Shown here: piece by piece, positions 1 to 58,663 of the stretch
How positions within the stretch are numbered: position 1 is the first letter of the stretch
Layout of the letters: every line of letters starts with the position of its first letter
DNA from: Candidatus Woesearchaeota archaeon
GTDB lineage: Archaea; Nanobdellota; Nanobdellia; Pacearchaeales; GW2011-AR1
Reading direction: 5' to 3'
Assembly (NCBI GenBank): GCA_964485325.1
Contig: CAZAIT010000001.1
Location: 1 to 58,663 of the forward strand
Length of the DNA stretch: 58,663 bases
The notes under the pieces: generated by a model
What the model saw: the letters and a program-made list of their open reading frames with translations, nothing else
Told to the model about the DNA's origin: nothing
Database searches by the model: none
Program-made: the position numbers and the translations under genes

Positions 1-195
1 GAAGAGAACCCAGACTTTTTGAAGAATGGGGATGTTGCTATTGTAAGAATCAAACCGATCGGAAATTTAGTACTTGAGGCAGTTGGAGATAATCCAAACA
101 TGGCTCGATTTGCTATCCGAGACGCTGGTGTTACAGTTGCTGCAGGTGTTTGCAAGTCTCTTGTTGAAAAGAAGATTGTTGCTAAAAAACTTTAA
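1..195 (+). CDS. tuf: translation elongation factor aEF-1 alpha, C-terminal end (5' truncated by window edge)
   Basis: Frame open from nt 1 to TAA at 193-195. Translates to ...[42 protein letters not shown]..., the domain-3 RFAIRD region of EF-1alpha/EF-Tu. Absent from ORF track because it has no start. Confidence 0.85.
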
Positions 196-220
196 GGTCT
201 AATTGACCTCTTTTTATTTT
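195..220 (+). terminator. stem-loop plus T-run downstream of aEF-1alpha
   Basis: AGGTC-TAATT-GACCT hairpin (195-209) followed by a T-rich run. A second hairpin GCGGGA-GTAAAA-TCCCGC lies at 237-254. Confidence 0.4.
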
Positions 221-322
221 TTTATAATTAAATCCTGCGGGAGTAAAATCCCGCTGGTAAAACTTTTATTTAGATTGTTTAGTTAGCTATGTGCTTATAA
301 AGTTTTGAAAGAATTTGTTATT

Positions 323-703
323 ATGGGGAGAAAACCTTCTGAGATTATTGATTACCATGAGAGACTTGGTGTTCCTGAAAGTGCAAGCATGTCAGATATT
401 CGAAAAGCATATCTAGAAATGGCATCGAAATATCATCCTGATAAAAATATTGGGAGCGAAGAAGAGAGTGAGTTGGAGTTTGTCGCAATCGGTGAAGCTT
501 ATGGTGTTTTAACAAAAGGAAGAGAAAGGACTATTCATAATGATTCAGTTTGGGAATCTTCTGATGGTCTTGGGAAAGGAGTATCTGTTGGCAATGTGGA
601 GTTCCCTTATCATGAGTATATGTTTAGAAAACTTAGAGAAGAGGGGGTAGCTTTTACCAATAGGGTTTTTTCTGGGAATAGGACCTATCACAATAATTCT
701 TAA
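323..703 (+). CDS. small J-domain (DnaJ-like) protein
   Basis: J-domain signature DYHERLGVPESASMSDIRKAYLEMASKYHPDKN with the HPD tripeptide. ATG at 323 preferred over the ORF-track TTG at 305. Confidence 0.75.
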   Translation: MGRKPSEIIDYHERLGVPESASMSDIRKAYLEMASKYHPDKNIGSEEESELEFVAIGEAYGVLTKGRERTIHNDSVWESSDGLGKGVSVGNVEFPYHEYMFRKLREEGVAFTNRVFSGNRTYHNNS

Positions 704-727
704 AAACTAACTAGGTGCCTTTATTAT

Positions 728-1294
728 ATGGCAATTCAAATTCGAGAGAAAACTATTGAAGAAATTGAGGATAGATTATCTGAAATGAATACTGCTTTGA
801 ATAAGATTATGTATTTAGAATCGGCTTTAGGTATTACGGGTTTTAGTTTTGAAATTAAACGAATTCTTTGGAAAAGGTTGTCTGATTTGTATGAGGAGAG
901 AAAAATGTTTGAAAGGTCGGCTAAAGCTATGTCAAATAAAGCTGGCATGGAGATTAGTTTTAAAGATAAAGTTAATAGTTACATAATTGCAGCGGAGCTA
1001 TATTCGAGAGCAGGAAAAGTTGACGATGCTGATGAGATGTTTATTAGAGCCTTAAGAGATTCTAGTATAGAGCAAAAAATAAGAGTAAAGTTAGCTCGTA
1101 AAAATATTTATTCACTTTCTGCTAAAGAATTGGAGAGCAAGGGGAGAAAAGCATCTGCGGTTAAATTTTATGAGAAGTTAATTAAGATGAATTTAGAAGA
1201 TATTGAAAAGACGGTTATTAAAGAAAGATTAATGACAACGTATAAATCGCTTGGTATGTTTAGAGAGATGAAATTATTAGAAGGAATAAACTGA
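728..1294 (+). CDS. hypothetical helical protein
   Basis: 188-aa ORF, Lys/Glu-rich and helix-like, directly downstream of the J-domain gene. No recognisable motif. Confidence 0.5.
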   Translation: MAIQIREKTIEEIEDRLSEMNTALNKIMYLESALGITGFSFEIKRILWKRLSDLYEERKMFERSAKAMSNKAGMEISFKDKVNSYIIAAELYSRAGKVDDADEMFIRALRDSSIEQKIRVKLARKNIYSLSAKELESKGRKASAVKFYEKLIKMNLEDIEKTVIKERLMTTYKSLGMFREMKLLEGIN

Positions 1295-1845
1295 AATTTT
1301 GCGATAATGTCCCATAAGGTATTTTATATATTCTAAAGACAAAATATTATATGTCTTCTTCTAGGTCTATATCAGAATTGATATCTTCATATTCTGAATT
1401 TAGGTCTGGTTCTGGCATTTTTTTTATTTGGATTCATCTCCATCATCGAACTCTCCTTCGTCGTCAAATTCTTCTTCTTCTAGGGTTGGGTCGTTTTCGA
1501 TGTTGTAAATTCCTCTTTTATTTAATTTAAACTGATAAATTATCTTTATAAATATTTCTGTGATATTTTGATATTTAATGTAATTTTACTAAAGGTAAGT
1601 TTTAAAAAGGAAAAAATGGTTTATTATTTGTTAGAGATTGCTAGAAAATCATTATCACGATTATTACATTCACGGTTACGAAGGAGGAGCCTTTTTGGGT
1701 CCTTAGAAAATATAATAACCTCTTGTAAGACAAGAACGGGAAGATATTAAGAAGCAGATTTCTAATAAATTAAATAAAATGGAGAAAAATATGTTAAAAA
1801 TAACACATAAAATGTTTAACTGTATAGTTTCTGGGATGCCTAAGA

Positions 1846-3027
1846 ATGGCTAAAATTAGTCCTACTTCTATAAAATATTCGATTATAGCTGATTTTGTAG
1901 CTGAAGGCCCATTTCAAAAGCCAGATGTTATTGGTGCTTTATTCGGACAAACAGAAGGTTTGCTTGGTGCCGACATGGAATTAAGAGAACTTCAAAAAGA
2001 AGGTAAGATTGGTCGTATTGAAGTTGAATTAGTTACTGAAGGCGGAAAAACAACTGGAGAGATTACTATCCCATCTGCTTTAGACAAAACAGAGACGACA
2101 ATTATTGCTGCTTCCTTAGAAACAATTGATAAGATTGGTCCTACTGATGCTAAGATTTCTATTAGGGATATTAGCGATGTAAGAGGTTCTAAGCGTGATT
2201 ATATCATGGAGAGAGCAAAGGCTCTTCTATCTGGAATTTCGAATGAAGGAATGGATTCTACCGAGATGGAAACAGAACTTAGAGAATCAACTAGACTTTT
2301 GAAAGTTGTTGAATATGGTCCGGAAGCTTTAGCTGCTGGTCCCAATATTGATAACGAGAAAGAAATTATTGTCTGTGAAGGACGAGCGGATGTTGTAAAT
2401 ATGTTAAAACATGGTATCAATAATGTTATAGGTATGCAAGGAACACGATTTCCTCAAACAATTGCTAAACTTAGCGAAACTAAGGAAATTACTTTGTTCG
2501 TTGATGGCGATCGGGGCGGAAAATTAATTGCACAAAATGTTTACGATAATGCTAAAGTTGTTTACATAGCTACTGCACCTGACGGAAAAGAAGTTGAGGA
2601 ATTAGCTGGTAAGGAATTATTACAAGCACTTCGGAAAAAAGTTCCGGCAAAAGTTTTTTTAGATAAGCATGGTAGTGGATCTAGAGCTTCTTCTGATAGA
2701 TATGAGCATAAGCCAAGGTATGAATCAGAACCTGCTGAAGATATTGTTCGAAGAGAATTGACTGATGAGGACATTTCAAAACTAAGAGAACTTGCTTCTG
2801 AGATTAAAGGTAGAAATGTATTAGCATTGAATGATAATTTAGAAATTATCAAAAATGTTTCTGCTTCAAGATTAAGTTCTGTTGACGCCAAAGATGCTTT
2901 CGTATTAATGGTTTCTATGGCCACTGGGTCTGTGATTCAGGCAGCTGAGAAATTAAAATCTAAAGCAGTCGCAGCAAAAACTTTTGGAAAACATTTAGAT
3001 ACTAACGTTCAACTTGTTTCGTTATAA
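1846..3027 (+). CDS. dnaG: archaeal DnaG primase (Toprim domain protein)
   Basis: Toprim motifs IIVCEGRADVVNMLKHG and TLFVDGDRGGKLI. N-terminal region is typical of archaeal DnaG. Confidence 0.9.
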   Translation: MAKISPTSIKYSIIADFVAEGPFQKPDVIGALFGQTEGLLGADMELRELQKEGKIGRIEVELVTEGGKTTGEITIPSALDKTETTIIAASLETIDKIGPTDAKISIRDISDVRGSKRDYIMERAKALLSGISNEGMDSTEMETELRESTRLLKVVEYGPEALAAGPNIDNEKEIIVCEGRADVVNMLKHGINNVIGMQGTRFPQTIAKLSETKEITLFVDGDRGGKLIAQNVYDNAKVVYIATAPDGKEVEELAGKELLQALRKKVPAKVFLDKHGSGSRASSDRYEHKPRYESEPAEDIVRRELTDEDISKLRELASEIKGRNVLALNDNLEIIKNVSASRLSSVDAKDAFVLMVSMATGSVIQAAEKLKSKAVAAKTFGKHLDTNVQLVSL

Positions 3028-3032
3028 ATTTT

Positions 3033-3060
3033 ATCCCGATTAGGGATTTTTTATTTTTTA
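3033..3060 (+). terminator. stem-loop plus T-run after dnaG
   Basis: ATCCC-GATTA-GGGAT hairpin (3033-3047) followed by TTTTTTATTTTTT. Confidence 0.45.
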
Positions 3061-3102
3061 TTTTGAAGTAACTTTTATATACCTTGATTTGTTTCAAGGT
3101 AT

Positions 3103-3576
3103 ATGAAAGAGGAAGTGGTGAAGAGAAGTTTCAATTGGAAGCGACTTATTATTCTTGTAGTCTTTTTAATTTTAATCTTTGGAATTTGGGTAGTATTTTT
3201 TAGTTATAAGGAATGTACTAATTGGAATTGTTTTAATGAGCGTTTAGAAGGATGTAATAAGGTTAAATTTATTGGAGAAAAAGATATGATATTCGAATAT
3301 ACTGTTCATGGTAGTTCCGGTTCTGATTGTGAAGTAGAAATGGAATTATTACAGGGAGAATTAGATAATCAAGATTCAATAAAGTTAGAAGGACAAAAGA
3401 TGACTTGTATGCTTCCTAAAGGAGTTGTTATGATTCCAGAAAGTGATATAGGAAATTGTCATGGTTCTTTGAAAGAAGGCTTACAAGATTTAATAATCAA
3501 GAAACTATATACCTATTTGGTACAGAATATAGGCAAGATTAATTTAGAAGTTCTTGATGTTCCAATTTTAGATTAA
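3103..3576 (+). CDS. membrane-anchored hypothetical protein with Cys-containing ectodomain
   Basis: N-terminal TM helix LIILVVFLILIFGIWVVFF followed by a soluble domain with several Cys (CTNWNC, EGC, DC, TC, NC). Confidence 0.5.
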   Translation: MKEEVVKRSFNWKRLIILVVFLILIFGIWVVFFSYKECTNWNCFNERLEGCNKVKFIGEKDMIFEYTVHGSSGSDCEVEMELLQGELDNQDSIKLEGQKMTCMLPKGVVMIPESDIGNCHGSLKEGLQDLIIKKLYTYLVQNIGKINLEVLDVPILD

Positions 3577-3620
3577 TATTTATTCCATAAATTTAAATGC
3601 TCTTCTAGTCTTTATTCTAT

Positions 3621-4406
3621 ATGAGTGTTATAAAATTTGGTCCTGCTGGACTTGGACCAGTTGATGAAGCAATTTCTAATTTAGAGAAAATTCATAAGCT
3701 TGGATTAAAGGCTTGTGAAATTAGTTTTACCTATGGTCCATATATTAAGAAAAAAGAAGATGCTTTGAAAATTGGTAAAATTGCTAAAAAGTTAGGAATC
3801 TATTTATCTATTCATGCTTCATATTTTGTTAATTTGAACTCTAAAGAAGAAGAAAAAATTGATAATAGTAAGAAGCGAATTTTGAAATGTTGTGAAGTTG
3901 GACATTTACTTGGAGCTAAGAGAGTTATCTTCCATCCTGGATTTTACTCTGGCATGGAACCTACAGAGGCTTCCATAAAAATAAAGGAGAGTATACTAGA
4001 AATGCAGAAGGTTATTAAGAAAAATAAATGGGATGTTGAATTATGTCCAGAGGTTATGGGTAAGATAAATGTTTTTGGTTCTATTGATGAAATCAGAGAT
4101 TTAGTTGAAGAAACTGGATGTAGTTTTTGTATAGATATAGCTCATATTTTAGCTAGATATAAAGAATATAAATTTAGTGAAATTAAAAAAGCTTTTCCTC
4201 AAAAAAAATGGCATGTTCATTTTTCCGGGATTGAATATGGAGAAAAAGGGGAGAGAAAACATTTAGTGACACCACTTGAAGAGTGGAAGAAGGTGTTTAA
4301 ATTTTTAAAAGAATTGAATAAAGATGTTGTTTTAATTTGTGAAAGTCCCGATAATATAAATGATTCAGTTTCTGGATTAAGAATTTGGCAAGATTACTCA
4401 GATTGA
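3621..4406 (+). CDS. endonuclease IV-like / xylose-isomerase-like TIM-barrel protein
   Basis: Metal-ligand-like pattern of the AP endonuclease 2 family: LSIHASYFVNL, VIFHPG, CPEVMG, CIDIAHILA, HVHFSG, ICESPD. Confidence 0.65.
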   Translation: MSVIKFGPAGLGPVDEAISNLEKIHKLGLKACEISFTYGPYIKKKEDALKIGKIAKKLGIYLSIHASYFVNLNSKEEEKIDNSKKRILKCCEVGHLLGAKRVIFHPGFYSGMEPTEASIKIKESILEMQKVIKKNKWDVELCPEVMGKINVFGSIDEIRDLVEETGCSFCIDIAHILARYKEYKFSEIKKAFPQKKWHVHFSGIEYGEKGERKHLVTPLEEWKKVFKFLKELNKDVVLICESPDNINDSVSGLRIWQDYSD

Positions 4407-4666
4407 TTTTCTTTTTCTTCTTTTTCGTTTTTCTTCCTTTCTTTTTCTTCCCTAATCATTCTCTCCCTAAGTTCAGAAATTCTTTCTAATATTTTTTTTG
4501 CTTTTTCTGGGTCATCTCTTGATATATTTAAGACATATAATATTTTTCTTAATATATCATCATATGATTCTTTTTTGTGTTCTCTAAGTTTTTCAAGACG
4601 CATTTTTGTTTCTTCTAATAGTTTTATCGTCGTTATCTTTCCTATTGGTGTTTTTTTTATTGTCAT
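4394..4666 (-). CDS. small ribbon-helix-helix-like DNA-binding protein with charged C-terminal tail
   Basis: N-terminal TTIKLLEETKMRLEKLREHKKESYDDILRKIL resembles a beta-strand plus two helices (CopG/Arc-like RHH). A perfect palindrome lies 24-51 bp upstream of its start codon. Confidence 0.5.
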   Translation of the reverse strand: MTIKKTPIGKITTIKLLEETKMRLEKLREHKKESYDDILRKILYVLNISRDDPEKAKKILERISELRERMIREEKERKKNEKEEKENQSE

Positions 4667-4689
4667 TTTTTTGTTACTCGTTTTTACGA

Positions 4690-4717
4690 TAAAAAGTATA
4701 CGTGGGTATACTTTTTA
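4690..4717. promoter_or_regulatory. perfect palindrome (12-bp arms, 4-nt spacer) in a divergent promoter region
   Basis: TAAAAAGTATAC-GTGG-GTATACTTTTTA, preceded by TTTTTACGA. A near-identical element is at 37299-37335. Confidence 0.5.
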
Positions 4718-4796
4718 AACTTTTTGTCTCTTTAAAATTACAACAACAATAAGGTTTAAATAGCTTTTTGGGGTTTTACATTTAACTAAATTTAAA

Positions 4797-6002
4797 ATGA
4801 AAAATATGAAAAAAAATATATTTTTGATTCCTTTTATAGCAGTTATAACTTTAATGGTTGTTTGTTTTGCTTCGGCTGAACTTGCTACCCCTACTAGTAT
4901 TGTTACTGAATTTAATGGTATCGAACTAGGCGCTGGCGCTGTTGTTGTAGGTACTGTTGGAGAAGTTGTTCCAATAAAAATTACTTTTGACGCTGATATT
5001 GATTCTAGCGATGTAAGAGTAAGAGTATATATGGAAGGACATAGAAACGATGTTTCTGATTCTACAAGCAGATTTGATATAGAAATTGGTAGAACGTATA
5101 CCAAATTTCTATCTTTAGATATGCCTTCTGATGCTGACGATTTATCTGAAGAATACACTCTTTATGTAGAGATTGTTTCTCAAGATGATCAAAGCGAAGA
5201 ATCTTATACTGTTAGTATTCAAAGAGAATCGTATACTTTCGATGTTTTATCTGTAGACTATTATTCTGAAGTTTCAGCAGGTGACGTTTTCCCTATATCT
5301 GTTGTTGTAAAGAATGTTGGATACAATAGAATGGACGACACTTATGTTGTCGCTTCAATTCCTGCTTTGGGTGTTTCTACTCGAGGTTATGTTGGAGATT
5401 TAGATTCTATTGAGAACTATGCTAATGATAATCACGAAGAAGATTCTATGTATAAGACATTACACTTAAGAGTTCCTGAAGGTTCCGAACCTGGTATCTA
5501 TGAACTAGAAGTTGAAGTCTATAACAATGATGCTGAAAAAGTCGTTACACGATTAATCAGTATTGATGACTCTGATTCTGTTATGATATTAGCTGCGGTT
5601 AAAAACCAAGACTTGAATGCTGGAGAAACAGTTAGTTACGATTTAATTGTTGCTAACTCTGCAGATGATGTTAAAGTTTTTAGCATAGAAGCAATTTCTG
5701 GAGATGTTTTAAGCGTATCGGCTCCCTCACTAATTAGTGTTGGCCCAGGTACTAGCGAAACTGTCTCTGTTACTGTTAAAGCTGATAAAGATGCTACAAT
5801 TGGAACATATACTTTTTCTGTAAATGTTGATGATAAGCAAACTGTTTTCGGCGCTAATGTGGTTGGAACATCTGTTTCAAACTCTGTTGTTGCTTTAACA
5901 GTAGTCCTTGTTATTATCTTTATAGTGCTTTTAGCCGTGTTGGTTGTTCTTCTCACTCGAAAGGAAAAACCACTTGAAGAAGTAGAAACTAGTTATTACT
6001 AA
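4797..6002 (+). CDS. secreted, C-terminally membrane-anchored surface (S-layer-like) protein
   Basis: Signal peptide IFLIPFIAVITLMVVCFASA, acidic beta-rich repeats (CARDB/COG1361-like feel), C-terminal TM VVALTVVLVIIFIVLLAVLVVLL plus a short charged tail. Confidence 0.65.
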   Translation: MKNMKKNIFLIPFIAVITLMVVCFASAELATPTSIVTEFNGIELGAGAVVVGTVGEVVPIKITFDADIDSSDVRVRVYMEGHRNDVSDSTSRFDIEIGRTYTKFLSLDMPSDADDLSEEYTLYVEIVSQDDQSEESYTVSIQRESYTFDVLSVDYYSEVSAGDVFPISVVVKNVGYNRMDDTYVVASIPALGVSTRGYVGDLDSIENYANDNHEEDSMYKTLHLRVPEGSEPGIYELEVEVYNNDAEKVVTRLISIDDSDSVMILAAVKNQDLNAGETVSYDLIVANSADDVKVFSIEAISGDVLSVSAPSLISVGPGTSETVSVTVKADKDATIGTYTFSVNVDDKQTVFGANVVGTSVSNSVVALTVVLVIIFIVLLAVLVVLLTRKEKPLEEVETSYY

Positions 6003-6037
6003 ATTTAGAATTTATTATTTTATTTTATTTTATAATT

Positions 6038-6053
6038 GCCCTCGAAAGAGGGC
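6038..6053 (+). terminator. GC-rich hairpin with GAAA tetraloop after the surface protein gene
   Basis: GCCCTC-GAAA-GAGGGC, 36 nt after the stop codon. Confidence 0.4.
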
Positions 6054-6103
6054 TAATTTATTATTCTCAATAAATTTATAAGTAAATCATTCTTGTTATT
6101 TTT

Positions 6104-6553
6104 ATGAGAGTGAATATTAAGAAGCGTGGACTTTCCCCTGTTGTTGCTACTGTTTTGTTAATATTAATGGTTGTTGTTGTAATATCTATGATATTTGTTT
6201 GGGCTCGTGGATTTTTTGAAGATCAAACTGAAGGTTCTGAAAGACCAGTTGGAGAGTTATGTTCTTCTGTTGATTTTATAGCAAATATAGTTGTTGGTGG
6301 GTTAGAGATTGTAAATAGAGGAAATGTAGATATTGATGGATTCGAAGTAAAAAAATCTTTAAATGGTTTATCTGAAATTGAAAAAATTAATACTGGTGTT
6401 TCTGCTGGAGATAATTTAATAAAAAATACCTTTACTAAAGAAATGGGCAATGGGGATACTCCTGAAAGGATTGAGATGTTTGCTGTTTTAAAAGAATCTT
6501 CTTCAGAAAATACATTTACTTGCTATAATGATCCAGAATTTTTGGTTATCTAA
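6104..6553 (+). CDS. archaeal type IV pilin-like protein (class III signal peptide)
   Basis: N-terminus MRVNIKKRGLSPVVATVLLILMVVVVISMIFVW (KRG/LSP prepilin site plus hydrophobic helix). Paralogue of the ORF at 36265. Confidence 0.75.
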   Translation: MRVNIKKRGLSPVVATVLLILMVVVVISMIFVWARGFFEDQTEGSERPVGELCSSVDFIANIVVGGLEIVNRGNVDIDGFEVKKSLNGLSEIEKINTGVSAGDNLIKNTFTKEMGNGDTPERIEMFAVLKESSSENTFTCYNDPEFLVI

Positions 6554-9414
6554 ACTTTTAGACTTATTATTTTAGAAATATTTTCTTGCATACTTACTCC
6601 ATAGAGGCTTGATGTTTCTGATATTAGTGTATCGTTGTGGGTTATTATAATATATTGTCCGCTTGTCATGTATTTCTTTATTAGAGCTGCTAGAAGTTCT
6701 GAATTGTGTTTATCAAGGGCTGCATCAATTTCATCAAAAACATAGAAGTGATAGGGTCTATATTCTTGTATCGCGAATATTAAAGACAAAGCAACCATAG
6801 TTTTTTCTCCTCCTGAAAGAGATGTAATATCAAAATATTTACCACGAGAAGCTTTGATTAATATGTTTAATCCTCCATCAAGTGGACCTTTTTTATCTTC
6901 TAGTTCTAAAAATATATAACCCTTCTTAGATAGCTGTGAGAAATTTCTCGTGAAATATTCATTAATTGCGTTTAGAGTTGTTGTAAATGCTTTCTTTTTC
7001 TTTTTATCTATCTCTGTAATTATGTTTTGTATTTTGTCTTTTTCTTGTAGAATGATTTCTAATTTACCTTGTATTAATTCTACTTGCTCATTTATTTTAT
7101 CGAATACTTCTAATGCCCTTAAGTTAATATTACCTAGTCTTGATATTCTGAATTGTGATTTTTGAAGTTTTTCCCTTACCTGATCTGCTGGAAGCGATAA
7201 GATATCAACGTTTCCTAATTCTAATAACTCAGATTTTAATGAATCTACTTGTGCATTGAATTGAGCTTTTTGTATTTTATTATTATTAATCTTGTCTTCT
7301 AGATTTTTTGTAGTGTGTTGCATTCCTATTATATCTGTTTCTAAAACTTTTTGTTGATCTTGTAATTCGTTTCTTTGATCAAAGAATCCTTGTGCTTTCT
7401 GATATAGTTTTTGTTCCTCAATTTCTTTTTTCACAGCTTCTTTATCTTTCTCTGTTATAAGTATTTCAATTTTTCTAAGTTCAACTTCAGATTCTTCTAT
7501 ATCTCTTTCTATAGATTTTGATTCAGCTGAAATTCTATTTATTTCTCTCTTTTTGACAGTTATTTCAGTATCTACATCAATATCTGCAAAAGACATTTCC
7601 TGTAAAGATAATTTTGCATCACCATAATTTTCTTCTATATTTTTTAATTTTTCATATTCTGATTTTATCAAATGGAGTTTTTTATTTGTTGAGGCTAATT
7701 CTTCTCGTGTTTCTTCTTGATTTTTTGTTATTTGCTTTATTTGTTCTCGTTTTTCTTCTGAGTTATTTAGTTTTACTTGATTAATATCGAGTTCATTTAA
7801 TTTGGTTCTTAACGCTATTAGACTTTCTTCAAATCTTTTCATACCTTCTTCCATTTTCTTTTGAATAATTTTATTTTTTTCATATTCTGATTTTGAGGAA
7901 TCTATTTTTATATTTGCAGTGGTTGATATTTTGTGTTTATGTTCATCTGTAACATCTTGCTTACATATTGGACAAGATTTTAATTGAACGATTTCTGTTT
8001 TTAATTTTTCTTCTCTTGTTATTTCTGTTTCTAGAATAGCGTTTCTTCTTTCTTTTTCTAACATCTCTTTCTCTAACTTAGATATTTTTTCTACTGTAGA
8101 ATTAATTTCCGATTTTACCTCTGTTTTTAATTTTTCATTTTCTTCTATAGATTTTGTATATTTTATTTCATAAAATAAAGAAGTAATTGATTGTTCTATC
8201 ATTTGTATCTCTTTTGCTGATTCCATTAGAAACTTCTCTTCTATATTTTTTTTATTTTCTATTGTTGATAAATTAGATTTTAAAATATAGAATTTTCTTC
8301 TTTCTTGTTCTAAGATGTCTAATTTTTTTTCTAGAGTTTTTTGTTGTTCCTGTTGTTTTTTTATTTCTGGAGAAGTTGTTTGTATCTCTGATATTTCTGT
8401 ATTAAATTTTTCTAATTTACTTCTAAAATTTATTATTTTTTCTTTCCCTTGAATCATTCTATTATCAAAATTTTCACGCCTTACATCTAGGCCTGCAAGG
8501 TCTGCTTTTAAATCTGAAATTTCTCTATGTAAAACTTCTTGTTCATTGCTAGTTGAAGACTGAATCTGCTTATTTATTATTAAAATTTTATCTTGTAATT
8601 TATCTACATTAAAATTTTTCTCGTAAATTTGCTTTTTGATTTTTTCAATTTCTATATTACATCGTTCTATAGTCTTTTCAATCTCTATAATTTCTTTTTC
8701 TTTGATATTTTTTGTTTTTGAAAGTAATGTTGATTTACATTGCTTTATTGACATTTCTAATTTTTGATATGAGATAGCTTCTTGTCTTTCTTTATCTAAG
8801 TTTTTTAGATAGGATTTTCTTTCTCTTAGAATCGCCGAGACTTCTTTGAATTTCTCTTCGGTTTTCTCGAGTTCTCTTAGTGATTTGTGTTTCCTAGTTT
8901 CATATATTGAAATTCCAGCAACTTCTTCTATTATTTTTCTACGTTCATCTGGTGTAGATTTTACTAAGGATTGAATTTCTCCTTGGAGTACTATATTAAA
9001 TCCATTTGGATCAATTCCTGCTTGTGCCATAAGTTCTAAAACATCTTGTCTGTTTTTTGTTTGTCCATTTATCCTATATATTGATTGTCCAGTTTTTCTA
9101 ACAGTCCTTTTGATTACGACTTCTTTTGTTTCTATCCCAAACGTTTTGTTAGAATTATCAAAAGTTAATTCTACCATTGCCTCCATTGAACCCTTGTAAG
9201 CTTTGTTCCCAGAAAATAATAAGTTTGCTGCTTTTGTTGCTCTGATTGATTTAATTGAAAGTCTACCTAGCACAAAACAGAGAGCGTCGGTGATATTAGA
9301 TTTTCCACTTCCGTTAGGGCCTACTATTACATTCATAGAATTTTCAAATGGGATTTCGGTTCTCCTTGCAAATGATTTAAATCCGTGCATCACGATTTTT
9401 TTTACATAAGTCAT
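6550..9414 (-). CDS. smc: SMC-family ATPase with SMC-type heads and a central CxxC hook instead of a hinge
   Basis: Walker A GPNGSGKSN, NIVLQGEI, signature LSGGEKT, Walker B FYVFDEIDAALD. The middle is continuous coiled coil with CPIC at residues 481-484 of 954 (nt 7963-7974). Confidence 0.85.
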   Translation of the reverse strand: MTYVKKIVMHGFKSFARRTEIPFENSMNVIVGPNGSGKSNITDALCFVLGRLSIKSIRATKAANLLFSGNKAYKGSMEAMVELTFDNSNKTFGIETKEVVIKRTVRKTGQSIYRINGQTKNRQDVLELMAQAGIDPNGFNIVLQGEIQSLVKSTPDERRKIIEEVAGISIYETRKHKSLRELEKTEEKFKEVSAILRERKSYLKNLDKERQEAISYQKLEMSIKQCKSTLLSKTKNIKEKEIIEIEKTIERCNIEIEKIKKQIYEKNFNVDKLQDKILIINKQIQSSTSNEQEVLHREISDLKADLAGLDVRRENFDNRMIQGKEKIINFRSKLEKFNTEISEIQTTSPEIKKQQEQQKTLEKKLDILEQERRKFYILKSNLSTIENKKNIEEKFLMESAKEIQMIEQSITSLFYEIKYTKSIEENEKLKTEVKSEINSTVEKISKLEKEMLEKERRNAILETEITREEKLKTEIVQLKSCPICKQDVTDEHKHKISTTANIKIDSSKSEYEKNKIIQKKMEEGMKRFEESLIALRTKLNELDINQVKLNNSEEKREQIKQITKNQEETREELASTNKKLHLIKSEYEKLKNIEENYGDAKLSLQEMSFADIDVDTEITVKKREINRISAESKSIERDIEESEVELRKIEILITEKDKEAVKKEIEEQKLYQKAQGFFDQRNELQDQQKVLETDIIGMQHTTKNLEDKINNNKIQKAQFNAQVDSLKSELLELGNVDILSLPADQVREKLQKSQFRISRLGNINLRALEVFDKINEQVELIQGKLEIILQEKDKIQNIITEIDKKKKKAFTTTLNAINEYFTRNFSQLSKKGYIFLELEDKKGPLDGGLNILIKASRGKYFDITSLSGGEKTMVALSLIFAIQEYRPYHFYVFDEIDAALDKHNSELLAALIKKYMTSGQYIIITHNDTLISETSSLYGVSMQENISKIISLKV

Positions 9415-9491
9415 GGATGGATTAGGAAAATAGGGTTTTTAAAAATTTATACGAGTAAAAATATTTATAAACATGTTTAATATCTAATTTT

Positions 9492-10013
9492 ATGAATAAA
9501 TTACATTCTGGAGCTAAATGGTCATTCCGATTCAAAGGATATGCAACATTTCTTTTTTTAGTATTCTTTTTATCTTGGGCTATTATTCCTACATTCGGAT
9601 TTGCGGGAGCTTTGTTTTCTAGTTCTGGAAGTTTTATAGGAATTGTTGTAGCAGGTATTATTTCTTATCTTATTTTTGCAATTATTGTTTCTGAAATTTA
9701 CGCTAGGATGGCTTATAGTAGATGGTTTTATGAATTTACTAATACAAATTTAAAAATTGAAAAAGGTATAATTTGGAAGAAATACTCTAATGTTCCTTAC
9801 GAAAGAGTTCAAAATGTTGATATTCATCGTGGTATTTTGGCTAGAATGTTTGGATTTTCTTCAGTTGCAATTCAGACTGCTGGATTATCATATAGTCGTC
9901 GTGGTGGTGCTGGCGCAGAAGGATCTATTCCTGCGGTAGATACTAAGCGTGCAGAAGAGATTAGGGAATTTTTAATGAAAAAGATTAGTAAGTCTCATGG
10001 GCAAGGAATGTGA
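9492..10013 (+). CDS. membrane protein with bacterial-type PH (YdbS/YdbT-like) domain
   Basis: Two N-terminal TM helices, then YEFTNTNLKIEKGIIWKKYSNVPYERVQNVDIHRGILARMFGFSSVAIQTAG, typical of bPH_2/DUF304. Confidence 0.6.
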   Translation: MNKLHSGAKWSFRFKGYATFLFLVFFLSWAIIPTFGFAGALFSSSGSFIGIVVAGIISYLIFAIIVSEIYARMAYSRWFYEFTNTNLKIEKGIIWKKYSNVPYERVQNVDIHRGILARMFGFSSVAIQTAGLSYSRRGGAGAEGSIPAVDTKRAEEIREFLMKKISKSHGQGM

Positions 10014-10673
10014 TTAAAATAATTTCTGTTGATTTACTTTTTTAGCTTTAATCAATTTTTTAACTGTATTCCAAGAAAATCTAATTATTTGTTCATATTT
10101 TTCGTTATCAAAATTATTTAAAATGAATTCTTTTGTTTTGGGATCTGCAGGATATCCTGACCCAAAGTCAACTCCAAATTTTTTTCTAAGTTTTTTCATT
10201 TCATCTTCACGTTTTTCTTTGGCGAAAATTGATGCAGCTGATACGACTGGATGATTATAATCAGCTTTATGTTCACAAGAAAGATTTATTATTTCTGGTC
10301 GTTCTATTAGTTTCTGTACATCGTTTGACCATGCTTGGATATTTACAGATGGACAATCTACAATTACATCTACTTTTTCATTTATATCTTTTGTGAGTTT
10401 ATTAATTATTTTTGCTGTTTTTATGGCTTCTAAATAATTAAGATTTGAAGATTTATCTATTTCTTTCGGAGAACTGGTTTCAATATGGTGTTTAAATTGA
10501 GATACCATGTTTTCTTTTATTTCTTTTCTTCTGGTTGGTGTTAAAAGTTTTGAATCTTTTGCTCCAAGCTCTTTTATTATTCTTTCTTTATCTGATTCAA
10601 TTAAAACACCTGCTAAAATCATTGGTCCTAAAACTGGACCACGTCCTGCATCGTCAATACCTAGAAGTTTCAT
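10014..10673 (-). CDS. rnhB: ribonuclease HII
   Basis: MKLLGIDDAGRGPVLGPM active-site start, later SAASIFAK and SGYPAD motifs. Confidence 0.9.
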   Translation of the reverse strand: MKLLGIDDAGRGPVLGPMILAGVLIESDKERIIKELGAKDSKLLTPTRRKEIKENMVSQFKHHIETSSPKEIDKSSNLNYLEAIKTAKIINKLTKDINEKVDVIVDCPSVNIQAWSNDVQKLIERPEIINLSCEHKADYNHPVVSAASIFAKEKREDEMKKLRKKFGVDFGSGYPADPKTKEFILNNFDNEKYEQIIRFSWNTVKKLIKAKKVNQQKLF

Positions 10674-10948
10674 TTTAGTTTAACCTTTTTTGTTTTTCCA
10701 TATAGAAATATTCCTGTAATGATTAAAATAAATTCAAATAGGGATAGGCTATTCATAATTAATACTGGAACGTTTTTTATTTCAATTCCATATAAAATCC
10801 ATACAATTGTACCCATTGTTAAAATTATATATGTTAAAGGAGAGATGTCTTTTGCACTTTTTGTCTTGAATATTTTATAAATTTGTGGAAGGTTAGCAAA
10901 GCCGTTCATAATTCCAAAAATCGTTGCTAAAGTGGAAAGTATTGTCAT
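10670..10948 (-). CDS. semiSWEET / PQ-loop 3-TM membrane protein
   Basis: 92 aa with three TM helices and the PQ motif ANLPQIYKIFKTKSAKDISP. Confidence 0.6.
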   Translation of the reverse strand: MTILSTLATIFGIMNGFANLPQIYKIFKTKSAKDISPLTYIILTMGTIVWILYGIEIKNVPVLIMNSLSLFEFILIITGIFLYGKTKKVKLK

Positions 10949-11000
10949 ATGGTATAGAGAAAAGAAAGCTTTATAATGCTTTTTAGGTGCGTATTCTTAT

Positions 11001-11076
11001 AGCGGGATGGAGCAGTCTGGTCAGCTCGTGAGGCCCATAACCTCAAGGTCACGTGGTTCAAATCCCGTTCCCGCTA
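11001..11076 (+). tRNA. tRNA-Met (CAT), probably initiator type
   Basis: Hand-folded cloverleaf: acceptor AGCGGGA/TCCCGCT with A1:U72, anticodon stem TGAGG/CCTCA, loop CCCATAA, T-loop TTCAAAT. CCA is not encoded. Confidence 0.8.
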
Positions 11077-11187
11077 TTTTTTTTTGAAAAATAATTTGAC
11101 GTGATTTGTATTTCGTGAAAATTGTATTTATATTTATTTTCACTCGAAGCGAATCTACTTACCCGCTATGAGGTGTTTTGAACTAAA

Positions 11188-11439
11188 CTATCTGTATACC
11201 AATTTTTGAATTAAAAGAAGTGACCACATTATTCCGTTAAATGTTGAGATGGCGGCAGATAGGAGTAAATTCATTGTTGCAAATATAGCTGCAAACATAA
11301 AAATTCCAATTGTAGATATAATTGCTGTTTGAAGTGTCATTGCTCCTACTTTGTTTTTGAATCCATGATAGACTTGCGGAATTAATGCATATCCAACTAT
11401 TATATTTGTTATACTAAGTGCCAAATCTTGCCATATCAT
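11188..11439 (-). CDS. second semiSWEET / PQ-loop-like 3-TM protein
   Basis: 83 aa with three hydrophobic helices and the PQ motif ALIPQVYHGFKNKVGAMTLQ. Confidence 0.5.
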   Translation of the reverse strand: MIWQDLALSITNIIVGYALIPQVYHGFKNKVGAMTLQTAIISTIGIFMFAAIFATMNLLLSAAISTFNGIMWSLLLIQKLVYR

Positions 11440-11511
11440 TGGGTTAGAGGATTATTTTTGTTTATTAGCATTTATGTTATAGAAGCGTAGATATTAGAGA
11501 TAGAGTTTGAA

Positions 11512-11595
11512 TGTGGGGAGGAGGATTCGAACCCCCGTAAGCAAAAAGCTACTGGATCTTAAGTCCAGCCCGTTTGGCCACTCCGGCATCCCCAC
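11512..11595 (-). tRNA. tRNA-Leu (TAA)
   Basis: Reverse complement folds with acceptor GTGGGGA/TCCCCAC, anticodon arm CTGGA-CTTAAGA-TCCAG, a long variable arm and T-loop TTCGAAT. Confidence 0.85.
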
Positions 11596-11685
11596 ATGGA
11601 AATAAACAATAAAAAGAGGTTATAAAATTATCGGAGTCTTCACCGTTAAGGGTATCTTTTTATAGCTATATCTATCCCTCCCCTT

Positions 11686-12165
11686 ATGAAAAATAAAAAT
11701 GTTGGGTTTTTTATTGTAGGAATTTCGGCTGTAATTGGATTAATTATTTTATTGTTTAATATGGGATTAAAAAATATTGTTGACCAAGCTTGTGACCATG
11801 GATCTTCCTGTGTCATGCATGAAACTATTACTCTGCAAACGAGTTTAAGTCTGGTGATTGCTGGTTTAGTTTTTCTAATAGGGATATTTTTTATTTTTAC
11901 AAAAGAAAATGAAAGAATTATAATTAAAAAAGTTAAAGAGAAAGTTAAGAAGAAAAAAATTGATTTAACTGGTTTCGATAGTGTAGAAAAAAAGGCAATC
12001 CAAATTTTACAAAGAGAAAATGGTGTTATTTTTCAGAAAACTTTAATGGAAGAGCTTGGTGTTGGAAAGGTAAAAATGACGCGTCTTATAGATAAGCTAG
12101 AAGCGAAACAATTGGCTGAGAGGAAAAGACGAGGAATGAATAATATAGTTGTTTTAAAGAATTAA
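11686..12165 (+). CDS. membrane-tethered winged-helix transcriptional regulator (COG2512-like)
   Basis: Two TM helices flank an external loop with CDHGSSC. C-terminal wHTH EKKAIQILQRENGVIFQKTLMEELGVGKVKMTRLIDKLEAKQLAERKRRG. Paralogue at 17181. Confidence 0.6.
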   Translation: MKNKNVGFFIVGISAVIGLIILLFNMGLKNIVDQACDHGSSCVMHETITLQTSLSLVIAGLVFLIGIFFIFTKENERIIIKKVKEKVKKKKIDLTGFDSVEKKAIQILQRENGVIFQKTLMEELGVGKVKMTRLIDKLEAKQLAERKRRGMNNIVVLKN

Positions 12166-12245
12166 TTTGCTATGTAACTAGTTTCAGCGAACAGGTTATA
12201 TAAAATATTTCTTATTAAATATTAATTAAATGGAGGTAAAATATT

Positions 12246-12449
12246 ATGAAAATTTGGATGATGATTGCTGTTGTTGGAATGCTTGCTATGGCTAGTTTTG
12301 CTGTAGTTAATGCATTTAGCTCAGAGAAAGTTGTAGAAGATACTACAGATGTCGCTCCTAGTTGTGGAGGAGGGTGTTCCGCTGGTAATACTTGTGGAAG
12401 TGCATCTTGTGAGTTTGCAGAAACTGGTAGTTGTGGATGTAGAAGATAG
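12246..12449 (+). CDS. small secreted cysteine-rich peptide
   Basis: Signal peptide MKIWMMIAVVGMLAMASFAVVNA, then CGGGCSAGNTCGSASCEFAETGSCGCRR. GGAGG lies about 10 nt upstream of the ATG. Confidence 0.5.
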   Translation: MKIWMMIAVVGMLAMASFAVVNAFSSEKVVEDTTDVAPSCGGGCSAGNTCGSASCEFAETGSCGCRR

Positions 12450-12516
12450 TGCTTTAAATTAATATTTATCTGATCCCCAGATAACTTTATTAATTTAGAA
12501 AATTGTTTTTTTCTAA

Positions 12517-12589
12517 GCCTATGTAGCTCAGTTGATAGAGCGCAACACTCGTAATGTTGAGGTCGCCGGTTTGACCCCGGTCATAGGCT
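12517..12589 (+). tRNA. tRNA-Thr (CGT)
   Basis: Acceptor GCCTATG/CATAGGC, D arm GCTC-AGTTGATA-GAGC, anticodon arm CAACA-CTCGTAA-TGTTG, T arm GCCGG-TTTGACC-CCGGT. Confidence 0.85.
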
Positions 12590-12639
12590 TAGAAAAGGAT
12601 AAAAAGATTGCTTATCTAATATATAAGAGGTAAAGTAAA

Positions 12640-12858
12640 ATGAAAAAAGATATTATTGAAAAATTAGCTACATTGATAACAGCCGCTTTTGGTTTGGTAG
12701 CTGCTTTAGCTTGGAACTCTGCAATACAAAATATTTTTGTAAGAATTTTTGGAGAAAAGAGTTCAATCTCAGCAATGCTTAGTTATGCAATTATTGTTAC
12801 TGTGATAGCTGTTTTTGTGACTATTTGGCTTGGAAAACTTTCTAATAAAGCTAAATAA
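12640..12858 (+). CDS. small two-TM membrane protein
   Basis: 72 aa with hydrophobic segments LATLITAAFGLVAALAW and AIIVTVIAVFVTIWLG. Confidence 0.45.
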   Translation: MKKDIIEKLATLITAAFGLVAALAWNSAIQNIFVRIFGEKSSISAMLSYAIIVTVIAVFVTIWLGKLSNKAK

Positions 12859-12903
12859 TTGCGTCAGTTAATTTTATAAAAGATTTTATTTTTGTAATTT
12901 GAA

Positions 12904-13107
12904 ATGGATGGATTTGATTTAACAAAGTTTCAAGAGAAAGGAGAAGATCAAGATAAGATTCGTAAGATTATGGGGAAGGTTCTTTCTGGGCGTAGTGATT
13001 ATGAGGCAATTATAGAAGAGAGAAAAGATATCAAAAGATGTGATGAATGTAATTGGGCATTAGAAGGTGGAGAGAAGTTTTGTCCTGAGTGTGGAAAGAA
13101 GTGTTAA
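12904..13107 (+). CDS. small zinc-ribbon protein
   Basis: C-terminal CDEC-x11-CPEC Zn-ribbon (CDECNWALEGGEKFCPECGKKC). Confidence 0.5.
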   Translation: MDGFDLTKFQEKGEDQDKIRKIMGKVLSGRSDYEAIIEERKDIKRCDECNWALEGGEKFCPECGKKC

Positions 13108-13303
13108 GATTTGATTTTATATAAAATTGTTCTGATTTTTTTGGAATGTTCGTAAATTTTGTTTCTTTTTTTTAAACCTATTTAGGATTAATGATGTATA
13201 ACTTCTGCCAACTTTTAATTTTTTAGAAATTTCTATTGTTGATTTTAGAGTTTTTAAAAATCTAAGAATTTTGTTTTTAATTGTTTTTGTTCTTGGGTTA
13301 AAT

Positions 13304-13633
13304 TTATGACATTTCTCCAATTCTTTCTCCGTAATCGCATTTTGTACATTGTAGTAAATATATCCAATCTTCGTCGCCATACATTATTCCGAGATCAATT
13401 ACTCTACATTTTTTGTTTCCACATTTTGGGCATTTGAAATCATATCCTATCTTTGCATTATTTTTTGCAACACCAGTTCCTAATTTTTCTTTTTTGAATT
13501 TTTCTGTTGTAAATACTGAAGAATTCTCAGTTTTCTTTTTTGTTTTACATTTTCGGCATATAAGATATTCTTGATTCTCCCATGCTCGTATTTTTAAAAT
13601 ACCATGACATTTTTTACAGAATTCTATTGGCAT
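13304..13633 (-). CDS. tfs: transcription factor S / RpoM-like double zinc-ribbon protein
   Basis: N-terminal ribbon FCKKCHGIL...LICRKCK. C-terminal TFIIS-type ribbon CPKCGNKKC...YGDED...LQCTKCDY with an acidic loop. Confidence 0.6.
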   Translation of the reverse strand: MPIEFCKKCHGILKIRAWENQEYLICRKCKTKKKTENSSVFTTEKFKKEKLGTGVAKNNAKIGYDFKCPKCGNKKCRVIDLGIMYGDEDWIYLLQCTKCDYGERIGEMS

Positions 13634-13709
13634 ATTATATTATAAGAAAGAGAATTTATAAATTTTCCGTGACGATTAACTTTAAAATCTGCCTTGTCAT
13701 TTTTATACT

Positions 13710-13751
13710 ATGAAATTAATTATAATTCACAAGGAAAAATGCAATGAGTAA
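13710..13751 (+). pseudogene. vestigial duplicate of the ABCE1 5' end (13 codons, then stop)
   Basis: ATGAAATTAATTATAATTCACAAGGAAAAATGCAA (MKLIIIHKEKCNE*) matches the real ABCE1 start ATGAAATTAGCTATAATTCACAAAGATAAATGCAA (MKLAIIHKDKCKP) at 14679. Same CTTTAAAA box exactly 22 nt upstream in both copies. Confidence 0.6.
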
Positions 13752-14523
13752 TAAATCGACTAGAATTTTTTTAATTATTGGGTTAACTAAAGAAAGTACC
13801 CACTGGGATGATACATTTGTAGAAACAATAAAAGAGAAATTTAAAACAGATGATATTATAGCTTTAGATCTTCCAGGATCTGGAAAGTATTTGGATCAAA
13901 AGTCTCCAATGAGTCTGAAAAGGATTGTTAGAAATACAAGAATTAATTATAAAGAATTTTTAAAAGGTGATACTCATAATATTTTAATTTCTGTTTCTCT
14001 TGGAGGAATGGTTGGTACAGCTTGGCTTGAACAATTTCCTGATGATTTTGACCAATTTATAATTATTAATTCAAGTTTAAAAAGTTACAGTCCTATTTAC
14101 AAAAGAACTCTACCTTGGGCAATGAAAAGACTTTTCGGAGTATTCTTTGCATCAACTCCCGAAAATAAAGAGCATAAAGTTATTGAACTTTGTAGCAATA
14201 ATAATGAGGTCTATGATCATGTTAAAGCAAAATGGGTGAAAATTGCCAAAGAAAGACCAATGAGTAGAGCAAATATGGTTAGACAACTTATAGCTGGAGC
14301 TGCTTACAAGTCAACCTATAAACCTAATTTACCTTTATTGATTATTGCCACAAGGCATGACAAGATTGCTCATCATTCTTGTTCAGAAGATTTACATAAA
14401 AATTGGGGTGGAGATCTTCATATGATTGAAGAAGATTATGTTGGACATGCAGCTCATATTGATGCGCCTGTTGAACTGGCAACAATAATATATGACTGGA
14501 CTGAAAAACAAAATAATGTTTAA
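13744..14523 (+). CDS. alpha/beta-fold hydrolase
   Basis: DLPGSGKY, nucleophile elbow ISVSLGGMVG, C-terminal VGHAAHIDAP. Confidence 0.75.
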   Translation: MSNKSTRIFLIIGLTKESTHWDDTFVETIKEKFKTDDIIALDLPGSGKYLDQKSPMSLKRIVRNTRINYKEFLKGDTHNILISVSLGGMVGTAWLEQFPDDFDQFIIINSSLKSYSPIYKRTLPWAMKRLFGVFFASTPENKEHKVIELCSNNNEVYDHVKAKWVKIAKERPMSRANMVRQLIAGAAYKSTYKPNLPLLIIATRHDKIAHHSCSEDLHKNWGGDLHMIEEDYVGHAAHIDAPVELATIIYDWTEKQNNV

Positions 14524-14678
14524 AAATTTTACAAAGTACTTTTTCTTTACTAATTATTTTTGGATAGATAGATATTATGTTAGTAACTGTTTTAAGTGTT
14601 GGTAAATTTATTGATAAAATAGTTGTTTTAAAGAAAGGTAAGAAAAGTCTTTAAAACTGATTAATTCTATATGTTAAT

Positions 14679-16397
14679 ATGAAATTAGCTATAATTCACA
14701 AAGATAAATGCAAGCCGACTATTTGCGGACACGAATGTAAAAAGTATTGTCCGGTTGAGAAGAAGGAGCAAGATAGCTGTGTGATTATTGGAGAGAAAGC
14801 TGTGATTGACGAAAATACGTGTGTAGGTTGTGCGATTTGTGTGAAGCGTTGTCCGTTTGGAGCGATTGATATTATTAATTTGCCTTCTGTGGAAGAAAAG
14901 GATATGGTTCATAGGTATGGCGAGAACGGGTTTGCCTTGTATGGTTTGCCTGTTCCTAAAGAGGGTTTTGTTTTGGGATTGCTTGGTAGAAATGGTATAG
15001 GAAAATCTACGGCTGTAAAATTATTAGCAGGTACGGAAAAAATTAATTTGGGTAGTGATGCTAGTGAAGAAGATATAAAGAAGTTTTTCAAAGGTAATGA
15101 GATACTTAGATATTTTGAAGGTCTAAATGAGAAAGTTGTTTCATATAAGCCTCAGAATTTATCTCAGCTGGCTATTGATATTAGTGTTACGGATTTGTTG
15201 AAAAAAAGAGGCTCTAAAGAAGATATTGAAAAATTGGCAGAGAGATTAGGTATTTCTCATGTACTTAAAAATAAAATGGATAAATTATCTGGTGGAGAAT
15301 TGCAAAGAGTCGCTATTTTGGCAGCAAGTTTGGGAGATGCTTCGGTATACTTCTTTGATGAACCTTTGGCGTTTTTAGATATTGGGGAGAGATTACGAGT
15401 TTCGGATTTTTTGAAGGAAATTTCTAAAGACAAGACTTTGATTATTGTTGAACATGATTTATTGATACTTGATTATTTGACAGATTTTCTAAATATCTTT
15501 TTTGGAGGGCAGGGTTCTTTTGGTGTTGTTAGTGGAATAAAAACTTCTAAAGAAGGTGTTAATGCTTATTTGCATGGGTTTTTGAAAGAGGAAAATATTA
15601 GAATTAGAGACAAAGCTTTGAGTTTTAATTTTACAAAAAATGCGGCTATTTCTGGAAACAAGATTGGTAAGTGGCCTGCTTTTGATCTTAAATTTCCTTC
15701 AGGTTTTGAATTAAAAGTATGCGAGGGAGAAATTAGAAAGAATCATGTTATTGGAATTTTAGGTAAGAATGGAACAGGAAAAACTTCTTTTGTTCGAGCT
15801 CTAGCTGGAGAAATAGAAACTTCTTCGGGAAAGATTGATTTGGATTTGGATGTTTCTTATAAAGCTCAATATTTGTTTACAGATAGTGAAGAAGTTGTTA
15901 GAGATGTTTGTTTCAAGGAAAAAATTAATAAGAGGATGAAGAGCATGTTTAATGTTGGAGTTTTGGAATCTAAGAAAATTTGTGAATTGTCGGGTGGAGA
16001 GTTGCAGAGATTTAGTATTGCTAGATGTTTGGCTAAAGATGCAGATATATATTTGATTGATGAACCATCTGCTTATTTGGACGTTGAAGAAAGAATTTCT
16101 GTGGCTAAAGCAATTAAGGATGTAATGGTCGAAAAAGAAAAAACGGCTTTTGTTGTTGACCATGATCTACTACTTGTTTCTTATTTGGCTGATTCAATTA
16201 TTAATTTTGGCGGTGTTACTGGGAAGAATGGTTTAGCGAGCGAAATTAAAGATTTTAAAGAAGGCGTTTCTTGTTTACTTGAAGAGTTAGACGTTACATT
16301 AAGAAGAGATGCTGAATCGGGACGACCTAGAATTAACAAGAGAGGTTCTGTTTTAGATAGAGAACAAAAAGCTTCTGGGCAATGGGCCGTATTTTAA
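14679..16397 (+). CDS. ABCE1 / RNase L inhibitor-type ribosome recycling ATPase
   Basis: N-terminal 4Fe-4S motifs CKPTICGHECKKYCP and CVGCAICVKRCP. Two ABC cassettes (GRNGIGKST, LSGGELQR; GKNGTGKTS, LSGGELQR). Confidence 0.92.
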   Translation: MKLAIIHKDKCKPTICGHECKKYCPVEKKEQDSCVIIGEKAVIDENTCVGCAICVKRCPFGAIDIINLPSVEEKDMVHRYGENGFALYGLPVPKEGFVLGLLGRNGIGKSTAVKLLAGTEKINLGSDASEEDIKKFFKGNEILRYFEGLNEKVVSYKPQNLSQLAIDISVTDLLKKRGSKEDIEKLAERLGISHVLKNKMDKLSGGELQRVAILAASLGDASVYFFDEPLAFLDIGERLRVSDFLKEISKDKTLIIVEHDLLILDYLTDFLNIFFGGQGSFGVVSGIKTSKEGVNAYLHGFLKEENIRIRDKALSFNFTKNAAISGNKIGKWPAFDLKFPSGFELKVCEGEIRKNHVIGILGKNGTGKTSFVRALAGEIETSSGKIDLDLDVSYKAQYLFTDSEEVVRDVCFKEKINKRMKSMFNVGVLESKKICELSGGELQRFSIARCLAKDADIYLIDEPSAYLDVEERISVAKAIKDVMVEKEKTAFVVDHDLLLVSYLADSIINFGGVTGKNGLASEIKDFKEGVSCLLEELDVTLRRDAESGRPRINKRGSVLDREQKASGQWAVF

Positions 16398-16474
16398 TAA
16401 AAAACTCGTTTCAGTAAAAAGTATAGCTTGTTTCATTCTAATATATCTATGAAATGCAAGGGAGGATTAAAAAT

Positions 16475-16879
16475 ATGGGAAAGAAAATACTTACAGTTGG
16501 AGCTTTGCTTCTTGTTGGTCTTTTAGCTACTAGCGCGGTTATGGCTTATCAGGGTGACCCTTCGGTTAAAGGTCCGAACTTCTCTGAAGAAAGGCATGCG
16601 GCAATGCAAGATGCTATTGATAATTCAGATTATCAAGCTTGGTATGATTTGATGACTGAAGACGGTCGAAATCCAAGAATAGTTAATGTGATTACAAAAG
16701 ATAATTTTGTAGATTTTGCAGAAGCTAAAAAACTTGCTTTAGATGGAGATTTTTCTGCTATGGATGAGTTTAGAGCAGAATTCGGTCTTGGTCTTGGACA
16801 AATGAGACACGGTGAAGGCAAAGCTTTAGGTAGAGGACGTGGTCCTGAAGAAGGACGACATAATTGTCCTAACGCCTAA
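16475..16879 (+). CDS. secreted hypothetical protein
   Basis: ATG at 16475 preceded by GGAGG. Signal peptide MGKKILTVGALLLVGLLATSAVMA. Gly/Arg-rich C-terminus. Confidence 0.5.
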   Translation: MGKKILTVGALLLVGLLATSAVMAYQGDPSVKGPNFSEERHAAMQDAIDNSDYQAWYDLMTEDGRNPRIVNVITKDNFVDFAEAKKLALDGDFSAMDEFRAEFGLGLGQMRHGEGKALGRGRGPEEGRHNCPNA

Positions 16880-16941
16880 ATACAAAATGAATTTTTTTAT
16901 TTTTTTTATTTATAAAAGGTTAAAAACCTTAGGAAATTAAT

Positions 16942-17181
16942 ATGGATATGCCAATGAGAATGACTGGATGTGTTGCGAAAGGTGGAATGAGGCCGTTTAT
17001 GGGTGCTCATCCTTATAGTTGGGTGTTTCAATTATTAATTCTTATTGCAGTTGGGCTAATTATTTATTGGGTGTTTAAGGGTAATAAGAAAGAATCTGCA
17101 ATTGATATTGTCAAAAAAAGATATGCTAGCGGCGAGATAACTGAGGGTGAATTTAAAAAAATTAAGAAGGAACTTGCATAA
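16942..17181 (+). CDS. membrane protein with C-terminal SHOCT domain and Met-rich N-terminus
   Basis: MDMPMRMTGC... N-terminus, one TM helix, then VKKRYASGEITEGEFKKIKKEL (SHOCT-like). Confidence 0.6.
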   Translation: MDMPMRMTGCVAKGGMRPFMGAHPYSWVFQLLILIAVGLIIYWVFKGNKKESAIDIVKKRYASGEITEGEFKKIKKELA

Positions 17182-17594
17182 TGGAAATATCTTCTAGAAA
17201 ATTGATTACGGCTTTCGTTGCAGTTTTTTTACTTGGAGTTATGTTTTCTTTAGTTAACGGATATTATTCAACAGAAGAGGGGAGTAGTTTGCCATTGATT
17301 GTTTATGCAATTTCTTTTGTTTCAGTATTGATTGGTGGATTTATTGTAGTTTTATTTCAGGCTAAAATTAACAAAGTTCAACTTAATCGTGTTCTACAAA
17401 TTCTTCCTGAGAAAGAGCATAAAATTATTGGATTGCTTTTAGATAATAATAATTCTATGGAACAAAATAAATTAGTTGCTCTTAGCGAAATTAATAAGGT
17501 AAAAATGTCAAGAATTTTAACAGATTTAGAGTCCAGAAAAATTATTAGTAGAACTAATTTAGGAAATACGAAATTAATTGTTCTTAAAGTCTAA
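17181..17594 (+). CDS. membrane-tethered winged-helix regulator (COG2512-like), paralogue of 11686
   Basis: Two TM helices, then EHKIIGLLLDNNNSMEQNKLVALSEINKVKMSRILTDLESRKIISR. Its start ATG overlaps the stop of the SHOCT gene. Confidence 0.6.
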   Translation: MEISSRKLITAFVAVFLLGVMFSLVNGYYSTEEGSSLPLIVYAISFVSVLIGGFIVVLFQAKINKVQLNRVLQILPEKEHKIIGLLLDNNNSMEQNKLVALSEINKVKMSRILTDLESRKIISRTNLGNTKLIVLKV

Positions 17595-17632
17595 TTGTGA
17601 AACTTTAAATAGTATTTTTCTTTTATTGTTTT

Positions 17633-17908
17633 ATGGAGAAAGCTAGGCTAAATTATTGGATTGATTTTTTACTTTTGATTTCATTTATAATTATAACTGT
17701 ATCTGGATTTGTTTTAAAATTTGCATTTGTTTCTGGGGAACCTGGTGTTGGTAGGAAAATTTTATTCTTAGGGACTACTAAGATAATGTGGTTACCATGG
17801 CATAGTATTGCTGGAATAGTTATGACTGTTTTAGTATTGGTTCATTTGGTGTTGCATTTTAATTGGATAAAAGCAATGACTAAGACATTGTTCAAGTCCA
17901 AAGTTTAA
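17633..17908 (+). CDS. small polytopic membrane protein (DUF4405-like)
   Basis: Hydrophobic helices with conserved-looking His (WHSIAG, HLVLHFNW). Confidence 0.45.
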   Translation: MEKARLNYWIDFLLLISFIIITVSGFVLKFAFVSGEPGVGRKILFLGTTKIMWLPWHSIAGIVMTVLVLVHLVLHFNWIKAMTKTLFKSKV

Positions 17909-17933
17909 TAAATTGAGAATTCTATTTTATCTT

Positions 17934-19607
17934 ATGAAGAATTTAGTTATTGATTTAATTTCGAAAGAATTGAAGTTAAGTTTGTCTGATGTAAAAAATT
18001 TGGTTGAGATTCCTCCTAGAGATGATATGGGCGATTTTGCATTCCCGTGTTTTAGTTTGGCTAAGAGTCTTAAAAAAAATCCAATGGTAATTGCAGAAGA
18101 TTTAGCTAAGAAGCTTAGAAAAAAGTTACCTAAGGAGATTTCTAATGTAGATTTTAGTGGACCTTATATTAATTTTTTTATTGATAAGAAAATTTTGGCT
18201 AAGGGAGTTTTAACTGAGGTTGTCAAAAAAGGATTTGGAGAGAATGATTTAGGAAAAGGAAAAACTAGGCTAGTTGAATATTCTCAGCCTAATACGCACA
18301 AAGCATTTCATGTTGGGCACATTAGAGGGACTTCTTTGGGTGAAAGTTTAGCAAGAATATTTAGGGTTTCAGGAGAAAAAGTTACTCAGATGAATTATAG
18401 TGGGGATACTGGGATGCATATTGCAAAATGGATTTGGTGTTATAAAAAATATCATGCTAAAGAAAAATTAAAAGATGACGAATCTTGGATTTCTGGAATT
18501 TATGTGGATGCGGTAAAAAGACTTACGAAAAATGAAAAGCTTCAAGAGGAAGTTGATAAGATTAACAATAAGATTGAAAATAAAAGTGACAACGAGATAA
18601 ATGAATTGTGGGAAAAAACTCGTGCTGCTTCTATAAAATCATGGGATAAAATTTATCAAGAACTAGGTGCTCATTTTGATGTTAGTCTATTTGAAAGTGA
18701 GTTTGAAGAAGATGCTAAGGCTAAGGCTTTGGAATTATTGGATAAGAAAATTGCGAAAAAAGACGATGCTGTGTTTATGGATTTAAAAGATTATAATTTG
18801 GGAGTATGGGTTTTGTTGCGTAGAGACGGAACGGTTTTATATTCTGCTAAGGATATCGTTCTTGCATTGAAGAAGTTTAAAGAATTTAAGAGCGATAAGT
18901 ATTTGATTGCGGTTGGTAACGAGCAAGAAGGACATTTTAAACAACTGGTTAAGACTTTGGAATTAATGGGATTTGGGAAAGAGGCTCAAAGATACGAGGT
19001 TCTTCCTTTTGGAATGGTTAGATTCCCAGAAGGAAAAATGAGTTCTAGAACTGGAAAAAATATTTTGTATTCTGAGTTTTCTACAGAGATTATATTTATT
19101 GCAAAAAAAGGAATTATTAAGAGAGGGTACGGCGGAAAGGATATCGATGAAAGGGCAATGAAAATCGCTGTTGCTTCCATAAAATATTCTATGTTAAAGC
19201 AGGATCCTAGGAGAACGATGATTTTTGATCCGAAGCAAGATGTTTCTTTTGAAGGAGACACCGGTCCTTATTTGTTGTATAGTTATGCTAGAGCTTCCAG
19301 TATTATTAGAAAGGTTAAATCTAAGAAAGCGGTTAAAATTTTAGATTTGAAAGATTCAGAAATTAAGTTATTAAAGAAAATTAATGTGTTTGAAGATATT
19401 GTTAAAAAAGCCTATGAGGATTTAGCTCCTAATTTAATTGCTAACTATTGTTTTGAGTTGGCACAGATGTTTAATGAGTTTTATCACTCTTGTCCTGTTA
19501 TGGGGAGCGCAGAAGAAGGACTTAGATTGAAGTTAGTTGATGCTTTTAGAATAACTTTAAAGAAAGGATTAGAACTTTTAGGAATTGAAACAATTGAAGA
19601 GATGTAG
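17934..19607 (+). CDS. argS: arginyl-tRNA synthetase
   Basis: SQPNTHKAFHVGHIRGTSLGESL (HIGH region) and class I ArgRS layout. ATG at 17934 preferred over the TTG at 17913. Confidence 0.9.
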   Translation: MKNLVIDLISKELKLSLSDVKNLVEIPPRDDMGDFAFPCFSLAKSLKKNPMVIAEDLAKKLRKKLPKEISNVDFSGPYINFFIDKKILAKGVLTEVVKKGFGENDLGKGKTRLVEYSQPNTHKAFHVGHIRGTSLGESLARIFRVSGEKVTQMNYSGDTGMHIAKWIWCYKKYHAKEKLKDDESWISGIYVDAVKRLTKNEKLQEEVDKINNKIENKSDNEINELWEKTRAASIKSWDKIYQELGAHFDVSLFESEFEEDAKAKALELLDKKIAKKDDAVFMDLKDYNLGVWVLLRRDGTVLYSAKDIVLALKKFKEFKSDKYLIAVGNEQEGHFKQLVKTLELMGFGKEAQRYEVLPFGMVRFPEGKMSSRTGKNILYSEFSTEIIFIAKKGIIKRGYGGKDIDERAMKIAVASIKYSMLKQDPRRTMIFDPKQDVSFEGDTGPYLLYSYARASSIIRKVKSKKAVKILDLKDSEIKLLKKINVFEDIVKKAYEDLAPNLIANYCFELAQMFNEFYHSCPVMGSAEEGLRLKLVDAFRITLKKGLELLGIETIEEM

Positions 19608-19656
19608 GATAATATCAAATAGGATTGATGTTATTAAAAAAATAATTATTTTTATT

Positions 19657-20205
19657 TTACTTAAGATAATCTAATTTTTTTGTAGATAAATAAATTGTTT
19701 TGTGCCATTTTTGTTTATTTAGTGATTCTTCCCTATCTAATATTTCTCTAGTAACAAAATCATAGGAAAACCAAATTTTTTTATCTTTTATTCCGGTCAG
19801 TCTCAACATGTATTGGTTCATATTTGGGCAATAATCAATTTCTTCTTCAGTATTAGCTGTCGCGTGCAAATGTACTTCGTCTTCTGGTTTTTGGCTATTA
19901 AATGTTACATTTGGTGTTAATAGATTTTCAAGTCCATTTCGAAATTCTGATAAAATATCTGCATTAATTACGGGAATATAATGAAGTGTTTTGCTAAAAT
20001 TCCCATTTCCTTCTAGTGTAAAAGGAATAAGTTTATAATTTTTACAGAAATGAGCTATTTTTTCTTCGATATATTTTTCTTCGGTTTTTATTTGAAAGGG
20101 TCTTACTAAAGTGATATGCGGATGAAAAGATTCTATGTTTTTTGATATTCCTTTAATATAATCTTTCGCATGTCCCCTCAACCAAATTTCCAAATAATGA
20201 CTCAT
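19657..20205 (-). CDS. 2H phosphoesterase family protein (LigT/ThpR-like)
   Basis: Two HxT motifs, HPHITLVRPF and VHLHATAN, at the spacing expected for the 2H fold. Confidence 0.55.
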   Translation of the reverse strand: MSHYLEIWLRGHAKDYIKGISKNIESFHPHITLVRPFQIKTEEKYIEEKIAHFCKNYKLIPFTLEGNGNFSKTLHYIPVINADILSEFRNGLENLLTPNVTFNSQKPEDEVHLHATANTEEEIDYCPNMNQYMLRLTGIKDKKIWFSYDFVTREILDREESLNKQKWHKTIYLSTKKLDYLK

Positions 20206-20273
20206 AAATCACAAAAAGAATAATTGCTTATTAATTTAATTATGATTCAATAGGTAACAATAAAGAATGAATT

Positions 20274-21080
20274 TTATTTCACAACTTTGAAATTTTTCCA
20301 AGCTATTTCAAATAAATTTTCTAATGCTTGTGCAAAGAATTGTGTGTTTAACCAAATTCCAATATCGTAAGTTGGATGTACTTCGTCATCATTTAGAAGC
20401 ATAAACATTAATTGCTCGCTATCTATTAACATGAACCTTGCTCTGAAATCTGCTACGTCCCTAACTTCTGCTACCTTTGCAAAATCCTTAGCAACTTGTT
20501 TGTTTTCTGGGGTTATTGGAGCAGCAACTCTAATTGTAACTCCACGTTTTTTTGCTTTTTCTAGAGAAGGCATTAAGACTTCTAACTTTCGGCTTAATCC
20601 ATCGGCTGTTGTTACTAATGTGATTGTAGATTGAGCTTCTCTTACTAACATGTCTAAATGGTTGTAAATATTTTGTCTTCCTTTTAGAGCTCCCGATAAA
20701 TCTGTTGATTCTATATATTTGATTCCGTCAGAAAATAATCCACTTAATTCTCCAAGAACTTCGTCGCCCTTTAATTTTTCTAATCTCTTAGATTTTTCTT
20801 GAGCTGAAGTTACTAAATTTTTCTTCACTCTCTCTATTACCTCTTCTGGTTTTAGTGCGATAAATTTGATTGGCTTTCCTAGTTTCATTATAATGAAGCC
20901 TTTTCTCTCAAGTGATTCTAAAATGTCGTATGTTCTTGAACGTGGTACATCAGAAATACTAGATAATTCTCCTGCCGTGGAGGTTCCTCTGGATAACAAA
21001 GCCGTCCAGACTTTTACTTCATATAGATTTAAGTCGAATATTTTTCTTAATCTACTTAAAAATTCCTCTTTGACTATCAT
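20274..21080 (-). CDS. trmB: TrmB-family transcriptional regulator
   Basis: N-terminal wHTH LYEVKVWTALLSRGTSTAGELSSISDVPRSRTYDILESLERKGF plus a TrmB-type C-terminal domain. Confidence 0.8.
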   Translation of the reverse strand: MIVKEEFLSRLRKIFDLNLYEVKVWTALLSRGTSTAGELSSISDVPRSRTYDILESLERKGFIIMKLGKPIKFIALKPEEVIERVKKNLVTSAQEKSKRLEKLKGDEVLGELSGLFSDGIKYIESTDLSGALKGRQNIYNHLDMLVREAQSTITLVTTADGLSRKLEVLMPSLEKAKKRGVTIRVAAPITPENKQVAKDFAKVAEVRDVADFRARFMLIDSEQLMFMLLNDDEVHPTYDIGIWLNTQFFAQALENLFEIAWKNFKVVK

Positions 21081-21306
21081 AGTTGTTTTAGTAAGAAAGA
21101 GTATTTAAATGTTTCTCAGTATTGTTTGAATATCCAGTAGTGAAAACAGCTTTTTATCGACGACATTATATTTTATTTAAGTTAATTATCGGTTATTTTT
21201 TCTTTATTTTCCCTGTTTCCCAGTGATTAAATTTAGAAATTAATTTTTCTAGGACGACGTTATTTTAATTGAAAACCCTTATAAATATGTAATTCTCTTC
21301 TCTATT

Positions 21307-24084
21307 ATGGCAATTGATTTTAAATCAGTAGAAGAAGAAGCTAGAAGTGTTTGGAGTAAACACAAAGAAGAAATTAAGTCGGCGGTTCAAGATGATGTTA
21401 ATAAAAAATTATTTTCTTTTTTAGAAGGTCCTCCGACGGCAAATGCACCTCCTGGATTGCATCATCTAGAAGTTAGAACGTTTAAGGATATAATTTGTAA
21501 GTATAAATTTATGAATGGCTTCTCGGTTCCTAGGAAAGGTGGATGGGATTGTCATGGTCTTCCCGTTGAAGTTCAAGTAGAAAAGGCGTTGGGTCTTAAT
21601 TCCAAAAAAGAAGTTTTGACTTATGGAGAGAATAAATTTATTGATAAATGCAAGGTAAGTGTTTTTTCTAATATTGATGAATGGAATGCGTCGACTGAAG
21701 AACTGGATTATTGGGTTGATTTGGATAATCCGTATAGAACATTAGATAATAATTATGTTGAATCGATTTGGTGGAGTTTAAAGGAGTTACATAAAAAAGA
21801 TTTACTTTACGAAGGGAATAAGGTTGTTCCGTTTTGCCCAAGGTGTTCTACTCCGTTATCGAGTCATGAAGTTTCTCAAGGATATAAAGAAGTTAAGGAG
21901 AAATCGCTAATTGTCAAAGTTAAATTAAATGATGATGATAGAAAATTGCTTGTTTGGACTACAACACCATGGACTCTTCCTTCCAATGTGGCTATAGCTG
22001 TTAATCCAAAATTAACATATGTAACAGTTGAGCACGAAGGAGAAAAATTAATTTTAGTAGACACTTTGGTGGAAAATTATTTTGAAGATGCGAAGATTCT
22101 TGAAAAATTTTCTGGGAAGAGTTTAATAAAAAAAACGTATGAACCATTGATGCCTTATTTTAAAGACTTAGAAGGCGCCTTTAAAATAATAGGTGGAGAT
22201 TTTGTAACGACAGAAGATGGAACTGGAATTGTTCATATGGCTCCTGCTTTTGGTGAAGATGATTATGAAGTATGTAAAAATGCAGGAATTCCTTTTGTTC
22301 AGCCGGTTGATCAGTCGGGACATTTTACAAATGAAGTTCCTGATTTTGAAGGGAAATTCATTAAGGATTGTGATAAAGATATCGGGCTAAAACTTCATGA
22401 TGAAGGAAAAGTGTTTAAGGTTTTGAATTACAAGCATGATTATCCTTTCTGTTGGAGATGTGACTCTCCTCTGATGTATTATGCGGTTAAATCTTGGTTT
22501 GTTGCTTCTACGAAAGTTAAGGAGAAAATGATTAAAGAAAATCAGAAAATTAACTGGTTGCCTAAGCATATTAAAGATGGAAGATTCGGGATGTGGCTTG
22601 ATAATATTAAAGATTGGAATTTGTCTAGGTTTAAATTCTGGGGAACTCCGTTGCCGATTTGGAGATGTGAATGTGGAAAGGAAAAAATCATTGGTTCGGT
22701 TGAAGAATTGAGAAAAGAATCAAATAAGGAATTTAAGGAATATGATTTACATAGGCCTTGGATTGATGAACACAAATTAACTTGTGAATGTGGAAAAGAA
22801 ATGACTAGGATTAAAGATGTAATTGATTGTTGGTATGATTCTGGTTCTGCAATATTTGCACAATTCCATTATCCATTTGAAAACAAAGAAGAATTCGAAA
22901 GAAGGTTCCCTTATGATTTTATTTCAGAAGCAATCGACCAAACTCGTGGATGGTTTTATACAATGCATGCTTTGTCTACTATGCTTTTTGATAGCTTAGG
23001 ATACAAGAATGTGGTTTGTGCAGGGCTCATTCTAGATGCTGATGGAGAAAAAATGTCTAAAACTAAAGGTAATATGATTAAACCAAGAGAAATGTTTGAT
23101 TCCGTTGGTGTCGATGCCGTAAGATTACAAATGTGTTCAAATGATACTGGAAACTCTAAAAGATTCTCAGAAGAGATGGTTAGAGATTCTGTTTTGCCTT
23201 TCTTAAATGTCTTATATAATTGTAAAACATATTACTCTCAGCTTAAGAATGAAAAGTTAAACAAGGCTATTGAGGATGAATGGATTTTGAGTAGATTGAA
23301 TCAGGTAATTGGAGAAGTAAATGTGTTTATAGATAACTTTGAAATAGATAAGGCTATGATGGCTGTTAAGGATTTTACCGTTAATGATTTGTCTAGGACA
23401 TATATTAGAATTACAAGAGACAGAATTGATACCAAGGAAATTCTAGGGGAGGTTTTGGAAAAAATTTCTTTAATGTTGGCTCCGTTTGCGCCGTATATCT
23501 CAGAATCTGTTTATCAACTATTTCATATTGGAGAATCGGTACATTTGGCGAAATGGCCAGAGATTAATTCTAAAAATGTTAATAAGAAACTTGAAGAAGA
23601 ATTTGTATATGCATTAGAAGTTATCGAGAAGGGTTTGAAATTTAGAGATAAGAATCAACGTGGTTTGAAATGGCCATTGTCTAAGGCAATTATTAGTTCT
23701 GATAAAAAATTAAGAAAAGAAATTCAGGAAATTGTAATGTCTCAACTGAATGTGAAAAATTTAGAATTTAAAGTTGCAGATGAGTTAGATGTTGAACTGG
23801 ATTTAGAGATGACTCCTGAATTAGAAGCTGAAGGTTTTGCTAGAGAATTATCTAGAAAGATTCAGGCACAGAGAAAAGCTTTGGGTTTGAAAAAAGAAAA
23901 TTCAATTAATTTAAAAATTAATTCTCCGGATATGAAAGAAATTTTATCTACTCAATTAGATTTCTTGAAAGAAAGAACCGGTTCAAAGGATTTAGTTTTC
24001 GTTGATGTTCCAATCAAATCGAAAGATTTAGCAGAGTTTAAGATTAAAGATAAGATGGGTTCTTTTTTAGTAGAAGTTATTTAG
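21307..24084 (+). CDS. ileS: isoleucyl-tRNA synthetase
   Basis: GWDCHGLPVEV, editing-domain insertion, KMSKTKGN (KMSKS loop). HIGH region is degenerate (PPGLHHL). Confidence 0.88.
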   Translation: MAIDFKSVEEEARSVWSKHKEEIKSAVQDDVNKKLFSFLEGPPTANAPPGLHHLEVRTFKDIICKYKFMNGFSVPRKGGWDCHGLPVEVQVEKALGLNSKKEVLTYGENKFIDKCKVSVFSNIDEWNASTEELDYWVDLDNPYRTLDNNYVESIWWSLKELHKKDLLYEGNKVVPFCPRCSTPLSSHEVSQGYKEVKEKSLIVKVKLNDDDRKLLVWTTTPWTLPSNVAIAVNPKLTYVTVEHEGEKLILVDTLVENYFEDAKILEKFSGKSLIKKTYEPLMPYFKDLEGAFKIIGGDFVTTEDGTGIVHMAPAFGEDDYEVCKNAGIPFVQPVDQSGHFTNEVPDFEGKFIKDCDKDIGLKLHDEGKVFKVLNYKHDYPFCWRCDSPLMYYAVKSWFVASTKVKEKMIKENQKINWLPKHIKDGRFGMWLDNIKDWNLSRFKFWGTPLPIWRCECGKEKIIGSVEELRKESNKEFKEYDLHRPWIDEHKLTCECGKEMTRIKDVIDCWYDSGSAIFAQFHYPFENKEEFERRFPYDFISEAIDQTRGWFYTMHALSTMLFDSLGYKNVVCAGLILDADGEKMSKTKGNMIKPREMFDSVGVDAVRLQMCSNDTGNSKRFSEEMVRDSVLPFLNVLYNCKTYYSQLKNEKLNKAIEDEWILSRLNQVIGEVNVFIDNFEIDKAMMAVKDFTVNDLSRTYIRITRDRIDTKEILGEVLEKISLMLAPFAPYISESVYQLFHIGESVHLAKWPEINSKNVNKKLEEEFVYALEVIEKGLKFRDKNQRGLKWPLSKAIISSDKKLRKEIQEIVMSQLNVKNLEFKVADELDVELDLEMTPELEAEGFARELSRKIQAQRKALGLKKENSINLKINSPDMKEILSTQLDFLKERTGSKDLVFVDVPIKSKDLAEFKIKDKMGSFLVEVI

Positions 24085-24086
24085 AT

Positions 24087-24812
24087 TTATTCTTTAAGCT
24101 CTTCAATCGTTTCTTGTTCTAAGAAATGAAGTTCTGTCGGTATAATTAAACAGAAAGGCATTGGGATTTTTTGGTTTTTTAATGTGTCTAAACTATCGTA
24201 AAATATTTTCTGATTTGGTGTTCCAGCATTAGAAACCGCAATTATTTTTTCTGGCAAAGAAATATTAGTTTCTTTTGATGATTCTTGAAGTTGTTCTATC
24301 GCGTTTTCTATTTTTAGTCCGATATCTGTTAGAATTAAAGTATGAGCTTTGATAGATTGGTTTTCTTTTATATAATTCATAAACGAAGTTGGTTTATTTG
24401 TGTGTTCTTCCCAGTTTGGCATTGATGCTGTTTTGCCGAATTTGTAAAGAGAAAGTCCAGTCTCTGCTATAGTTGTCATAATAGATGCATTGTGAAAAAT
24501 TTGGTATGGTATTTTTTGTTTCTTGCACTCAAGAATTAATTGTATATGTGTTGTTGCAGAGAGAGAGTCCCCATAAACTAATAATGCTACGTCTTGGATT
24601 TCTGCTTCTTTGAGTATTGATTCATCTTCTACTTTTGTTCTATCTAGCTCTGTAATTTTAATATTGTATTGAGATTCTAATTTTTCTATTGGATATGGGA
24701 AATTTACAGTATAATTCTCTAAATATATTTTTTCGCAAGTTTTCAGTTTCTCTAGAGCATCTAAGGAGATTGAATTCTTGTTCATACCTATTCCTATTAA
24801 ATAAAGTACCAT
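24087..24812 (-). CDS. dphB: diphthine synthase
   Basis: MVLYLIGIGM... tetrapyrrole-methylase fold start, LVYGDSLSATTH. Start moved to the internal ATG at 24812. Confidence 0.85.
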   Translation of the reverse strand: MVLYLIGIGMNKNSISLDALEKLKTCEKIYLENYTVNFPYPIEKLESQYNIKITELDRTKVEDESILKEAEIQDVALLVYGDSLSATTHIQLILECKKQKIPYQIFHNASIMTTIAETGLSLYKFGKTASMPNWEEHTNKPTSFMNYIKENQSIKAHTLILTDIGLKIENAIEQLQESSKETNISLPEKIIAVSNAGTPNQKIFYDSLDTLKNQKIPMPFCLIIPTELHFLEQETIEELKE

Positions 24813-24842
24813 ATTAAAATACATAAAAAAGGGATTTTAAGT

Positions 24843-25061
24843 TTATGCTTTGTTCCATATAAACGTCATAATAAAGATAAAAACTAAAGGTAAAGCTATT
24901 TTTTTATCGATGGTGTAGAAAACCGTTGCTGCTATTGCGAGTATCCATAAGAGAATTGGAAAATACGGAGATTTTGAGTAAATTTGTTTTTCATCTTTTG
25001 TAACATGTGCGAGTGCGAAGCCCAGTGGAATCGCTAAAATTAATACTAAATATGCTATCAT
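24843..25061 (-). CDS. small membrane protein
   Basis: 72 aa with three hydrophobic segments. Confidence 0.4.
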   Translation of the reverse strand: MIAYLVLILAIPLGFALAHVTKDEKQIYSKSPYFPILLWILAIAATVFYTIDKKIALPLVFIFIMTFIWNKA

Positions 25062-25094
25062 AAGGCTTTTAAGGCAATTTTCCTTTAAATTATT

Positions 25095-25607
25095 ATGGAT
25101 TTCGTAGAAGATATAAAAAATGGAGCGGTATTTATTTATCCTACTGATACTATCTATGGCCTTGGTTGTGACGCGACAAACGCTGAGTCTGTTAGTTTTA
25201 TTAAGAATTTGAAATATAGAGATAAAGATAAGCCTATGAGTGTTATTGCTCCTTCAGTAGAATGGATTAAAGAACATTGTGTTGTTGAAGATGAAATGCT
25301 GGAAAAATATTTACCCGGGCCGTATACTTTAATTATAAAAAAGAAAGATCCTGAATTTATGAAGGACGTTTCTTCTAATGATTGCTTAGGGGTTAGAATT
25401 CCGGATTGTGAATTTACAAAATTGGTTGAGAAGGCAGGTATCCCATTTATTACAACTTCTGTTAATTTAGTTGGAGAACCCTATGCAATTAAGATTAGTG
25501 ATATTTCTGCAGAAATTTTAGATGCTGTAGATATTGTAATTGGAGTTGGAAAACTAGATGGACGACCTTCTATTTTACTTATTGAAGGCAAAGAAATTGT
25601 GCGGTAA
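25095..25607 (+). CDS. tsaC: YrdC/Sua5-domain protein (threonylcarbamoyl-AMP synthase-like)
   Basis: IYPTDTIYGLGCDATN, LGVRIP, TTSVNLVGEP. Confidence 0.85.
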   Translation: MDFVEDIKNGAVFIYPTDTIYGLGCDATNAESVSFIKNLKYRDKDKPMSVIAPSVEWIKEHCVVEDEMLEKYLPGPYTLIIKKKDPEFMKDVSSNDCLGVRIPDCEFTKLVEKAGIPFITTSVNLVGEPYAIKISDISAEILDAVDIVIGVGKLDGRPSILLIEGKEIVR

Positions 25608-25669
25608 AGATTTTTTAGTTGTTATTAATTAAGAGTAACACTTATAAATTAAATTTTTGTATAATTTCT

Positions 25670-26659
25670 ATGAATACTAATTATGAAAATTATGGAGATA
25701 GTCCTTTAGGTAAGATAAGTGGTAAACCTTTTCATAAAATTCCCCTTTCGGATATAAACCCGTTTGTAGATAAAGAATTGGTTTCTACAACTTATGTTTT
25801 GGGTTCGCCTGGATCGGGAAAAAGTAGATTTGTTTCTAGGTTAATGGATGTTTATAATGGTAAATTAGCTATTGAATCTGGTGTTTTTGAATTATTTCAA
25901 AAACATGTTATAGAGTATGGTATTAAAAAGCGGAAGGAAAATAAATTAAATAATGGTCTTGAAGATTGGGATTTTGATATGCCTAATATTGATGGACTGA
26001 GTGTGCATGATAATATGATGATTGGATTTTATATTGATGATGGTTCAGGCCCTAGGAATGCTTCATATAGTGGACCTGGATCGTTTCATTATAGAGAATT
26101 TCTTTCTCATGTTTCTAGTGGTGGAAAATCAGGATTTCCTGATTGGTTATTTATTCCTGTAGGTGAAGATAAATATGCACAAGTAATTTCGTTTCCAGGT
26201 CATCAAAGTATTGATGATTTTTTAGGTGGAAATAACAAATCTATTCCAACTATTAATTCTCCAACTTCTGTTATTTATTTGATAGATCCTGATATTGATG
26301 CTTATGATGTATTTAATACAACTAATGCTAATCTGGCGAGAGACACTAATCCCCCATGGAAAGAGTTGGAGAAACACTTGTCCGACACTCTACGATTAGA
26401 ACTGGATGGAACTTCTACATATTGGTTTTTATCAAAAACTAATTCAGAAAAGTTCGATCTCAATCAGGAAAAGGCAGAAAAGATTTATTCAGATGGAGAA
26501 TATGCAATGGGAGCTAGTAGTGTTATGTTTGATAAATCCGGGAAGAGGGATTATTCTGAGATTGCTAATCGTCTTCCTGATATAGATTTTTCTGATTCAT
26601 TTAAAGATTCTAACGCAATAGTTCATCAGAAGTTTGATAAAATAATTGGTTTAGAGTAA
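25670..26659 (+). CDS. uncharacterised P-loop NTPase with GTPase-like motifs
   Basis: GSPGSGKS (G1), ISFPGHQS (G3-like), FLSKTN (degenerate G4). ATG at 25670. Confidence 0.45.
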   Translation: MNTNYENYGDSPLGKISGKPFHKIPLSDINPFVDKELVSTTYVLGSPGSGKSRFVSRLMDVYNGKLAIESGVFELFQKHVIEYGIKKRKENKLNNGLEDWDFDMPNIDGLSVHDNMMIGFYIDDGSGPRNASYSGPGSFHYREFLSHVSSGGKSGFPDWLFIPVGEDKYAQVISFPGHQSIDDFLGGNNKSIPTINSPTSVIYLIDPDIDAYDVFNTTNANLARDTNPPWKELEKHLSDTLRLELDGTSTYWFLSKTNSEKFDLNQEKAEKIYSDGEYAMGASSVMFDKSGKRDYSEIANRLPDIDFSDSFKDSNAIVHQKFDKIIGLE

Positions 26660-26773
26660 GTATATATTGTGTTAAATAAAATAAGAAGAAAAATTGTAAT
26701 TGTTGATGGAAAAAAGATAGGTCGTTAGATTTTCTTGCCCAACTTTTTTAAACATCTTTTCTTTTGTTTCTCT

Positions 26774-27574
26774 ATGAAATATATTGATGTTCATGCGCAT
26801 TTGGATATGGATCGTTTTAATGATGATTTAGATGAAGTTGTGGTTCGAGCTAAAGAGAATGATTGTTTTATTGTGAGTTCTGGGACAAATCCTAGTGCGA
26901 ATAGAAAAGTTTTGGAATTTTCTAAGAAATATGAAAATGTTTTAGCTTCGTTTGGAATTTATCCTATTGATGGAATTATTAGAGAGTTTCCTAGTTTGCA
27001 GGATGATGGCCCTCGTGAGATTATTTCTTTTGATGTTGATGAGGAGTTAAAATGGATTGAGGAACATAAAGATGAATGTGTTTTGATTGGTGAAATTGGT
27101 TTAGATTTTAAAGTTGTTGAAGCGACGCCAGAAATTAGAGAGGCTCAGATTAAAAATTTCGAGAAGATTATTGAGTTTGCAAAAAGAATTGATAAAACTA
27201 TATTGATTCATACTCGTGGTGCTGAGTTAGAATGTATTGAATTGTTGGAAAAACATAATTGTAAAAAAGTTATTATGCATTGTTTTAGTGGGAAGAAAGC
27301 TTTGATTAGGCGAATCGTTGAGAATGGTTGGTTTTTGAGTGTGCCGGCTGTGATTACTCGGCTTGACCATTTTAAGATGCTTGTTGCAATGACACCTTTA
27401 GAACAAATATTGACAGAGACAGATTCTCCTTATTTATCTCCTGTAACTAGAGAAAGGAATGAACCAGTTAATGTTATGATAACAGTTAAAGAGATTGCGA
27501 AGATTAAGGAATTAGATGAAGAAGTTGTTAAAGAGAAAATTGTTGAGAACACTGAAAAATTATTAAATTTATGA
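26774..27574 (+). CDS. tatD: TatD-family metal-dependent hydrolase
   Basis: MKYIDVHAHLD, GEIGLD, ILIHTR, VIMHCFSG, ETDSPYL. Confidence 0.88.
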   Translation: MKYIDVHAHLDMDRFNDDLDEVVVRAKENDCFIVSSGTNPSANRKVLEFSKKYENVLASFGIYPIDGIIREFPSLQDDGPREIISFDVDEELKWIEEHKDECVLIGEIGLDFKVVEATPEIREAQIKNFEKIIEFAKRIDKTILIHTRGAELECIELLEKHNCKKVIMHCFSGKKALIRRIVENGWFLSVPAVITRLDHFKMLVAMTPLEQILTETDSPYLSPVTRERNEPVNVMITVKEIAKIKELDEEVVKEKIVENTEKLLNL

Positions 27575-28429
27575 TGTAAATTTTATTCCAGTTGCTTTTT
27601 TTATAAGTCCCTTTTTGTTTTCTAAAATATCTTCTTTTTTTGATTTTTTTAAATATTGTTTAATCAGTTTTTTCTTTTTAGCTATACTTATATTTTGATT
27701 TGTATGCGGTCCTCCGATACATCCACCTTTACAAAATAAACAGTCGAGAAAAAGAATTTCTTTTTTAGGATTTTTTAAAAATGTCAATATATTTTGTGCT
27801 CCGTCTGTTATTTTAATTTGTTTTTTTGTCAGTATACCTTTTAGATGTGCTGTTTTTGAGAGTGCTCCTCCTAGTGGATATATTTTTGTATAATCGTTGT
27901 AAAATTTATCAAATTGCGTTTTAGAATTGTTCTCTTTTATTTTATATTTAACAAATAATTCTTTCAGTTGTTTAAAATCTATTACATAATCAACTTCTTT
28001 ATGTTGTTTAGCCTCTACTTTTTTGAAATCGCATGGCGACAAGAAAAATATTTTATATTTTGGAAAATATTTTCTACATATTTTTGACATTGCTATCATT
28101 GGAGAATCAATTTTTATGATTTGATTTTTTAATTCCGGATAATTATTTTCTATTGTTGTTACGCTTCCTGGACACGTTGACGCAATTAAAAGTTTCTTTG
28201 TTCTCTGGAGTTGTTTGTGATATTCTCTATTAATCATTTTTGCCCCAAAAGTCAATTCTACTACTTTGTCAAATCCTAATTTTTTTAATTGATGTATTAT
28301 AGATGGATATGAAAAATCTGTGACAAAACTTGGAGCAATCATAATTAGATTTTTTGTCTTGCTTTTTAGAACTTTTTCTATTTGTAGTATATTGTTTTTA
28401 TCTACCATCTTTGTTTTTATCTGCTCCAT
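27569..28429 (-). CDS. minimal [FeFe]-hydrogenase-like H-domain protein
   Basis: 286 aa. H-cluster-like motifs in the right order: ASTCPGSV (L1-like), LSPCDFKKVEA (L2-like), DCLFCKGGCIGGPH (L3-like). No N-terminal ferredoxin-like domain. Overlaps the OFOR beta gene by 13 nt. Confidence 0.6.
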   Translation of the reverse strand: MEQIKTKMVDKNNILQIEKVLKSKTKNLIMIAPSFVTDFSYPSIIHQLKKLGFDKVVELTFGAKMINREYHKQLQRTKKLLIASTCPGSVTTIENNYPELKNQIIKIDSPMIAMSKICRKYFPKYKIFFLSPCDFKKVEAKQHKEVDYVIDFKQLKELFVKYKIKENNSKTQFDKFYNDYTKIYPLGGALSKTAHLKGILTKKQIKITDGAQNILTFLKNPKKEILFLDCLFCKGGCIGGPHTNQNISIAKKKKLIKQYLKKSKKEDILENKKGLIKKATGIKFTS

Positions 28430-29205
28430 TTATCTTGTAATGTTAATTCTTTTGATTGGTAAATTATACCTAGCGGAATTTTTCCAGATTTTGAATTATA
28501 ATTAAATTCTTCAGCTAATTTCTCTGCAGCCTTTTTGCTTCTATTGTCTTTTATTTTATACATTTGTTTATCTTTACCATTTGCTTCTATATTAAAAATT
28601 AAACAATCTTGGATTACTTCGATAAATGAAAATCCTTTATGGGCAATTGCTTTTGTCATCATTTCAACCATGTGAGGAATGTCTCGTGCATTAGTTCTAG
28701 CTACGAAAGTTGCATTTGATGCTAGTGCAAGTTTTATTGGATTCATCGGTTTGTCAAATACTCCTAATGGCTGTGATTTTGAGGTATACCCTTGTTGGGA
28801 AGTTGGTGTTGGTTGTCCGGTTGTCAGAGAGAAAGATTGGTTGTCGTGTAAAACTAGAGTCATATCAGCGTTGTATTTGAAAGCATGAATAAAATGAGAA
28901 ATTCCTTCTGAATATACAGCTCCATCTCCAGCGAATGTTAAAACCTTTAGATTTGGGTTTCCGAGCGTTATTCCTATTGCGGTTGGTATTGCCCTACCAT
29001 GAAGACAATTTATTCCAGAAAGGTTTAGATAATCAAATATTTTTGCATGGCAACCTATATCTGTGGTGATTGCGAAGTCCGTTTGTTTATTTTTTTTTGA
29101 CTCAATTAATTTTGTTAGAGTTTGTTTTACACTTTCCAATATCATGAAGTTTGGACAGCCTGGGCACCAGGTATTTTCAGATTGAGTTGATAGATTTGGT
29201 TTCAT
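28417..29205 (-). CDS. 2-oxoacid:ferredoxin oxidoreductase, beta (TPP-binding) subunit
   Basis: WCPGCPNF, DIGCHAK, FAGDGAVYSEG (TPP motif). Confidence 0.88.
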   Translation of the reverse strand: MKPNLSTQSENTWCPGCPNFMILESVKQTLTKLIESKKNKQTDFAITTDIGCHAKIFDYLNLSGINCLHGRAIPTAIGITLGNPNLKVLTFAGDGAVYSEGISHFIHAFKYNADMTLVLHDNQSFSLTTGQPTPTSQQGYTSKSQPLGVFDKPMNPIKLALASNATFVARTNARDIPHMVEMMTKAIAHKGFSFIEVIQDCLIFNIEANGKDKQMYKIKDNRSKKAAEKLAEEFNYNSKSGKIPLGIIYQSKELTLQDKWSR

Positions 29206-30725
29206 AACATTCCCTTGATTAATTTATTTAATTCGTCTGAGTGAAAAGGCCGGCCGTTGTATTTCAATAATCTATTTTCAATTTTTATTCCAGTTTTTTC
29301 TCTAATTAATCTTCCTAGCTGTCCGGTAACATTGCATTCCACTAAGATTATTTTTGAAGCTTTTTCCAATTCTTCTTTTATTTGTGGAGACAATGGTTTG
29401 CAATATAATACCTGTAGAAATTTTGCATCTAAATCTTTTATAGCGTCTTTGATAGCGCCAGAAGTAGAACCCCAACCTATAACTAAATTTTTAGATTTTT
29501 TATTTCCATGAATTTTTATCATTTCGAAATTTTTCTCAATGAATTTTTTTGAATCTCTATATTTTGTTATTCGCTTGTTTATGTTTGCCTCAGTTAAAGT
29601 ATATGATTCGGTTGAATTTCCGAGTTTGTCGGTTTCGTATGATGAATTTTTAACTAAGCTTTTTCCAGGTATTTTTCTTGTTATTTTAAATTGTGGTGTT
29701 TTATTTGGTTTTATATTAGAAGAAAATTCTGATTCTGCTAAATGTTTGTCGCTAAGGATTACTGATAAGGTTCTAAATTTTTCTGCTAAATAAAGTGCTT
29801 CTGATGTTTTTTCTATGGTTTCAATTGGATTACCAGGAGCTATAACTATCCTTGGAAATTCTCCATGTCCCGCTCTAAGAGCTATATCTAAATCTGATTG
29901 TGCTGTATAAGTTGGAACTCCAGTTCCTGGTCCGGGTCTTGATGCTAAATAAACAGTTAAGGGAATTTCAGATATTCCTTGTAAGGAAAAAGATTCACTC
30001 ATTAAATCAAATCCCCCACCGGATGTTCCAGTCATTGTTTTTATTCCTGTAAAAGAAGATCCTAATGCCATGCTTACAGCTCCGATTTCATTTTCTGCTT
30101 GGAAAACTGTCAAGTTATTTTTTATTTGATCTTTTGCAAGTTCGTTCATTACTCCAGTAGCTGGAGTCATTGGGTATGCGATATATAATTTTAGTTCAGA
30201 GTTTCTTGCACCTATTGCAACTGCTTGACTACCAGATAAAATTAGTGGTTTATTATTTAGTGGGTTTAATTGATAAATTATTTTTTGTGAATCAAATCCT
30301 TTTTTTGCGGAAACAATTGCTTCGTTGTGAATCTTAAATTGTAATTTAATTTCATCTTCTAATTTTTCTAAGGGAATACCAAGAATTTTTGCCAAAGCTC
30401 CTGCAAGAGCAATATTTAGATTTTGTTTTTCTTTTTTAAATTGATCTGCAGTGATTATTATTCCATTTTTTTTCAAAGCGTGTTCATGTGTTTTTATTGT
30501 TCTTTCGTCTAACGCTACTAAAATATCAACTGTTGCATCATGACTTTCTATTTGAGAATCAGAAACTGACAGAGTATTGAAATTGTGTCCTCCTCTAATT
30601 AAAGATTGATAATCTCGATAATTAAATGTAAAGTAACCGTATTTATTTAGAGTTCCTGCAATGATTCCAGAAACTTTATTTATACCCTGTCCCGCTTTTC
30701 CACCTATAATAATATTCAACCTCAT
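29202..30725 (-). CDS. 2-oxoacid:ferredoxin oxidoreductase, fused gamma-alpha subunit
   Basis: N-terminal gamma-like IIIGGKAGQGINKVSGII, then alpha-like YPMTPATGV and GTSGGGFDLM. Confidence 0.88.
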   Translation of the reverse strand: MRLNIIIGGKAGQGINKVSGIIAGTLNKYGYFTFNYRDYQSLIRGGHNFNTLSVSDSQIESHDATVDILVALDERTIKTHEHALKKNGIIITADQFKKEKQNLNIALAGALAKILGIPLEKLEDEIKLQFKIHNEAIVSAKKGFDSQKIIYQLNPLNNKPLILSGSQAVAIGARNSELKLYIAYPMTPATGVMNELAKDQIKNNLTVFQAENEIGAVSMALGSSFTGIKTMTGTSGGGFDLMSESFSLQGISEIPLTVYLASRPGPGTGVPTYTAQSDLDIALRAGHGEFPRIVIAPGNPIETIEKTSEALYLAEKFRTLSVILSDKHLAESEFSSNIKPNKTPQFKITRKIPGKSLVKNSSYETDKLGNSTESYTLTEANINKRITKYRDSKKFIEKNFEMIKIHGNKKSKNLVIGWGSTSGAIKDAIKDLDAKFLQVLYCKPLSPQIKEELEKASKIILVECNVTGQLGRLIREKTGIKIENRLLKYNGRPFHSDELNKLIKGML

Positions 30726-30822
30726 AATAAATTATGGGAGGGAAGTTATATAAAGTTTTGTTCGTATTTGGTTATATGAAAGTAAATCAATTTGATCTCC
30801 GAATCATTTTCGGTGAACAAAA

Positions 30823-31407
30823 ATGAAAGGAGTGATTGATAGTCTTGAGATCGTGAAAAGTTTGCCTATGCCTAAATGGAAAATTATTACGAAACATGAG
30901 GATTTGAGTACGTTTGGATTTCCTTGTTATTTGAAAGCTGATGTTATAGGACATAAAAGTGAAATGGGAGCGATTACTCGATGTGATAATTTAGAAGATG
31001 CAGAAAGAAAACTGAGAAAAATGCATTTATCTTTTTTTAAAAATAAAATTATTGTTCAAGAAAATATTGAGGGTATTGAGATGATTGTCGGTTTGAAGAG
31101 TGATGAAGTTTTTGGAAAGTTATTGGTTGTTGGGTTTGGCGGTATTTTTGCAGAAGTGAAAAGAGATGTTTCATTTCGAGCTTTACCTGTTTCCAGGAGA
31201 GATATAATTTCTATGATTAAAGAATTAAAAGGAGTTGAAATTTTTAGAGCACGAGGCAAAAAATACAATTTGGAAAAATTTGTATCTCTGGTAGAAAAAG
31301 TTTCATTATTAGGAGAAAAATTAGGTATTAAAGAATTAGATTTAAATCCAGTTATTTTAAATGAGAAAGAAAGTAAGGTTGTTGATGTGAGAGTTGAAAT
31401 TAATTAA
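30823..31407 (+). CDS. acdB: ADP-forming acetyl-CoA synthetase, beta (ATP-grasp) subunit
   Basis: ATP-grasp-like CYLKADVIGHKSEMGAI...VQENIEGIEMIVG...LDLNPV. Confidence 0.7.
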   Translation: MKGVIDSLEIVKSLPMPKWKIITKHEDLSTFGFPCYLKADVIGHKSEMGAITRCDNLEDAERKLRKMHLSFFKNKIIVQENIEGIEMIVGLKSDEVFGKLLVVGFGGIFAEVKRDVSFRALPVSRRDIISMIKELKGVEIFRARGKKYNLEKFVSLVEKVSLLGEKLGIKELDLNPVILNEKESKVVDVRVEIN

Positions 31408-32704
31408 CTATTTTTCCTAAAGTTTCACACATTTCTTTTGGCTCATCAAAGTTTATTATTTCATGTTTCTCCATAAACTTTTTTGCTCCTTTAATTTGCT
31501 TTTCTCCTAAGAAGCAAGTAAATATAGGTTTTCTAGCTTTTAGTAATGTCTTTGCTGTAAATAAACTTTCCGTCATTTTTTGTGGAGTTAATAGGATTAT
31601 AGAAAAATCAAAATTTTCTCTTTCTATAATTTGTAGGGCTTTCTCATAATCTTCTGCAGATGCGTCACCAATTAAATCAACTGGATTGTTGTGACTCCAA
31701 TTTGAAGGGAGTACTCTGTTTAGTCTGTCTATAGTTAATTTTTGAAGAGATGGAATTTTTATTTTATTTTCTTCGCAAGCATCGGTTGTTAAAACTCCGA
31801 GTCCTCCTGCATTAGTAATTATGCCAGCCTTGTTTCCTATTTTAGGATATTTTGTTAGTATTTTTGCAATAGCAAAAAGTTGTTTTATTGAGTCGGCTTG
31901 GATGCATCCTGCTTGTTTTAAAATTCCTTCGTAAACTCCGGCTTCGGATGCTAGTGCTGCAGTATGAGATTGTGCGGCTTTTTGGCCTGCATGAGATTTC
32001 CCTGCCTTCAATATCACGATTGGTTTTCTACATCTTTTACATGTTTCAATAAAATTTTGTCCGCGGCCTTTTTTTAAAGATTCAAGATAAATTGTAATCA
32101 CTTTTGTGTTTTTATCTTTGGAATAATATTCTATAAAATCAGAAAAATCAAGTTGCGCGGAATTTCCTACGGAAACAAATCCAGATAATTTTGTATCTGT
32201 ATCTAATATTGTTGAGCCTATTGCCCCAGATTGTGAAATGAAAGCTATTTCTCCTTGCTCAGGCATTCCTTCGAAATATGTTGTGTTAAGTTTTTGAAAA
32301 GGATCTATCAATCCGTATGAATTTGGGCCTAGTAATTTTATGTTAGCTTCTTCTGCAATTCTTACAATTTGTTTTTCTAGTTCTGTATTTCCTATTTCTG
32401 AAAATCCAGCTGATAGGATTATAGCGGACTCAATTTTTCTTTTTTGTGCTTGTCTTAAAATTGATGGTATAAGTTTTGAAGGAACTGCTATAACAATACA
32501 GTCTATTTGATATGGTATTTCAAATATATCTTTGTAAGAATGATGTCCTAAAATTTCTTCTGCTTTTGGATTAACAGGAAATACTTTTTTTTCGGAATAT
32601 AAAAGATTTTTGAAAACTGTGTATCCGACTTTTTTTGAATCACGACTTGCTCCGACTACTGTGAAAACCTTTGCATTAAAAAATTTGTCAACCTCTGTCA
32701 CCAT
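31400..32704 (-). CDS. acdA: ADP-forming acetyl-CoA synthetase, alpha subunit
   Basis: CoA-binding VVGASRDSKKVGYTVFKNL, GPNSYGL, ISQSGA, SHTAALAS (phosphohistidine loop). Confidence 0.85.
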   Translation of the reverse strand: MVTEVDKFFNAKVFTVVGASRDSKKVGYTVFKNLLYSEKKVFPVNPKAEEILGHHSYKDIFEIPYQIDCIVIAVPSKLIPSILRQAQKRKIESAIILSAGFSEIGNTELEKQIVRIAEEANIKLLGPNSYGLIDPFQKLNTTYFEGMPEQGEIAFISQSGAIGSTILDTDTKLSGFVSVGNSAQLDFSDFIEYYSKDKNTKVITIYLESLKKGRGQNFIETCKRCRKPIVILKAGKSHAGQKAAQSHTAALASEAGVYEGILKQAGCIQADSIKQLFAIAKILTKYPKIGNKAGIITNAGGLGVLTTDACEENKIKIPSLQKLTIDRLNRVLPSNWSHNNPVDLIGDASAEDYEKALQIIERENFDFSIILLTPQKMTESLFTAKTLLKARKPIFTCFLGEKQIKGAKKFMEKHEIINFDEPKEMCETLGKIVN

Positions 32705-32772
32705 AGTGGTTAAAATATGAGATGATATTTAAGGGTTGTGCTTGAGAATTATTTTTTATAGTAAATCTAAAT

Positions 32773-33090
32773 TTACATTAATCCATCTTCTCCAATCCCA
32801 GCATCTTCGGAATCGGTTTCCTTTGGTTCTGTTTCTGATAGAGTTTGTTCATCCTTTGCAGGTTCTTTCATATCTTCTGGAGAAATAGAATTAATCATAG
32901 TTTTGAAATCTTCGAATTTATCAGCAGGAATTCTTAATCCTTTTTTTGTAGGACCAGTATAAGTTTCGCTTTGTGTAAATTCTCTAATATCTACACCTAT
33001 TTTCCCGTTATATTCTTTAATACCCACGACAATTTCTGTTATAGTTCCTTGGTATTCACCTTTTTGGATTTTTCCAATTTCTTTTTCCAT
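32773..33090 (-). CDS. PC4/YdbC-like ssDNA-binding protein with acidic tail
   Basis: GVDIREFTQSETYTGPTKKGLRIPADKFEDF matches the PC4-fold core; Asp/Glu-rich C-terminus. Confidence 0.6.
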   Translation of the reverse strand: MEKEIGKIQKGEYQGTITEIVVGIKEYNGKIGVDIREFTQSETYTGPTKKGLRIPADKFEDFKTMINSISPEDMKEPAKDEQTLSETEPKETDSEDAGIGEDGLM

Positions 33091-33142
33091 GGACTAAATT
33101 AAATTATATCGTTTATAAGGATTTAGGTAATTAAAAATAAAA

Positions 33143-33222
33143 AGCGGAAGGCCAAAAAACCGAAGCTAATCAACCTTCCAATACTTAACCGAAGTCAAGC
33201 ATATCCAACCGAAGTTGAACAA
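33143..33222 (-). repeat. three tandem AACCGAAG (minus strand CTTCGGTT) units forming UUCG-tetraloop mini-hairpins
   Basis: AACCGAAG at 33158-33165, 33187-33194 and 33207-33214. On the minus strand: TTCAAC-TTCG-GTTGGA, TTGAC-TTCG-GTTAA, AGC-TTCG-GTT. An outer pairing, plus-strand GGAAGG (33146-33151) with CCTTCC (33174-33179), encloses the third hairpin. Confidence 0.5.
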
Positions 33223-33303
33223 AATAGATTGTATTTTATAGTTTATAAACTTTTTGGACTAATGTTTTAGTGGTTACAAGTTGTGATTTATGTGAAAAGA
33301 TTT

Positions 33304-33422
33304 ATGCTCACACCCTGCTCGCATTTTGCATCTCACAAAAATATTTAAAAATTGTTTTGCTCGAAGCGAAGATGCTCGGACATCGAAGGTTCGATTCTAA
33401 ATATACGCTCACACCCGGAATC
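33304..33422 (-). repeat. degenerate partial copies of the tRNA-Ser 3' end and its flank
   Basis: ACGCTCACACCCGGAATC at 33405-33422 is identical to 33515-33532 inside and just downstream of tRNA-Ser. A shorter GCTCACACCC copy is at 33306-33315. Confidence 0.6.
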
Positions 33423-33515
33423 TACTCAAACTTCACTCTAAAATTTTTCTAATTACTTCGTTGAGAAAAATTCGAGCAAAGATTTTCGCCGGGATAGTAC
33501 CCCGTTTCGATTAAA

Positions 33516-33596
33516 CGCTCACACCCGGAATCGAACCGGGGTACCCCGAAGGGTCCGCCTTAGCAGAGCGGTGCAATACCATTATGCGATGTGAGC
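33516..33596 (-). tRNA. tRNA-Ser (GCT)
   Basis: Reverse complement: acceptor GCTCACA/TGTGAGC, anticodon arm CCGCT-CTGCTAA-GGCGG, long variable arm CCC-TTCG-GGG, T arm CCCGG-TTCGATT-CCGGG. Confidence 0.8.
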
Positions 33597-33680
33597 CTAG
33601 ATTTTTTAGAACAATAAGTCTTTTAAATCTTTCCAGCAGATTTCTGAAAGGTTTTTATATGAGGAAGATTTTAGTTTTTG

Positions 33681-34883
33681 ATGAGTATTTCTGCTAGCAA
33701 ACAAAAGGGTGGTCCGCGTCTTACAGATATTGCAAAGCTTTCAATTGTAGGCATGATTGTTTCTTTAGCTTTTGCCTATGTAGGCACGATTTGGGCAGTG
33801 TATTTAGATAGCTTCGTTAATAATACCGCTATAGTTGGTTTCATCTCTGCTTTTTTAACAGTTATTGCTTTCTTAGCAGCTTTTTTCTTTGTGCCTATTA
33901 TTGAGAGAAAAAACAAATCTAGAATATATGCGTTTTCATTATTGTCGTTAGTTATTGCATATCTTTTGTTTGCATTTAATCGTGATTTTTATTTAATGAT
34001 TGCTATTGCAATTTTTATGACTCTTTTGTATTGTTTAAGAATTACCAGTTTTGGGATCCTTGTTAAAGATAATTCTTCAAGAAAATTACTGTCCAGAAAC
34101 GAAGGGATAATATATACGGCTAGTAATATTTCATGGGTTATTGGCCCTTTGATTGCAGGATATGTTCTTTCTGGGTTTGGGTTTAAAGGTGTTTTTCTTT
34201 TAGCAGCCCTTTTTATGTTTATAGGATTGTTTATTTTCAAATCTTTTGGGGTTAAAGGAGATGGCATGAAAAAGAGGTCTGATAAACATATGTTGAAGAA
34301 TTTTGTTGACTTTTTTTCTGATAAGCGTCGTTTAATTTCTTATATTTTGAGGTCTGGAGTGGGTGTGTGGTGGGTTTTGATTTATTTATTTATGCCTTTG
34401 AGAATAATTCATTCTGGATTAGATAAGCTTTGGATTGGATATTTTTTGTTTGCAATTGCTGTTCCTTTAATTCTTTCAGAATATTATTTTTCTGAGTGGG
34501 CGGGAAGACATGGATTTAAGAAAATTTTTAAGATAGGTTATTTCTTTGTCGCTACTATAGCAATTATTTGTTTCTTTGTTTCTAATATTTATGTTGTTTT
34601 GGGGCTATTGGTTTTGGCTAGTTTTGGAATGGCCATGCTGGAGCCTACTACTGAAGCGTATTTTTTTGATATTCTTAATGGGAAAGAGGAATATAGATTC
34701 TATGGGCCTTATAGTACTTCGATGTATTTTGGCTCCTTTATTGGTAGAATTTTTCCTTCGGTGTTATTGATTTTTTTACCGTTTAAATTTATTTTTCCTC
34801 TCTTTGGGGGTTTTATGTTATTCTTATTTTTCCTTTCTTTTAGAGCTAGTAATATTGTCGAATCTAAGAGAAAATCTTTTTAG
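33681..34883 (+). CDS. MFS-type transporter
   Basis: About 12 hydrophobic helices in a 6+6 arrangement with a basic central loop. ATG at 33681. Confidence 0.75.
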   Translation: MSISASKQKGGPRLTDIAKLSIVGMIVSLAFAYVGTIWAVYLDSFVNNTAIVGFISAFLTVIAFLAAFFFVPIIERKNKSRIYAFSLLSLVIAYLLFAFNRDFYLMIAIAIFMTLLYCLRITSFGILVKDNSSRKLLSRNEGIIYTASNISWVIGPLIAGYVLSGFGFKGVFLLAALFMFIGLFIFKSFGVKGDGMKKRSDKHMLKNFVDFFSDKRRLISYILRSGVGVWWVLIYLFMPLRIIHSGLDKLWIGYFLFAIAVPLILSEYYFSEWAGRHGFKKIFKIGYFFVATIAIICFFVSNIYVVLGLLVLASFGMAMLEPTTEAYFFDILNGKEEYRFYGPYSTSMYFGSFIGRIFPSVLLIFLPFKFIFPLFGGFMLFLFFLSFRASNIVESKRKSF

Positions 34884-34918
34884 CGCAATTCTTATAAAGT
34901 GGTTTTTTGTGGTTTTAT

Positions 34919-35178
34919 TGTAGGTCAGGTCGGCGAGCTAGCCCCTCGCTTTTCGCAAATGGGCTTTATGGCGGACTGCAAGGCAAGGCGTGAGATGAAG
35001 CGATCAATGTTGTTAATTTGACGTTGAAGTTTTGTCCTTTTTGATCTTGCCTTGATGAATTGGGTCAGGTCGGGAACGAAGCAGCCCTAAGTTAAGGTTT
35101 GGATGCTTAAAGGGTCGCAGAACTGAGGATAATTGAAAACCTCTTGGTCGTGAATTTGAGCAACTTGTCGGGCCTACA
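34919..35178 (+). ncRNA. signal recognition particle RNA (archaeal 7S type)
   Basis: GC-rich island in an AT-rich intergenic gap. Helix-8 motif GGGTCAGGTCGGGAACGAAGCAGCCCTAAG at 35062-35091. 5' TGTAGGTC pairs with 3' GGCCTACA. Alu-like loops CTAGCCCC and ATGGGC are complementary. Ends are approximate. Confidence 0.8.
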
Positions 35179-35212
35179 TTAATTTTATAAAGTTCTTCTC
35201 TATCTCTTTAGT

Positions 35213-35776
35213 ATGGTGATGGGTAAACGTGGTCAAATTTTTTTATTGGCAGCTGTTATAATTTCTGTTGTTGTGCTTAGCTTAGGTGCGACTACAAATA
35301 GAGCGATTATAAATAGCGAGCCTGATGATTTCTATAATTTTGGTTATGAGGTAAAAAGAGAGTCGAGCGCTGTTTTAGATTATGAAATTTATACTGGAGA
35401 AGTTTTAGAAGATGAAGGTATGGGAGAGTTTGCAGATTCTCTTATAAGGAATATTAAAGGAAAAGAATCAAAATCTAATTTTGTTGTTATCTATGGAAGC
35501 AACGTTACTGGAATTACAATAAAAGGAAAGTGGAAGGATTCTGAAACAACTGGCTTAATATCTTATAGAGGTACTAATATACCTATTAATGATGATGATT
35601 TTGATGAAAAATTTATAGATCCAAGAGATCTTGAGCCAGAAGATCTTGAGGATGAAACCAAATTAATTGTTACATTTGGAGATCAAGAATTTGAATTTCC
35701 GATTTTTGAGTATAAGCAAGTTATTTTTATAATACAAAAGGAAGTGGGTGATGAAAGTTTTATCTCTGTTAGGTAA
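35213..35776 (+). CDS. prepilin-like protein (class III signal peptide)
   Basis: MVMGKRGQIFLLAAVIISVVVLSL N-terminus; acidic globular remainder. Confidence 0.6.
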   Translation: MVMGKRGQIFLLAAVIISVVVLSLGATTNRAIINSEPDDFYNFGYEVKRESSAVLDYEIYTGEVLEDEGMGEFADSLIRNIKGKESKSNFVVIYGSNVTGITIKGKWKDSETTGLISYRGTNIPINDDDFDEKFIDPRDLEPEDLEDETKLIVTFGDQEFEFPIFEYKQVIFIIQKEVGDESFISVR

Positions 35777-36227
35777 GGACAAGAATGCTTTGAGTAATGT
35801 TGTAGGATATGTTTTGTTGATTTCTGTTACTATTTCAATTTCTGTTTTGGTGTTCGGTTGGTTACGTTTTTATGTTAGTGAATCTGATGTAGAAACTTGT
35901 CCTGATAATATTAATGTCATTATAGAAAATTATACTTGTCCTACTGGTGATGGTTTTAATGTTACTCTAAAAAATAAAGGATTATTTACAGTGGATGGAT
36001 ATGTATTAAGATTTCATAATAAGAGTAATGCAGAATTTGGATTTTATCTTCTCGATGGAGAGGGAGTAGCTATTAGTCCAGGAGAGAGCTTTGAAGAAAA
36101 ATATTCTTTTGGTGATAATCCAGGATTAGCAAATATAAAATTAATTGAAGTCCAGCCTTTCATTAATGATGATGATGAAAATAAAATAACTTGTAAATAT
36201 TATGCGTCACAAAGAGTTACTTGTTAG
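35751..36227 (+). CDS. archaeal pilin-like protein
   Basis: KNALSNVVGYVLLISVTISISVLVFGW N-terminal helix. Cys pair ETC...KITC. ATG at 35751. Confidence 0.6.
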   Translation: MKVLSLLGKDKNALSNVVGYVLLISVTISISVLVFGWLRFYVSESDVETCPDNINVIIENYTCPTGDGFNVTLKNKGLFTVDGYVLRFHNKSNAEFGFYLLDGEGVAISPGESFEEKYSFGDNPGLANIKLIEVQPFINDDDENKITCKYYASQRVTC

Positions 36228-36264
36228 TGGCTATATTTATAAATTATAAAAATCATATAATAAT

Positions 36265-36726
36265 ATGAAAAAGAGTGTTAAAAATAAACGCGGGCTTTCT
36301 CCTGTGCTTGCTAATGTTTTAATGGTGTTGTTAGTTTTAGTTTTGGCATCTATAATTTTTTTATGGGCTCGAGGATTTATTAGTGAACAGATTGAAAAAT
36401 TTGGTACTCCTATTGAAGATGCGTGTTCTCTAGTTAGCTTTGAAGTTAATAAGTTAGGAAGTAATAAATTAGAAGTTATTAATCGTGGGAATATTAATAT
36501 TCGTCATTTGGATATTAAATTGTCGGACGCTGAAGGTAATTCTGAAATGCGTAGATTTGATTTTGAAATAGATGTAGGAGAAGTTATTGTTAGAGATATC
36601 TTTTTGGAGATGACAAGTGGTAAAGATATAGAGAGTACAATTGTTTATCCTGCTTTAATAGGGAATGTCAAGGGCAAAGACTTAAATAAAGTTTTTACTT
36701 GTATGAATGTAGGAGTTAAGTTATGA
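36265..36726 (+). CDS. archaeal type IV pilin-like protein
   Basis: MKKSVKNKRGLSPVLANVLMVLLVLVLASIIFLWARGF. Paralogue of 6104. Cys pair DACS...FTC. Confidence 0.75.
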   Translation: MKKSVKNKRGLSPVLANVLMVLLVLVLASIIFLWARGFISEQIEKFGTPIEDACSLVSFEVNKLGSNKLEVINRGNINIRHLDIKLSDAEGNSEMRRFDFEIDVGEVIVRDIFLEMTSGKDIESTIVYPALIGNVKGKDLNKVFTCMNVGVKL

Positions 36727-36745
36727 TTGAAAGGAGGTTTAAAAA

Positions 36746-37246
36746 ATGTATAATAAAAAAGTAAATAAAAAATCCTTGAGTTCGTCTCACGGGATTCAAA
36801 AAAGAGGTATTTCGGCTATTGTTGCTACAGTTTTGATAATCTTAATTACTGTTGCTGCGGTTACAATTCTTTGGGCGGCAGTTATTCCATTAGTTCGTGA
36901 TAATCTTGAAAGTGGAACAGTTTGTTTAGATGCTTCGACTGGGCTTACATTGAGTGATTCCGGATATACTTGTGTTAACACTACTAATGTTTCATTGCAA
37001 ATAAAACATGGAGCTAAGGCTTTTGATGTAGAGGAAATTCAGGTTCTGATTTATGCTAGTGGAGATACTACGACAAAAACAATAACAACAGGTTTGCCTG
37101 GTCCTAATGAGGAGAAGGTATTCTTAATTACACATGGTCTTACGGCTGCTAATATAGAAAAGGTTGAAATTGCACCGGTTGTTTTGATTGGCAATACTAA
37201 GAAAACTTGTGATGTTTCGGCGAGTATAGCTATTAAACCTTGTTAG
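36746..37246 (+). CDS. archaeal type IV pilin-like protein
   Basis: QKRGISAIVATVLIILITVAAVTILWAAV. Cys near the helix end and at the C-terminus. Confidence 0.7.
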   Translation: MYNKKVNKKSLSSSHGIQKRGISAIVATVLIILITVAAVTILWAAVIPLVRDNLESGTVCLDASTGLTLSDSGYTCVNTTNVSLQIKHGAKAFDVEEIQVLIYASGDTTTKTITTGLPGPNEEKVFLITHGLTAANIEKVEIAPVVLIGNTKKTCDVSASIAIKPC

Positions 37247-37268
37247 TTTAATTATTCTTTTTTAAACT

Positions 37269-37300
37269 GGCCCGTTAAGGGCCTTTTAATTTTTTTAATT
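37269..37300 (+). terminator. GC hairpin plus T-runs after the pilin sub-operon
   Basis: GGCCC-GTTAA-GGGCC (37269-37283) followed by TTTTAATTTTTTTAATT. Confidence 0.5.
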
Positions 37301-37307
37301 TTTTACG

Positions 37308-37335
37308 AAAAAGTATATAGAGTAATATACTTTTT
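37308..37335. promoter_or_regulatory. palindrome (11-bp arms, 6-nt spacer), second copy of the 4690 element
   Basis: AAAAAGTATAT-AGAGTA-ATATACTTTTT, preceded by TTTTTTACGA as at 4681. A TATA-like AAATATATAAAG lies about 25 nt before the ATG at 37395. Confidence 0.5.
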
Positions 37336-37394
37336 ACATTTCACGAATATATTCTCCTAGGAAAATATATAAAGAAGATTTTTCTTTTATAGTT

Positions 37395-37931
37395 ATGAGG
37401 ATGATTGGAAAAAAAGGACAAGTTTGGGTGGAGACTGTGATTTATACTTTGATTGGTTTGGCTATTATTGCATTGGTTCTTGCTGCCGCCTTACCTAAGA
37501 TAAACGCAAAAAAAGATGAGGTTATGATTGAGCAATCTATTGAAGCTCTTAGTAATATTAATAGTAAGGTTTATGAGGTCTTTTATAAGCCTGAAGGAAA
37601 CAATCGTATTGTAAATTTAGAAATTAGAAAAGGTGCATTGATTATTAATATGGATGATAACACGGTTTCATGGATTTTAGATTCTAGCTTTCTTTATAGT
37701 CAGGAAAATGAAGAAATTGCTGTTGGAAATGTGTATGTAAATACAACAAGAGGTAAACCTTGGCAAGTTGAATTAAAATTGAATTATAGCGATATGAATA
37801 TTACGTATAATGATGATAGTACTGGAACAAAACGACTAGATATTGCACCTAATCCGTATAAGCTTGCTATTTCAAAAACCATTCCTACTGTGTCTGGAAA
37901 CCCCATAATTAATTTTGCTGAATCTGGATAA
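37395..37931 (+). CDS. prepilin-like protein with bacterial-style G/xxxxE processing motif
   Basis: MRMIGKKGQVWVETVIYTLIGLAIIALVLA; Glu at +5 after the Gly. Confidence 0.6.
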   Translation: MRMIGKKGQVWVETVIYTLIGLAIIALVLAAALPKINAKKDEVMIEQSIEALSNINSKVYEVFYKPEGNNRIVNLEIRKGALIINMDDNTVSWILDSSFLYSQENEEIAVGNVYVNTTRGKPWQVELKLNYSDMNITYNDDSTGTKRLDIAPNPYKLAISKTIPTVSGNPIINFAESG

Positions 37932-37990
37932 TAGCATTACAGGAACAAATAAAGAAATAGTTTTATATAACCTGTTTATGTAAAATTGGT

Positions 37991-39520
37991 ATGAGTGATA
38001 TTAGTATAGATTCTAATCCGAAGGTTCCGATGATTCCGAAATTTGAGGATAAGACAAAAATTGATGTGAGGTATATGGTGATTGTTCCGTACGTTTCTAT
38101 TCATGTTTATTATGATGAGAAATCTGGAGAAGTTATTTATGATGTTGAAGAGCCTATTCTTTCTGAAAAAGAAAAGTCGAATTTAGACAAAATTGAACGA
38201 GCTATAAGAGAAGTTGTTGATGTTAGTATGGTTGATGTAGATAATACTAGAGAAAAGTTGTTGGACTATATAGATAAGACTGCTAGGTTAATTATTTCAG
38301 AATTGGGTTTAAATATTGAGGAAGAGAGTTATAAAAAAATGTTTTATTATTTGTATAGAAATTTTATTGGTCTGAATGAAATTGAACCGATAATGAAGGA
38401 TTATTTTATTGAAGATGTAGAGTGTAATGGGATGGGAGAGAATATGTATATTGTGCATAGAGTTTTTAGAAATATTAAGACTAATGTTAAGTTTGATAAT
38501 ATGAATAAATTATCAAGTTTTGTAGAAAAATTGGCTCAAAAGACTGGACGTTATATTTCTTATGCTTCGCCTATTTTAGATGGAAGTTTGCCAGATGGCT
38601 CCAGGGTTAATGCAACATATACCCAAGACATTTCATCCAAGGGTCCTACTTTTACTATTCGTAAATTTACAAAGACTCCATGGACGCCTACACAATTACT
38701 TGGATTTCATACTCTTAGTCCAGAGATGTTAGCGTATTTTTGGATATTATTACAGTATCAATCTAATCTTATGATTGTTGGTGGTACGGCATCTGGTAAG
38801 ACCACCTTGCTAAATGCAATGGCTTTTTTTATTCCACAGGAAAACAGAGTAGTTTCTATAGAGGATACTAGAGAATTGAATCTGCCCAGAGAAAATTGGT
38901 TACCTTCGGTTGTGAGAACTGGAGTTTCCGAAGGAGGAGCTGGAGGAGTTGATATGTTTTCTTTGCTTAGGAGTTCATTTAGACAAAATCCTGATTATGT
39001 AATTGTTGGTGAAGTTAGGGGAAAGGAGGCATCGGTTTTATTCCAGGGAATGGCTTCAGGGCATGCCTCTATCTCTACTATGCATGGTGATTCCGTTGAT
39101 TCAATTATTCGTAGGTTGGAAACTCCACCCATTAGTTTGAGTCCAATGTTGGTTAATGTATTGGATGTAATGGTAATAATGACTCATGCAATCGTAAATG
39201 GGAAAGAAACTAGAAGATTAAGGGAAATTGTTGAGATTGTGAAAGTCGAAGCGGATGGGACTGCTATGACCAATACACCATTTAAGTGGAATCCTGCAGA
39301 TGATAAATTTTATCATGCAAAAGGTAGTAAAATCTTTGATAAGATTGCTCAAAAAATTGGAACTACAACCGAAGAGTTACAGAAAGAGTTTGTAATCCGA
39401 GCCAAATTATTATATGCTTTATTTCAAAATAAAGTTGTGAGCTATGAAGACGTCCAAAGGCTGATAAATGACTATGCAAAAAAACCAGCTGAGATTTTGA
39501 AAAAGTATGGAGTTCAGTGA
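37991..39520 (+). CDS. type IV pilus/archaellum-family secretion ATPase (GspE/FlaI/PilB-like)
   Basis: Walker A GGTASGKTTLLNA, VVSIEDTRELNL, PDYVIVGEVRG, STMHGDS. Confidence 0.9.
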   Translation: MSDISIDSNPKVPMIPKFEDKTKIDVRYMVIVPYVSIHVYYDEKSGEVIYDVEEPILSEKEKSNLDKIERAIREVVDVSMVDVDNTREKLLDYIDKTARLIISELGLNIEEESYKKMFYYLYRNFIGLNEIEPIMKDYFIEDVECNGMGENMYIVHRVFRNIKTNVKFDNMNKLSSFVEKLAQKTGRYISYASPILDGSLPDGSRVNATYTQDISSKGPTFTIRKFTKTPWTPTQLLGFHTLSPEMLAYFWILLQYQSNLMIVGGTASGKTTLLNAMAFFIPQENRVVSIEDTRELNLPRENWLPSVVRTGVSEGGAGGVDMFSLLRSSFRQNPDYVIVGEVRGKEASVLFQGMASGHASISTMHGDSVDSIIRRLETPPISLSPMLVNVLDVMVIMTHAIVNGKETRRLREIVEIVKVEADGTAMTNTPFKWNPADDKFYHAKGSKIFDKIAQKIGTTTEELQKEFVIRAKLLYALFQNKVVSYEDVQRLINDYAKKPAEILKKYGVQ

Positions 39521-39601
39521 TGAATATTTATTTATTCTTTTTTAAATTAATTTAGAAGTCTTGACAACATTAATAAAGATATTTTCTTTTGTTATTTAAA
39601 G

Positions 39602-39772
39602 ATGGTAGATATTGAATTTGTTGGTCAGTTAGTTGATTCTATGCATGAAGCTGTTTTATTATTGGATAAAGCTGTTATAGATAAAGATAAAGAAAGAACC
39701 CATAAGTTAAAAATTTTTATTTTTGATTTACACAATCAGATTTCTAATATTATCGGAGGGCAAAATGTTTGA
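39602..39772 (+). CDS. small helical protein (56 aa), coupled to the platform gene
   Basis: ATG at 39602 and TGA at 39770-39772, overlapping the ATG at 39765 of the next gene (ATGTTTGA). Below the ORF-track size cut-off. Confidence 0.4.
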   Translation: MVDIEFVGQLVDSMHEAVLLLDKAVIDKDKERTHKLKIFIFDLHNQISNIIGGQNV

Positions 39773-41096
39773 GAGTTTAAAGAAAAATCTTGAGCAGGAA
39801 AAAAATATTATTGTTAACATGCAGTCTATTCAGAACACTATGCAAAATGATCCAGCTAATAAGAAATTTTATGATGCAAATTTACAAGGGTTGCTTAGAC
39901 AATTAGCGATTTTGAATAATGCTATTCCTGATTTATTAAAAGAAGGAGGTTTGTCAGCCAAATCTATTAGTCCTAATCCAGTTAGCTCTATAAATAAAGA
40001 TCAAACTAAAAATACTGTTGTCAAAAAAAAACTTCCAGTATATGCAAATAAAATTAGTAAGAATAAAACACAACCTACTCCTAGTACATCTATTCATAAG
40101 TCTGCGCTTAAAGATAGAAAATATGTTACTATTAATAAAGATGATAAAAAGGAATTTTTAAAAAAATTAAAATTATCAGATGGAGCAATGTCTAAAATCA
40201 ATAGAGACGATAAAAAAAAGAGCAAAGTGGTTATCGTTAAACCAAGTTCATTTGCAAGAATTTCAAATAAGCTTTTTAGGAAATATTCTGATAAGTTATC
40301 TCCTCAATTTCTTAATTTAGAAAAAGATTTGAAAAAAGCAAATATTAGATTTTTGTTGTCTACTTATTTATCTATGGCAATTGCCTCAGTAGCGATTGCT
40401 TTTATTTCCGGACTTTTAATTTTTGGGGTATTATTAGCCTTTAGTTTTAGTAATTGGATTTATTTTGCTTTACCTATTGGTTTTTCTGGTGTTGCAATAG
40501 CTATGTTTTATCTGTATCCTTCAAGTGAGGCAAATAGTGTTCAAAAAAAGATTTCTCAAGAGTTACCTTTTGCCACGATTTATATGTCCGCAATTGCTGG
40601 TTCCAATATTGAACCTACCAAAATTTTTAAGATAATTGCTTCTTCTGAAGAGTATCCAAATATAGGTAAAGAAATTCGTAAGATAATTGCACAAGTTCAT
40701 ATTTATGGTTATGATTTAGTGACGTCTTTAAAAAATGTCGCGGTTAGAACATCTAACAAAAGATTATCAGAATTATTTTCTGGGCTGGCTACAAATATAG
40801 CAAGTGGAGGGGAGCTAAAAAATTATCTTGAAAAGAAAGCAGAGAATTTTTTAATGGACTATAGATTAGAGCGACAACAATATTCTGAAATGGCTGGAAC
40901 TTTTATGGATGTTTATATTTCTATTTTAATTGCAGCTCCTTTAGTTCTAATGATGATGTTTATTGTGATGAATGTCGCAGGATTGGGTATGGGTGGATTA
41001 AGTATCACAGCTTTACTAAGTCTGAGTATTGTTGGGATAGCTGTTGTAAATATCTTTTTTATTGTGGTGCTGAATATGAAACAACCGAAAGTATAA
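39765..41096 (+). CDS. T2SSF-domain platform protein (FlaJ/TadC-like, single domain)
   Basis: Long Lys-rich N-terminal region, then a TM-flanked T2SSF-like segment LPFATIYMSAIAGSNIEP...LFSGLATNIASGGELKNYL. ATG at 39765 preferred over the TTG at 39723. Confidence 0.75.
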   Translation: MFESLKKNLEQEKNIIVNMQSIQNTMQNDPANKKFYDANLQGLLRQLAILNNAIPDLLKEGGLSAKSISPNPVSSINKDQTKNTVVKKKLPVYANKISKNKTQPTPSTSIHKSALKDRKYVTINKDDKKEFLKKLKLSDGAMSKINRDDKKKSKVVIVKPSSFARISNKLFRKYSDKLSPQFLNLEKDLKKANIRFLLSTYLSMAIASVAIAFISGLLIFGVLLAFSFSNWIYFALPIGFSGVAIAMFYLYPSSEANSVQKKISQELPFATIYMSAIAGSNIEPTKIFKIIASSEEYPNIGKEIRKIIAQVHIYGYDLVTSLKNVAVRTSNKRLSELFSGLATNIASGGELKNYLEKKAENFLMDYRLERQQYSEMAGTFMDVYISILIAAPLVLMMMFIVMNVAGLGMGGLSITALLSLSIVGIAVVNIFFIVVLNMKQPKV

Positions 41097-41128
41097 AGTT
41101 ATATAAATAGAAAAGACATTTTCTCATA

Positions 41129-41872
41129 ATGAGAAAGTTGGTGAATAAGCGAGGTTCTGCACATTTTGAAATGATTATTTCATTTATATTTTTTATTGGA
41201 TTTGTATCTTTTCTTTTTGTTACTCTAAAACCTACTGATTCCCATGTATTACCTAGTGCTGTTGTATCAGGACTTTATGATTCTTTTGAACAAGAAACTT
41301 ACACTAATTTTTCTACTGTTTTTTTGAAGATAAATGAGACTACGGCTTCAGGATGTATTAAGATTTCTTTTAAGCTACCCGAAGAACTTTTTAATTATAA
41401 AATAATTGAGAATAGAGTTTATGTTACAGACCTTAATGACAATAGTGTAGTTTCCAGTGTAAATGAAAATAATTGGAAGTTAGCTATAGAAAACAATCGC
41501 GATGAATCTTTTAGAATTGCATTTTCTCCGGAGTTTAGTGATAATGGTGATGTTAATGGTATTGATTGTGAAAACTTGAATCAGGGAAATGATGAATATA
41601 AAATAGGAGAAGTTACTGAAAGGCAAGTTGTTTCTTATAATAAATCAGCAGAGATGAGAGATGAATATTATTCTAATTATGATGATTTAAAAGAAAAATT
41701 AAGAGTTCCTCCTATGTTTGACTTTGCAATTAAATTTGAAACACTAAGTGAATTGAATATGAATAAATCTATTCTAGCTCCAGTAGATGTGATGGTTGAA
41801 GATTATGTGTTTGGAATTTTGAATAGTACAGGCTCTCTTATTAACGAAAGAGTTAGCTTTGCGATTTGGTAA
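41129..41872 (+). CDS. prepilin-like protein with G/xxxxE motif
   Basis: MRKLVNKRGSAHFEMIISFIFFIGFVSFLFV. Confidence 0.55.
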   Translation: MRKLVNKRGSAHFEMIISFIFFIGFVSFLFVTLKPTDSHVLPSAVVSGLYDSFEQETYTNFSTVFLKINETTASGCIKISFKLPEELFNYKIIENRVYVTDLNDNSVVSSVNENNWKLAIENNRDESFRIAFSPEFSDNGDVNGIDCENLNQGNDEYKIGEVTERQVVSYNKSAEMRDEYYSNYDDLKEKLRVPPMFDFAIKFETLSELNMNKSILAPVDVMVEDYVFGILNSTGSLINERVSFAIW

Positions 41873-41918
41873 TTTTATCTTGCGTAAGGTTTATTAGTTT
41901 GTATTGTGTTTTTATTTT

Positions 41919-44345
41919 ATGCCATTTGATGTTGTTATAGGTAGAAATGAAAGTGATAAGAAATCTTTTGGGAATAGAGGTTTGGCTTTTATTGGAAAGA
42001 GTTTTGTAACAATGGGAAATTATACTTCCTTATCTAATCCTATTTTTATGGATGTGGCTAGAAGTCACGTTGTTTTGATATCAGGAAAAAGGGGTTGTCT
42101 TACAGGGGACACGATGATTTTTACTGATAAGGGTTATAAATTTATAAAAGAGTTTAATGAGAAAGAAGATAAAATATTATCATTTGATAAAGATATAAAA
42201 AAGTTTGAGTGGGAAAAGGCAAAGCTTTTGAGTTATCCAATAAAAAATGAGGATTTATTCAAAATAGAATTAAAAGATGGTAGAGTAATTAATTTAACAA
42301 ATGAGCATCCGTTATTATCTTCTTATGGTAAATATATTTATTATAGACGAGCTTGTGATTTGAAGGTTAATGACAAAATAGTTTTACCAACAACTTTACC
42401 CGAAATTAAGAAGGATGAAGAGAGTTTAAGGATTGCAAGATTGCTTGGATTTATTTTAGCAGATGGGACAATTAATATTAGAAAGGGACGTTTTAAGGAT
42501 GGGAGGGGAGCGTGGTACAATGGAACAAAGGCAAGAATTAGAATTAATAATGCTTGTGATGAGGTTTTAGTTTTGGCAAAAGAGGATTTTGAAAAAGAAT
42601 TTGATATCATTGCTAAGAGATATGAGAGAAATGATTGTAATTGTGAGATTGTTGAGACAAAACATCAAAAAGTTGTGAATAAATTTGTAAAGTTGGGAGT
42701 TCCTGTTGGTTTAAAATCTCACAAAATTCGTGTGCCTCAGATTGTATTTGAAAGCTCTAATAAATTTAAGGTAGAATTTATTTCGGCTTTGTTTGATTGT
42801 GATGGTTCTATTTCTAAGAATTCAAATACAATTGATTATTCAAGTAAATCAAGAAAATTTTTAGAAGATTTGCAGATTTTGTTATCTCATTTTAATATTG
42901 AGTCTGTGATAAGAGTCAAAAATGCAAAGTGTAATGGAAAAGTTTTTGAGAATTTTCGGTTGTTTATTACAGATAATAATTCTATTGAAAATTTTAAAAA
43001 AATCGGTTTTCATAGCGAATTTAAGCAAGAGAGATTAAATAAGCATAAATCCAATGGGACAAAGAAAAGGAAGACGCATTATCTATCGGAAAATTTGGCT
43101 TGTAGAAGGATTAAATCTATTGAAAAATTAAAAAATGTTGAAAAAGTTTATGATTTATCTGTTGATAAAAATCATTCTTTTATCGCGAATGGATTAATTT
43201 CACATAACTCTGGGAAGAGCTATACTATGGGAACAATGGCTGAATCTTTATCTGATTTAGGTGCTGAAGAGTCCGGAAATATAGCTTCTGTAATTTTTGA
43301 TACGATGGGAATTTATTGGACTATGAAATATAAAAATGTCAAGGATGCTGGACTTTTGGATGAGTGGGGATTGAAGGCAAAAAATATTCCTATGAGGGTG
43401 TTTGCTCCTTTTGGATATTATCAGGAATATAAAGATAAAGGTGTCGAAGTGGATAGTGAATTTGCAATTAAAATTTCTGAGCTAGAGCCTTCAGATTGGG
43501 TAACGCTTTTTGAGTTAAAGTTTACAGATACTATAGCTGTTGTAATCGAATCAGTTATTAGTGAATTGAGAGAATCAAAACAGAGTTATGGTTTTGAAAA
43601 TATTTATGATTTGATTAACCGTATTGAACACGTAGAGCAGGAAGTTAAAAATTCTGTTACGGCTTTGTTTGATGCAGCCAGGACATGGAAAATTTTTGAT
43701 GAAGAAAAAGGAACTTTGGTTCGAGATTTAATTTCTGCTGGGCAAACTACTGTGATAGATTTGTCTATGTATGCTTCTCTTGGATCGTTTAATGTTAGAG
43801 CTTTAATTATAGGGCTAGTTTCTAAGAAAATTTTTAATGAAAGAATGGCTTCGAGGAAAGACGAAGAAATTCAGGCGGTGCAACATGGTGCAGATTATGC
43901 TAGGTATAGAATTAAACGAGAGATGCCTCTGGTTTGGATATTTGTAGATGAGGCCCATGAGTTTTTGCCAAGAGAAGGAAAAACTCCGGCTACGGATGCA
44001 TTAGTTCAATTACTTAGAGAAGGAAGGCAGCCTGGGGTTTCAATAGTTATGGCAACTCAGCAACCGGGTAAAATTCATACAGATGCGATGACTCAGTCGG
44101 ATATTGTTATTTCTCATAGAGTTACGGCGAAATTGGATGTGGATGCTTTGAACGACATTACTCAGAGTTATATGTATGAAAATATTTCTTCAAAATTAAA
44201 TGGGTTGCCGAGATTGAAAGGCTCTGCAATTATTTTAGATGATAATTCTGAAAGAATTTATCCTATGAGAGTTAGACCAAGATTTACATGGCACGGTGGG
44301 GAAGCTCCTACTGCTATTAGAAAGATAGACGAAGATATCAATTAG
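41919..44345 (+). CDS. HerA/FtsK-superfamily (DUF87-like) P-loop ATPase, interrupted by an intein
   Basis: Exteins join as VVLISGKRG|SGKSYTMGT, giving Walker A GKRGSGKS. Walker B LVWIFVDEAHEF, then MATQQPGKI. ATG at 41919 preferred over the TTG at 41904. Confidence 0.85.
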   Translation: MPFDVVIGRNESDKKSFGNRGLAFIGKSFVTMGNYTSLSNPIFMDVARSHVVLISGKRGCLTGDTMIFTDKGYKFIKEFNEKEDKILSFDKDIKKFEWEKAKLLSYPIKNEDLFKIELKDGRVINLTNEHPLLSSYGKYIYYRRACDLKVNDKIVLPTTLPEIKKDEESLRIARLLGFILADGTINIRKGRFKDGRGAWYNGTKARIRINNACDEVLVLAKEDFEKEFDIIAKRYERNDCNCEIVETKHQKVVNKFVKLGVPVGLKSHKIRVPQIVFESSNKFKVEFISALFDCDGSISKNSNTIDYSSKSRKFLEDLQILLSHFNIESVIRVKNAKCNGKVFENFRLFITDNNSIENFKKIGFHSEFKQERLNKHKSNGTKKRKTHYLSENLACRRIKSIEKLKNVEKVYDLSVDKNHSFIANGLISHNSGKSYTMGTMAESLSDLGAEESGNIASVIFDTMGIYWTMKYKNVKDAGLLDEWGLKAKNIPMRVFAPFGYYQEYKDKGVEVDSEFAIKISELEPSDWVTLFELKFTDTIAVVIESVISELRESKQSYGFENIYDLINRIEHVEQEVKNSVTALFDAARTWKIFDEEKGTLVRDLISAGQTTVIDLSMYASLGSFNVRALIIGLVSKKIFNERMASRKDEEIQAVQHGADYARYRIKREMPLVWIFVDEAHEFLPREGKTPATDALVQLLREGRQPGVSIVMATQQPGKIHTDAMTQSDIVISHRVTAKLDVDALNDITQSYMYENISSKLNGLPRLKGSAIILDDNSERIYPMRVRPRFTWHGGEAPTAIRKIDEDIN
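42096..43208 (+). mobile_element. intein with LAGLIDADG homing-endonuclease domain (371 codons, in frame)
   Basis: Starts CLTGDTMIF, block B NLTNEHPLL, dodecapeptide motifs LLGFILADGTI and ALFDCDGSI, ends VYDLSVDKNHSFIANGLISHN followed by Ser. Inserted inside the P-loop. Confidence 0.85.
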
Positions 44346-44392
44346 TGGGTTATTGTAGTAATGTTTAAATATTATAATATTGTGATTAGTTT

Positions 44393-44893
44393 ATAAAAAA
44401 GGGGCTTAGTCCAACTATTGGTGTTGTTCTTCTAGTCTTATTGGTGATTATTATTTCTGGAATAGTGTTTGTTTGGAGTAAGGATTTAATTTCAAATGAT
44501 AAAGAGCAAGCTTTAGGGGAAAAAATGTGTAAAGAAGTTGAGCTCGCTGTTGGGGATTTTTGTAAAATGAGAGTAGATGGGATTGTGGAGGGAGATGAAT
44601 ATCATATAAAGTTTAGTGGAAGGAATGATGCTACAGGAGTGGGACTATATGGTTTTCTTATGATTGTAGATTATGCGACCGGAGATGCCTCTGCAAAATC
44701 TATATCTATTCCGAGTTTACCATATAGTGAAATGGCAGTTGGTGATGTTAGGAGTATTTCAAGTGATGCAATAAAGGATGCTTCTTTAATAGAACGTATT
44801 ACAATTTTACCTAAAATAGAAGTTGAAGAGAAAGTATTTACTTGTGAAGAAGAAGAAAAAGTTATGACATGGGAGGAGATTGTAGCTTGTTAA
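44393..44893 (+). CDS. archaeal pilin-like protein lacking a canonical start codon
   Basis: In-frame upstream extension of ORF 44441 reads (ATA)KKGLSPTIGVVLLVLLVIIISGIVFVW, a textbook class III signal peptide. In-frame TAG at 44387-44389. Only ATA at 44393 is available as a start. Confidence 0.5.
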   Translation: MKKGLSPTIGVVLLVLLVIIISGIVFVWSKDLISNDKEQALGEKMCKEVELAVGDFCKMRVDGIVEGDEYHIKFSGRNDATGVGLYGFLMIVDYATGDASAKSISIPSLPYSEMAVGDVRSISSDAIKDASLIERITILPKIEVEEKVFTCEEEEKVMTWEEIVAC

Positions 44894-44894
44894 T

Positions 44895-47800
44895 ATGAAA
44901 AAACTTTTTTATTTTGCTTTATTTTTTTCTTTGTTAGTTATGGGTTTCGCATCGGCATCTATTAATATTAATCCTAATAGTGTAGAACTGGGAAAAGAAG
45001 TTGTAATTACTATTGATATGAATAGTTATGGTAATTATGTCTATTTTTATGATGACGCTGAAAACATGATAAGTTCTTACAGTTTAGGTTGTGCAGATAA
45101 TTTGTGTTCTAAAAAGACAACCTTTCAATATTTAATTGATGATTTTGATTTAGGAAATTATAAGATAGCTGTTTATTCTCACGACGATAACAAGTGGTTG
45201 TTTAGTAATTTTGAAGTTGTTGAATATAGATGTTCTGATAGAACTTTAGTTGGTGAGTGTTCTTCTACTAAACCTAAATATTGTGGAGAGGGAGAAATTT
45301 TGGTTGATGATTGTTCGAAGTGTGGATGTCTTGATGGGTATAATTGTCAGGAAGATGAGACATGTACGTTTACTCCTTTTTGTGGGGATGATAATTGTGA
45401 CACAATAGAAAGTTGTAATATCTGTCCTGATGATTGTGGAAGATGTGAGTATTCTGTAGGTCCAAATAAAAAAAATGAAGAATTATATTCTGACAAAGAA
45501 GTTTTTTTAGTTTCGGATAGTGACTGGAAAGAAGTTTTACCATTTGTCTCTGCTACAGTTTGGACGGAAAGAGATGAAATTCGAAAATATCCTTTTTTAG
45601 TTTATCATGAAGAGTTTACTTCTTGTTCTCTTTCTGGTAATAAATGCTATAAGTATGATATAGATTCCTCGATCTATTTTATGCAACAATATAACCCAGA
45701 TAAATTAACAATTATTGGAGAAACTCCGCAAGAAATAGATGATTTATTAATTTATGAAAATGATGGAAGCGATTTGAGTGGACCAGAATTATCTCTAGAC
45801 CATATTCAAAGAATTTCTAATGATGATTATTTAACTTATTGGGAAACTTTTGATAAAGTTGTTTACGTTGAGGATGATTATGAATTAGCTCTGTTGGCTT
45901 CTACTTATGCGTCATTAATTAATGCGCCTTTAATTATTGAAGGAAACATCCATGATTCTTTGGGAATATTCAATGGTAGAAACGTTATTTGTATTGGGGA
46001 AGTTTTACCTAGTGGAAAGGCTTGTGGTGAGAAATATAATTTAGAAGAGCTGCGAGATAAGTATAAAACAGAGACTAATACAAATAAAGTTATTTTGATT
46101 AACCCAACGGATTGGGGTACTGGTATTTCTTCATATTTTAATTTTAATCCAGATAAAACTAGTGGTAATAATAAACATCTTTATACTAAAACCTCTTTAA
46201 TTTCTCCTATATTAGCTTCATCTAAGCATGAATTAATATTAAGCACAAATGAAACAGATTATCTTAAAATTGATAAGTTTATTGCTCCTGGAATTTCGGA
46301 TATGGATTATTTGACGATTATGGCCGCATCAAATGTTATTCCACATACAAAGTTTAGACAGAGGATGGCTCATGCTTTTGATTGGGCACTTGATTCATCT
46401 CATTATGCAGATATAAATGGAGATTATATTCCAGATGTAGCTGTCGGAAGAATTGCTGGATTGACTAGTTCAGATGTATCTAGTTATGTAGCAAGAGCTA
46501 TTTTTTATGACACTTTCCCAAGAACAGAAAATACAAAGTTTATGGCAAGTTCTTTTCTCGGTTCTTTAGCAGCTATAGCTATTGAGAGGTCATTTGCATT
46601 TTCTTTAGCGGGATATAATTCAGAAAGTAAGACAACTATACTTCCTGCTAATTGGGATTGGAATTTTTTTACTTCAGAAGATTGGAAAAACCAAGATTTA
46701 ATATTTTATTTAGATCATGGAAGTACTGATTGGTCTGGAATTTATTCCTCTAAAGTTCCTCTCTTAGATAATTCTCTTGTTTTTTCAGTAGCCTGTGACA
46801 CTGCCGCTACATACAGACCTAATTCTTTCTGGGCGATAGCAATAAGAAAGGGAGCTATTGGATATTATGGAGCTACTAGTATTACTGGATTAAATAATAA
46901 TTATATTGATATTTTAAATGAGATTTATTCTTTTAGAACAACTACAATGGGGGGCGCTTTTAAAGAAAAATGGAGTACTTTTATTATGCATGGGATGACT
47001 ACCCTAATTGGAGACCCTACATTAGATATTAATCCTCCACATCATATTGGTCTTCAACCCAGAAGCAATATATGTAACCCTGAAAAAGAATTATGTTTAA
47101 CGAATGGTCAATGTTGTGATGATTTACGGTGTGAACTTTTTACTTGTAAAGGTTGTCAAGAGGCAGCAAATATTTGTTTATTTAATACTGATTGTTGTAG
47201 TGGATTACAGTGTAGTTGGGCTACATGTTCAGACTGTAATAATAATAATGAAGGATGTCTTGTTAAAAATGATTGTTGTGAAAGTACTGCTGGATGTTAT
47301 ATGTTTGAATGTGGTTTGCGAGAAATAGATGAAAGTTGTTTATTAAATACTGATTGTGGCATAGATGCTTTCGGTTGCCATATGTTTGAATGTGGTTTGC
47401 GAGGGATAGGGGAAAGCTGTCTCTTTAATGATGATTGTGAAAGAAATTTAGATTGTGCAGGTTGGGCATGTACTGATGGAGAGAATGGACAGAGTTGTAG
47501 TAGTGCTGAAGATTGTAGTTCTGATTTTTGTTATTGGGGAACATGTATGGATAGATTTCCAAATGGAAATGGGTGTCTTCTTGATAATGATTGTGCCTCT
47601 GACAGATGTAGTTGGTTCGTGTGTAGAAGTACTGGTTATGTGGATCCTTTAAATGATTGTGGTGGAGCTGACTCAAATTGTGGTACTAAACCGAATTGTT
47701 TAGATTGTAATGCAGTAAATCCTCCTGTTGAACCTGATTGTAAAGCGGGAGATAAGTTATGGCACAAATACTATCATTGTGATGGAGCCGAATGTGCAAA

Positions 47801-48107
47801 AGATATTTGGCGATCTGAAACCGAAACATGTACATGGGATTGTAAAGGTAGCGCATGTACTAATGGAAATAATGGAGAGAGTTGTAGTGATGATGGAGAT
47901 TGTAAATCTGATTTTTGTTATTGGGGGACATGTAAAGCATGTTATACTCCTGGAATCAAAGTTGGTGATTTGACTTTTAAATCTCCAGATCACTGTTGTA
48001 GTGGATGGGAACAAAAAACAAAGTCGGTATGTCGGCTTTGGGGTGGAGCTGGTTGCAAATGGTATTCTCATACAAAAATAGTAAATGATTATAAAGCGTG
48101 TAGATAA
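44895..48107 (+). CDS. 1070-aa secreted protein: C25 (gingipain)-like cysteine peptidase core plus C-terminal cysteine-rich repeat array
   Basis: Signal peptide LFYFALFFSLLVMGFASA. His/Cys dyad context IFYLDHGSTDWSG (His608, nt 46716) and LVFSVACDTAA (Cys634, nt 46794). From nt 47073 there are tandem C-x-n-DCC/DC-x-n-C modules. Confidence 0.75.
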   Translation: MKKLFYFALFFSLLVMGFASASININPNSVELGKEVVITIDMNSYGNYVYFYDDAENMISSYSLGCADNLCSKKTTFQYLIDDFDLGNYKIAVYSHDDNKWLFSNFEVVEYRCSDRTLVGECSSTKPKYCGEGEILVDDCSKCGCLDGYNCQEDETCTFTPFCGDDNCDTIESCNICPDDCGRCEYSVGPNKKNEELYSDKEVFLVSDSDWKEVLPFVSATVWTERDEIRKYPFLVYHEEFTSCSLSGNKCYKYDIDSSIYFMQQYNPDKLTIIGETPQEIDDLLIYENDGSDLSGPELSLDHIQRISNDDYLTYWETFDKVVYVEDDYELALLASTYASLINAPLIIEGNIHDSLGIFNGRNVICIGEVLPSGKACGEKYNLEELRDKYKTETNTNKVILINPTDWGTGISSYFNFNPDKTSGNNKHLYTKTSLISPILASSKHELILSTNETDYLKIDKFIAPGISDMDYLTIMAASNVIPHTKFRQRMAHAFDWALDSSHYADINGDYIPDVAVGRIAGLTSSDVSSYVARAIFYDTFPRTENTKFMASSFLGSLAAIAIERSFAFSLAGYNSESKTTILPANWDWNFFTSEDWKNQDLIFYLDHGSTDWSGIYSSKVPLLDNSLVFSVACDTAATYRPNSFWAIAIRKGAIGYYGATSITGLNNNYIDILNEIYSFRTTTMGGAFKEKWSTFIMHGMTTLIGDPTLDINPPHHIGLQPRSNICNPEKELCLTNGQCCDDLRCELFTCKGCQEAANICLFNTDCCSGLQCSWATCSDCNNNNEGCLVKNDCCESTAGCYMFECGLREIDESCLLNTDCGIDAFGCHMFECGLRGIGESCLFNDDCERNLDCAGWACTDGENGQSCSSAEDCSSDFCYWGTCMDRFPNGNGCLLDNDCASDRCSWFVCRSTGYVDPLNDCGGADSNCGTKPNCLDCNAVNPPVEPDCKAGDKLWHKYYHCDGAECAKDIWRSETETCTWDCKGSACTNGNNGESCSDDGDCKSDFCYWGTCKACYTPGIKVGDLTFKSPDHCCSGWEQKTKSVCRLWGGAGCKWYSHTKIVNDYKACR

Positions 48108-48108
48108 A

Positions 48109-48927
48109 ATGGAAAATGGAAAAATAATGGCTATAAGAATATTTATCTTAATAATTATGATTCAATTAGTTAGTGCTACTTCTATTATGGTAGATATGGA
48201 TGAAGCATATGAAACGGGAGACGGAATTTCTTTTAATTATACTTTTTTATCTGATGTTTCACAAGATATAGAGTATATCGCATCTGTTAGTTGTCCAAAT
48301 GCACCTAATGAATTAATTGAGATTCTAAATATGAGTTTAATTGCAGATATTCCATTTACTAGAACTTACGTTTATATGACTAATCTTAATGATGATATAG
48401 AACCTCAGTCATGTGAAGCAATAGTAGCGATGATGAGTCCGGAAGAAACGTCAAAGAAGGAATCTTTTCAGATAGTTACTAGTCCGATTTTTGATTTTCG
48501 AATTTTAATTTGTAAAGATGAATCCTGTCTTGATCAATCCAAATTTTTTATCTTAAATAATAATATTTATTTTGATTATTTTTCTGAAGAAACTCAAGAC
48601 ATTACAATAATATCTACTCTAAAATATCCAGATGGTAACATCGAATCTATAGAATTACCATCTTCTATTAAGTTGGAACAGCTTGGAACTTATGAATTAG
48701 AAGTTATTTCTTCTAAAAATGGATATAAAGATGTGGAACAATCTATTCAATTTGGAGTGATTGAGAAAAATGCTGAAATTCATGAAGGGTTCTTACCTAT
48801 CGAGAAAGATAAACCTGAAATAGAAGAAGAATCTCTTGTTTTTATTATATTAGGTGTTTTATTGTTGGTTATTGTTGGATTTATTTTGTTTAAGGTTGTA
48901 AAGAAAAAATATTTTTGTGAATATTAA
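48109..48927 (+). CDS. secreted, C-terminally membrane-anchored hypothetical protein
   Basis: Signal sequence IMAIRIFILIIMIQLVSA. C-terminal TM LVFIILGVLLLVIVGFILF plus KVVKKK. ATG at 48109, 2 nt after the preceding stop. Confidence 0.55.
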   Translation: MENGKIMAIRIFILIIMIQLVSATSIMVDMDEAYETGDGISFNYTFLSDVSQDIEYIASVSCPNAPNELIEILNMSLIADIPFTRTYVYMTNLNDDIEPQSCEAIVAMMSPEETSKKESFQIVTSPIFDFRILICKDESCLDQSKFFILNNNIYFDYFSEETQDITIISTLKYPDGNIESIELPSSIKLEQLGTYELEVISSKNGYKDVEQSIQFGVIEKNAEIHEGFLPIEKDKPEIEEESLVFIILGVLLLVIVGFILFKVVKKKYFCEY

Positions 48928-48942
48928 GAAGATATTTCAAAA

Positions 48943-49728
48943 TTAATTAACTTTGAAAATTGCTTGCCATCGATATTTATATGCACCTATATCTCCAGCT
49001 TTCCTTATTGAAATTTTATTAATTTTTCCATTAGTATCTTTTTTTATCTCATCTAAGACTCCTTCTTTTGTTCCGAATCCATGATAAAAAATGGTGGTTC
49101 CTTTTTTTGAAAGTTTAAGAGCAGTTTTTAAAAAAGTTTCTTGAAGATTTGGCCTTGGCATTAGAATAATATCGAACTTGTTTTTTATCTTTGTTGGTAG
49201 CTTTTTCGCATCACCGTTTGCTAGAGTGATGTAGTTTTGAAGTTTATTTAATTCAATATTTCTTTTAGAATCTTTGTTGGCCTTTTTGTTAAGTTCGTTC
49301 GAAATTATCTCTGCTTGTTTTTTGGCGAGTTTCAATTTTTTCGCGATTACTATTGGATAAGGAGATATCCCAGCAAACATAACAAGAATTTTTGTTCCTG
49401 ATTTTCTTGAAAGTTTTACCACTTCGTCAGCAATTACTTTTCTTTCATTCGATAATCTCGGAGAAAAATAAGATTCGTCGACGTTAAATTTAAACATACA
49501 CTCATTTTCTTTATAGGTTGCTTCTTTTGTTTTTATTCCTGCAAGATGTTTTGTTTTTAGAGTTCTCAATTCTCCAGAAAATCCTTCAGATTTTTCTAAA
49601 ATAGTTGTAATTGTTTTATTTTTTTTGAGAAATTTTTCTGCCTTTATTTTTTTTATTATCCATATTGTATGTCTTGGAAATTTAAGTATTGCAATGTTTC
49701 CGATGATATCTTGAGGAATTTTTTTCAT
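48943..49728 (-). CDS. trm5: Trm5/TYW2-type (Met-10+ like) tRNA methyltransferase
   Basis: NIAILKFP, FKFNVDESYFSPRLSNER, ILVMFAGISPY. Internal ATG at 49728 avoids overlap with the divergent rbr gene. Confidence 0.72.
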   Translation of the reverse strand: MKKIPQDIIGNIAILKFPRHTIWIIKKIKAEKFLKKNKTITTILEKSEGFSGELRTLKTKHLAGIKTKEATYKENECMFKFNVDESYFSPRLSNERKVIADEVVKLSRKSGTKILVMFAGISPYPIVIAKKLKLAKKQAEIISNELNKKANKDSKRNIELNKLQNYITLANGDAKKLPTKIKNKFDIILMPRPNLQETFLKTALKLSKKGTTIFYHGFGTKEGVLDEIKKDTNGKINKISIRKAGDIGAYKYRWQAIFKVN

Positions 49729-49778
49729 AGTTAACAAAGTTTCCAAAGATATAAAAAGGTTCTTACTTTTTATTAGGT

Positions 49779-50372
49779 ATGGAATCTGATGTGATATCAA
49801 AGACCCTTAAAGGAAGTGAGACTGAAAAAAATCTGTTGAAATCTTTTGCCGGAGAAAGTCAGGCTAGGAATCGATATACATTTTTTGCTAGTAAAGCTAG
49901 AAAAGAAGGGTATGAACAAATAGCAAGTATTTTTTTGGAAACTGCAGACAACGAAAAAGAGCATGCAGAAATTTTCTTTAAATATTTTGAAGGCGGCAAT
50001 GTAGAGATTCAAGCAACTTATCCTGCTGGAAAAATTGGTAATACTGAAGAAAATTTATTGGCTTCTGCAGATGGAGAAAAAGAAGAATGGGGTGAAATTT
50101 ATCCTGAGTTCGAAAAAATTGCCAGAGAGGAAGGCTTTGAGGAAGTAGCTGCGTCATTTAAAGAAATTGCTGAAGTTGAAGAACATCATGAGGGAAGATA
50201 TAGGAAATTATTAGAGAATATAAAAAATAATGTGGTTTTTAAAAAACCAGAAGTAGTTAAGTGGAAATGTAGAAATTGTGGATATGTTCATGAGGGAAAA
50301 GAAGCTCCTGATGAATGCCCTGCTTGTAAACGTTCACAGTCTTATTATGAGGTATTAATGGATAATTATTAG
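49779..50372 (+). CDS. rbr: rubrerythrin
   Basis: Diiron four-helix motifs (EKNLLKSFAGESQARNRY, NEKEHAEIF, VEEHHEGRY) and C-terminal rubredoxin CRNCGY...CPACK. Confidence 0.9.
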   Translation: MESDVISKTLKGSETEKNLLKSFAGESQARNRYTFFASKARKEGYEQIASIFLETADNEKEHAEIFFKYFEGGNVEIQATYPAGKIGNTEENLLASADGEKEEWGEIYPEFEKIAREEGFEEVAASFKEIAEVEEHHEGRYRKLLENIKNNVVFKKPEVVKWKCRNCGYVHEGKEAPDECPACKRSQSYYEVLMDNY

Positions 50373-50657
50373 ATGGCAAAGAAAAAAGTAATTAAAAGCG
50401 AACCTAAAAGAGCTGATGGTAAAAAATGGTTTAGAGTTATTAGTCCTAAACATGAGTGGGGATTTATTCCTGTGAATTGGAGGGGATGGACATCATTACT
50501 TTCTTTGATTGCTATAAATGTTTTCTCTGCGAATTATTTTAATTTGAGGATTCTTGTTTTTGATAATTGGTCTAAGTTTGGAGTTGTGTTTTTTATCTCT
50601 CTCTTTGTTTTTATTATGATATCTAAAAGGAAAACCAAAAATGGCAAAAAGAAGTGA
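50373..50657 (+). CDS. small membrane protein
   Basis: 94 aa with two hydrophobic helices and basic termini. Sits between rbr and dfx. Confidence 0.4.
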   Translation: MAKKKVIKSEPKRADGKKWFRVISPKHEWGFIPVNWRGWTSLLSLIAINVFSANYFNLRILVFDNWSKFGVVFFISLFVFIMISKRKTKNGKKK

Positions 50658-51003
50658 GATTTACAAATGTGATATTTGTGGAAATATTATTGAGGTTTTA
50701 CATGGGGCTAATGGTCAATTAGTTTGTTGTGGGCAACCGATGAGTTTAATTGAAGCTAAATATAATGAAGAAGGAAAAACTGAAAAACATAAACCCGTTA
50801 TAGAAGGCAATGTTGTAAAGGTTGGTAGCGTTGAACATCCTATGGCTGAAGATCATTATATAGAATGGATTGAGGCTGTCGGAGAAGAAAATAAAATTTG
50901 TAAGAAATTTTTAAATCCTGGAGAATCACCTCGGGCTGAATTTGATTTTGAAGTTAAATCTGCACAAGCTTATTGCAACTTACACAATCTCTGGAAAAAT
51001 TGA
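50641..51003 (+). CDS. dfx: desulfoferrodoxin (2Fe superoxide reductase)
   Basis: N-terminal desulforedoxin YKCDICGNIIEVL...LVCCGQPM. SOR domain with EKHKPVIE and C-terminal CNLH. Confidence 0.88.
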   Translation: MAKRSEIYKCDICGNIIEVLHGANGQLVCCGQPMSLIEAKYNEEGKTEKHKPVIEGNVVKVGSVEHPMAEDHYIEWIEAVGEENKICKKFLNPGESPRAEFDFEVKSAQAYCNLHNLWKN

Positions 51004-51036
51004 AAAGTATAAAAGGATACCTTTATTTTATTTTAA

Positions 51037-51444
51037 ATGAGTTATAAATTTTTAGAGCATATTTCTGATGTGAAGTTTCAAGCAACTGGTTTAACTATTG
51101 AAAATATGTTAATGTCTTCTGCGGATGCATTAAACGAGGTAATAAGAGGCAATACTGAAATTGTAAAGTTAAATAAAAAGAAATTTAAAATTAAGGGCAA
51201 AGATAAAGAAAAATTATTATATAATTTTTTAGAAGAGTTTTTATTTTTATTAGAGGCAAAAAGTTTTCTAGTTGCTGAAGTCAAAATTATTTCTGTTAAG
51301 AAAAATAAAATAGTTTGTGTTGTTTTAGGGGATAAGGCAGAGAATTATAAATTTACTAATAATGTGAAAGCAATAACATATAGTGATATTTTTGTTCGTG
51401 AGACAAATAAGGGATTTGTTTGTCAGGTTATTTTAGACGTTTAA
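51037..51444 (+). CDS. archease (RtcB activator)
   Basis: YKFLEHISDVKFQATG start and KAITYSDIFV near the C-terminus. Confidence 0.82.
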   Translation: MSYKFLEHISDVKFQATGLTIENMLMSSADALNEVIRGNTEIVKLNKKKFKIKGKDKEKLLYNFLEEFLFLLEAKSFLVAEVKIISVKKNKIVCVVLGDKAENYKFTNNVKAITYSDIFVRETNKGFVCQVILDV

Positions 51445-51529
51445 CTAATAAGATTAATAAACAAACGTTTCTTATTGTTTTAATATGGTGAAATGTTTTT
51501 TTAAATATATTTTGAGGCAAATTAATTAG

Positions 51530-52354
51530 ATGAAATTAAAAAAAATACATTGGATGGGTATGGGAGTTGGAATTTTATTGGCTACAGGTTCAGTACTTAT
51601 GTTTTCTGGAACTAATTTGATGTATTTTTTATTAGCTGTTTCTTTGGTTATAGGATCACTTCCCTTTATGTTGGGTTTTCTTTCCACACAAGATAAGTAC
51701 AGAGAGAAGGAAGAGAAATTTTTGGAATTTACAAGAGATTTAGTAGAGAATGTTCGATCTGGAACTCCTATTACTAAGAGTATTATGAATTTGAATAATA
51801 GAAATTATGGAACTTTAACTAAACATGTGGATAAGTTAGCAAATCAATTATCAATTGGAATTACTTTAACTGATGCACTTAAAACTTTTGCGAGAGACAC
51901 TAGAAGTAAAGTTATCTCTAGGGCTGTTGATTTAATTAGCGAAGCTGAAAGATCAGGTGGAAAAATAGATGTTATTTTAGGATCGGTTTCTGATTCAGTA
52001 AATCAAATTGAGCAACTTCGGAAAGAGAGAAAAGCAGCAATTTCAAATTTGGTTACACAGGGGTATCTAATTTTCTTTATTTTTATTATTATTATGTTGG
52101 TGTTAGAATTTAAAATTTTGCCACTTGTTTCTGGTTTAGGTGGGACAGAAGGTTTGGGAATGGCTACAAGTTCTTCTAATTCTGATGACCTTTCTACTCC
52201 CTTATTTGTGATGATATTGGTTCAATCATTTTTTGCTGGACTTGTTATTGGAAAAATTGCGGAAGGGAGTGTTAAGAATGGATTTAAACATTCATTCATT
52301 TTATTAGCAGTAACTTTGTTAATTACAACGGGTGCGAGAGCTTTGTTTAAATAA
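51530..52354 (+). CDS. T2SSF-domain membrane protein (TadB/FlaJ-half-like)
   Basis: Two N-terminal TM helices, cytoplasmic helical domain ...LANQLSIGITLTDALKTFA...SEAERSGGKIDVIL..., C-terminal TM helices. Confidence 0.65.
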   Translation: MKLKKIHWMGMGVGILLATGSVLMFSGTNLMYFLLAVSLVIGSLPFMLGFLSTQDKYREKEEKFLEFTRDLVENVRSGTPITKSIMNLNNRNYGTLTKHVDKLANQLSIGITLTDALKTFARDTRSKVISRAVDLISEAERSGGKIDVILGSVSDSVNQIEQLRKERKAAISNLVTQGYLIFFIFIIIMLVLEFKILPLVSGLGGTEGLGMATSSSNSDDLSTPLFVMILVQSFFAGLVIGKIAEGSVKNGFKHSFILLAVTLLITTGARALFK

Positions 52355-52390
52355 GAGAACGTTTATTAATTTAATAATTATCTTTTGTAT

Positions 52391-52483
52391 ATGAAACTGA
52401 AGAAAATATCTGAGACAGAATGGGAGATTCCTATTGAAGGGGATATGAAGGTTCCTGGACGGATTTTTGCTAGTGCCCGATAA
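52391..52483 (+). pseudogene. orphan 30-codon fragment resembling an RtcB N-terminus
   Basis: MKLKKISETEWEIPIEGDMKVPGRIFASAR* parallels the intact RtcB start MVKFKKIDDVTWKIEKEGKMNVPIIVYASEKLL at 53402 and the usual archaeal RtcB pattern (WEIP...M.VPGR.ya). Confidence 0.6.
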
Positions 52484-52520
52484 ACATAAGGTATTTAAAG
52501 ATTAAATTGTTATTTTATTT

Positions 52521-53432
52521 ATGAAACTTGATGAGAATTTAGTAGCAGTTCATGCTTATTTATGTGGTGATGGGTATGTTATACAAAATCCGAAAATGCA
52601 AAAGAAAAAATATTATATGATAGGATTTAGAAATACCAATTTTGTTTTATTGAAAGATTTTCAGAATAAATTTGAAAAAACATTTGGGAAGAAGCCCTAT
52701 ATTACTAACGAGGGGAGGTGTAGGATTGGGTCAAAAGACATTTACAAAAAATTAACCGAAAATTTTGGGAGTTTTTATTCTTACTATTGGGTATTCCCAA
52801 AGTTGAGTGATAGATTTTCTAGAATTTGGCTTAGAGCGTTTTTTGATTGTGAAGGCTGGGTTGTTTGTAAGAGTCACCAGAGTAGATGTATAGGGCTAGA
52901 TTGTGTTAATAAAGAGGGGATATATAAGATTAAAAAGGCATTAGAAAATATCGGAATAATGTGTAAGATTAGAAGTAGAAATACTCGAAATATATTTTCG
53001 TTAGGTATTTTTGGAAAAGAAAATTTAATTAAATTTAGAGATGAAATTAATTTTTTACATCCTTTAAAAAAGAATAAATTGGATGAAGTTATAAAAGATT
53101 TTGTTAATTATAATTGGGAATTCCCCATAAGGAAAAACGAATTAAAAGATTTTATTAAAAATATATTTAGGGATAAAGCAAAAGTCAAAAGAGGAAGTTG
53201 GGTTGTTAGAATAGTTTCGAATAAAGAAAAGAATTTAATTCAATTGCAGAAAAAATTAGATAATTTATTTAATGTAGAGTCTAAAGTGAATGTGAATAAA
53301 AATGGAATTGGAACTGTTTATTATGAAATGAGTATCAACAAAAAAGAAGAGATTAGAAAACTAATTAAATATGGTTTAATAAGCGAGAATGAGAAGAAAA
53401 AATGGTTAAGTTCAAAAAAATCGATGACGTGA
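52521..53432 (+). CDS. free-standing double-motif LAGLIDADG homing endonuclease
   Basis: Dodecapeptide motifs LVAVHAYLCGDGYVI and WLRAFFDCEGWVV. 3' end overlaps the rtcB start by 31 nt. Confidence 0.8.
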   Translation: MKLDENLVAVHAYLCGDGYVIQNPKMQKKKYYMIGFRNTNFVLLKDFQNKFEKTFGKKPYITNEGRCRIGSKDIYKKLTENFGSFYSYYWVFPKLSDRFSRIWLRAFFDCEGWVVCKSHQSRCIGLDCVNKEGIYKIKKALENIGIMCKIRSRNTRNIFSLGIFGKENLIKFRDEINFLHPLKKNKLDEVIKDFVNYNWEFPIRKNELKDFIKNIFRDKAKVKRGSWVVRIVSNKEKNLIQLQKKLDNLFNVESKVNVNKNGIGTVYYEMSINKKEEIRKLIKYGLISENEKKKWLSSKKSMT

Positions 53433-54805
53433 CTTGGAAAATAGAAAAAGAAGGAAAAATGAATGTTCCTATAATTGTTTATGCGTCTGAAAAGTTGTTA
53501 GAAAAAATAAAACAAGATGATACTATGAAACAAGCTATGAATATGGCATCGTTGCCGGGCGTTTTGGAGAATGTAATCGTTTGTCCAGATGCTCATCAAG
53601 GATATGGCGCATGTATTGGTGGAGTTGCTGCATTTGATATCGAAGAGGGTGTTATTTCTCCAGGTGGCGTTGGTTATGATATAAATTGCTCCGTTCGTTT
53701 ACTGAAGACAAATTTAAATATAAGGGATTTAGCTGGAAAAGAAAAAGAAATTTCCAAATCATTATTTCTTGCTATACCTTCGGGAGTTGGGAGAAAAGGG
53801 AATATCCTATTGAATAATAGAGAATTAGATAAGGTTTTAATTAATGGAGCACAATGGGCTGTTGAAAAAGGGTACGGCATAAAAGATGATTGGATTCATA
53901 CTGAAGAAGAAGGGAAAATCACTGGAGCTAATCCCTCATCTGTATCTCAGAGAGCTAAGGGAAGAGGGTTGCATCAGTTAGGATCTCTTGGCGCAGGAAA
54001 CCATTTTATAGATATTCTCGCTGTTGATAAAATTTTTGATAAAAATATCGCAAAGGTTTTTGGATTGGAAGAAGGCCAGATTGTCATTTTAATTCATTGT
54101 GGATCTAGAGGGCTTGGACATCAAGTTGCCTCAGATTATATTAGATTAATGGAAGATAAATATGGTTATCCAAGTTTTGATAGGAGTCTAGCTAATGCTC
54201 CAATTAAGTCTAAGCCTGGTAAAAAATATTTTGAGGCGATGGCTTGTGCTGCTAATTTTGCATTTGCGAATAAACAAATAATTACACATCTTATTAGAGA
54301 AGAGATGAAAAAGTATTTTTCAAATTTTAAGGCAGATGTGGTATATGATGTTTGTCATAATATTGCGAAGTTTGAGAAATTTAACGAAAAAGAAGTCTTA
54401 GTAATGAGAAAAGGTGCGACTCGAAGTTTTGGCCCTGGGAGGATTGAAGTTCCAGAAGATTATAGAAAAGTTGGACAGCCTGTTTTGATACCTGGGTCTA
54501 TGGGAACTGCGAGTTATGTTTTATGCGGCACAAAGAAAGCAGAAAAAATTTCTTGGGGTTCAACGGCTCATGGTGCAGGTAGAGTTAGAAGTAGAAAAGA
54601 AGCTCATAAAAAAATGAGTTTTGAAAAAGCAAAAGAAGATATGGAAAAACGTGGAGTTTTTGTTGAATTTGGAGGGCAAAAAGGTTTAATTGAAGAATCA
54701 CCTTTTTCATATAAAAATATTGATGAAGTTGTTAGAATTTCAGATGAGGCTGGGCTTGGAAAGAAAATTGCGAAGCTGAAGCCGTTAATTGTTATAATTG
54801 GATAA
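53402..54805 (+). CDS. rtcB: RNA 3'-phosphate ligase RtcB
   Basis: CPDAHQGYGACIGGVAAFD, GYDINC, GAGNHF, HCGSRGLGHQV, SAPF-like C-terminus EESPFSYKNIDEV. Confidence 0.92.
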   Translation: MVKFKKIDDVTWKIEKEGKMNVPIIVYASEKLLEKIKQDDTMKQAMNMASLPGVLENVIVCPDAHQGYGACIGGVAAFDIEEGVISPGGVGYDINCSVRLLKTNLNIRDLAGKEKEISKSLFLAIPSGVGRKGNILLNNRELDKVLINGAQWAVEKGYGIKDDWIHTEEEGKITGANPSSVSQRAKGRGLHQLGSLGAGNHFIDILAVDKIFDKNIAKVFGLEEGQIVILIHCGSRGLGHQVASDYIRLMEDKYGYPSFDRSLANAPIKSKPGKKYFEAMACAANFAFANKQIITHLIREEMKKYFSNFKADVVYDVCHNIAKFEKFNEKEVLVMRKGATRSFGPGRIEVPEDYRKVGQPVLIPGSMGTASYVLCGTKKAEKISWGSTAHGAGRVRSRKEAHKKMSFEKAKEDMEKRGVFVEFGGQKGLIEESPFSYKNIDEVVRISDEAGLGKKIAKLKPLIVIIG

Positions 54806-54837
54806 GATTTAAATAGTATATTCTTTTTACTAAATGC

Positions 54838-57800
54838 ATGAGAAAAAGGATGATGCTTGGCTTTATTTTGCTTTTATTTATTGGATTTGTTAGTGCTGGA
54901 GCGTGTGAACCAAGCCAAACTATTATGAAGTTATATAGTGCTTCAAATTCACATGGTGCTTTATGGGATGATATAACCTATAATTATGATATTTGTTATG
55001 ACGAAATTTTTGGTTCCGAATATACTGGAGAGAATCGACACGATTGTAGTGGTGCGAATGGGATTTTGAGTCTGTCTTCTATTACTAATGCGCATGCTTC
55101 TAGTGATGCAGATCTCTTATATGTGGATGAAGTATGTTATGGGGACTTGAGGTGTATTTATGATTCTAATGAAGGAGATTCTTGTAGTAATGGTGGAGAG
55201 ATTGTAGCAAAAATGTCTAGTGAATATAACGCCCATATTTCAGATGCTTCTGAGACTAATTATCCCGTAAAGGTTTGTTGTAAGACTGGTATAAAATTAG
55301 TAAGTATAGGTTTTGATACTACAGGGAGAACAATTAATAAAGATGATTTTGTGGAATTTGAGGTAACTGCTACATATACTGATGATAGTACTGCATTAAT
55401 TATCCCTACTTCATGTGCTTCAGCAGATGAGTCAGTAGCGATAAAAGTTGCTGGAACAGTGTGTAAGTTTAAAGGGAAGGCAGTTGGTGATTCGGTAATT
55501 ACTGCTAATTATACAGATGAAGATGGTACAAAGACTGCGGTAATTTTATTAACAGTTATACCAAAAGGTGTAGTGGGTTGCGATAAAATTATTTTAACAC
55601 CGATAGGTGGAAATTCAATAAAAGTATCTGACACTAAGATATATGCTGTAAACTTAACTTATACAAATGGTGTTACAGAATCTATTACATTTGATTCTTC
55701 TCTCTCTTTAATATCTTCTAGTACTGATGTGGCTACAGTTGGAGGTCTCATTGCAACTGGTGTAGGAGATGGAGAAGCAGATATAATTGCTACATATTCT
55801 AGTAGTGCTAAATGTGGCGATAGTGAGTACAAAAAGATATCTACTTTATATGTTAATAAAGAGTTATCATCAATACGAGTTAATCAAAGAGATCCAGAAA
55901 TAAATATAGGAAGTAATATTGGATTCACTGTAGATGCTATATATAGTGATGGAAGTCGTTCCGATTCTATTTTACCAACATCTTGTATTTCAGAAAATTT
56001 ATCAGTCGCAGAAAAAGTATCGGGGTCAACATGTTCTTTTGAAGGTATAGCTGAAGGAGAAACAACTATTAATGTAAATTATACTTCTTCTGATTTTATT
56101 ACAAAAAGTGATTCTGTTAGATTAATTGTTTTGGCTGATGGTGTTATAACTTGTCGTTCACTATCTATTTCTCCAGCTACATCTACACCAATAAAAGTAG
56201 GTGGTATAAAAAATTATTTTGTTAATTTAACTTATTCTGATGGTACCATTGAAGACGTTACAGATAGTGAAAATTTGATAATATCTTCAGAGGATCCAGA
56301 AGTAGCTACAGTTGATGGAATTATTGCGACAGGTACTAAGAAGGGTAACACTAGAATTATTGCAAGTTACACAGATACTGATTGTTCTCCATCTGAAGAT
56401 GCCTCTACTTTAATTGTTGAGAATGAGTTATCGTCTATAAGTATCTCACCAGAAGAAAATACCGTTAACGTGGGCGTCTCGGCTGAATTTACTATAGAGG
56501 CTACGTATACGGGTGAAAGTGATCCTTCTCCAATTGTTCCTACGTCTTGTGTTTCTTCAGATGATTTGGAAATAGAAAAAATAGTAGAGAAAATAAGTAC
56601 ATGTACTTTTAGGGGTTTAGCAATAGGCGATGTTACTATTACTGCTAAATATTCTGATGGCATTGAAAGAAGTGCTACTGCATCATTAAGTGTTTCTGCT
56701 CCTGGCAGTGTTGATTGTGGTAGTTTGGTTATAACTCCGGTAGGAACCTCTCCAATTTTTGTTTTTGATTCTATAAGATATTTAGTTAATAGAACCTATT
56801 CTGATGACAGTACTGAGGATGTTACAGGTGGTGCTAGTTTTATGTCTGAAGATACTGGAGTTGCAACAACTTCTCTTATTAATAATCAAGTTATAGGTGC
56901 AGGAAAAGGAACTACAAGAATTATTGCTAGTTATTCTGATGATATATGTACTCCTTCTAGTGGGAAAATTAGTTTAAGTGTAGTTCCAAAGTTAAGAAGT
57001 ATACAAATTACTCCAAATAATCCTGAACCAAGTGTAAACGTAAATAGGGAAATTGAGTTTAACATAGTTGCTAATTATAATAATAATGATAATAAAGCTG
57101 TTACTAATGAGCCGGAATTAATATGTACTTCCTTAAATGAATCAAGGGCGATAAAAGTGGGAGATGGTGGATGTATTTTTAGAGGTGTTGCGATGGGGCC
57201 TGTTCTTATTGAGGCTAATTATACTGAAGGAGATATTACGAGAAGTAGTTATTCCTCTTTAAATATTGAAGCAGAAGGTGTTCGACATTGTTCAATGCTT
57301 CAAATTATTCCAATTGCTTCCGCTATTAACATTGAAGAATGGAAAGATTATTCTGTTAATTTAATTTATTCTGATGGGGACACTGAAGATATTACGGATT
57401 TAGCGGAGTTGACATCTGGAGATGAAGATATAGTTACTATTGTTGGAAATAGAGCTACCGGAATAAAAGTTGGAGAAAGTATCATGATTAATGCTAGTTA
57501 TTCTGATGGTGGATGTATTCCGTCTGATGCCACGGCTATTTTGGATGTCAATCGAGAAGCTGAATTGATTAGTATAGCATTTATTCAGAGTAGTGGAACT
57601 GTGAATATAGAGGATACGTTTTCTTTTAATGTCACCGCTACCCATTCTGATGATGTGACTACTATAATTCCTATGACGTGCCATTCTCCTGATGAATCAA
57701 AAGTAGAAAGAATTACTGGATGTACGTTCAAGGGACTATCTGAAGGCTCAGCATCTATTACAGCCAGCCTCACTGAGAATGGAATTACTAAGACTGCTTC

Positions 57801-58663
57801 TGTTTCTTTAACTGTTTTAGCTGATGGAGTTATAGCTTGTTCTGGCATTATTATTACTCCAAATAAATATTTATTAGAGGTAGATTCGAATAAAGAATAT
57901 ACTGTTAATTTAACTCGTACTGATGAGAGTACCGAGGATATTACAGATAGTGAAAATTTGATAATATCTTCAGAAGATTCGGAGATAGCTACCATTGAAA
58001 GTAATGAGGTGACTGGTGTAAGTGTTGGGTCCACTAATATTGTTGCTGAGTATTCTGTAACTGGCTGTGGTCCTTTCAAAATTAGCTCTCCATTAACTGT
58101 TTTTGAAATACCAGAGGCTTATTGGGAAGATGCGAGTGGTAATTCTATTACTGAGGCAGATTTGGGAGATACGGTTAAAATGATTGCGGTTAGTGAATCT
58201 ACAATTTTTGAAGTTTGGGAAGATGATCCTCTTTTTGATGATGAGATTAGAACAGGCACAAATGCAATAATAGGTGGTGTGGATGGGGATAGAGTTATTG
58301 GAGTATGGACTATAACACAAGAAGACATAGATAAAACAGAAGATGGAGACTTGGACGGATTTCAATTTAGAATTGGAGAAGTAGGAAAAAGACAGGAAAG
58401 CGGTTTATTAAAGGTCAATACAGATTCTGGATATGACTCTGATGGTGATGGTTTAACAGATTATGACGAAGATAATTTATATAATACTAATAAAACTTTA
58501 CCAGACACAGACGGTGATGGATTTGATGATGGTACAGAAATTAACAATGTTCCACGAACTGATCCCAATGACCCTACTGACCATCCAGTTGCTACTCCAG
58601 GTGACTCTGATGGTGATGGTTTAACAGATGATGAAGATCCAAATCCAAATAACCCAGACACAG
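54838..58663 (+). CDS. giant secreted adhesin-like protein (3' truncated by window edge; at least 1275 codons)
   Basis: My manual translation from ATG 54838 stays open to the last base. Signal peptide MRKRMMLGFILLLFIGFVSAGA, three N(S/A)H Cys-containing repeats, five roughly 189-aa di-Ig (Big_2-like) units, then DxDxDGxxDxxD (TSP3-like) Ca-binding repeats. Missing from the ORF track because it has no stop. Confidence 0.85.
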   Translation, partial: MRKRMMLGFILLLFIGFVSAGACEPSQTIMKLYSASNSHGALWDDITYNYDICYDEIFGSEYTGENRHDCSGANGILSLSSITNAHASSDADLLYVDEVCYGDLRCIYDSNEGDSCSNGGEIVAKMSSEYNAHISDASETNYPVKVCCKTGIKLVSIGFDTTGRTINKDDFVEFEVTATYTDDSTALIIPTSCASADESVAIKVAGTVCKFKGKAVGDSVITANYTDEDGTKTAVILLTVIPKGVVGCDKIILTPIGGNSIKVSDTKIYAVNLTYTNGVTESITFDSSLSLISSSTDVATVGGLIATGVGDGEADIIATYSSSAKCGDSEYKKISTLYVNKELSSIRVNQRDPEINIGSNIGFTVDAIYSDGSRSDSILPTSCISENLSVAEKVSGSTCSFEGIAEGETTINVNYTSSDFITKSDSVRLIVLADGVITCRSLSISPATSTPIKVGGIKNYFVNLTYSDGTIEDVTDSENLIISSEDPEVATVDGIIATGTKKGNTRIIASYTDTDCSPSEDASTLIVENELSSISISPEENTVNVGVSAEFTIEATYTGESDPSPIVPTSCVSSDDLEIEKIVEKISTCTFRGLAIGDVTITAKYSDGIERSATASLSVSAPGSVDCGSLVITPVGTSPIFVFDSIRYLVNRTYSDDSTEDVTGGASFMSEDTGVATTSLINNQVIGAGKGTTRIIASYSDDICTPSSGKISLSVVPKLRSIQITPNNPEPSVNVNREIEFNIVANYNNNDNKAVTNEPELICTSLNESRAIKVGDGGCIFRGVAMGPVLIEANYTEGDITRSSYSSLNIEAEGVRHCSMLQIIPIASAINIEEWKDYSVNLIYSDGDTEDITDLAELTSGDEDIVTIVGNRATGIKVGESIMINASYSDGGCIPSDATAILDVNREAELISIAFIQSSGTVNIEDTFSFNVTATHSDDVTTIIPMTCHSPDESKVERITGCTFKGLSEGSASITASLTENGITKTASVSLTVLADGVIACSGIIITPNKYLLEVDSNKEYTVNLTRTDESTEDITDSENLIISSEDSEIATIESNEVTGVSVGSTNIVAEYSVTGCGPFKISSPLTVFEIPEAYWEDASGNSITEADLGDTVKMIAVSESTIFEVWEDDPLFDDEIRTGTNAIIGGVDGDRVIGVWTITQEDIDKTEDGDLDGFQFRIGEVGKRQESGLLKVNTDSGYDSDGDGLTDYDEDNLYNTNKTLPDTDGDGFDDGTEINNVPRTDPNDPTDHPVATPGDSDGDGLTDDEDPNPNNPDT

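Follow-up and report, generated by a model that had tools for sequence, protein, structure and literature searches.

Gene content of the locus

The window (the whole 58.7-kb stretch of DNA analysed) carries three co-oriented genes in the order oforA–oforB–hydA, encoding the alpha and beta subunits of a 2-oxoacid:ferredoxin oxidoreductase (OFOR) and a very small [FeFe] hydrogenase (HydA), next to two genes for an ADP-forming acetyl-CoA synthetase (Table 1). An archaeal SRP RNA within the window and a GC content of ~31% are consistent with a DPANN host.

Table 1. Features of the oforA–oforB–hydA locus and its flank, in window positions.
Feature	Position	Strand	Evidence
hydA: group E ultraminimal [FeFe] hydrogenase, H-domain only	27569..28429	(-)	Pfam, motifs, ligand mapping, AF2/Foldseek, 51% identity to the CABMGN01 enzyme
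oforB: OFOR beta (TPP-binding, single [4Fe-4S]), 262 aa	28417..29205	(-)	Pfam TPP_enzyme_C 7e-28; NCBIfam 2-oxoacid ferredoxin oxidoreductase beta 5.8e-74
oforA: OFOR alpha (gamma-like POR domain fused to POR_N alpha domain), 507 aa	29202..30725	(-)	Pfam POR_N 1.6e-38, POR 2.8e-20; NCBIfam OAFO_sf 1.9e-129
TTTATATA box, candidate archaeal TATA element	30747..30754	(-)	Read from the sequence; putative promoter function
ADP-forming acetyl-CoA synthetase beta (ATP-grasp)	30823..31407	(+)	Pfam ATP-grasp_5 6.3e-28; divergent from the OFOR operon
ADP-forming acetyl-CoA synthetase alpha (CoA-binding and succinyl-CoA-ligase-like domains)	31400..32704	(-)	Pfam Succ_CoA_lig 4.2e-44, CoA_binding_2 4.1e-24

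The hydA ORF of the first-pass annotation was found as described, and encodes 286 aa if read from the ATG at 28429 or 279 aa from the ATG at 28408. Most close homologues have 278–280 aa, with a start that matches Met8 of HydA (MVDKNN...). The reported 13-nt overlap of hydA with oforB is true of the longest ORF, while a start at Met8 would leave a gap of 8 nt past the oforB stop codon; the genes abut under either start. It is probable that hydA is translationally coupled to oforB, and all three genes may well be co-transcribed. The TTTATATA box, which precedes the OFOR alpha ATG by 21 nt and lies within the 97-nt intergenic region common to the divergent acetyl-CoA synthetase beta gene, is a candidate TATA element for a leaderless oforA–oforB–hydA transcript.

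The OFOR is of the two-subunit (alpha–beta) kind: a gamma-like domain is fused into alpha, beta has a TPP site and one [4Fe-4S] cluster, and no delta/ferredoxin-like subunit is present at the locus. The two genes share 4 nt. The scores of both subunits fall short of the NCBIfam equivalog cut-offs, and the nearest solved structures are the subunits of Sulfolobus tokodaii OFOR (5B48_A for alpha, E = 6.8e-68; 5B48_B for beta, E = 2.4e-48). The two-subunit architecture is shared with the S. tokodaii enzyme (PDB 5B46, 5B48); the alpha subunit in the window is shorter (507 versus ~627 aa).

No HydE, HydF or HydG gene was found in the window by Pfam searches of large ORFs or by a search for radical-SAM motifs, in agreement with the first-pass annotation; only two CxxxCxxC motifs occur, in a 1070-aa peptidase-C25-like protein and a 31-aa ORF. 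A P-loop ORF at 25619–26659 was considered as a HydF-like GTPase and rejected: it has no Pfam match, a single Cys and no counterpart in related loci. Nor was a ferredoxin gene found in the window. In an apparently ORF-free 2.6-kb stretch (54.8–57.4 kb) no RNA genes were found, and the stretch is the beginning of a long ORF that leaves the window end.

HydA has the fold and cluster ligands of [FeFe] hydrogenases

HydA matched the Pfam profile Fe_hyd_lg_C (PF02906) with E = 2e-39 (136.1 bits, cut-off 22.1), its residues 29–241 covering profile positions 5–245 of 245. Comparison with CpI by phmmer gave 1.8e-14, and a search with a family profile gave 2.4e-26 for T. maritima HydA and ~1e-20 for CpI. 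The AF2 model (pLDDT 83.9, pTM 0.85) found CpI as its best match in a Foldseek search of the PDB (6GLY_B, E = 7.5e-14, TM ~0.7 over the query), and the top 50 matches listed were [FeFe] hydrogenases throughout. No accessory Fe–S domain was found in HydA, which has six Cys in total and PF02906 as its only Pfam domain; the claim that the protein lacks a ferredoxin-like accessory domain therefore stands.

Three motifs of H-cluster type, as proposed for the ORF, are present in the correct order (ASTCPGSV at residues 83–90, LSPCDFKKVE at 130–139 and DCLFCKGGCIGGPH at 229–242), and with the Pfam score given above this is no chance resemblance. HMMER and MAFFT alignments, with a CpI control row that gave the expected residues in the residue mapping, placed C86, C133, C233 and C237 of HydA on the H-cluster ligands C300, C355, C499 and C503 of CpI, and these four Cys showed no variation among 46 homologues. 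K136, E139, A32-P33-S34 and P110 coincide with CpI Lys358, Glu361, Ala230-Pro231-Ser232 and Pro324, which we take to be the residues of the pocket holding the CN/CO ligands; most of these are unvarying across the family.

The canonical proton path, by contrast with CpI, is missing. Thr85 occupies the position of the proton-relay residue Cys299 in both alignments, Tyr70 stands for Glu279, Gln73 for Glu282 and Ile105 for Ser319, and CpI Met353 and Met497 are Ser131 and Leu231 in HydA. The first-pass annotation had singled out the Thr as a replacement for the first Cys of the CC pair. The residue is correctly placed; however, the family shows free variation at this site (V29/P18/T15/A11/S4 among the best 80 of 229 loci) and the rest of the canonical path is gone as well, so that Thr85 is not a specific replacement. 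The pattern of proton-path and pocket residues recalls that of the group C enzymes, which are slow and putatively sensory.

Classification as a group E enzyme

Group E was defined by Greening et al. (Cell 2024, PMC11216029) as comprising hydrogenases that average 286 residues, with the members Fm (Ca. Forterrea multitransposorum) and Na (CABMGN01 sp902385635). HydA, at 286 or 279 aa, likewise consists of the H-domain only, keeps all Cys ligands of the H-cluster, has non-canonical proton-transfer residues, and belongs to a DPANN host in which OFOR genes are adjacent and HydEFG are not nearby. It shares 51% identity (E = 8e-102) with the hydrogenase of CABMGN01 LFW-170_3, which is equated here with Na on the basis of a common accession prefix and has Val where HydA has Thr at the Cys299 position. 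In a neighbour-joining tree of sequences trimmed to the H-domain, built without bootstrap and without HydDB references or Nar1, HydA fell into a clade of 41 leaves, 40 of them proteins of ≤320 aa, separate from group C-like proteins of 560–1030 aa and from TSCCP group B-like proteins. By its sequence, then, HydA is a genuine group E ultraminimal [FeFe] hydrogenase of DPANN archaea.

The family is large: a threshold of E ≤ 1e-5 gave 1232 database clusters, and at least 229 GTDB species genomes have members. The titles of the best 80 of the 229 genome matches were nearly all Woesearchaeota, Pacearchaeota, Nanoarchaeota or plain ‘archaeon’, and every close genome with a name belonged to one of those three groups, which fits a DPANN host of Nanoarchaeota type (Woesearchaeota/Pacearchaeota). 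The nearest public sequences were 84–92% identical to HydA, and its species-level lineage differs from those of Fm and Na.

Other classes agreed less well. The group A1 enzymes CpI (PDB 4XDC, 6GLY) and Chlamydomonas reinhardtii HydA1 (3LX4) have the same fold (Foldseek E ~1e-13, TM ~0.7 over the query) and share with HydA the ligands and the pocket residues listed above, but identity is ~21%, HydA is ~70–170 residues shorter than those H-domains, with shortened loops, and it lacks Cys299, Glu279, Glu282 and Ser319 as well as the accessory F-clusters of CpI; NCBIfam models of group A gave it 50–64 bits against cut-offs of 406–900. Group C (Thermotoga maritima HydS type) provides the nearest relatives by score outside group E, with a common pocket pattern (Tyr at Glu279, Leu at Met497, a variable residue for Cys299), although Met353 is Gly in group C-like sequences and Ser in HydA. 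The group C-like proteins also carry an N-terminal 2x[4Fe-4S] region, a CGACGY Cys motif in their C-terminal part, and modules of PAS, sigma-54 or kinase type, whereas HydA has no such domains or Cys motifs.

Nar1/NARF-like proteins are eukaryotic CIA factors in which a ferredoxin-like Cys cluster lies at the N terminus and the H-cluster pocket is degenerate. HydA is archaeal, has no Cys before residue 86 and retains its pocket residues; it was set apart from Nar1 by these features, and from group C by the tree. Neither of the failings that the first-pass annotation had allowed for, cysteines out of register with the ligands or a place among Nar1-like or sensory families, applies to HydA, since its Cys align with those of CpI and it groups with neither family. 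Structure prediction, also proposed there as a check, likewise bore the assignment out.

Gene order in related archaea

Loci of hydA relatives were compared in the best 80 of the 229 found by a scan of a genome collection, a sample that does not contain Forterrea. The order oforA–oforB–hydA recurs among them: oforB lay ≤6 kb upstream of hydA in 39/80 loci, 37 of them with both genes on the same strand, and was directly adjacent in 18, the start of hydA overlapping the 3′ end of oforB in ~15 of these. About half of the family has no OFOR alongside, hydA being found instead in a housekeeping context (RNase Z, Sm protein, S8e, TFIIB, GlyRS). The ADP-forming acetyl-CoA synthetase beta gene is a neighbour in six relatives' loci (L001, L002, L020, L033, L058 and L066).

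In 13 loci, variable and unrelated genes are inserted between oforB and hydA. A conserved carrier or maturation gene at this place was considered and rejected, the inserts being a histidine phosphatase, GNAT-like proteins, a putative toxin–antitoxin pair and membrane proteins. In six relatives, genes for 59–61-aa single-cluster ferredoxins lie within 0–4 kb of hydA. One 352-aa protein of the same short-protein clade (P0140) begins with a ferredoxin domain of the 2x[4Fe-4S] kind. Surface charge gave no clue to the partner of HydA, since the hydrogenase, the OFOR and the relatives' candidate ferredoxin are all basic.

A putative fermentative module

Fm is the characterised reference for the class: it carries one [4Fe-4S] cluster and the H-cluster and produces H2, with bidirectional voltammetry and a bias towards proton reduction (PMC11216029). 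According to the same paper, Na and Fm express well, with poor solubility, and activity measurements were made on Fm; TmHydS is named as its closest characterised homologue (28% identity), OFOR genes are often adjacent in Nanoarchaeota and Micrarchaeota, and HydEFG are absent from most archaeal genomes. A literature search for later group E biochemistry returned nothing past that paper. The first-pass annotation had considered a minimal archaeal [FeFe] hydrogenase in an OFOR operon worth pursuing as a recent kind of finding; the operon-like arrangement, with co-oriented and abutting genes, is as it described. The case is not new, however: hydrogenases of this size, with OFOR genes alongside and maturases missing, were already described in 2024 (PMC11216029), and HydA is an ordinary further member of a published enzyme class.

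By analogy with Fm, HydA would bind an H-cluster and evolve H2. The [4Fe-4S] part of this cluster would be bound by Cys86, Cys133, Cys233 and Cys237, the last of these also bridging to the di-iron site, and Lys136, Glu139, Ala32-Pro33-Ser34 and Pro110 would make the usual pocket around the H-cluster; maturation would presumably proceed without HydEFG. The two-subunit OFOR would form acyl-CoA and CO2 by oxidising a 2-oxoacid, be it pyruvate or another, and would pass the electrons through its one [4Fe-4S] cluster to a small ferredoxin, which we infer to be the carrier between the two enzymes and whose gene would lie in another part of the genome. HydA would re-oxidise the reduced ferredoxin with release of H2, and the ADP-forming acetyl-CoA synthetase would turn acetyl-CoA into acetate and ATP, so that the two OFOR genes, hydA and the two synthetase genes may form a compact five-gene fermentative module. 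We consider it likely that this account as a whole, with a group E HydA encoded by the third gene of oforA–oforB–hydA as part of a ferredoxin-linked, H2-releasing module, is correct. Points against it are the missing canonical proton path, a window with neither ferredoxin nor maturase genes, and the half or so of the family that does not lie beside an OFOR.

The published models, in which the H-cluster is solvent-exposed (PMC11216029), fit an alternative in which HydA docks on the two-subunit OFOR and draws electrons straight from the beta [4Fe-4S], with no free ferredoxin. HydA in the Nanoarchaeota clade would then be, by way of translational coupling, a stoichiometric third OFOR subunit, and the complex a three-subunit, ferredoxin-free 2-oxoacid:proton oxidoreductase. 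The overlap or abutment of the hydA start with the oforB stop, in the window as in most adjacent relatives, suggests equimolar co-production, and both the type of OFOR, with no delta/ferredoxin subunit, and the want of a ferredoxin gene in the window are in keeping with such a complex. Yet about half of hydA genes are distant from any OFOR, unrelated genes separate oforB from hydA in the 13 loci with inserts, and the ferredoxin genes near hydA in six relatives, like the ferredoxin-domain fusion in one clade protein, point to a ferredoxin partner. Both proteins are moreover strongly basic (pI 9.8 and 9.1), and Sulfolobus-type OFORs work with free ferredoxin. Direct transfer, and with it a third-subunit role for HydA, is in our view unlikely.

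Whether HydA turns over at an appreciable rate can also be questioned, and the protein regarded as non-catalytic or very slow, as a sensor of H2 or redox state, or as an Fe–S assembly factor akin to Nar1. This would account for the loss of the proton-relay Cys and of the Glu/Ser relay, for the Tyr (Glu279) and Leu (Met497) that HydA shares with group C-like sequences, for the multidomain PAS-, sigma-54- or kinase-linked proteins among its nearest relatives by score outside group E, and for a window without maturases. It is quite improbable nonetheless, given an H-domain that carries neither a signalling or output module nor a Cys cluster at its N terminus, four unvarying ligands, mostly unvarying equivalents of Lys358, Glu361 and Ala-Pro-Ser, a group E enzyme that is catalytically active with a bias to H2 production (PMC11216029), and an operon tie to a ferredoxin-reducing enzyme, which suits a catalytic electron sink. 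The direction of catalysis could be the reverse of that proposed, HydA taking up H2 and supplying low-potential electrons to an OFOR run backwards as a pyruvate or 2-oxoacid synthase in CO2 fixation; [FeFe] hydrogenases and OFORs are reversible in principle, and the voltammetry of Fm is bidirectional. The bias of Fm towards proton reduction, the neighbouring ADP-forming acetyl-CoA synthetase, which indicates a catabolic, ATP-yielding direction, and the failure to find carbon-fixation genes in the window make H2 uptake very improbable.

HydA adds one further member to a class of very small H2-producing enzymes that is relevant to the design of streamlined H2 catalysts. If the ferredoxin-linked, H2-releasing reading holds, this genome-reduced archaeon has at the locus a complete five-gene fermentative module of OFOR, hydrogenase and ADP-forming acetyl-CoA synthetase. 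The locus might be used to study two general questions, namely how protons reach an H-cluster when the relay-Cys position varies freely, and how the H-cluster is assembled without HydEFG, although these questions are neither new nor particular to this locus. Elsewhere in the window a rubrerythrin and a desulfoferrodoxin are encoded, which fits an anaerobic lifestyle.

Conservation of the H-cluster site in hydA

The first-pass annotation had assigned a 286-residue ORF, here hydA, to an ultra-small [FeFe]-hydrogenase-like protein; the ORF is present (see table), and the three H-cluster motifs claimed for it lie in the order described, at residues 83–90, 130–139 and 229–242. Its Pfam Fe_hyd_lg_C match (E=2e-39, residues 29–241) is far above chance. 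The top NCBIfam model, monomeric group B1 (142 bits), and the group A models that followed (50–64 bits) all scored under their whole-protein cut-offs. CpI, the Clostridium pasteurianum [FeFe] hydrogenase, was matched at 1.8e-14 by phmmer and at ~1e-20 by a profile of 46 homologues, which also recovered T. maritima HydA (2.4e-26).

CpI numbering was obtained by counting along printed alignments and cross-checked by MAFFT, the CpI control row giving the expected residues. C86, C133, C233 and C237 align with the CpI H-cluster ligands C300, C355, C499 and C503, and the pocket residues A32-P33-S34, P110, K136 and E139 with A230-P231-S232, P324, K358 and E361. Thr85 occupies the position of the proton-relay Cys299, and the remaining canonical proton path is not kept (Glu279 to Tyr70, Glu282 to Gln73, Ser319 to Ile105); Met353 and Met497 are replaced by Ser131 and Leu231. 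The Cys-to-Thr change in motif L1 had been singled out earlier. Thr85 is indeed there, but in the best 80 related loci of a genome scan the Cys299 position shows Val in 29, Pro in 18, Thr in 15, Ala in 11 and Ser in 4, so that threonine is one of several residues found at a site that varies freely and not a specific substitution.

An AlphaFold2 model built from the homologue alignment (mean pLDDT 83.9, pTM 0.85) was compared with the PDB by Foldseek: the 50 best listed matches were all [FeFe] hydrogenases, headed by CpI (E=7.5e-14, query-normalised TM ~0.7). FYNDYTK, among the most conserved family motifs and invariant across the family (residues 173–185, window ~27875–27913), coincides with the stretch of lowest confidence (178–185), the sole internal region with pLDDT <50, and is aligned before the Phe417/Gly-Gly region of CpI; it possibly forms a mobile loop close to the active site.

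Coordinates of features in the window and of small ferredoxin genes in related loci (L numbers; positions within each locus)
Feature	Position	Strand	Remarks
P-loop protein	25619–26659	+	GSPGSGKS; 346 aa
hydA	27569–28429	-	286-aa ORF, predicted ultraminimal [FeFe] hydrogenase
oforB (OFOR beta)	28417–29205	-	co-oriented with hydA; closest solved relative the two-subunit OFOR of Sulfolobus tokodaii
oforA (OFOR alpha)	29202–30725	-	as oforB
Archaeal SRP RNA	34918–35179	+	99.8 bits; gathering score 96.5
HerA/DUF87-type ATPase	41904–44345	+	split by intein with LAGLIDADG homing-endonuclease domain
Peptidase_C25 (gingipain-like) protein	44895–48107	+	1070 aa, 75 cysteines
Rubrerythrin	49779–50372	+	
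Desulfoferrodoxin (superoxide reductase)	50641–51003	+	close to rubrerythrin
Free-standing LAGLIDADG ORF	52521–53432	+	directly 5' of, and overlapping, the RtcB gene
RtcB tRNA-splicing ligase	53402–54805	+	complete
Long ORF	54830–58663	+	continues past window end
Ferredoxin, L014	7724–7903		
Ferredoxin, L016	7724–7909		
Ferredoxin, L058	6870–7061		
Ferredoxin, L034	10667–10906		
Ferredoxin, L026	10294–10500		
Ferredoxin, L070	2616–2861		

Membership of group E

A protein search with hydA returned 1232 clusters at E≤1e-5, of which the best 120 were all 269–327 aa with PF02906 as sole domain, their named entries being Pacearchaeota or ‘archaeon’. An exhaustive search of 50%-identity representatives gave 39 clusters at E≤1e-30, the majority short. 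Ranked under these were proteins of 560–1030 aa with a 2x[4Fe-4S] domain at the N terminus, a CGACGY motif at the C terminus, and modules of the PAS, sigma-54 or kinase type; this is the architecture of group C. A few proteins that contain TSCCP and keep the whole proton path resemble group B. One representative, P0141, is a predicted protein of 4122 aa in which nearly identical H-domains of group A type (TSCCA) stand seven in a row, followed by a region that may be flavodoxin-like; this protein may be an assembly artefact or a polyprotein of a eukaryote.

The H-domain neighbour-joining tree, drawn with no support values, put the window protein in a clade of 41 leaves, 40 of them ≤320 aa; the lone longer member, P0140, carries an N-terminal ferredoxin domain. 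At least 229 species-level genomes proved in the genome scan to contain a relative, and nearly all of the best 80 loci are titled Woesearchaeota, Pacearchaeota, Nanoarchaeota or plain ‘archaeon’. The hydrogenase of one of these (L073, contig CABMGN010000008, isolate LFW-170_3) is 51% identical to the window protein (E=8e-102) and, by its matching accession prefix, is tied to CABMGN01 sp902385635 (Nanoarchaeota), whose enzyme was modelled as group E (Greening et al., Cell 2024, PMC11216029). Judged by sequence, the window protein belongs to the ultraminimal [FeFe] hydrogenases of group E. Neither misaligned ligand cysteines nor a grouping with Nar1/NARF-like or related families, the outcomes that the first-pass annotation had named as telling against its reading, was found, and its observation and interpretation were both correct.

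Group E enzymes, from Iainarchaeota, Micrarchaeota and Nanoarchaeota, average 286 residues and consist of the H-domain only, with condensed loops; the ligand cysteines are all present and the proton-transferring residues differ (PMC11216029). The Ca. Forterrea multitransposorum enzyme binds the H-cluster along with one [4Fe-4S] cluster and makes H2 with a bias towards proton reduction; in MAGs of Nanoarchaeota and Micrarchaeota, OFOR genes often stand next to the hydrogenase gene, and the full HydEFG set occurs in only 5/130 archaeal genomes, a rarity which makes an alternative maturation route likely (PMC11216029). Our literature search found no later biochemical work on group E. The features picked out in the first-pass annotation (size, lack of accessory domains, altered L1, OFOR linkage and, within the 58.7-kb window, missing maturases) are shared with group E and were all already described for it. 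The present analysis adds, modestly, two synteny classes within the family, the recurrence of a start/stop overlap with oforB inside one clade, the free variation at the Cys299 position, and the ferredoxin genes and single ferredoxin fusion of relatives.

Probable coupling to 2-oxoacid oxidation

oforA and oforB overlap by 4 nt, and a TTTATATA box 21 nt 5' of the oforA ATG, which would suit a leaderless archaeal transcript, is a candidate promoter element. The 13-nt overlap reported between hydA and oforB holds for the longest ORF but not if Met8 is the start: close homologues are mostly 278–280 aa long and have their first residue where Met8 stands (MVDKNN), a start that here lies at 28408, 8 nt past the oforB stop codon. 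Since the hydA start overlaps the oforB 3' end in ~15/18 adjacent loci (offsets -1 to -55 nt), tight coupling is a conserved feature of the clade, whichever start is used here.

Of the best 80 loci, 39 have an OFOR beta gene ≤6 kb upstream of hydA: 18 with the two genes directly adjacent, 13 with 1–3 unrelated genes in between, 6 with oforB further off but co-oriented, and 2 with it on the other strand. The rest form a second synteny class without OFOR (L008, L017, L036, L043–L050, L055–L060, L064, L065 and others), a housekeeping setting with TFIIB, S8e, an Sm protein and RNase Z upstream and GlyRS downstream.

No ferredoxin gene was found in the 58.7-kb window, where the sole Fer4 motif is that of ABCE1. 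Six relatives have a single-cluster ferredoxin gene (59–61 aa, MVKVSVDKKKCIGCGxC...CP) 0–4 kb from the hydrogenase, a homologue of which was not found in the window. These genes, together with the ferredoxin fusion in P0140, make a link mediated by ferredoxin more likely than a direct complex between OFOR and hydrogenase, which we consider improbable. The earlier statement that HydE/F/G are missing is borne out, no radical-SAM or HydF-like gene being found in the 58.7-kb window.

Both subunit genes of an ADP-forming acetyl-CoA synthetase lie directly beyond the OFOR operon, and re-oxidation of ferredoxin in fermentation has been proposed as the group E role (PMC11216029). Most likely, the hydA product would release as H2 the electrons that 2-oxoacid oxidation yields, and ATP would be made by the neighbouring synthetase.

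Other features of the window

The SRP RNA confirms an archaeal genome. Rubrerythrin and desulfoferrodoxin, a predicted oxygen-defence pair typical of strict anaerobes, point to an anaerobic host. The P-loop protein had no Pfam match and a counterpart in 0/80 related loci. An apparent 2.6-kb gene-free stretch at 54.8–57.4 kb was ruled out, being part of the long ORF that leaves the window; this ORF begins with a signal-peptide-like MRKRMMLGF... and consists of repeat units of ~100–140 aa resembling Ig-type surface-protein domains.

Follow-up and report, generated by a model that had tools for sequence, protein, structure and literature searches.

Archaeal type IV pili and Tad-like systems, including the Aap, Ups, Epd, and haloarchaeal PilA loci, were surveyed in a census by Makarova, Koonin, and Albers in 2016 (PMC4858521). 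Divergent "dark matter" pilins beside FlaI and TadC in DPANN islands have already been noted as well (Makarova et al., 2019, PMC6393860). CedB and CedD are the DNA-transfer ATPases of the Ced and Ted systems (bioRxiv 10.1101/2024.09.27.615246; PMC9905601). We analyzed a window of 58,663 nt from a Candidatus Woesearchaeota archaeon, in which 13 plus-strand ORFs between 35213 and 48927 are separated by intergenic gaps of -50 to +148 nt, bearing out the nearly gapless, same-strand arrangement described in an earlier note on this DNA. The gene identifications in that note (T2SSE/FlaI-like ATPase, T2SSF, HerA-like ATPase, C25-like protein, and prepilin-like N termini) were all correct; HMM searches recovered T2SSE, T2SSF, DUF87/HerA, and Peptidase_C25, and the prepilin models gave partial support. 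Its proposal that pilus, ATPase, and C25 protein constitute one operon-like machine did not hold up, as the C25 cassette is absent from the ~160 other ATPase loci and the ATPase is pan-DPANN, stands alone among housekeeping genes in most lineages, and has its own TATA-like element. The block is thus probably not a single new machine; we see about an even chance that it consists of three juxtaposed units, namely, a pilus cluster, a HerA-clade ATPase, and a C25 cassette (Table 1).

Table 1. Features of the block and its displaced platform gene
Feature	Position	Strand	Length	Details
g01 prepilin-like	35213..35776	+	187 aa	MGKRG|QIFLLAAVIISVVVL; class III signal motif test passed
g02 prepilin-like	35748..36227	+	159 aa	KNA|LSNVVGYVLLISV; start uncertain; class III signal motif test
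g03 archaeal type IV pilin	36265..36726	+	153 aa	NKRG|LSPVLANV; TIGR02537, 30.8 bits
g04 archaeal type IV pilin	36746..37246	+	166 aa	QKRG|ISAIVATV; TIGR02537, 18.5 bits; motif test passed
GC-rich hairpin and T-run	37269..37283	+		GGCCCGTTAAGGGCC and TTTTAATTTT; in the sole large gap (148 nt)
g05 prepilin-like	37395..37931	+	178 aa	KKG|QVWVETVIY; Glu at +5; class III motif test
Pilus assembly ATPase, T2SSE/FlaI-like	37991..39520	+	509 aa	Pfam T2SSE, 1.2e-30
g07 conserved cytoplasmic helical protein	39602..39772	+	56 aa	Between T2SSE ATPase and platform genes
Platform protein 1	39723..41096	+		One T2SSF domain, aa 287-412; Pfam T2SSF, 6.6e-15
g09 prepilin-like	41129..41872	+	247 aa	NKRG|SAHFEMIISFIFF; Glu at +5; class III motif test
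TATA-like box, ATPase	41890..41897	+		TTTATTAG; 22-29 nt upstream of ATPase ATG
HerA-clade P-loop ATPase	41919..44345 (ORF 41904-44345)	+	437 aa spliced	DUF87/HerA-type; soluble
Intein with LAGLIDADG homing endonuclease	42096..43208	+	371 aa	Splits P-loop GKRG|SGKS
TATA-like box, cassette pilin	44364..44371	+		TTTAAATA; 22-29 nt upstream of g11 start
g11 cassette prepilin	44393..44893	+	167 aa	KKG|LSPTIGVV; TIGR02537, 22 bits
C25-like cysteine protease, secreted	44895..48107	+	1070 aa	Peptidase_C25, 4e-13, 49.8 bits, above cut-off
g13 cassette protein	48085..48927	+	280 aa	Signal peptide and C-terminal membrane anchor
Platform protein 2 (T2SSF)	51530..52354	+	274 aa	Pfam T2SSF, 1.5e-17; displaced from the cluster

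The first unit is a Woesearchaeales-type (DPANN) type IV pilus cluster, Tad-like and archaeal type IV pilus-like, and typical of such archaea. All seven prepilin-like N termini were found where they had been reported, each with K/R-G ahead of a stretch of ~20 hydrophobic residues; orthologs keep these motifs. Support from TIGR02537, the NCBIfam archaellin/pilin N-terminal domain (cut-off, 20 bits), was obtained for the genes at 36265 and 44393, with the gene at 36746 scoring just under; for the other four, the support consists of the motif and its conservation. The gene g03 also matched UpsA (1.5e-6) and Pfam Pilin_N (0.0021), and g04 matched UpsA (1.6e-4). Profile HMM searches gave no match for g01, whose orthologs (25-55% identical) occupy the same position in relatives, or for g02, which has orthologs in 16 loci. 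Orthologs of g05 are 37-63% identical, and those of g09 occur in ~40 loci, where T2SSF always precedes them and a TATA-like element lies at about -30 in 60%. The hairpin downstream of g04 may mark the end of a g01-g04 pilin unit; it is a lead only, because the region has no more sites of this kind than expected by chance.

The pilus assembly ATPase scored 398 bits with the NCBIfam FlaI model, under the equivalog cut-off of 550, and its orthologs are 56-86% identical. Between this gene and the platform gene of the cluster lies g07, which has orthologs in 27 loci (35-64% identity) and no match in family searches. Platform protein 1 also matched ArlJ/FlaJ (2.2e-26), and its true start is likely the ATG at 39765 (MFESLKK...). 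It has a single T2SSF domain, as had been proposed, but it is not the sole platform gene: the second T2SSF, outside the block, has 65% identity to its counterpart in a relative (L001), where that second gene lies within the cluster, and is displaced likewise in the closest relative (L005). The gene order of pilins, T2SSE, 56-aa protein, T2SSF (twice), and g09 is kept in relatives. Like described archaeal type IV pilus loci, the cluster places several genes for prepilins with class III signal peptides on one strand together with those for a T2SSF platform and a T2SSE-family ATPase. It differs from them in that the platform is encoded by two single-domain genes, as with TadB/TadC, in the conserved 56-aa protein, in the Glu at +5 of two prepilins, and in lacking a prepilin peptidase in the window, where none was found among the ORFs scanned, as the earlier note had also stated. 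The literature searched contained no experimental study of any member of this type of pilus cluster.

The second unit is the HerA-clade ATPase, with Walker A (GKRGSGKS) and Walker B (VWIFVDEAHEF) motifs. The spliced protein matched Pfam DUF87 (3.7e-12) as well as HerA_C, and we compared its AlphaFold2 model (pLDDT, 89.4) with known structures, a comparison with CedB, VirB4, and HerA having been suggested previously. The predicted fold matched HerA DNA translocases and not VirB4 or CedB: the top 50 Foldseek matches were all HerA-type, with no VirB4-type structure among them, and Thermococcus kodakarensis HerA was the best (E, 1.5e-19; TM, 0.68). HerA of the HerA-NurA systems of Sulfolobus, Thermococcus, and Deinococcus (PDB 4d2i, 9x1m, 7wrw) is the best structural match overall (E, 1e-19 to 1e-16; TM, 0.6-0.68) and shares the RecA-like core with a helical insertion. 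However, the window ATPase is ~60-140 residues shorter, has a short beta-hairpin in place of the HAS barrel, is only 12-18% identical in sequence, and scores 32-37 bits with the NCBIfam HerA models, whose cut-offs are 800-970. It also lacks a nearby NurA/Mre11/Rad50 operon, and no DNA-repair partner, such as any of these three, was consistently adjacent to the ATPase. Because the ATPase has no full HAS barrel, a HerA-like housekeeping role is itself something that we infer.

Homologs of the ATPase number more than 6,800 overall, the best 120 being 78-91% identical, and 335 GTDB species hold a relative. Identity is 60-91% within Nanoarchaeota and 35-50% in Aenigmatarchaeota and Nanohaloarchaeota, to which the family extends (including Candidatus Nanohalobium constans). 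Within the evenly weighted three-unit interpretation, the ATPase would be an independent, core, single-copy pan-DPANN gene of a very conserved, uncharacterized family.

The P-loop of the ATPase is split by an intein, a canonical class 1 element with a LAGLIDADG endonuclease at Walker A (Intein_splicing, 8.9e-21; LAGLIDADG_3, 1.3e-19), in which Cys1, the terminal His-Asn, and the +1 Ser are present; it shows nothing unusual compared with other inteins in P-loops of conserved ATPases. The spliced ATPase aligns over its full length with orthologs that have no intein, and the best 120 homologs and all but a few of the ~160 other ATPase loci are intein free. Inteins are recurrent among the cluster representatives of the family, at this Walker A site and at another close to Walker B. 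The possibility that the gene sits here as intein-driven cargo was rejected, since relatives carry intein-free orthologs at the corresponding position and the family has been invaded by the intein repeatedly. A broader version of this idea would assign the ATPase to a mobile element or to anti-phage defense (HerA-type, similar to mad8 of MADS), or explain its presence by the intein alone; this reading is in our view very improbable. It draws on the intein, on PADLOC matches to HerA (68 bits) and, over nearly the full length, to mad8 (65 bits), and on PHROG terminase and FtsK-like matches over the C-terminal part, but the gene is single copy, 60-91% conserved across hundreds of species, and stably placed beside TYW2, and no effector, methyltransferase, integrase, or repeat adjoins it.

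We then considered the neighborhood of the ATPase across DPANN. Of 48 informative genomes in the clade of the window, 46 have the ATPase gene immediately behind same-strand pilus genes (ATPase identity, 62-91%), and pilin identity drops to 25-30% in this deep clade; conservation of the neighborhood was thus confirmed for the pilus-ATPase part and not for the C25 part. Most of these genomes carry an extra prepilin gene of ~140 aa (median, 146 aa) between g09 and the ATPase, with a short gap to the latter. Beyond this clade, linkage to pilus genes was found in only one further small clade (L087, L088, L093, L096), with the genes arranged differently (T2SSF-T2SSF-pilin, or three pilins) and an ATPase only ~44% identical. 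Because only 3.3% of genes in ATPase loci are pilus-like, two independent associations exceed what chance would readily give. Moreover, ATPase and T2SSE diverge at similar rates (62 versus 56%, 90 versus 85%). These observations count in favor of a rival reading, with the ATPase as an accessory motor of the DPANN pilus, a cytoplasmic hexamer docked on the T2SSF platform or on a partner channel that would pull pilus-captured DNA or another polymer into the cell by analogy with ComFA or CedB/VirB4. The HerA clade does include the DNA importers CedB and CedD (bioRxiv 10.1101/2024.09.27.615246), and, like them and VirB4, the window ATPase is a HerA-clade P-loop protein, encoded in one clade beside a filament system.

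We consider a functional link of the ATPase to the pilus possible but rather unlikely. The ATPase lacks a transmembrane segment and a VirB4-like N-terminal domain, no CedA/VirB6-like channel gene lies nearby, and the CedB, CedD, and VirB4 models gave 24-35 bits against cut-offs of 590-700; its top fold matches are all cytoplasmic DNA-repair or defense HerA proteins. In ~100 other lineages, the ATPase is found alone among housekeeping genes (RFC, DsbA-like, M48, SurA-like, Hef, Ku/ligase, or ribosomal genes); the 10 kb to either side are free of pilus genes, and neither T2SSE nor T2SSF lies nearby. The ATPase also occurs without the pilus cluster in two close relatives (L009 and L030). The neighbor most widely kept is TYW2 (52 loci), which is on the opposite strand, so that synteny here can persist without an operon. 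In addition, 63% of the ATPase genes linked to a pilus and 57% of those without such linkage have a TATA-like 8-mer beginning between -30 and -26, compared with at most 0.09 and 0.20, respectively, in flanking bins. By this pattern, the ATPase has its own predicted promoter irrespective of linkage, which, for an accessory motor, would only add independent regulation; being internal, it may still allow coregulation.

Unlinked clades often have an envelope-biogenesis gene immediately upstream of the ATPase on the opposite strand, encoding a DsbA-like thioredoxin (21 loci), an M48/HtpX-like protease (14 loci), or a SurA-like PPIase (13 loci), and an M50-like protease is the neighbor in Nanohalo- and Aenigmatarchaeota. 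Together with the pilus-linked clade, most ATPase loci therefore adjoin an envelope gene. The ATPase could accordingly belong to envelope or secretion biology, powering, for example, the export of surface proteins or their quality control, by analogy with type VII secretion and its FtsK-like EssC/EccC ATPases, with pili as only one client. We consider this improbable, as these neighbors lie on the other strand and vary from clade to clade, and the ATPase has no membrane anchor and matches DNA translocases in fold.

The third unit lies downstream. The description of the ATPase as embedded between pilin genes is true of this genome only, g11 being part of a separate cassette. In this genome, g11 begins with ATA, in place of the ATG that three sibling contigs have there, and the TATA-like box in front of it is a putative cassette promoter. 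Residues H608 and C634 of the C25-like protein are conserved without exception in 24 homologs, and 232 homologs were found across DPANN. It resembles gingipain-type peptidases of family C25 in its Pfam score above the gathering threshold, invariant His-Gly and Ala-Cys, secretion, and multidomain architecture, and differs from them in being archaeal, in having a dedicated prepilin on one side and an anchor protein on the other, and in its Cys-rich C terminus of cystine-rich repeats weakly like knottin toxins; solved C25 structures gave no match by sequence. No homologs of g11, C25, or g13 were found in 83 ATPase loci at first pass or in ~160 in all, and different secreted proteins occupy the gap between ATPase and TYW2 in other genomes. 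Conversely, the three genes occur together in two loci away from any such ATPase (L174 and L175), where g11 homologs precede and g13 homologs (39-47% identical) follow the C25 genes. Prepilin, protease, and anchor would hence form a portable three-gene cassette separate from the ATPase, a view that shares the balanced probability of the overall interpretation.

If the block does consist of three units, a prepilin peptidase from a gene located elsewhere would cleave the six prepilins g01-g05 and g09, and the FlaI-like hexameric ATPase would polymerize them on a TadB/TadC-like platform whose two subunits would be the T2SSF proteins inside and outside the cluster. The selfish intein would have to splice out before the HerA-clade ATPase can work; this ATPase would most likely form a ring that translocates double-stranded DNA, as HerA does, in the handling of the cell's own DNA, and its location after the pilus genes would reflect a gene order passed down in a single clade. 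The cassette, with its own promoter, would have inserted at a variable spot between the ATPase and TYW2 genes and would probably place a protease or adhesin on the cell surface, and the pilus itself would likely serve in attachment to a host or surface.

The block at 35213-48927 was found to comprise 13 ORFs packed on the plus strand, with gaps of -50 to +148 nt, and prepilin-like N-termini were present at all seven genes for which the earlier note had proposed them. In an HMM search of the ORFs, two of these prepilins scored above the cut-off of the NCBIfam pilin N-terminal domain model TIGR02537 and a third fell just below it; for the other four, the class III signal peptide is supported by the motif, which orthologs conserve. 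The proposed GspE/FlaI-type ATPase matched Pfam T2SSE above cut-off. A T2SSF platform gene (T2SSF-1) is located in the block as claimed; it is not the only one, a second platform gene (T2SSF-2) being present further downstream. T2SSF-2 is an ortholog (65% identity) of a second platform gene that relatives carry inside the cluster. It is displaced by about 10 kb and lies immediately before a LAGLIDADG ORF and RtcB. The same displacement was observed in the closest relative with long flanks (locus L005), and the gene is inside the cluster in L001, L004, L007 and L031. Coordinates of the features are collected in the table.

Features of the window, with positions and supporting scores
Feature	Position	Strand	Details
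Secreted protein, 401 aa	4797-6002	+	C-terminal membrane anchor; precedes the 149-aa pilin
Canonical archaeal pilin, 149 aa	6104-6553	+	KKRG followed by LSPVVATV; remote from the cluster
Small membrane protein	11686-12165	+	C-terminal DUF7343 winged-helix-like domain
Small membrane protein, paralog of the preceding	17181-17594	+	C-terminal DUF7343 winged-helix-like domain
Archaeal SRP RNA gene	34918-35179	+	Rfam RF01857, 99.8 bits
GC hairpin and T-run			In the 148-nt gap after prepilin gene g04
T2SSE/FlaI-like ATPase	37991-39520	+	Pfam T2SSE 1.2e-30; NCBIfam FlaI 398 bits (cut-off 550)
T2SSF-1 platform protein	39723-41096	+	T2SSF 6.6e-15
TATA-like box TTTATTAG	41890-41897		Upstream of the HerA-type ATPase, inside the strongly conserved string cgtaaggtttattag
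DUF87/HerA-type ATPase, with intein	41904-44345	+	Start ATG of the spliced protein at 41919
Intein, 371 aa	42096-43208	+	LAGLIDADG domain; starts with Cys, ends with His-Asn, then Ser
TTTAAATA			In the 47-nt gap before cassette pilin g11, at the right distance
g11 start codon	44393-44395	+	ATA in the window
C25-like protein	44895-48107	+	Peptidase_C25, 49.8 bits (gathering cut-off 23)
Tandem cystine-rich modules of the C25-like protein	47040-48107	+	C..G..C.....CC..L.C..F.C
T2SSF-2 platform protein, 274 aa	51530-52354	+	T2SSF 1.5e-17
LAGLIDADG_3 endonuclease ORF, 303 aa	52521-53432	+	Free-standing; overlaps the RtcB-like gene start by 31 nt
RtcB-like gene	53402-54805	+	
ORF of at least 1282 codons	~54800-58663	+	Continues past the 3' edge of the window

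Of the components that define a type IV filament, the T2SSE ATPase, the T2SSF platform and subunits with class III signal peptides were found and the prepilin peptidase was not: in agreement with the earlier note, no A24, PibD, FlaK or EppA homolog was detected among the window ORFs scanned, and the gene may be located elsewhere in the genome. An archaellum, defined by the FlaI equivalog score together with FlaH, FlaF, FlaG and FlaC/D/E or FlaX genes, was rejected, as the FlaI score lies below its cut-off and no FlaH/F/G-type matches were found in the cluster. The pilus cluster is a type IV filament system of a known kind in DPANN, ordinary although unstudied; Makarova et al. (PMC6393860) had already described DPANN islands of this sort, with divergent pilins.

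A 33-nt spacer separates the SRP RNA gene from the first prepilin gene. An SRP RNA also lies directly 5' of pilin genes in the relatives L004, L005 and L014, and in L008 it has moved together with an inverted pilin block. At the other end of the window, the free-standing LAGLIDADG_3 ORF may represent a homing endonuclease or else what is left of an intein, and the ORF running off the 3' end is probably another giant surface protein.

The embedded second motor was confirmed to be a DUF87/HerA-type ATPase. It is split by an intein that has splicing blocks, Cys1, a C-terminal His-Asn and a +1 nucleophile. Removal of the intein rejoins GKRG with SGKS, and the exteins form a 437-aa ATPase that corresponds to an uninterrupted homolog. 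The spliced protein has more than 6800 homologs in a large protein collection; the best 120 of these share 78-91% identity with it, are 432-467 aa long (mostly 436 aa), lack inteins and, where labelled, belong to Nano-, Pace- or Woesearchaeota. Relatives were found in 335 species in a scan of GTDB species representatives, and a profile search recovered distant members, 35-50% identical to the window ATPase, in Aenigmatarchaeota, Nanohaloarchaeota (including the cultivated Ca. Nanohalobium constans, whose ortholog is intein-free) and other DPANN. Many cluster representatives of the family (P0121-P0270) carry inteins or other large insertions at the P-loop (profile position ~61), and some members have a second insertion site near Walker B (profile position ~308) or carry both; intein invasion has therefore been recurrent in this family. 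Some distant paralogs are fusions with DUF835 or winged-helix domains, from which no usable functional clue was obtained. In the literature searched, we found no published description of this family or of its link to a pilus.

The structure of the ATPase was predicted with AlphaFold2 from an alignment of 76 sequences that included distant DPANN members, which yielded a pLDDT of 89.4, compared to 33.8 with 14 close homologs alone. In the comparison with CedB, VirB4 and HerA that had been suggested, the 50 best Foldseek matches of the model in the PDB were all HerA-type (best match: E 1.5e-19, TM 0.68). They included HerA of T. kodakarensis, S. solfataricus and D. radiodurans as well as Sir2-HerA, DUF4297-HerA, TdpA and DndH, and no VirB4, TrwB or FtsK structure was among these 50. 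Similarly to HerA, the ATPase is predicted to have a RecA-like core with a helical insertion. However, it reached only 32-37 bits with the NCBIfam HerA equivalogs (cut-offs 800-970) and has no full HAS barrel, the P-loop being preceded by ~50 residues with one beta-hairpin; NurA, Mre11 or Rad50 gene neighbours were seen at none of ~165 ATPase loci. Given the fold matches, the wide misses by sequence models and the short N-terminal region, the ATPase was therefore placed in the HerA clade, as a separate compact family.

The ATPase also differs from CedD (35 bits, cut-off 600), CedB (24 bits, cut-off 700) and VirB4 (24 bits, cut-off 590), and it has neither a membrane segment nor a VirB4-type N-terminal domain. 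A Ced/VirB4-type system was rejected on the basis of these scores, far below the cut-offs, of a sequence with no hydrophobic segment and of the adjacent genes, among which no CedA/VirB6-like channel gene was seen. Defence HerA proteins (Sir2-HerA, DUF4297-HerA, MADS) were rejected as well: the ATPase-domain matches are weak (65-68 bits), no effector is adjacent and conservation of the gene extends over hundreds of species. The ATPase as intein-driven cargo was likewise rejected, and we give little credence to a role as a defence or mobile-element component.

We then mapped orthologs of the window genes in 80 GTDB and 80 metagenome loci and placed them on a neighbour-joining tree of the ATPase. 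Within the window's clade (52 taxa, ATPase identity 62-91%), T2SSF and/or prepilin genes were located at most three genes upstream of the ATPase, on the same strand, in 46 of the 48 informative genomes; the background frequency of pilus-like genes was 3.3% with a tightened prepilin motif. Ancestrally, the genes were arranged as five prepilins, T2SSE, a 56-aa gene, T2SSF-1, T2SSF-2, prepilin g09, a ~140-aa prepilin and the ATPase. This ~140-aa prepilin (median 146 aa; ...KRGWIRILEATIAV...; GWIRILEA) is conserved in most relatives (L007, at 5751-6185, L010, L013, L018 and ~35 other loci), where it separates g09 from the ATPase. It is missing from the window, L001, L004, L017 and L025, the gene having been lost in the window and a few relatives. 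Outside the window's clade, pilus genes precede the ATPase in only one small group, with T2SSF-T2SSF-pilin in L087 and three prepilins in L088, L093 and L096, and ~100 other taxa have none upstream of it. The same-strand adjacency across a whole clade, recurring in a second one, speaks for the ATPase as a true partner of the pilus, a reading that we consider possible if rather unlikely. The compact ATPase could more specifically be a dedicated DPANN pilus partner, a cytoplasmic translocase importing DNA, or some other polymer of host origin, that the pilus has captured; the linkage in two separate clades would then be the trace of that coupling, and we regard this proposal as quite doubtful.

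Without the pilus link, the ATPase gene stands on its own: it follows the RFC small and large subunit genes and a DsbA-like gene, adjoins M48 or SurA-like genes, is located 5' of Hef/XPF (Nanohalo- and Aenigmatarchaeota) or lies beside Ku, ligase and ribosomal genes. TYW2, encoded on the opposite strand, is the neighbour kept most broadly (52 loci from both major clades); the arrangement of genes near the ATPase can therefore last long without any operon. The predicted HerA fold, the conservation throughout DPANN, a promoter of its own and surroundings that are mostly of the housekeeping kind argue for a DNA-handling housekeeping role independent of the pilus, to which we assign about an even chance.

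At unlinked loci, the upstream opposite-strand gene often encodes an envelope-folding or -processing factor (L058, L069, L077, L080, L105, L135 and others), the neighbours being DsbA-like at 21 loci, M48 at 14 and SurA-like PPIase at 13, with an M50-like gene in Nanohalo- and Aenigmatarchaeota. These DsbA/M48/SurA/M50-type neighbours would suggest a role in the envelope or in secretion, which appears very improbable. In Nanohaloarchaeota and one Aenigmatarchaeote (L084, L085, L090, L095, L098), the ATPase is preceded by TraB-family and M50-like genes and followed by a 171-184-aa gene and then a Hef helicase/XPF nuclease.

The giant secreted protein proved to be C25-like, as proposed. H608-G609 and C634 of its His-Gly and Ala-Cys motifs are invariant in 24 homologs, which, at the sequence level, is consistent with an active protease. 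A phmmer search of the C25 region against the PDB gave no match and the family profile hit a knottin toxin alone, through the Cys repeats; the catalytic dyad therefore rests on Pfam and the invariant residues. The cystine-rich modules in the C-terminal third showed a weak profile match, with E 0.0045, to Xt3a (PDB 7rz3), a spider toxin of the double-knottin type.

The pilus-ATPase part of the neighbourhood is thus conserved in the window's clade; the C25 part is not. No homologs of prepilin g11, the C25 protein or the membrane-anchored protein g13 were found near the ATPase in any other locus compared, and unrelated secreted proteins occupy the gap between the ATPase and TYW2 in relatives. C25 protein homologs are common in DPANN (232 matches), and in two other genomes the homolog lies between a prepilin resembling g11 (30-40% identity) and a protein resembling g13 (39-47%), in one case among housekeeping genes and in the other beside a different T2SSE gene. 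Being absent from other ATPase loci and co-occurring elsewhere, g11, C25 and g13 therefore constitute a portable three-gene cassette.

A 128-kb JGI metagenome contig matches the window almost exactly (1 mismatch in 9.2 kb). The g11 start codon (position 2499 in the sibling contigs L169-L173, otherwise nearly identical) reads ATA in the window as well as in L169 and L173, but ATG in L170-L172, and the pilin may be poorly translated in the window strain.

Within the 70 nt scanned upstream of the ATPase start codon, a TATA-like 8-mer starting at -30 to -26 was found in 63% of the genes with a pilus link and in 57% of those without one, with flanking bins at most 0.09 (linked) and 0.20 (unlinked). 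As the signal occurs in linked and unlinked genes, the ATPase would have its own leaderless-type promoter in all lineages. The same signal is carried by g09 and is lacking in T2SSF. A sigma-70 promoter and terminator scan, a model uninformative for an archaeon, gave counts no higher than shuffled controls. Given the promoter signals of the ATPase, g09 and the cassette, and the hairpin after g04, the block is probably divided into several transcription units, and a single transcript from 37395 to 48927 appears unlikely. What the earlier note had observed was largely borne out; its idea of pilus, HerA-type motor and C25 protein as one operon-like apparatus was supported in part, and the evidence best fits three juxtaposed units, namely the pilus cluster, the ATPase and the cassette.

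DPANN archaea are host-dependent and, to our knowledge, little is known about how they attach and take up material. What remains of interest in the locus is chiefly the conserved HerA-clade ATPase and the linkage of its gene to the pilus cluster in particular lineages. The analysis brought out a large and very conserved family of HAS-less HerA-type ATPases, with thousands of sequences across several DPANN phyla. The portable pilin/C25/anchor cassette suggests how DPANN cells vary their surface proteases and adhesins. If the ATPase is not coupled to the pilus, it would still be a core DPANN enzyme, well worth studying in cultivated Nanohaloarchaeota. Were it to work with the pilus, it would represent a new type of uptake apparatus and, should pilus-coupled import hold true, nucleotide-auxotrophic DPANN would gain an uptake machine made of a type IV filament and a HerA-type motor.

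What the first reader, a model, noticed from the sequence alone, without database searches (positions are those of the whole stretch)
44895..48107. 1070-aa secreted protein combining a gingipain-like His/Cys dyad with a long C-terminal cysteine-knot-like repeat array
After a signal peptide and a Cys-rich N-terminal part (CGCLDGYNCQEDETC, CGDDNCDTIESCNICPDDCGRC), the centre carries YLDHGSTDWSG and, 26 residues later, VFSVACDTAA. This is the HG...(A)C arrangement of clan CD C25 peptidases. The last 340 residues or so are tandem modules such as CLTNGQCCDDLRCELFTCKGC, CLFNTDCCSGLQCSWATCSDC, CLLNTDCGIDAFGCHMFECG and CSSAEDCSSDFCYWGTC. It lies directly after a pilin gene in the pilus locus. I do not recognise this fusion of a protease-like core with dozens of disulfide-forming Cys in an archaeal surface protein.
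Basis: partly seen in the sequence, partly recalled or inferred. Interest (0 to 1): 0.6.

Follow-up and report, generated by a model that had tools for sequence, protein, structure and literature searches.

The report
Surface gingipain-like protease with partner gene
This is a secreted gingipain-type (C25) cysteine protease of a tiny DPANN-like archaeon with an intact active site and a tail of small cysteine-rich modules; it belongs to a known family, but it always travels with an unnamed membrane-anchored partner gene.

Summary
ORF 44895-48107 encodes a 1070-aa protein with a signal peptide and 75 Cys, 54 of them in the last 345 residues. His608 and Cys634 lie 26 residues apart.

- Pfam Peptidase_C25 scores 49.8 bits against a cutoff of 23.
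- A profile of 56 homologues aligns His608 and Cys634 onto the catalytic His211 and Cys244 of gingipain RgpB.
- The dyad is kept in about 98% of some 195 homologues.
- A confident model of the core (pLDDT 93) has RgpB as its best PDB match, followed by separases.

The architecture is not unique. There are 637 sequence clusters, mostly DPANN archaea and CPR bacteria, some already named "C25 family cysteine peptidase". About 29 close relatives carry Cys-rich tails.

New here:
- The tail has a 27-residue period. Three six-Cys units have knottin-like spacing, followed by four-Cys units that have lost Cys I and IV together.
- A homologue of the downstream 280-aa membrane-anchored protein follows the C25 gene in 8 of 8 metagenome loci. 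In a phylum sample it follows in 16 of 20 loci and is fused in 2 more.
- Close relatives also keep the upstream pilin-like gene.
- The gene is accessory: 24 of 401 genomes in the phylum sample.

Verdict: a new variant of a known kind, of moderate interest.

The parts
44393..44893 (+). Pilin-like gene, 166 codons. It has a class III prepilin N-terminus (KKGLSPTIGVVLL...), no ATG/GTG/TTG start (ATA at 44393), and Cys as its last residue. It is the first gene of the cassette in the near clade.
   Evidence: Stop-to-stop reading. Homologues beginning MKKG[LI]S lie directly upstream of the C25 gene in L018, L019/L020, L021, L023 and L026, with E 1e-23 to 1e-45.
44895..48107 (+). Gene for the C25-family cysteine peptidase homologue (1070 aa, P0001).
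44895..44960 (+). Signal peptide (aa 1-22; the ASA|S cleavage site is inferred).
   Evidence: Read from the sequence. The model shows a helix at aa 2-16.
44961..45224 (+). Ig-like / CARDB-like beta-sandwich domain (aa 23-110).
   Evidence: pLDDT above 90 and all-beta. Foldseek hits to Ig-like and CARDB domains.
45225..45461 (+). N-terminal Cys-rich linker (aa 111-189, 14 Cys). It is variable among homologues.
   Evidence: pLDDT is 41-76.
45462..46079 (+). Family-specific alpha/beta region in front of the C25 match (aa 190-395). It is conserved with the catalytic part as one 546-aa unit and has no Pfam model.
46080..47069 (+). Gingipain-like catalytic region (aa 396-725). The Pfam C25 match covers aa 498-711.
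46716..46718 (+). Codon of the catalytic His608 (DHG, directly after strand 602-606).
   Evidence: Aligned to RgpB His211. Kept in 193/196 homologue rows. Strand position.
46794..46796 (+). Codon of the catalytic Cys634 (AC, directly after strand 628-632). It is the only Cys left unpaired by the parity count.
   Evidence: Aligned to RgpB Cys244. Kept in 191/194 homologue rows. Parity count.
47073..47315 (+). Three 27-residue six-Cys units (aa 727-807), with spacing C-x6-C-x5-CC-x4/5-C-x4-C-x2.
   Evidence: Beta-hairpins at 745-752 and 772-779, pLDDT 61-68.
47316..47633 (+). Four homologous four-Cys units (aa 808-913). In these, Cys I and Cys IV are both replaced.
   Evidence: In-register listing. 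81-nt tandem repeat.
47634..48104 (+). Terminal Cys-rich region (aa 914-1070). It holds one more four-Cys unit (aa 997-1013) and a C-terminal element ending ...VNDYKACR that many near homologues share.
48085..48927 (+). Partner gene 'p280': signal peptide, an ectodomain of about 200 aa with four invariant Cys, a C-terminal transmembrane helix and a basic tail. It overlaps the 3' end of the C25 gene by 23 nt if it starts at 48085; the alternative ATG is at 48109.

Best explanation
The gene encodes a secreted clan CD, family C25 (gingipain-type) cysteine endopeptidase of a small-genome, DPANN-like archaeon.

Shown:
- The 546-residue conserved core (aa 190-735) has a gingipain-like fold.
- The His608/Cys634 dyad sits at the ends of two adjacent beta-strands and is conserved across the family.

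Inferred:
- After Sec export, the enzyme is held at the cell surface by the membrane-anchored product of the next gene (p280). The peptidase has no anchor of its own. p280 is genetically locked to C25 genes, and in some genomes its ectodomain is fused directly in front of the core.
- The variable N-terminal Ig-like domain and the C-terminal array of disulfide-stapled mini-domains act as rigid, protease-resistant spacer or binding modules. The array has three knottin-spaced six-Cys units, then four-Cys hairpin units.
- The enzyme cuts extracellular or host-surface proteins, either to gain peptides or to remodel the cell-cell contact.
- In this clade it is co-transcribed with a dedicated pilin-like protein and sits in a type IV pilus locus, so it may be displayed with or on that fibre.
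For: Membership and active site:
- Pfam PF01364 scores 49.8 bits against a cutoff of 23; 43 of 50 homologues also match it.
- A profile of 56 homologues hits RgpB (1cvr, 4ief) at E 3.4e-4, with HG and AC aligned to His211 and Cys244.
- His608 is kept in 193/196 homologue rows and Cys634 in 191/194.
- The core model has pLDDT 93.2 and pTM 0.94. Its top Foldseek hits are RgpB (E 6.9e-9 and 1.3e-7, TM 0.52 normalised to the target length), followed by separases and CHAT.
- Strands 602-606 and 628-632 directly precede His608 and Cys634.

Export and Cys parity:
- There is a signal peptide and no other hydrophobic segment.
- Of the 75 Cys, 74 fall into even-numbered groups, leaving Cys634 as the odd one.

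Partner gene:
- A p280 homologue lies immediately downstream in 8 of 8 metagenome loci, E 1e-42 to 1e-66.
- In a phylum sample it is adjacent in 16 of 20 loci. In 2 more its ectodomain is fused N-terminal to the core (L032 aa 31-245, then core from aa 242; also L042).

Pilin gene:
- A homologous pilin-like gene lies upstream, overlapping by 4-7 nt, in L018, L019/L020, L021, L023 and L026.

Tail:
- The 27-aa register is clear, and Cys I and Cys IV are present or absent together: 53 both, 65 neither, 15 mixed, in 133 modules from 56 proteins.
- The same modules end a second large surface protein of this genome.

Precedent: extracellular C25 peptidases are reported, and found expressed, in other archaea (PMC6461988; also PMC9563170).
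Against:
- RgpB's third catalytic residue Glu152 and its S1 residue Asp163 have no counterpart in the alignment, so specificity cannot be predicted.
- The anchoring role of p280 rests only on gene linkage and fusion. p280 could equally be a pro-domain-like inhibitor, a chaperone or a substrate.
- The tail model has low confidence (pLDDT mostly below 50).
- No clear disulfide oxidase was found. There is no VKOR, and the one membrane-anchored thioredoxin-fold protein reads CPYG, not CxxC. The genome is 79% complete.
- The window carries rubrerythrin, which hints at an anaerobe (sequence reading), so the Cys might bind metal instead of forming disulfides.
- The gene was found in only 1 of 24 congeners and 24 of 401 genomes of the phylum sample, so it is not central to the lifestyle.
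Confidence: 0.68

Rival explanations
1. The protein is a PorU-like processing enzyme (a sortase or C-terminal signal peptidase) rather than a digestive protease. On this reading, the C25 domain cleaves and perhaps transfers the C-terminus of a dedicated surface substrate encoded beside it. The candidates are the pilin-like protein, whose last residue is an invariant Cys, or p280. The enzyme would thereby mature or attach a pilus-associated component.
For: The C25 gene is tightly and conservatively linked to p280, and in the near clade to a pilin-like gene, with overlapping or abutting reading frames. The pilin-like proteins all end in ...I-x-x-C. It is established knowledge that the C25 family includes PorU, the sortase-like peptidase of the type IX secretion system. 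The gene sits in a pilus assembly locus.
Against: No recognisable sorting signal is shared by the neighbours. Most C25-p280 loci have no pilin gene. The fusion of the p280 ectodomain to the N-terminus of the core fits a subunit or pro-domain better than a substrate. Nothing in the sequence separates a transpeptidase from a hydrolase.
Confidence: 0.12
2. The Cys-rich tail (and the N-terminal linker) binds metal ions rather than forming disulfides. On this reading it is a metal-clustered or metal-scavenging surface domain of an anaerobe.
For: No VKOR was found, and no CxxC-type DsbA. Rubrerythrin and a desulfoferrodoxin-like gene lie in the window (by reading). Some homologues carry the 'putative metal-binding motif' Cu-binding_MopE.
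Against: Cys counts are even in every extracellular segment, and the only odd Cys is the catalytic one. Cys I and Cys IV are lost together in the four-Cys units, as expected of a bonded pair. The spacing and the sub-threshold profile hits point to disulfide mini-proteins: Dickkopf_N, UPF0506 and DUF7107, plus Toxin_12 in one homologue.
Confidence: 0.1
3. The protein is mainly an adhesin, and its C25 domain is a catalytically idle scaffold. On this reading the Ig-like and Cys-rich modules bind the host cell.
For: It has a multi-domain surface architecture whose binding modules vary between homologues (dockerin, F5/8 type C, LamG, PKD). It lies in a slot that holds other secreted surface proteins in congeners.
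Against: The His/Cys dyad and its flanking Gly and Ala are kept in about 98% of homologues. That would not be expected without selection on catalysis.
Confidence: 0.05

Closest known systems
Gingipain R (RgpB) of Porphyromonas gingivalis, type peptidase of MEROPS family C25 (PDB 1cvr, 4ief)
   Same: It is the best structural match of the core and the only PDB family reached by the sequence profile. The His-Gly...Ala-Cys dyad is aligned to His211 and Cys244. Both are secreted, multi-domain proteins with Ig-like accessory domains.
   Different: Identity is only about 15%. Glu152 and the S1 residue Asp163 are not matched. An extra conserved alpha/beta region of about 200 residues precedes the catalytic part. 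There is no type IX secretion C-terminal domain and no recognisable gingipain pro-domain. The host is an archaeon with Sec export. The dedicated partner gene p280 has no counterpart in the gingipain loci I know of (from memory).
PorU, C25-family sortase-like peptidase of the type IX secretion attachment complex
   Same: It belongs to the same peptidase family, is surface-located, and works within a multi-protein surface complex encoded with partner proteins. This rests on established knowledge and was not tested here.
   Different: There is no type IX system in archaea. No cargo class with a shared C-terminal signal was identified here. The relationship is an analogy only.
Extracellular C25 'gingipain-like' peptidases predicted in sediment archaea (Thermoprofundales/MBG-D) and in Nanohaloarchaeota
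   Same: They are archaeal C25 homologues bearing signal peptides, proposed to degrade external proteins and found expressed in metatranscriptomes (PMC6461988). C25 with a signal peptide is also listed for a DPANN lineage (PMC9563170).
   Different: Those reports are catalogue entries. They describe no domain anatomy, no partner gene, no pilin linkage and no Cys-module tail.
Knottins (inhibitor cystine knots) and the two-disulfide 'disulfide-directed beta-hairpin' (the latter from memory)
   Same: The first three tail units have six Cys spaced 6-5-0-4(5)-4, which is inside the knottin consensus as I know it. There is a predicted hairpin between Cys V and Cys VI. The four-Cys units lack exactly Cys I and Cys IV, the pair that bonds in knottins.
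   Different: No profile match reaches threshold. The knotted topology was not shown. The units are tandem parts of a large protein rather than free mini-proteins. The KNOTTIN database stated in 2017 that knottins were still absent from archaea (PMC5753296).

Membership tests
Peptidase family C25 (Pfam PF01364; MEROPS clan CD) | Profile score above the curated family threshold | tested here: met
   49.8 bits (full protein) and 51.5 bits (core) against a cutoff of 23. 51.7 bits in the genome scan. 43 of 50 homologues also match.
Peptidase family C25 (Pfam PF01364; MEROPS clan CD) | Catalytic His-Gly ... Ala-Cys dyad at the positions of gingipain His211 and Cys244 | tested here: met
   The profile-to-RgpB alignment places H608-G609 on H211-G212 and A633-C634 on A243-C244 (positions counted from the printed alignment).
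Peptidase family C25 (Pfam PF01364; MEROPS clan CD) | Dyad conserved among homologues | tested here: met
   His 193/196, Gly 182/195, Ala 157/194, Cys 191/194 homologue rows.
Peptidase family C25 (Pfam PF01364; MEROPS clan CD) | Caspase/gingipain alpha/beta fold, with His and Cys at the C-terminal ends of adjacent strands | tested here: met
   Model pLDDT 93.2. RgpB is the top PDB hit at E 6.9e-9, followed by separase and CHAT. Strands 602-606 and 628-632 precede the two residues.
Peptidase family C25 (Pfam PF01364; MEROPS clan CD) | Peptidase activity | not testable with these tools
   This needs expression and an enzyme assay.
Arg-gingipain proper (RgpB-like subtype) | Third catalytic residue Glu152 and S1 Asp163, which give Arg specificity | tested here: not met
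   In one search, Glu152 falls in an RgpB-only insertion and Asp163 faces a hydrophobic profile position. The local alignment is weak, so the specificity remains unknown.
Arg-gingipain proper (RgpB-like subtype) | Type IX secretion C-terminal sorting domain and N-terminal pro-domain | tested here: not met
   No Pfam hit other than C25 in the whole protein at E<=1. No hits in the N-terminal pieces at E<=10.
Knottin / inhibitor cystine knot | Six Cys with consensus spacing | tested here: met
   Units 727-751, 754-778 and 781-806 have spacing 6,5,0,4,4 / 6,5,0,4,4 / 6,5,0,5,4. The other units have only four Cys.
Knottin / inhibitor cystine knot | Disulfide connectivity I-IV, II-V, III-VI with knotted topology | tested here: inconclusive
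   Joint presence or absence of Cys I and Cys IV supports a I-IV bond: 53 both, 65 neither, 15 mixed. The sequences are related, so this is not independent evidence. The other two bonds and the knot were not tested, and tail pLDDT is below 70.
Knottin / inhibitor cystine knot | Significant match to a known knottin family profile | tested here: not met
   Only sub-threshold hits were found: Dickkopf_N at 0.02-0.066, UPF0506 at 0.034, DUF7107 at 0.019, and Toxin_12 at 0.001 in one homologue.
Archaeal type IV pilus locus (genomic context) | T2SSE-type ATPase, T2SSF-type platform protein, and pilins with a class III signal peptide | tested here: met
   T2SSE at 37991-39520 and T2SSF at 39723-41096; Pilin_N at 36265-36726 is a sub-threshold match (19.3 bits, cutoff 25.2). 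A class III N-terminus at 44393.

The most novel reading that the evidence does not exclude
The 27-residue six-Cys units may be true cystine knots. If so, DPANN archaea carry tandem knottin arrays at the C-termini of surface proteins, a fold class that a curated database recorded as absent from archaea in 2017. In addition, the C25-p280 pair (plus a pilin in one clade) may be a self-contained, horizontally mobile 'protease display' cassette shared between DPANN archaea and CPR bacteria.
Probability: 0.3. Interest if true: 0.6.

Novelty: new variant of a known kind. Interest (0 to 1): 0.42.

Why it matters
DPANN archaea and CPR bacteria are tiny cells that depend on other cells, and little is known about how they touch and feed on them. 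This work defines a surface protease module that recurs in both groups, and each of its parts can be tested directly:
- an intact gingipain-type active site;
- a previously unnamed membrane partner that is almost always encoded next to it;
- in one clade, a dedicated pilin.

The tail units would extend knottin-type mini-proteins to archaea if their knot is confirmed. They may also be useful as very small, stable scaffolds.

For genome annotation, p280 has no Pfam model and no name in any source. Its strict linkage to C25 genes gives it a first functional context.

Tried and rejected
Searches that gave nothing:
- Single-sequence search of the full protein against PDB sequences found nothing.
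- NCBIfam has no family for it.
- Pfam on aa 1-202 and aa 190-502 alone gave no hit, even at E<=10.
- Searching the tail alone in the 5.8-billion-protein set found only the nearest homologue, so the tail evolves too fast for sequence search.
- A profile of p280 against PDB gave nothing meaningful.
I used two phylum-wide genome-search runs instead.

Searches that were uninformative:
- Foldseek with the full-length model was dominated by Ig-like hits, with separase on top and no gingipain in the 50 rows shown. It became clear only with the core-only model.

Ideas considered and not adopted:
- The aa 190-395 region might be a CWB2-like cell-wall-binding repeat. Only 4 of 50 homologues gave sub-threshold CW_binding_2 hits (best E 1.1e-4). 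None of the ten closest did, and there was no structural hit.
- I looked for disulfide-forming enzymes. No VKOR was found. The one thioredoxin-fold membrane protein has CPYG instead of CxxC.
- A C25 gene fixed in the pilus locus of the genus is rejected. Five congeners keep T2SSF-p247-HerA ... methyltransferase-like-rubrerythrin synteny but carry other genes in the slot.
Full report
**1. Observation**

The ORF 44895-48107 (+) exists exactly as described and translates to 1070 residues.

His608 (CAT, 46716-46718) and Cys634 (TGT, 46794-46796) are 26 residues apart.

The protein has 75 Cys:
- 16 in aa 23-189
- 5 in aa 190-725
- 54 in aa 726-1070

The tail is 15.7% Cys, against 1.6% for the window's other long ORFs. 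The pattern C-x5-C(C)-x4-6-C-x4-C occurs eight times in the tail; 5000 shuffles of the same residues gave a mean of 0.54 and never more than 5.

The tail also repeats at the DNA level. There is an 81-nt unit repeated 2.4 times at 47244-47438, and a 97-nt pair at 85% identity. The array therefore grew by internal duplication.

**2. The protease core**

Sequence evidence:
- Pfam assigns Peptidase_C25 to aa 498-711 at 49.8 bits, against a gathering score of 23.
- A single-sequence search of PDB found nothing.
- A profile of 56 homologues hit gingipain R (1cvr, 4ief) at E 3.4e-4.
- Counting along the printed alignment, DHG of the query falls on His211-Gly212 of RgpB and AC falls on Ala243-Cys244. 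These are the catalytic residues known for that enzyme.

Conservation:
- Among the homologue rows that cover these columns, His is kept in 193/196, the following Gly in 182/195, the Ala in 157/194 and the Cys in 191/194.

Structure:
- A structure prediction of the core alone (aa 190-735, 50-row alignment) is confident, with pLDDT 93.2 and pTM 0.94.
- Its best PDB matches are RgpB (E 6.9e-9 and 1.3e-7, 384-387 aligned columns), followed by separases and the CHAT protease. All of these are clan CD enzymes.
- In the model both residues sit directly after beta-strands (602-606 and 628-632), which is the clan CD arrangement.

Two gingipain-R-specific residues, Glu152 and Asp163, have no counterpart in the alignment. 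Substrate preference is therefore open.

**3. The family**

- The whole 546-residue core, not only the Pfam-matched half, is conserved as one unit.
- An exhaustive search found 637 clusters (50% identity) at E<=1e-3, of which 417 are at E<=1e-30.
- Named members come from Woesearchaeota, Pacearchaeota, Nanoarchaeota, Diapherotrites and Aenigmatarchaeota. Some are labelled Parcubacteria, Patescibacteria or Omnitrophota. Several are already called 'C25 family cysteine peptidase'.
- Accessory domains differ widely between homologues (dockerin, F5/8 type C, LamG, PKD, MopE-type motifs).
- Many homologues have large insertions at two points of the core.
- The region aa 190-395 is an alpha/beta part with no Pfam model.

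**4. The tail**

Written in a 27-residue register, the first three units read C-x6-C-x5-CC-x4(5)-C-x4-C-x2. The next units are clearly homologous, but have Leu in place of the first Cys and Gly or Glu in place of the second Cys of the CC pair.

I counted 133 such units in 56 homologues. The first Cys and the CC pair occur together in 53, are both absent in 65, and are mixed in 15. Because the proteins are related, this is suggestive and not a statistic. It is still what a I-IV disulfide predicts, and I-IV is the knottin connectivity.

Further points:
- The spacing 6-5-0-4-4 lies within the knottin consensus as I know it.
- Sub-threshold profile hits go to small disulfide-rich families: Dickkopf_N, UPF0506 and DUF7107, plus a spider-toxin family in one homologue.
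- The tail model is poor (pLDDT 61-68 for the first units, below 50 beyond), so the fold is not shown.
- All extracellular segments have even Cys counts, and the only odd Cys is the catalytic one.
- The closest ~29 homologues have Cys-rich C-terminal tails.
- Many near homologues end in a shared ...CGTH-x-VNDYK-x-C-[KR] element.
- A second large surface protein of the same genome ends in the same units.
- The KNOTTIN database paper of 2017 states that knottins were still absent from archaea (PMC5753296). I found no later report in the held library.

**5. Neighbours**

The upstream gene is a pilin-like protein. Its class III signal sequence is visible only when the frame is read from the preceding stop codon. 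No canonical start codon exists, and ATA stands where homologues have ATG. It ends 1 nt before the C25 ATG.

The downstream gene, p280, overlaps or abuts the C25 stop. It encodes a signal peptide, an ectodomain of about 200 residues with four invariant Cys, and a C-terminal membrane helix.

In eight metagenome loci of C25 homologues with quite different surroundings (SecY operon, SMC, topoisomerase, arginase and so on), a p280 homologue always follows immediately, at E 1e-42 to 1e-66.

I then ran two searches over the same 401 genomes of the phylum and inspected 20 loci:
- p280 is directly downstream in 16.
- Its ectodomain is fused in front of the core, in one reading frame, in 2.
- It is absent in 2.

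p280 relatives have no Pfam domain and no name in any source. The homologous pilin-like gene is kept only in the near clade: L018, L019/L020, L021, L023 and L026. L022 has a different class III signal protein, and the other loci have none.

**6. Distribution**

- The genome is 646 kb in 38 contigs, 79% complete, with one C25 gene.
- Only 1 of 24 congeners and none of 16 other relatives had a homologue.
- 24 of 401 genomes of the phylum sample had one.
- Five congeners keep the synteny T2SSF, p247, HerA-like ATPase, then a variable slot of 0.7-2.6 kb, then the convergent 285-aa gene and rubrerythrin. Three of those slots hold unrelated predicted signal-peptide-bearing proteins instead; the other two hold ORFs without an evident signal peptide.

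The cassette is therefore an accessory insert in a variable slot of the pilus locus. It is not a fixed part of the pilus machine.

**7. Reading**

The best-supported explanation is an active, secreted C25 cysteine peptidase that works at the cell surface together with p280. Gene linkage plus fusion argue for physical association. Because only p280 has a membrane anchor, tethering is the simplest role, but a pro-domain-like regulator is not excluded.

The Cys-module array and the Ig-like domain are variable accessory parts, most likely rigid spacers or binding modules.

Rival readings are:
- a PorU-like processing enzyme for the neighbouring proteins;
- a metal-binding tail rather than a disulfide-bonded one (no clear disulfide oxidase was found);
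- an inert adhesin, which the conserved dyad makes unlikely.

**8. Novelty**

The peptidase family and its presence in archaea are known (PMC6461988, PMC9563170; names). Three things appear undescribed in what I could search:
- the subfamily's extra N-terminal region;
- the near-obligate partner gene, and the clade-specific pilin gene;
- the knottin-spaced tandem tail.

I rate it a new variant of a known kind, of moderate interest.

Noticed in passing
window 44387-44443: The pilin-like gene upstream of the C25 gene has no ATG, GTG or TTG before its class III signal sequence. ATA (44393) stands where the homologues in L018, L019 and L021 have ATG (MKKG[LI]S...). An AT-rich TTTAAATA box lies about 25 nt upstream. 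A leaderless transcript with a non-canonical start, or a recently damaged start codon, are both possible.
   Followed up: partly
window 41904-44345; L013-L017: The HerA/DUF87-type ATPase of the pilus locus carries an intein with a LAGLIDADG endonuclease (Pfam Intein_splicing and LAGLIDADG_3). Its orthologues in five congeners are 74-84% identical over the C-terminal extein (post-intein part) but only about 441-460 aa long, so they lack the intein.
   Followed up: partly
L013 4563-5657, L014 5035-5568, L016 4287-6890 (congeners G005, G024, G008): The slot between the HerA-like gene and the convergent 285-aa gene holds a different secreted protein in each congener: a 365-aa protein, a 178-aa Cys-rich protein, and an 868-aa protein with CGDG/CDGIDNDCDG motifs. 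It looks like a variable 'cargo or adhesin' position of the pilus locus.
   Followed up: partly
G000 contig C4, about 41894-42136 (L003 1-1782): A second very large surface protein of the same genome (open frame 2386 aa) ends with the same six- and four-Cys units as the C25 protein. The module array may therefore be a shared C-terminal element of this organism's surface proteins.
   Followed up: partly
L032 (G349:C25 788-4795) and L042 (G359:C2 2546-6772): In two genomes the p280 ectodomain is fused in frame directly in front of the C25 core, without the membrane helix. This is a gene-fusion hint that the two proteins interact.
   Followed up: yes
P0007, P0008, P0015, P0016, P0019-P0022, P0025, P0026, P0029 (C-termini): Many near homologues end in a conserved, Trp- and Cys-rich element finishing ...CGTH-x-VNDYK-x-C-[KR]; the window protein ends ...KIVNDYKACR. 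Its strictly terminal position might mean a sorting or attachment signal.
   Followed up: no
homologues P0019, P0024, P0036, P0047, P0064 and others: Large insertions of 100-500 residues interrupt the C25 core at two fixed points, equivalent to about aa 245-253 and aa 455-470 of the window protein. They look like nested accessory domains.
   Followed up: no
window 52521-53432 and 53402-54805: A free-standing LAGLIDADG endonuclease ORF lies directly in front of, and overlaps, a complete rtcB gene. A second T2SSF-type gene sits just upstream at 51530-52354.
   Followed up: no
G000 contig C13, L046 985-1965: The only thioredoxin-fold candidate for extracytoplasmic disulfide formation is membrane-anchored but reads CPYG, not CxxC, at the active-site position. 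No VKOR was found in the 79%-complete genome. It is puzzling that an organism with such Cys-rich surface proteins shows no clear disulfide-forming enzyme.
   Followed up: partly
window 54838-58662: A 1275-codon ORF runs off the end of the window. It is probably another giant surface protein.
   Followed up: no

Follow-up and report, generated by a model that had tools for sequence, protein, structure and literature searches.

The stretch that we analyzed (the window, 58,663 nucleotides) is the whole of contig C1 of a 646 kb, 38-contig MAG that is 79 % complete and contains an archaeal SRP RNA. The organism is a DPANN archaeon of the Pacearchaeota/Woesearchaeota type with a DPANN-sized genome, and a related-loci search with a six-sequence alignment found relatives of the locus described here in Pacearchaeota, Woesearchaeota and Nanoarchaeota MAGs. 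A separate S-layer-like ORF is present on contig C5. At the end of C1, a forward-strand reading frame starting at ATG 54838 continues for 1275 codons and runs off the contig, its translation being free of in-frame stops to the last base, as had been proposed in a preliminary description made from the sequence alone. The ORF track missed this gene because the ORF listing shows it only if open-ended ORFs are allowed. The minus-strand ORFs listed opposite it had been dismissed as antisense shadows, and they are indeed by-products of strong codon-position bias; of the four, one is disrupted in the allele of a sister strain. The features of the locus are as follows.

54809..54816, forward strand: TATA-box-like TTTAAATA, 22-29 nt upstream of the ATG, read from the sequence
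54838..58663, forward strand: 5′ part (1275 codons) of a gene of ~1715 codons, the rest of which is on contig C7 (bases 2-952 plus the stop)
54838..54900, forward strand: predicted Sec-type signal peptide (MRKRMMLGFILLLFIGFVSAG), the sole hydrophobic segment; same arrangement in orthologues
54901..55287, forward strand: N-module, residues 22-150, a triplicated ~46-aa unit and putative distal binding head
~54904-55044, 55045-55182 and 55183-55287, forward strand: the three N-module repeats
55297..58119, forward strand: five di-domain units, that is, ten Big_2-type Ig domains, residues 154-1094, in the linker between the N-module and the YW domain
56258..56291, forward strand: 34-nt tract in unit 2, encoding TDSENLIISSE
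56800..58150, forward strand: block strongly divergent from the sister allele, units 3B-5, with nearly or fully identical flanks
57941..57974, forward strand: 34-nt tract in unit 5, identical to that in unit 2; spacing 1683 nt, in frame
58111..58422, forward strand: YW domain, residues 1092-1195, a family-specific predicted beta-sandwich
58423..58663, forward strand: start of a TSP3-type repeat array, in which DxDGDG occurs three times in full and a fourth motif begins with its first two residues (DT)

The 3′ end, for which the preliminary description had looked to an extension of the contig, is not lost, as the same assembly contains it on contig C7. The join between C1 and C7 rests on synteny and on a JGI metagenome contig of a sister strain, whose full-length allele (P0002/L015) is a 1711-codon ORF spanning the end of C1 and the start of C7. 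Bases 1-10955 of C7 match this contig at 99.92 %, and the C7 ORF is identical to the sister allele over 317 of 317 amino acids; the gap, with its size taken from the sister allele, spans ~367 nt and would encode 123 aa of TSP3 repeats. Read together, these sequences describe one gene of ~1715 codons, which is split over C1 and C7 because the assembler broke within near-perfect TSP3 repeats. A contig that stops inside repeats, in a genome of 38 contigs, could also point to a long ORF that is an assembly chimera or a decaying pseudogene with artefactual repeats. We regard this reading as essentially refuted, with only the slightest probability left to it: the independent JGI contig is collinear across the whole gene and through the complete 1711-codon ORF, there are no stops in frame, dN/dS is below 1 in every part, and every domain folds or matches a profile. 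The original claim of one large, modular surface-protein gene with a secreted product is supported. Given what is generally known of archaeal promoters, the TATA-box-like element suggests that this gene may be transcribed from a promoter of its own into an mRNA with a short leader or none.

Profiles built here place the protein in a family defined by four domains that occur in the same order: the N-module (E 4e-54) and YW (E 8e-28) in the window protein, and D3 (E 4e-34) and D4 (E 1e-30) in the full-length allele, whose sequence in this part equals that of the C7 ORF. Congeners carry compact, ~450-aa genes of this family downstream of rtcB, in which the four core domains are contiguous, and the order T2SSF–rtcB–family gene–d310–PKD protein is kept among them; the 54838 gene is their positional orthologue. 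The linkers between N-module and YW and between YW and D3 are where it departs from its relatives: in 198 of these the median lengths are 5 and 4 aa, whereas here they reach 942 and 322 aa, longer than any others in the set. The first holds the ten Big_2 Ig domains and the second, in the full-length allele, twelve TSP3 repeats. Both arrays thus appear to have been inserted exactly into short inter-domain linkers of the core, and the gene is best understood as a compact, position-conserved four-domain protein stretched by two spacer arrays.

YW directly follows the N-module in almost all relatives, is modeled with pLDDT >90 in a compact orthologue, and has no match in Pfam or NCBIfam; the distinct domain that the preliminary description had quoted as EAYWEDASGNSI is this conserved family domain. 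D3 and D4 of the compact orthologue show no match to PKD (PF00801/PF18911) and only a weak one to Big_7 (E 0.054), and the equivalent position is occupied by PKD_4 in 30 of 56 more distant relatives. With the whole-chain orthologue model, Foldseek returned only generic Ig/FN3/macroglobulin beta-sandwich matches, which are uninformative on function.

The three N-module repeats around N-[SA]-H that had been quoted from the sequence are present and mutually homologous (hhalign probability ~98 %, E 1e-12 to 1e-13), with the unit consensus C-x5-[IV][ML]-x-L-x4-N-[SA]-H-x8-Y-x3-[IV]-C-[YC] and eight conserved Cys, and the earlier remark that they could not be assigned to a family holds, with no matching model in Pfam or NCBIfam. 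The module is nevertheless widespread, with 1147 cluster representatives: within the phylum, 93 of 400 genomes carry it (about a quarter of those sampled), as do 13 of 24 congeners. It is also highly conserved, including three invariant N-x-H motifs and a fourth invariant His, although conservation of its N, H and Y residues could reflect a role in the structure instead of in ligand binding. Its eight Cys would form four disulfides, with the pairs assigned from Cys co-loss; in the numbering of the protein, the predicted pairs are C23-C53, C70-C100, C116-C147 and C106-C148. Lipoprotein anchoring through the Cys that follows the signal peptide was considered and rejected, since this residue sits in a poor lipobox and shows covariation with Cys32, its putative disulfide partner.

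AF2 predicts the N-module structure with high confidence (pLDDT 95.1, pTM 0.88), and Foldseek finds no neighbour of the predicted fold in PDB or BFVD. The top, non-significant matches are beta-trefoil lectins (ricin-B type; BEL lectin, PDB 4i4o), which likewise consist of ~130-150 aa in three homologous repeats that each conserve polar and aromatic residues. The three-fold internal repeat of that class is clearly present in the N-module (hhalign 98 %, E ~1e-13), but the twelve-stranded fold is not: we count ~8 predicted strands, or ~2-3 per repeat rather than the 4 of a beta-trefoil, the QxW motif is missing, and the N-module has its four predicted disulfides. As the best PDB match has E 1.4 and a TM score of 0.20, the module is without detectable similarity to the beta-trefoil fold. 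The domains that co-occur with it are binding modules only (PKD, LamG, CBM96, discoidin and MopE). A widespread, unnamed, Cys-rich module with a confidently predicted fold and no solved match is therefore a candidate for a host-binding head.

The Ig and TSP3 arrays themselves are ordinary. The five di-domain units start where the preliminary description had put them (55297, 55864, 56428, 56992 and 57565), with lengths of 567, 564, 564, 573 and 555 nt, and are 36-43 % identical to one another in amino acid and 52-59 % in nucleotide sequence. Their assignment as Big_2-like held up in the HMM check for the whole protein (32 bits vs a cut-off of 22.8), while single domains score 12.9-22.1 bits against Big_2 (PF02368), none reaching the cut-off alone and four of the ten having Big_2 as their top match. 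The Calx-beta search that had been proposed alongside it gave no match on the protein. The ten-domain profile also matches the solved Big_2 structures of LigA (8gyr, E 3e-12) and LigB (2mog/2mqg, E 1e-10) and, at E 1e-30, the Ig-domain array in a teneurin-like protein (PDB 9ifo/9pt5). Among full-length proteins, those closest to the array are Big_2 proteins from bacteria, which share 25-31 % identity with it. In Leptospira LigA/LigB and other bacterial Big_2-repeat surface proteins, tandem Big_2 domains likewise form the stalk of a secreted surface protein. Unlike these, the present protein is archaeal, has neither a lipobox nor a beta-barrel anchor, carries a conserved Cys pair in each of its ten Ig domains, and has its array inserted in an unrelated four-domain archaeal core, with an N-module head that is unrelated to the Lig C-terminal region.

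For the acidic repeats, the TSP3-like assignment is borne out by the C7 continuation, which scores 68.5 bits (E 4e-19) against TSP3_bac (PF18884, cut-off 25); the part in the window alone reaches 21.4 bits, below that cut-off. In the full-length sister allele the array has 12 DxD[GN]D[GR] motifs and is 36 % D+E, and we class it as TSP3-type and predicted to bind calcium. Bacterial TSP3-repeat proteins such as Myxococcus CglD, which belong to a calcium-binding class, have similarly paired DxDGDG-type repeats, but the CglD match is weak (E 3e-10, 38 bits vs a cut-off of 400) and the repeat is the only common part.

How such a protein is held at the cell surface is suggested by its neighbor. The signal peptide that had been recognized in the window (MRKRMMLGFILLLFIGFVSAGA) is indeed the only hydrophobic segment of the whole protein; the 1711-aa allele ends in ...SASLRIEIP and has no archaeal C-terminal anchor, either a TM helix or of the PGF-CTERM type. 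The next gene, d310, encodes a Cys-rich type-I membrane protein of 310 aa with a signal peptide and a C-terminal TM, for which neither Pfam nor NCBIfam contains a match. In ~40 of 203 relatives, D4 runs straight on into a fused d310-like module, which makes the d310 product the probable anchor of the 54838 protein; fusion in other lineages suggests, rather than proves, this partnership.

The 34-nt identity between units 2 and 5, noticed in the preliminary description, is real: no such match is expected by chance, it is the longest identical run between any units (other pairs share only 7-16 nt), and with the proteins fixed and codons redrawn its probability is 3e-4. The tract is thus non-random and fits the short gene conversion that had been suggested. 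The conversion would not be recent, because the same pair of 34-mers is present in the sister allele despite a difference of 25 % in its unit 5. The two alleles do not differ in their core parts, and the divergence elsewhere is mosaic with raised dS. Positive selection in unit 5 is not supported (dN/dS 0.5-0.9, raised dS), and conversion from paralogue to paralogue left no signal as a source of the divergent allelic block; the genome contains the Ig unit, YW domain and N-module nowhere outside this gene, and therefore no internal donor was found. We also considered whether the hypervariable unit 5 and the 34-nt tract might be the work of a diversity-generating retroelement (DGR), a kind of element reported to act on surface proteins of DPANN and CPR organisms. 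This reading is rejected as having next to no likelihood: no reverse transcriptase (RVT_1) match is found in the genome (79 % complete), and the substitutions, instead of being adenine-specific, are mostly transitions, show symmetry and fall at every codon position, with raised dS.

Our explanation for the locus as a whole, which we consider fairly probable, is that one split DPANN gene of ~1715 codons encodes a Sec-secreted, stretched surface protein with an anchor, a stalk and a head. The product would be a disulfide-rich, modular cell-surface protein whose C-terminal part, D3-D4, is held at the membrane by the d310 product. The Ig array would form a stalk, possibly tens of nm long (an estimate from typical Ig-domain size), and the N-module, with its three-fold pseudo-symmetry, would sit at the free N-terminal tip as the ligand-binding head and most likely bind a molecule on the surface of a host or partner cell. 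Recombination from strain to strain, together with short intragenic conversion, may diversify the stalk units nearest YW. We infer the roles of head, stalk and anchor, like partner binding and host adhesion, from this arrangement; the adhesin function is suggested by the types of domain.

Two other roles deserve consideration. The protein might instead be a structural component of the envelope, S-layer-associated or a spacer, with the conserved compact core serving to build or brace the envelope while the arrays do no more than set spacing. The position of the core beside housekeeping genes in many congeners, its wide occurrence in the phylum and the identity of its parts between alleles are consistent with this, and Ig-rich, TM-less S-layer proteins have been proposed in another DPANN archaeon (bioRxiv 10.1101/2023.10.27.564410). 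We nevertheless find it rather unlikely, since an essential part would hardly be expected to occur as patchily as this (13/24 congeners and 93/400 genomes), copy number and architecture vary greatly, the partner domains are of lectin type, and the S-layer-like ORF on C5 is a separate gene. Less likely still, and quite improbable in our view, is a secreted or tethered scavenger or a metal/calcium-binder, in which a His-rich N-module chelates a metal or nutrient and TSP3 binds calcium. The four invariant His (three of them in N-x-H motifs), the MopE-like metal-binding motifs that co-occur in 3 of 56 relatives and the acidity of the TSP3 array would all suit such a role, but it would hardly account for a membrane partner or for a stalk of ten Ig domains, and no transporter is linked to the gene neighborhood.

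The surface-protein reading has parallels among other DPANN archaea. The SPEARE giant proteins of Nanohaloarchaeum antarcticus are reportedly large secreted proteins of an episymbiotic DPANN archaeon. To our knowledge, the hosts of Pacearchaeota and Woesearchaeota are mostly unknown, and many of these archaea have no demonstrated host. In Nanobdella aerobiophila, putative surface proteins with Ig-like folds and lectin domains have been described (bioRxiv 10.1101/2023.10.27.564410). The 54838 protein resembles both sets in being large, secreted and Ig-rich, and host contact has been proposed for all of them. The likeness is one of architecture: the 54838 protein adds the N[SA]H module, the combination of Big_2 and TSP3 arrays and a separate gene for the putative anchor, and, unlike the Nanobdella/SPEARE set, is without protease, pectin-lyase or nuclease domains.

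The mechanism by which DPANN archaea recognize and grip their partner cells is unknown (PMC11329633), and the locus offers a concrete, widespread and unannotated candidate for this recognition in the form of a 130-aa, three-fold repeated, putatively disulfide-bonded module. We can put forward only tentatively, as a possibility that we doubt more than we believe, the broader proposal that the N[SA]H module is an undescribed fold serving as a general host- or ligand-recognition head in DPANN archaea of the Pacearchaeota/Woesearchaeota type, with Ig and TSP3 spacers tuning its reach in different lineages and the Cys-rich membrane anchor separated by gene fission. If true, the module would be a handle for finding the hosts or ligands of these uncultured archaea. 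The fission/fusion link, for its part, names a probable membrane anchor, and a single genomic position provides a natural comparison in which the same core is found either compact or stretched by ~1260 residues.

This locus is of note for an unnamed head domain that may have a new fold, for a pair of orthologues of which one is compact and the other stretched, for an apparent split between a surface protein and its probable membrane anchor, and for recovery of the full-length gene. The preliminary description proposed that a giant adhesin gene missed by the ORF track starts at ATG 54838; the observation is confirmed, and its interpretation is partly supported. The plus-strand frame is open through the final base of the window (1275 residues), and was missed because it is listed only when open-ended ORFs are allowed. 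The window is the entire contig C1 of a 646-kb genome (38 contigs, 79 % complete). The features around the gene are:

Upstream (5'): archease, T2SSF gene, LAGLIDADG ORF, rtcB
52521-53432: LAGLIDADG ORF, overlapping the start of rtcB
53402-54805: rtcB
22-29 nt 5' of ATG 54838: TTTAAATA box
54838 to window end, plus strand: focal gene
L015 (sister-strain contig) 6538-10216, equivalent to about 1008-4686 of contig C7 of this genome: downstream gene pair, conserved beside the family gene in congeners

Used as query in an exhaustive search, the N-terminal module retrieved P0002, a full-length sister-strain allele of 1711 aa that is 99 % identical across that module and whose whole ORF lies on L015, a 59.6-kb JGI metagenome contig beginning inside rtcB. 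The end of C1 aligns with L015 1-5163 and C7 1-10955 aligns with L015 5531-16485 (99.92 % identity), and C7 starts with an open 317-aa frame identical to the P0002 C-terminus at 317/317 positions. The 367 nt of L015 in between code for 123 aa of near-perfect TSP3 repeat pairs; such repeats are a classic cause of contig breaks, which would explain this one. From the sister strain and synteny we infer that C1 and C7 join and that the focal gene, about 1715 codons counted from the first ATG, is complete on the two contigs.

The N-module, the putative head with three N[SA]H-centred repeats, occurs in 13 of the 24 same-genus genomes searched, mostly in ~450-aa proteins comprising, in order, a signal peptide plus N-module, then domains termed YW, D3 and D4. 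What had been described as a distinct domain, EAYWEDASGNSI, is the YW domain of these congener proteins, and their D3-D4 match the focal gene's C-terminus on C7. Compact and focal genes also share a locus order: T2SSF, rtcB, family gene, 310-aa Cys-rich protein gene, PKD protein gene. When the four core domains were mapped in 198 family members, using profiles from 52 homologues, the linker between N-module and YW had a median of 5 aa but reached 942 aa in the focal gene (next largest, 338 aa), and that between YW and D3 had a median of 4 aa but reached 322 aa (next largest, 124 aa). These lengths and the shared locus identify the focal gene as the positional orthologue of the compact four-domain protein, and by sequence comparison two spacer arrays appear to be inserted exactly into linkers of its core. 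The compact orthologue is predicted to fold with a whole-chain pLDDT of 91.2, its YW, D3 and D4 domains being generic beta-sandwiches. One 443-aa orthologue, P0174, is labelled 'Methanococcoides sp. SA1', but its 569-kb contig is DPANN-genome-sized and could belong to a symbiont whose genome was deposited under the name of its host.

The spacers themselves are ordinary. The five repeat units begin, as described, at 55297, 55864, 56428, 56992 and 57565 (567, 564, 564, 573 and 555 nt) and are 36-43 % identical to one another in protein and 52-59 % in DNA. Their assignment to Big_2 Ig domains holds for the summed array (32 bits against a gathering threshold of 22.8) but for no domain singly. A profile of the ten domains matches solved LigA/LigB Big_2 domains (E 1e-10 to 1e-12) and a teneurin-like Ig array (E 1e-30); the nearest full-length relatives are bacterial Big_2 proteins (25-31 % identity), and no donor copy was found elsewhere in this genome. 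The acidic repeats are indeed TSP3_bac (21.4 bits for the window part, 68.5 for the C7 part), with 12 motifs in the full-length allele. Residues 1-1190 contain 11 N-glycosylation sequons, all within the Ig stalk (55297-58119) and none in the N-module or YW.

Compared with the sister allele, the focal gene is a mosaic: identity is 99 % over the N-module and unit 1, 91 % in unit 4, 75 % in unit 5, and 100 % in YW, TSP3 and the C-terminus. In the divergent block dS is raised too (0.18), with dN/dS about 0.5, and rtcB is also mosaic (dN/dS 0.18). Raised dS and the mosaic rtcB fit a history in which a divergent strain recombined with this lineage and constraint was relaxed; positive selection is not proven. 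Both a DGR and conversion from paralogous units were rejected as sources of this allelic divergence. Over 53501-54250 of rtcB, stretches that differ at 9-21 positions per 150 nt are interspersed with identical ones.

The same 34-mer occurs without any mismatch at 56258-56291 and 57941-57974, where chance predicts zero such pairs; it is still unlikely when the protein sequence is kept constant (P = 3e-4), and the pair is intact in the sister allele as well. These results make the proposed gene conversion between units 2 and 5 plausible as a short event, but one that predates the strain split or has been maintained since.

The minus-strand ORFs opposite the gene are by-products, as had been suspected: the plus frame has an extreme codon-position bias (73 % A+G at position 1, 53 % T at position 3), which accounts for them. 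One of the four antisense ORFs is disrupted in the sister allele. The antisense ORF 57585-58079 (-), 164 aa, is open there too, although the sense protein is 25 % diverged, an effect probably due to RNY-like codon bias, in which first codon positions rarely carry T/C.

The protein starts with a signal peptide, MRKRMMLGFILLLFIGFVSAGA, and the three N[SA]H-centred strings follow in the translation. This N-module, which could not be assigned to a family, has no Pfam or NCBIfam match, yet it is common, with 1147 cluster representatives at E<=1e-3 (663 at E<=1e-10), and is present in 93/400 high-quality genomes and 78/280 genera of the phylum. Two other genomes of the phylum have it within giant open frames, of 18,112 aa in one and 6,986 aa in the other (G408:C1:252642-253034, G105:C8:34628-34921). 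A ~46-aa unit is present in triplicate (repeat-versus-repeat hhalign E about 1e-13), each with invariant N, H and Y; the module has eight conserved Cys, and, judging from which of these are lost together among homologues, each repeat appears to hold one disulfide, with a further one acting as a clamp. AlphaFold2 predicts the window's own module with high confidence (44 sequences; pLDDT 95.1, pTM 0.88). Foldseek found no neighbour of this model in BFVD or in the PDB (best E 1.4, TM 0.20; the top, non-significant PDB matches are beta-trefoils), making it a candidate new fold relative to these two libraries.

The signal peptide is the focal protein's sole hydrophobic segment. Next downstream is the gene for a 310-aa type-I membrane protein, which combines a signal peptide, 22 Cys and a C-terminal TM helix and lacks any Pfam match, and the gene after that encodes an 899-aa PKD type-I membrane protein (TM helix 760-790; basic cytoplasmic tail of about 110 aa). 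In fused family members, the C-terminal extension can be aligned with the 310-aa protein from one end to the other (best E 4e-11). By profile, a similar module is present in about 40/203 relatives, mostly right after the core domains, usually D4, although three of these fused members were among the sequences that seeded the profile, and some matches may score too high because of Cys-rich composition. This fusion/fission pattern makes the 310-aa neighbour the probable membrane anchor of the focal protein and would place the N-module at the distal tip.

Among 56 diverse relatives, the N-module is accompanied only by binding modules (PKD, LamG-type lectin, CBM96, discoidin, MopE, GLUG) and never by enzyme domains. 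The host is a DPANN archaeon, judging from an archaeal SRP RNA within the window, a protein with a class-III signal peptide on contig C9, and the focal gene's relatives, found exclusively in Pacearchaeota, Woesearchaeota and Nanoarchaeota MAGs; cultivated DPANN archaea are known to be episymbiotic. The protein might instead be a structural part of the envelope, or a metal or nutrient binder; the Ig stalk, calcium-binding array, distal head and episymbiotic habit of cultivated DPANN make surface binding or adhesion the best reading, as an inferred role.

The C9 protein (locus L005, about 20.3-21.6 kb) starts with a pilin-type signal peptide, MRGKNGISAIVATVLIILITVAAV..., followed by TSP3 repeats with 79 % DNA identity to those of the focal gene and then by Cys-rich CGNG...EECD repeats. 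At the end of contig C5, on the minus strand, an 861-aa open-ended frame starting GVALIGMTVGVASAAAYPAPFASNTAIVVGANAAPSDG... looks like an S-layer-type protein distinct from the focal gene.
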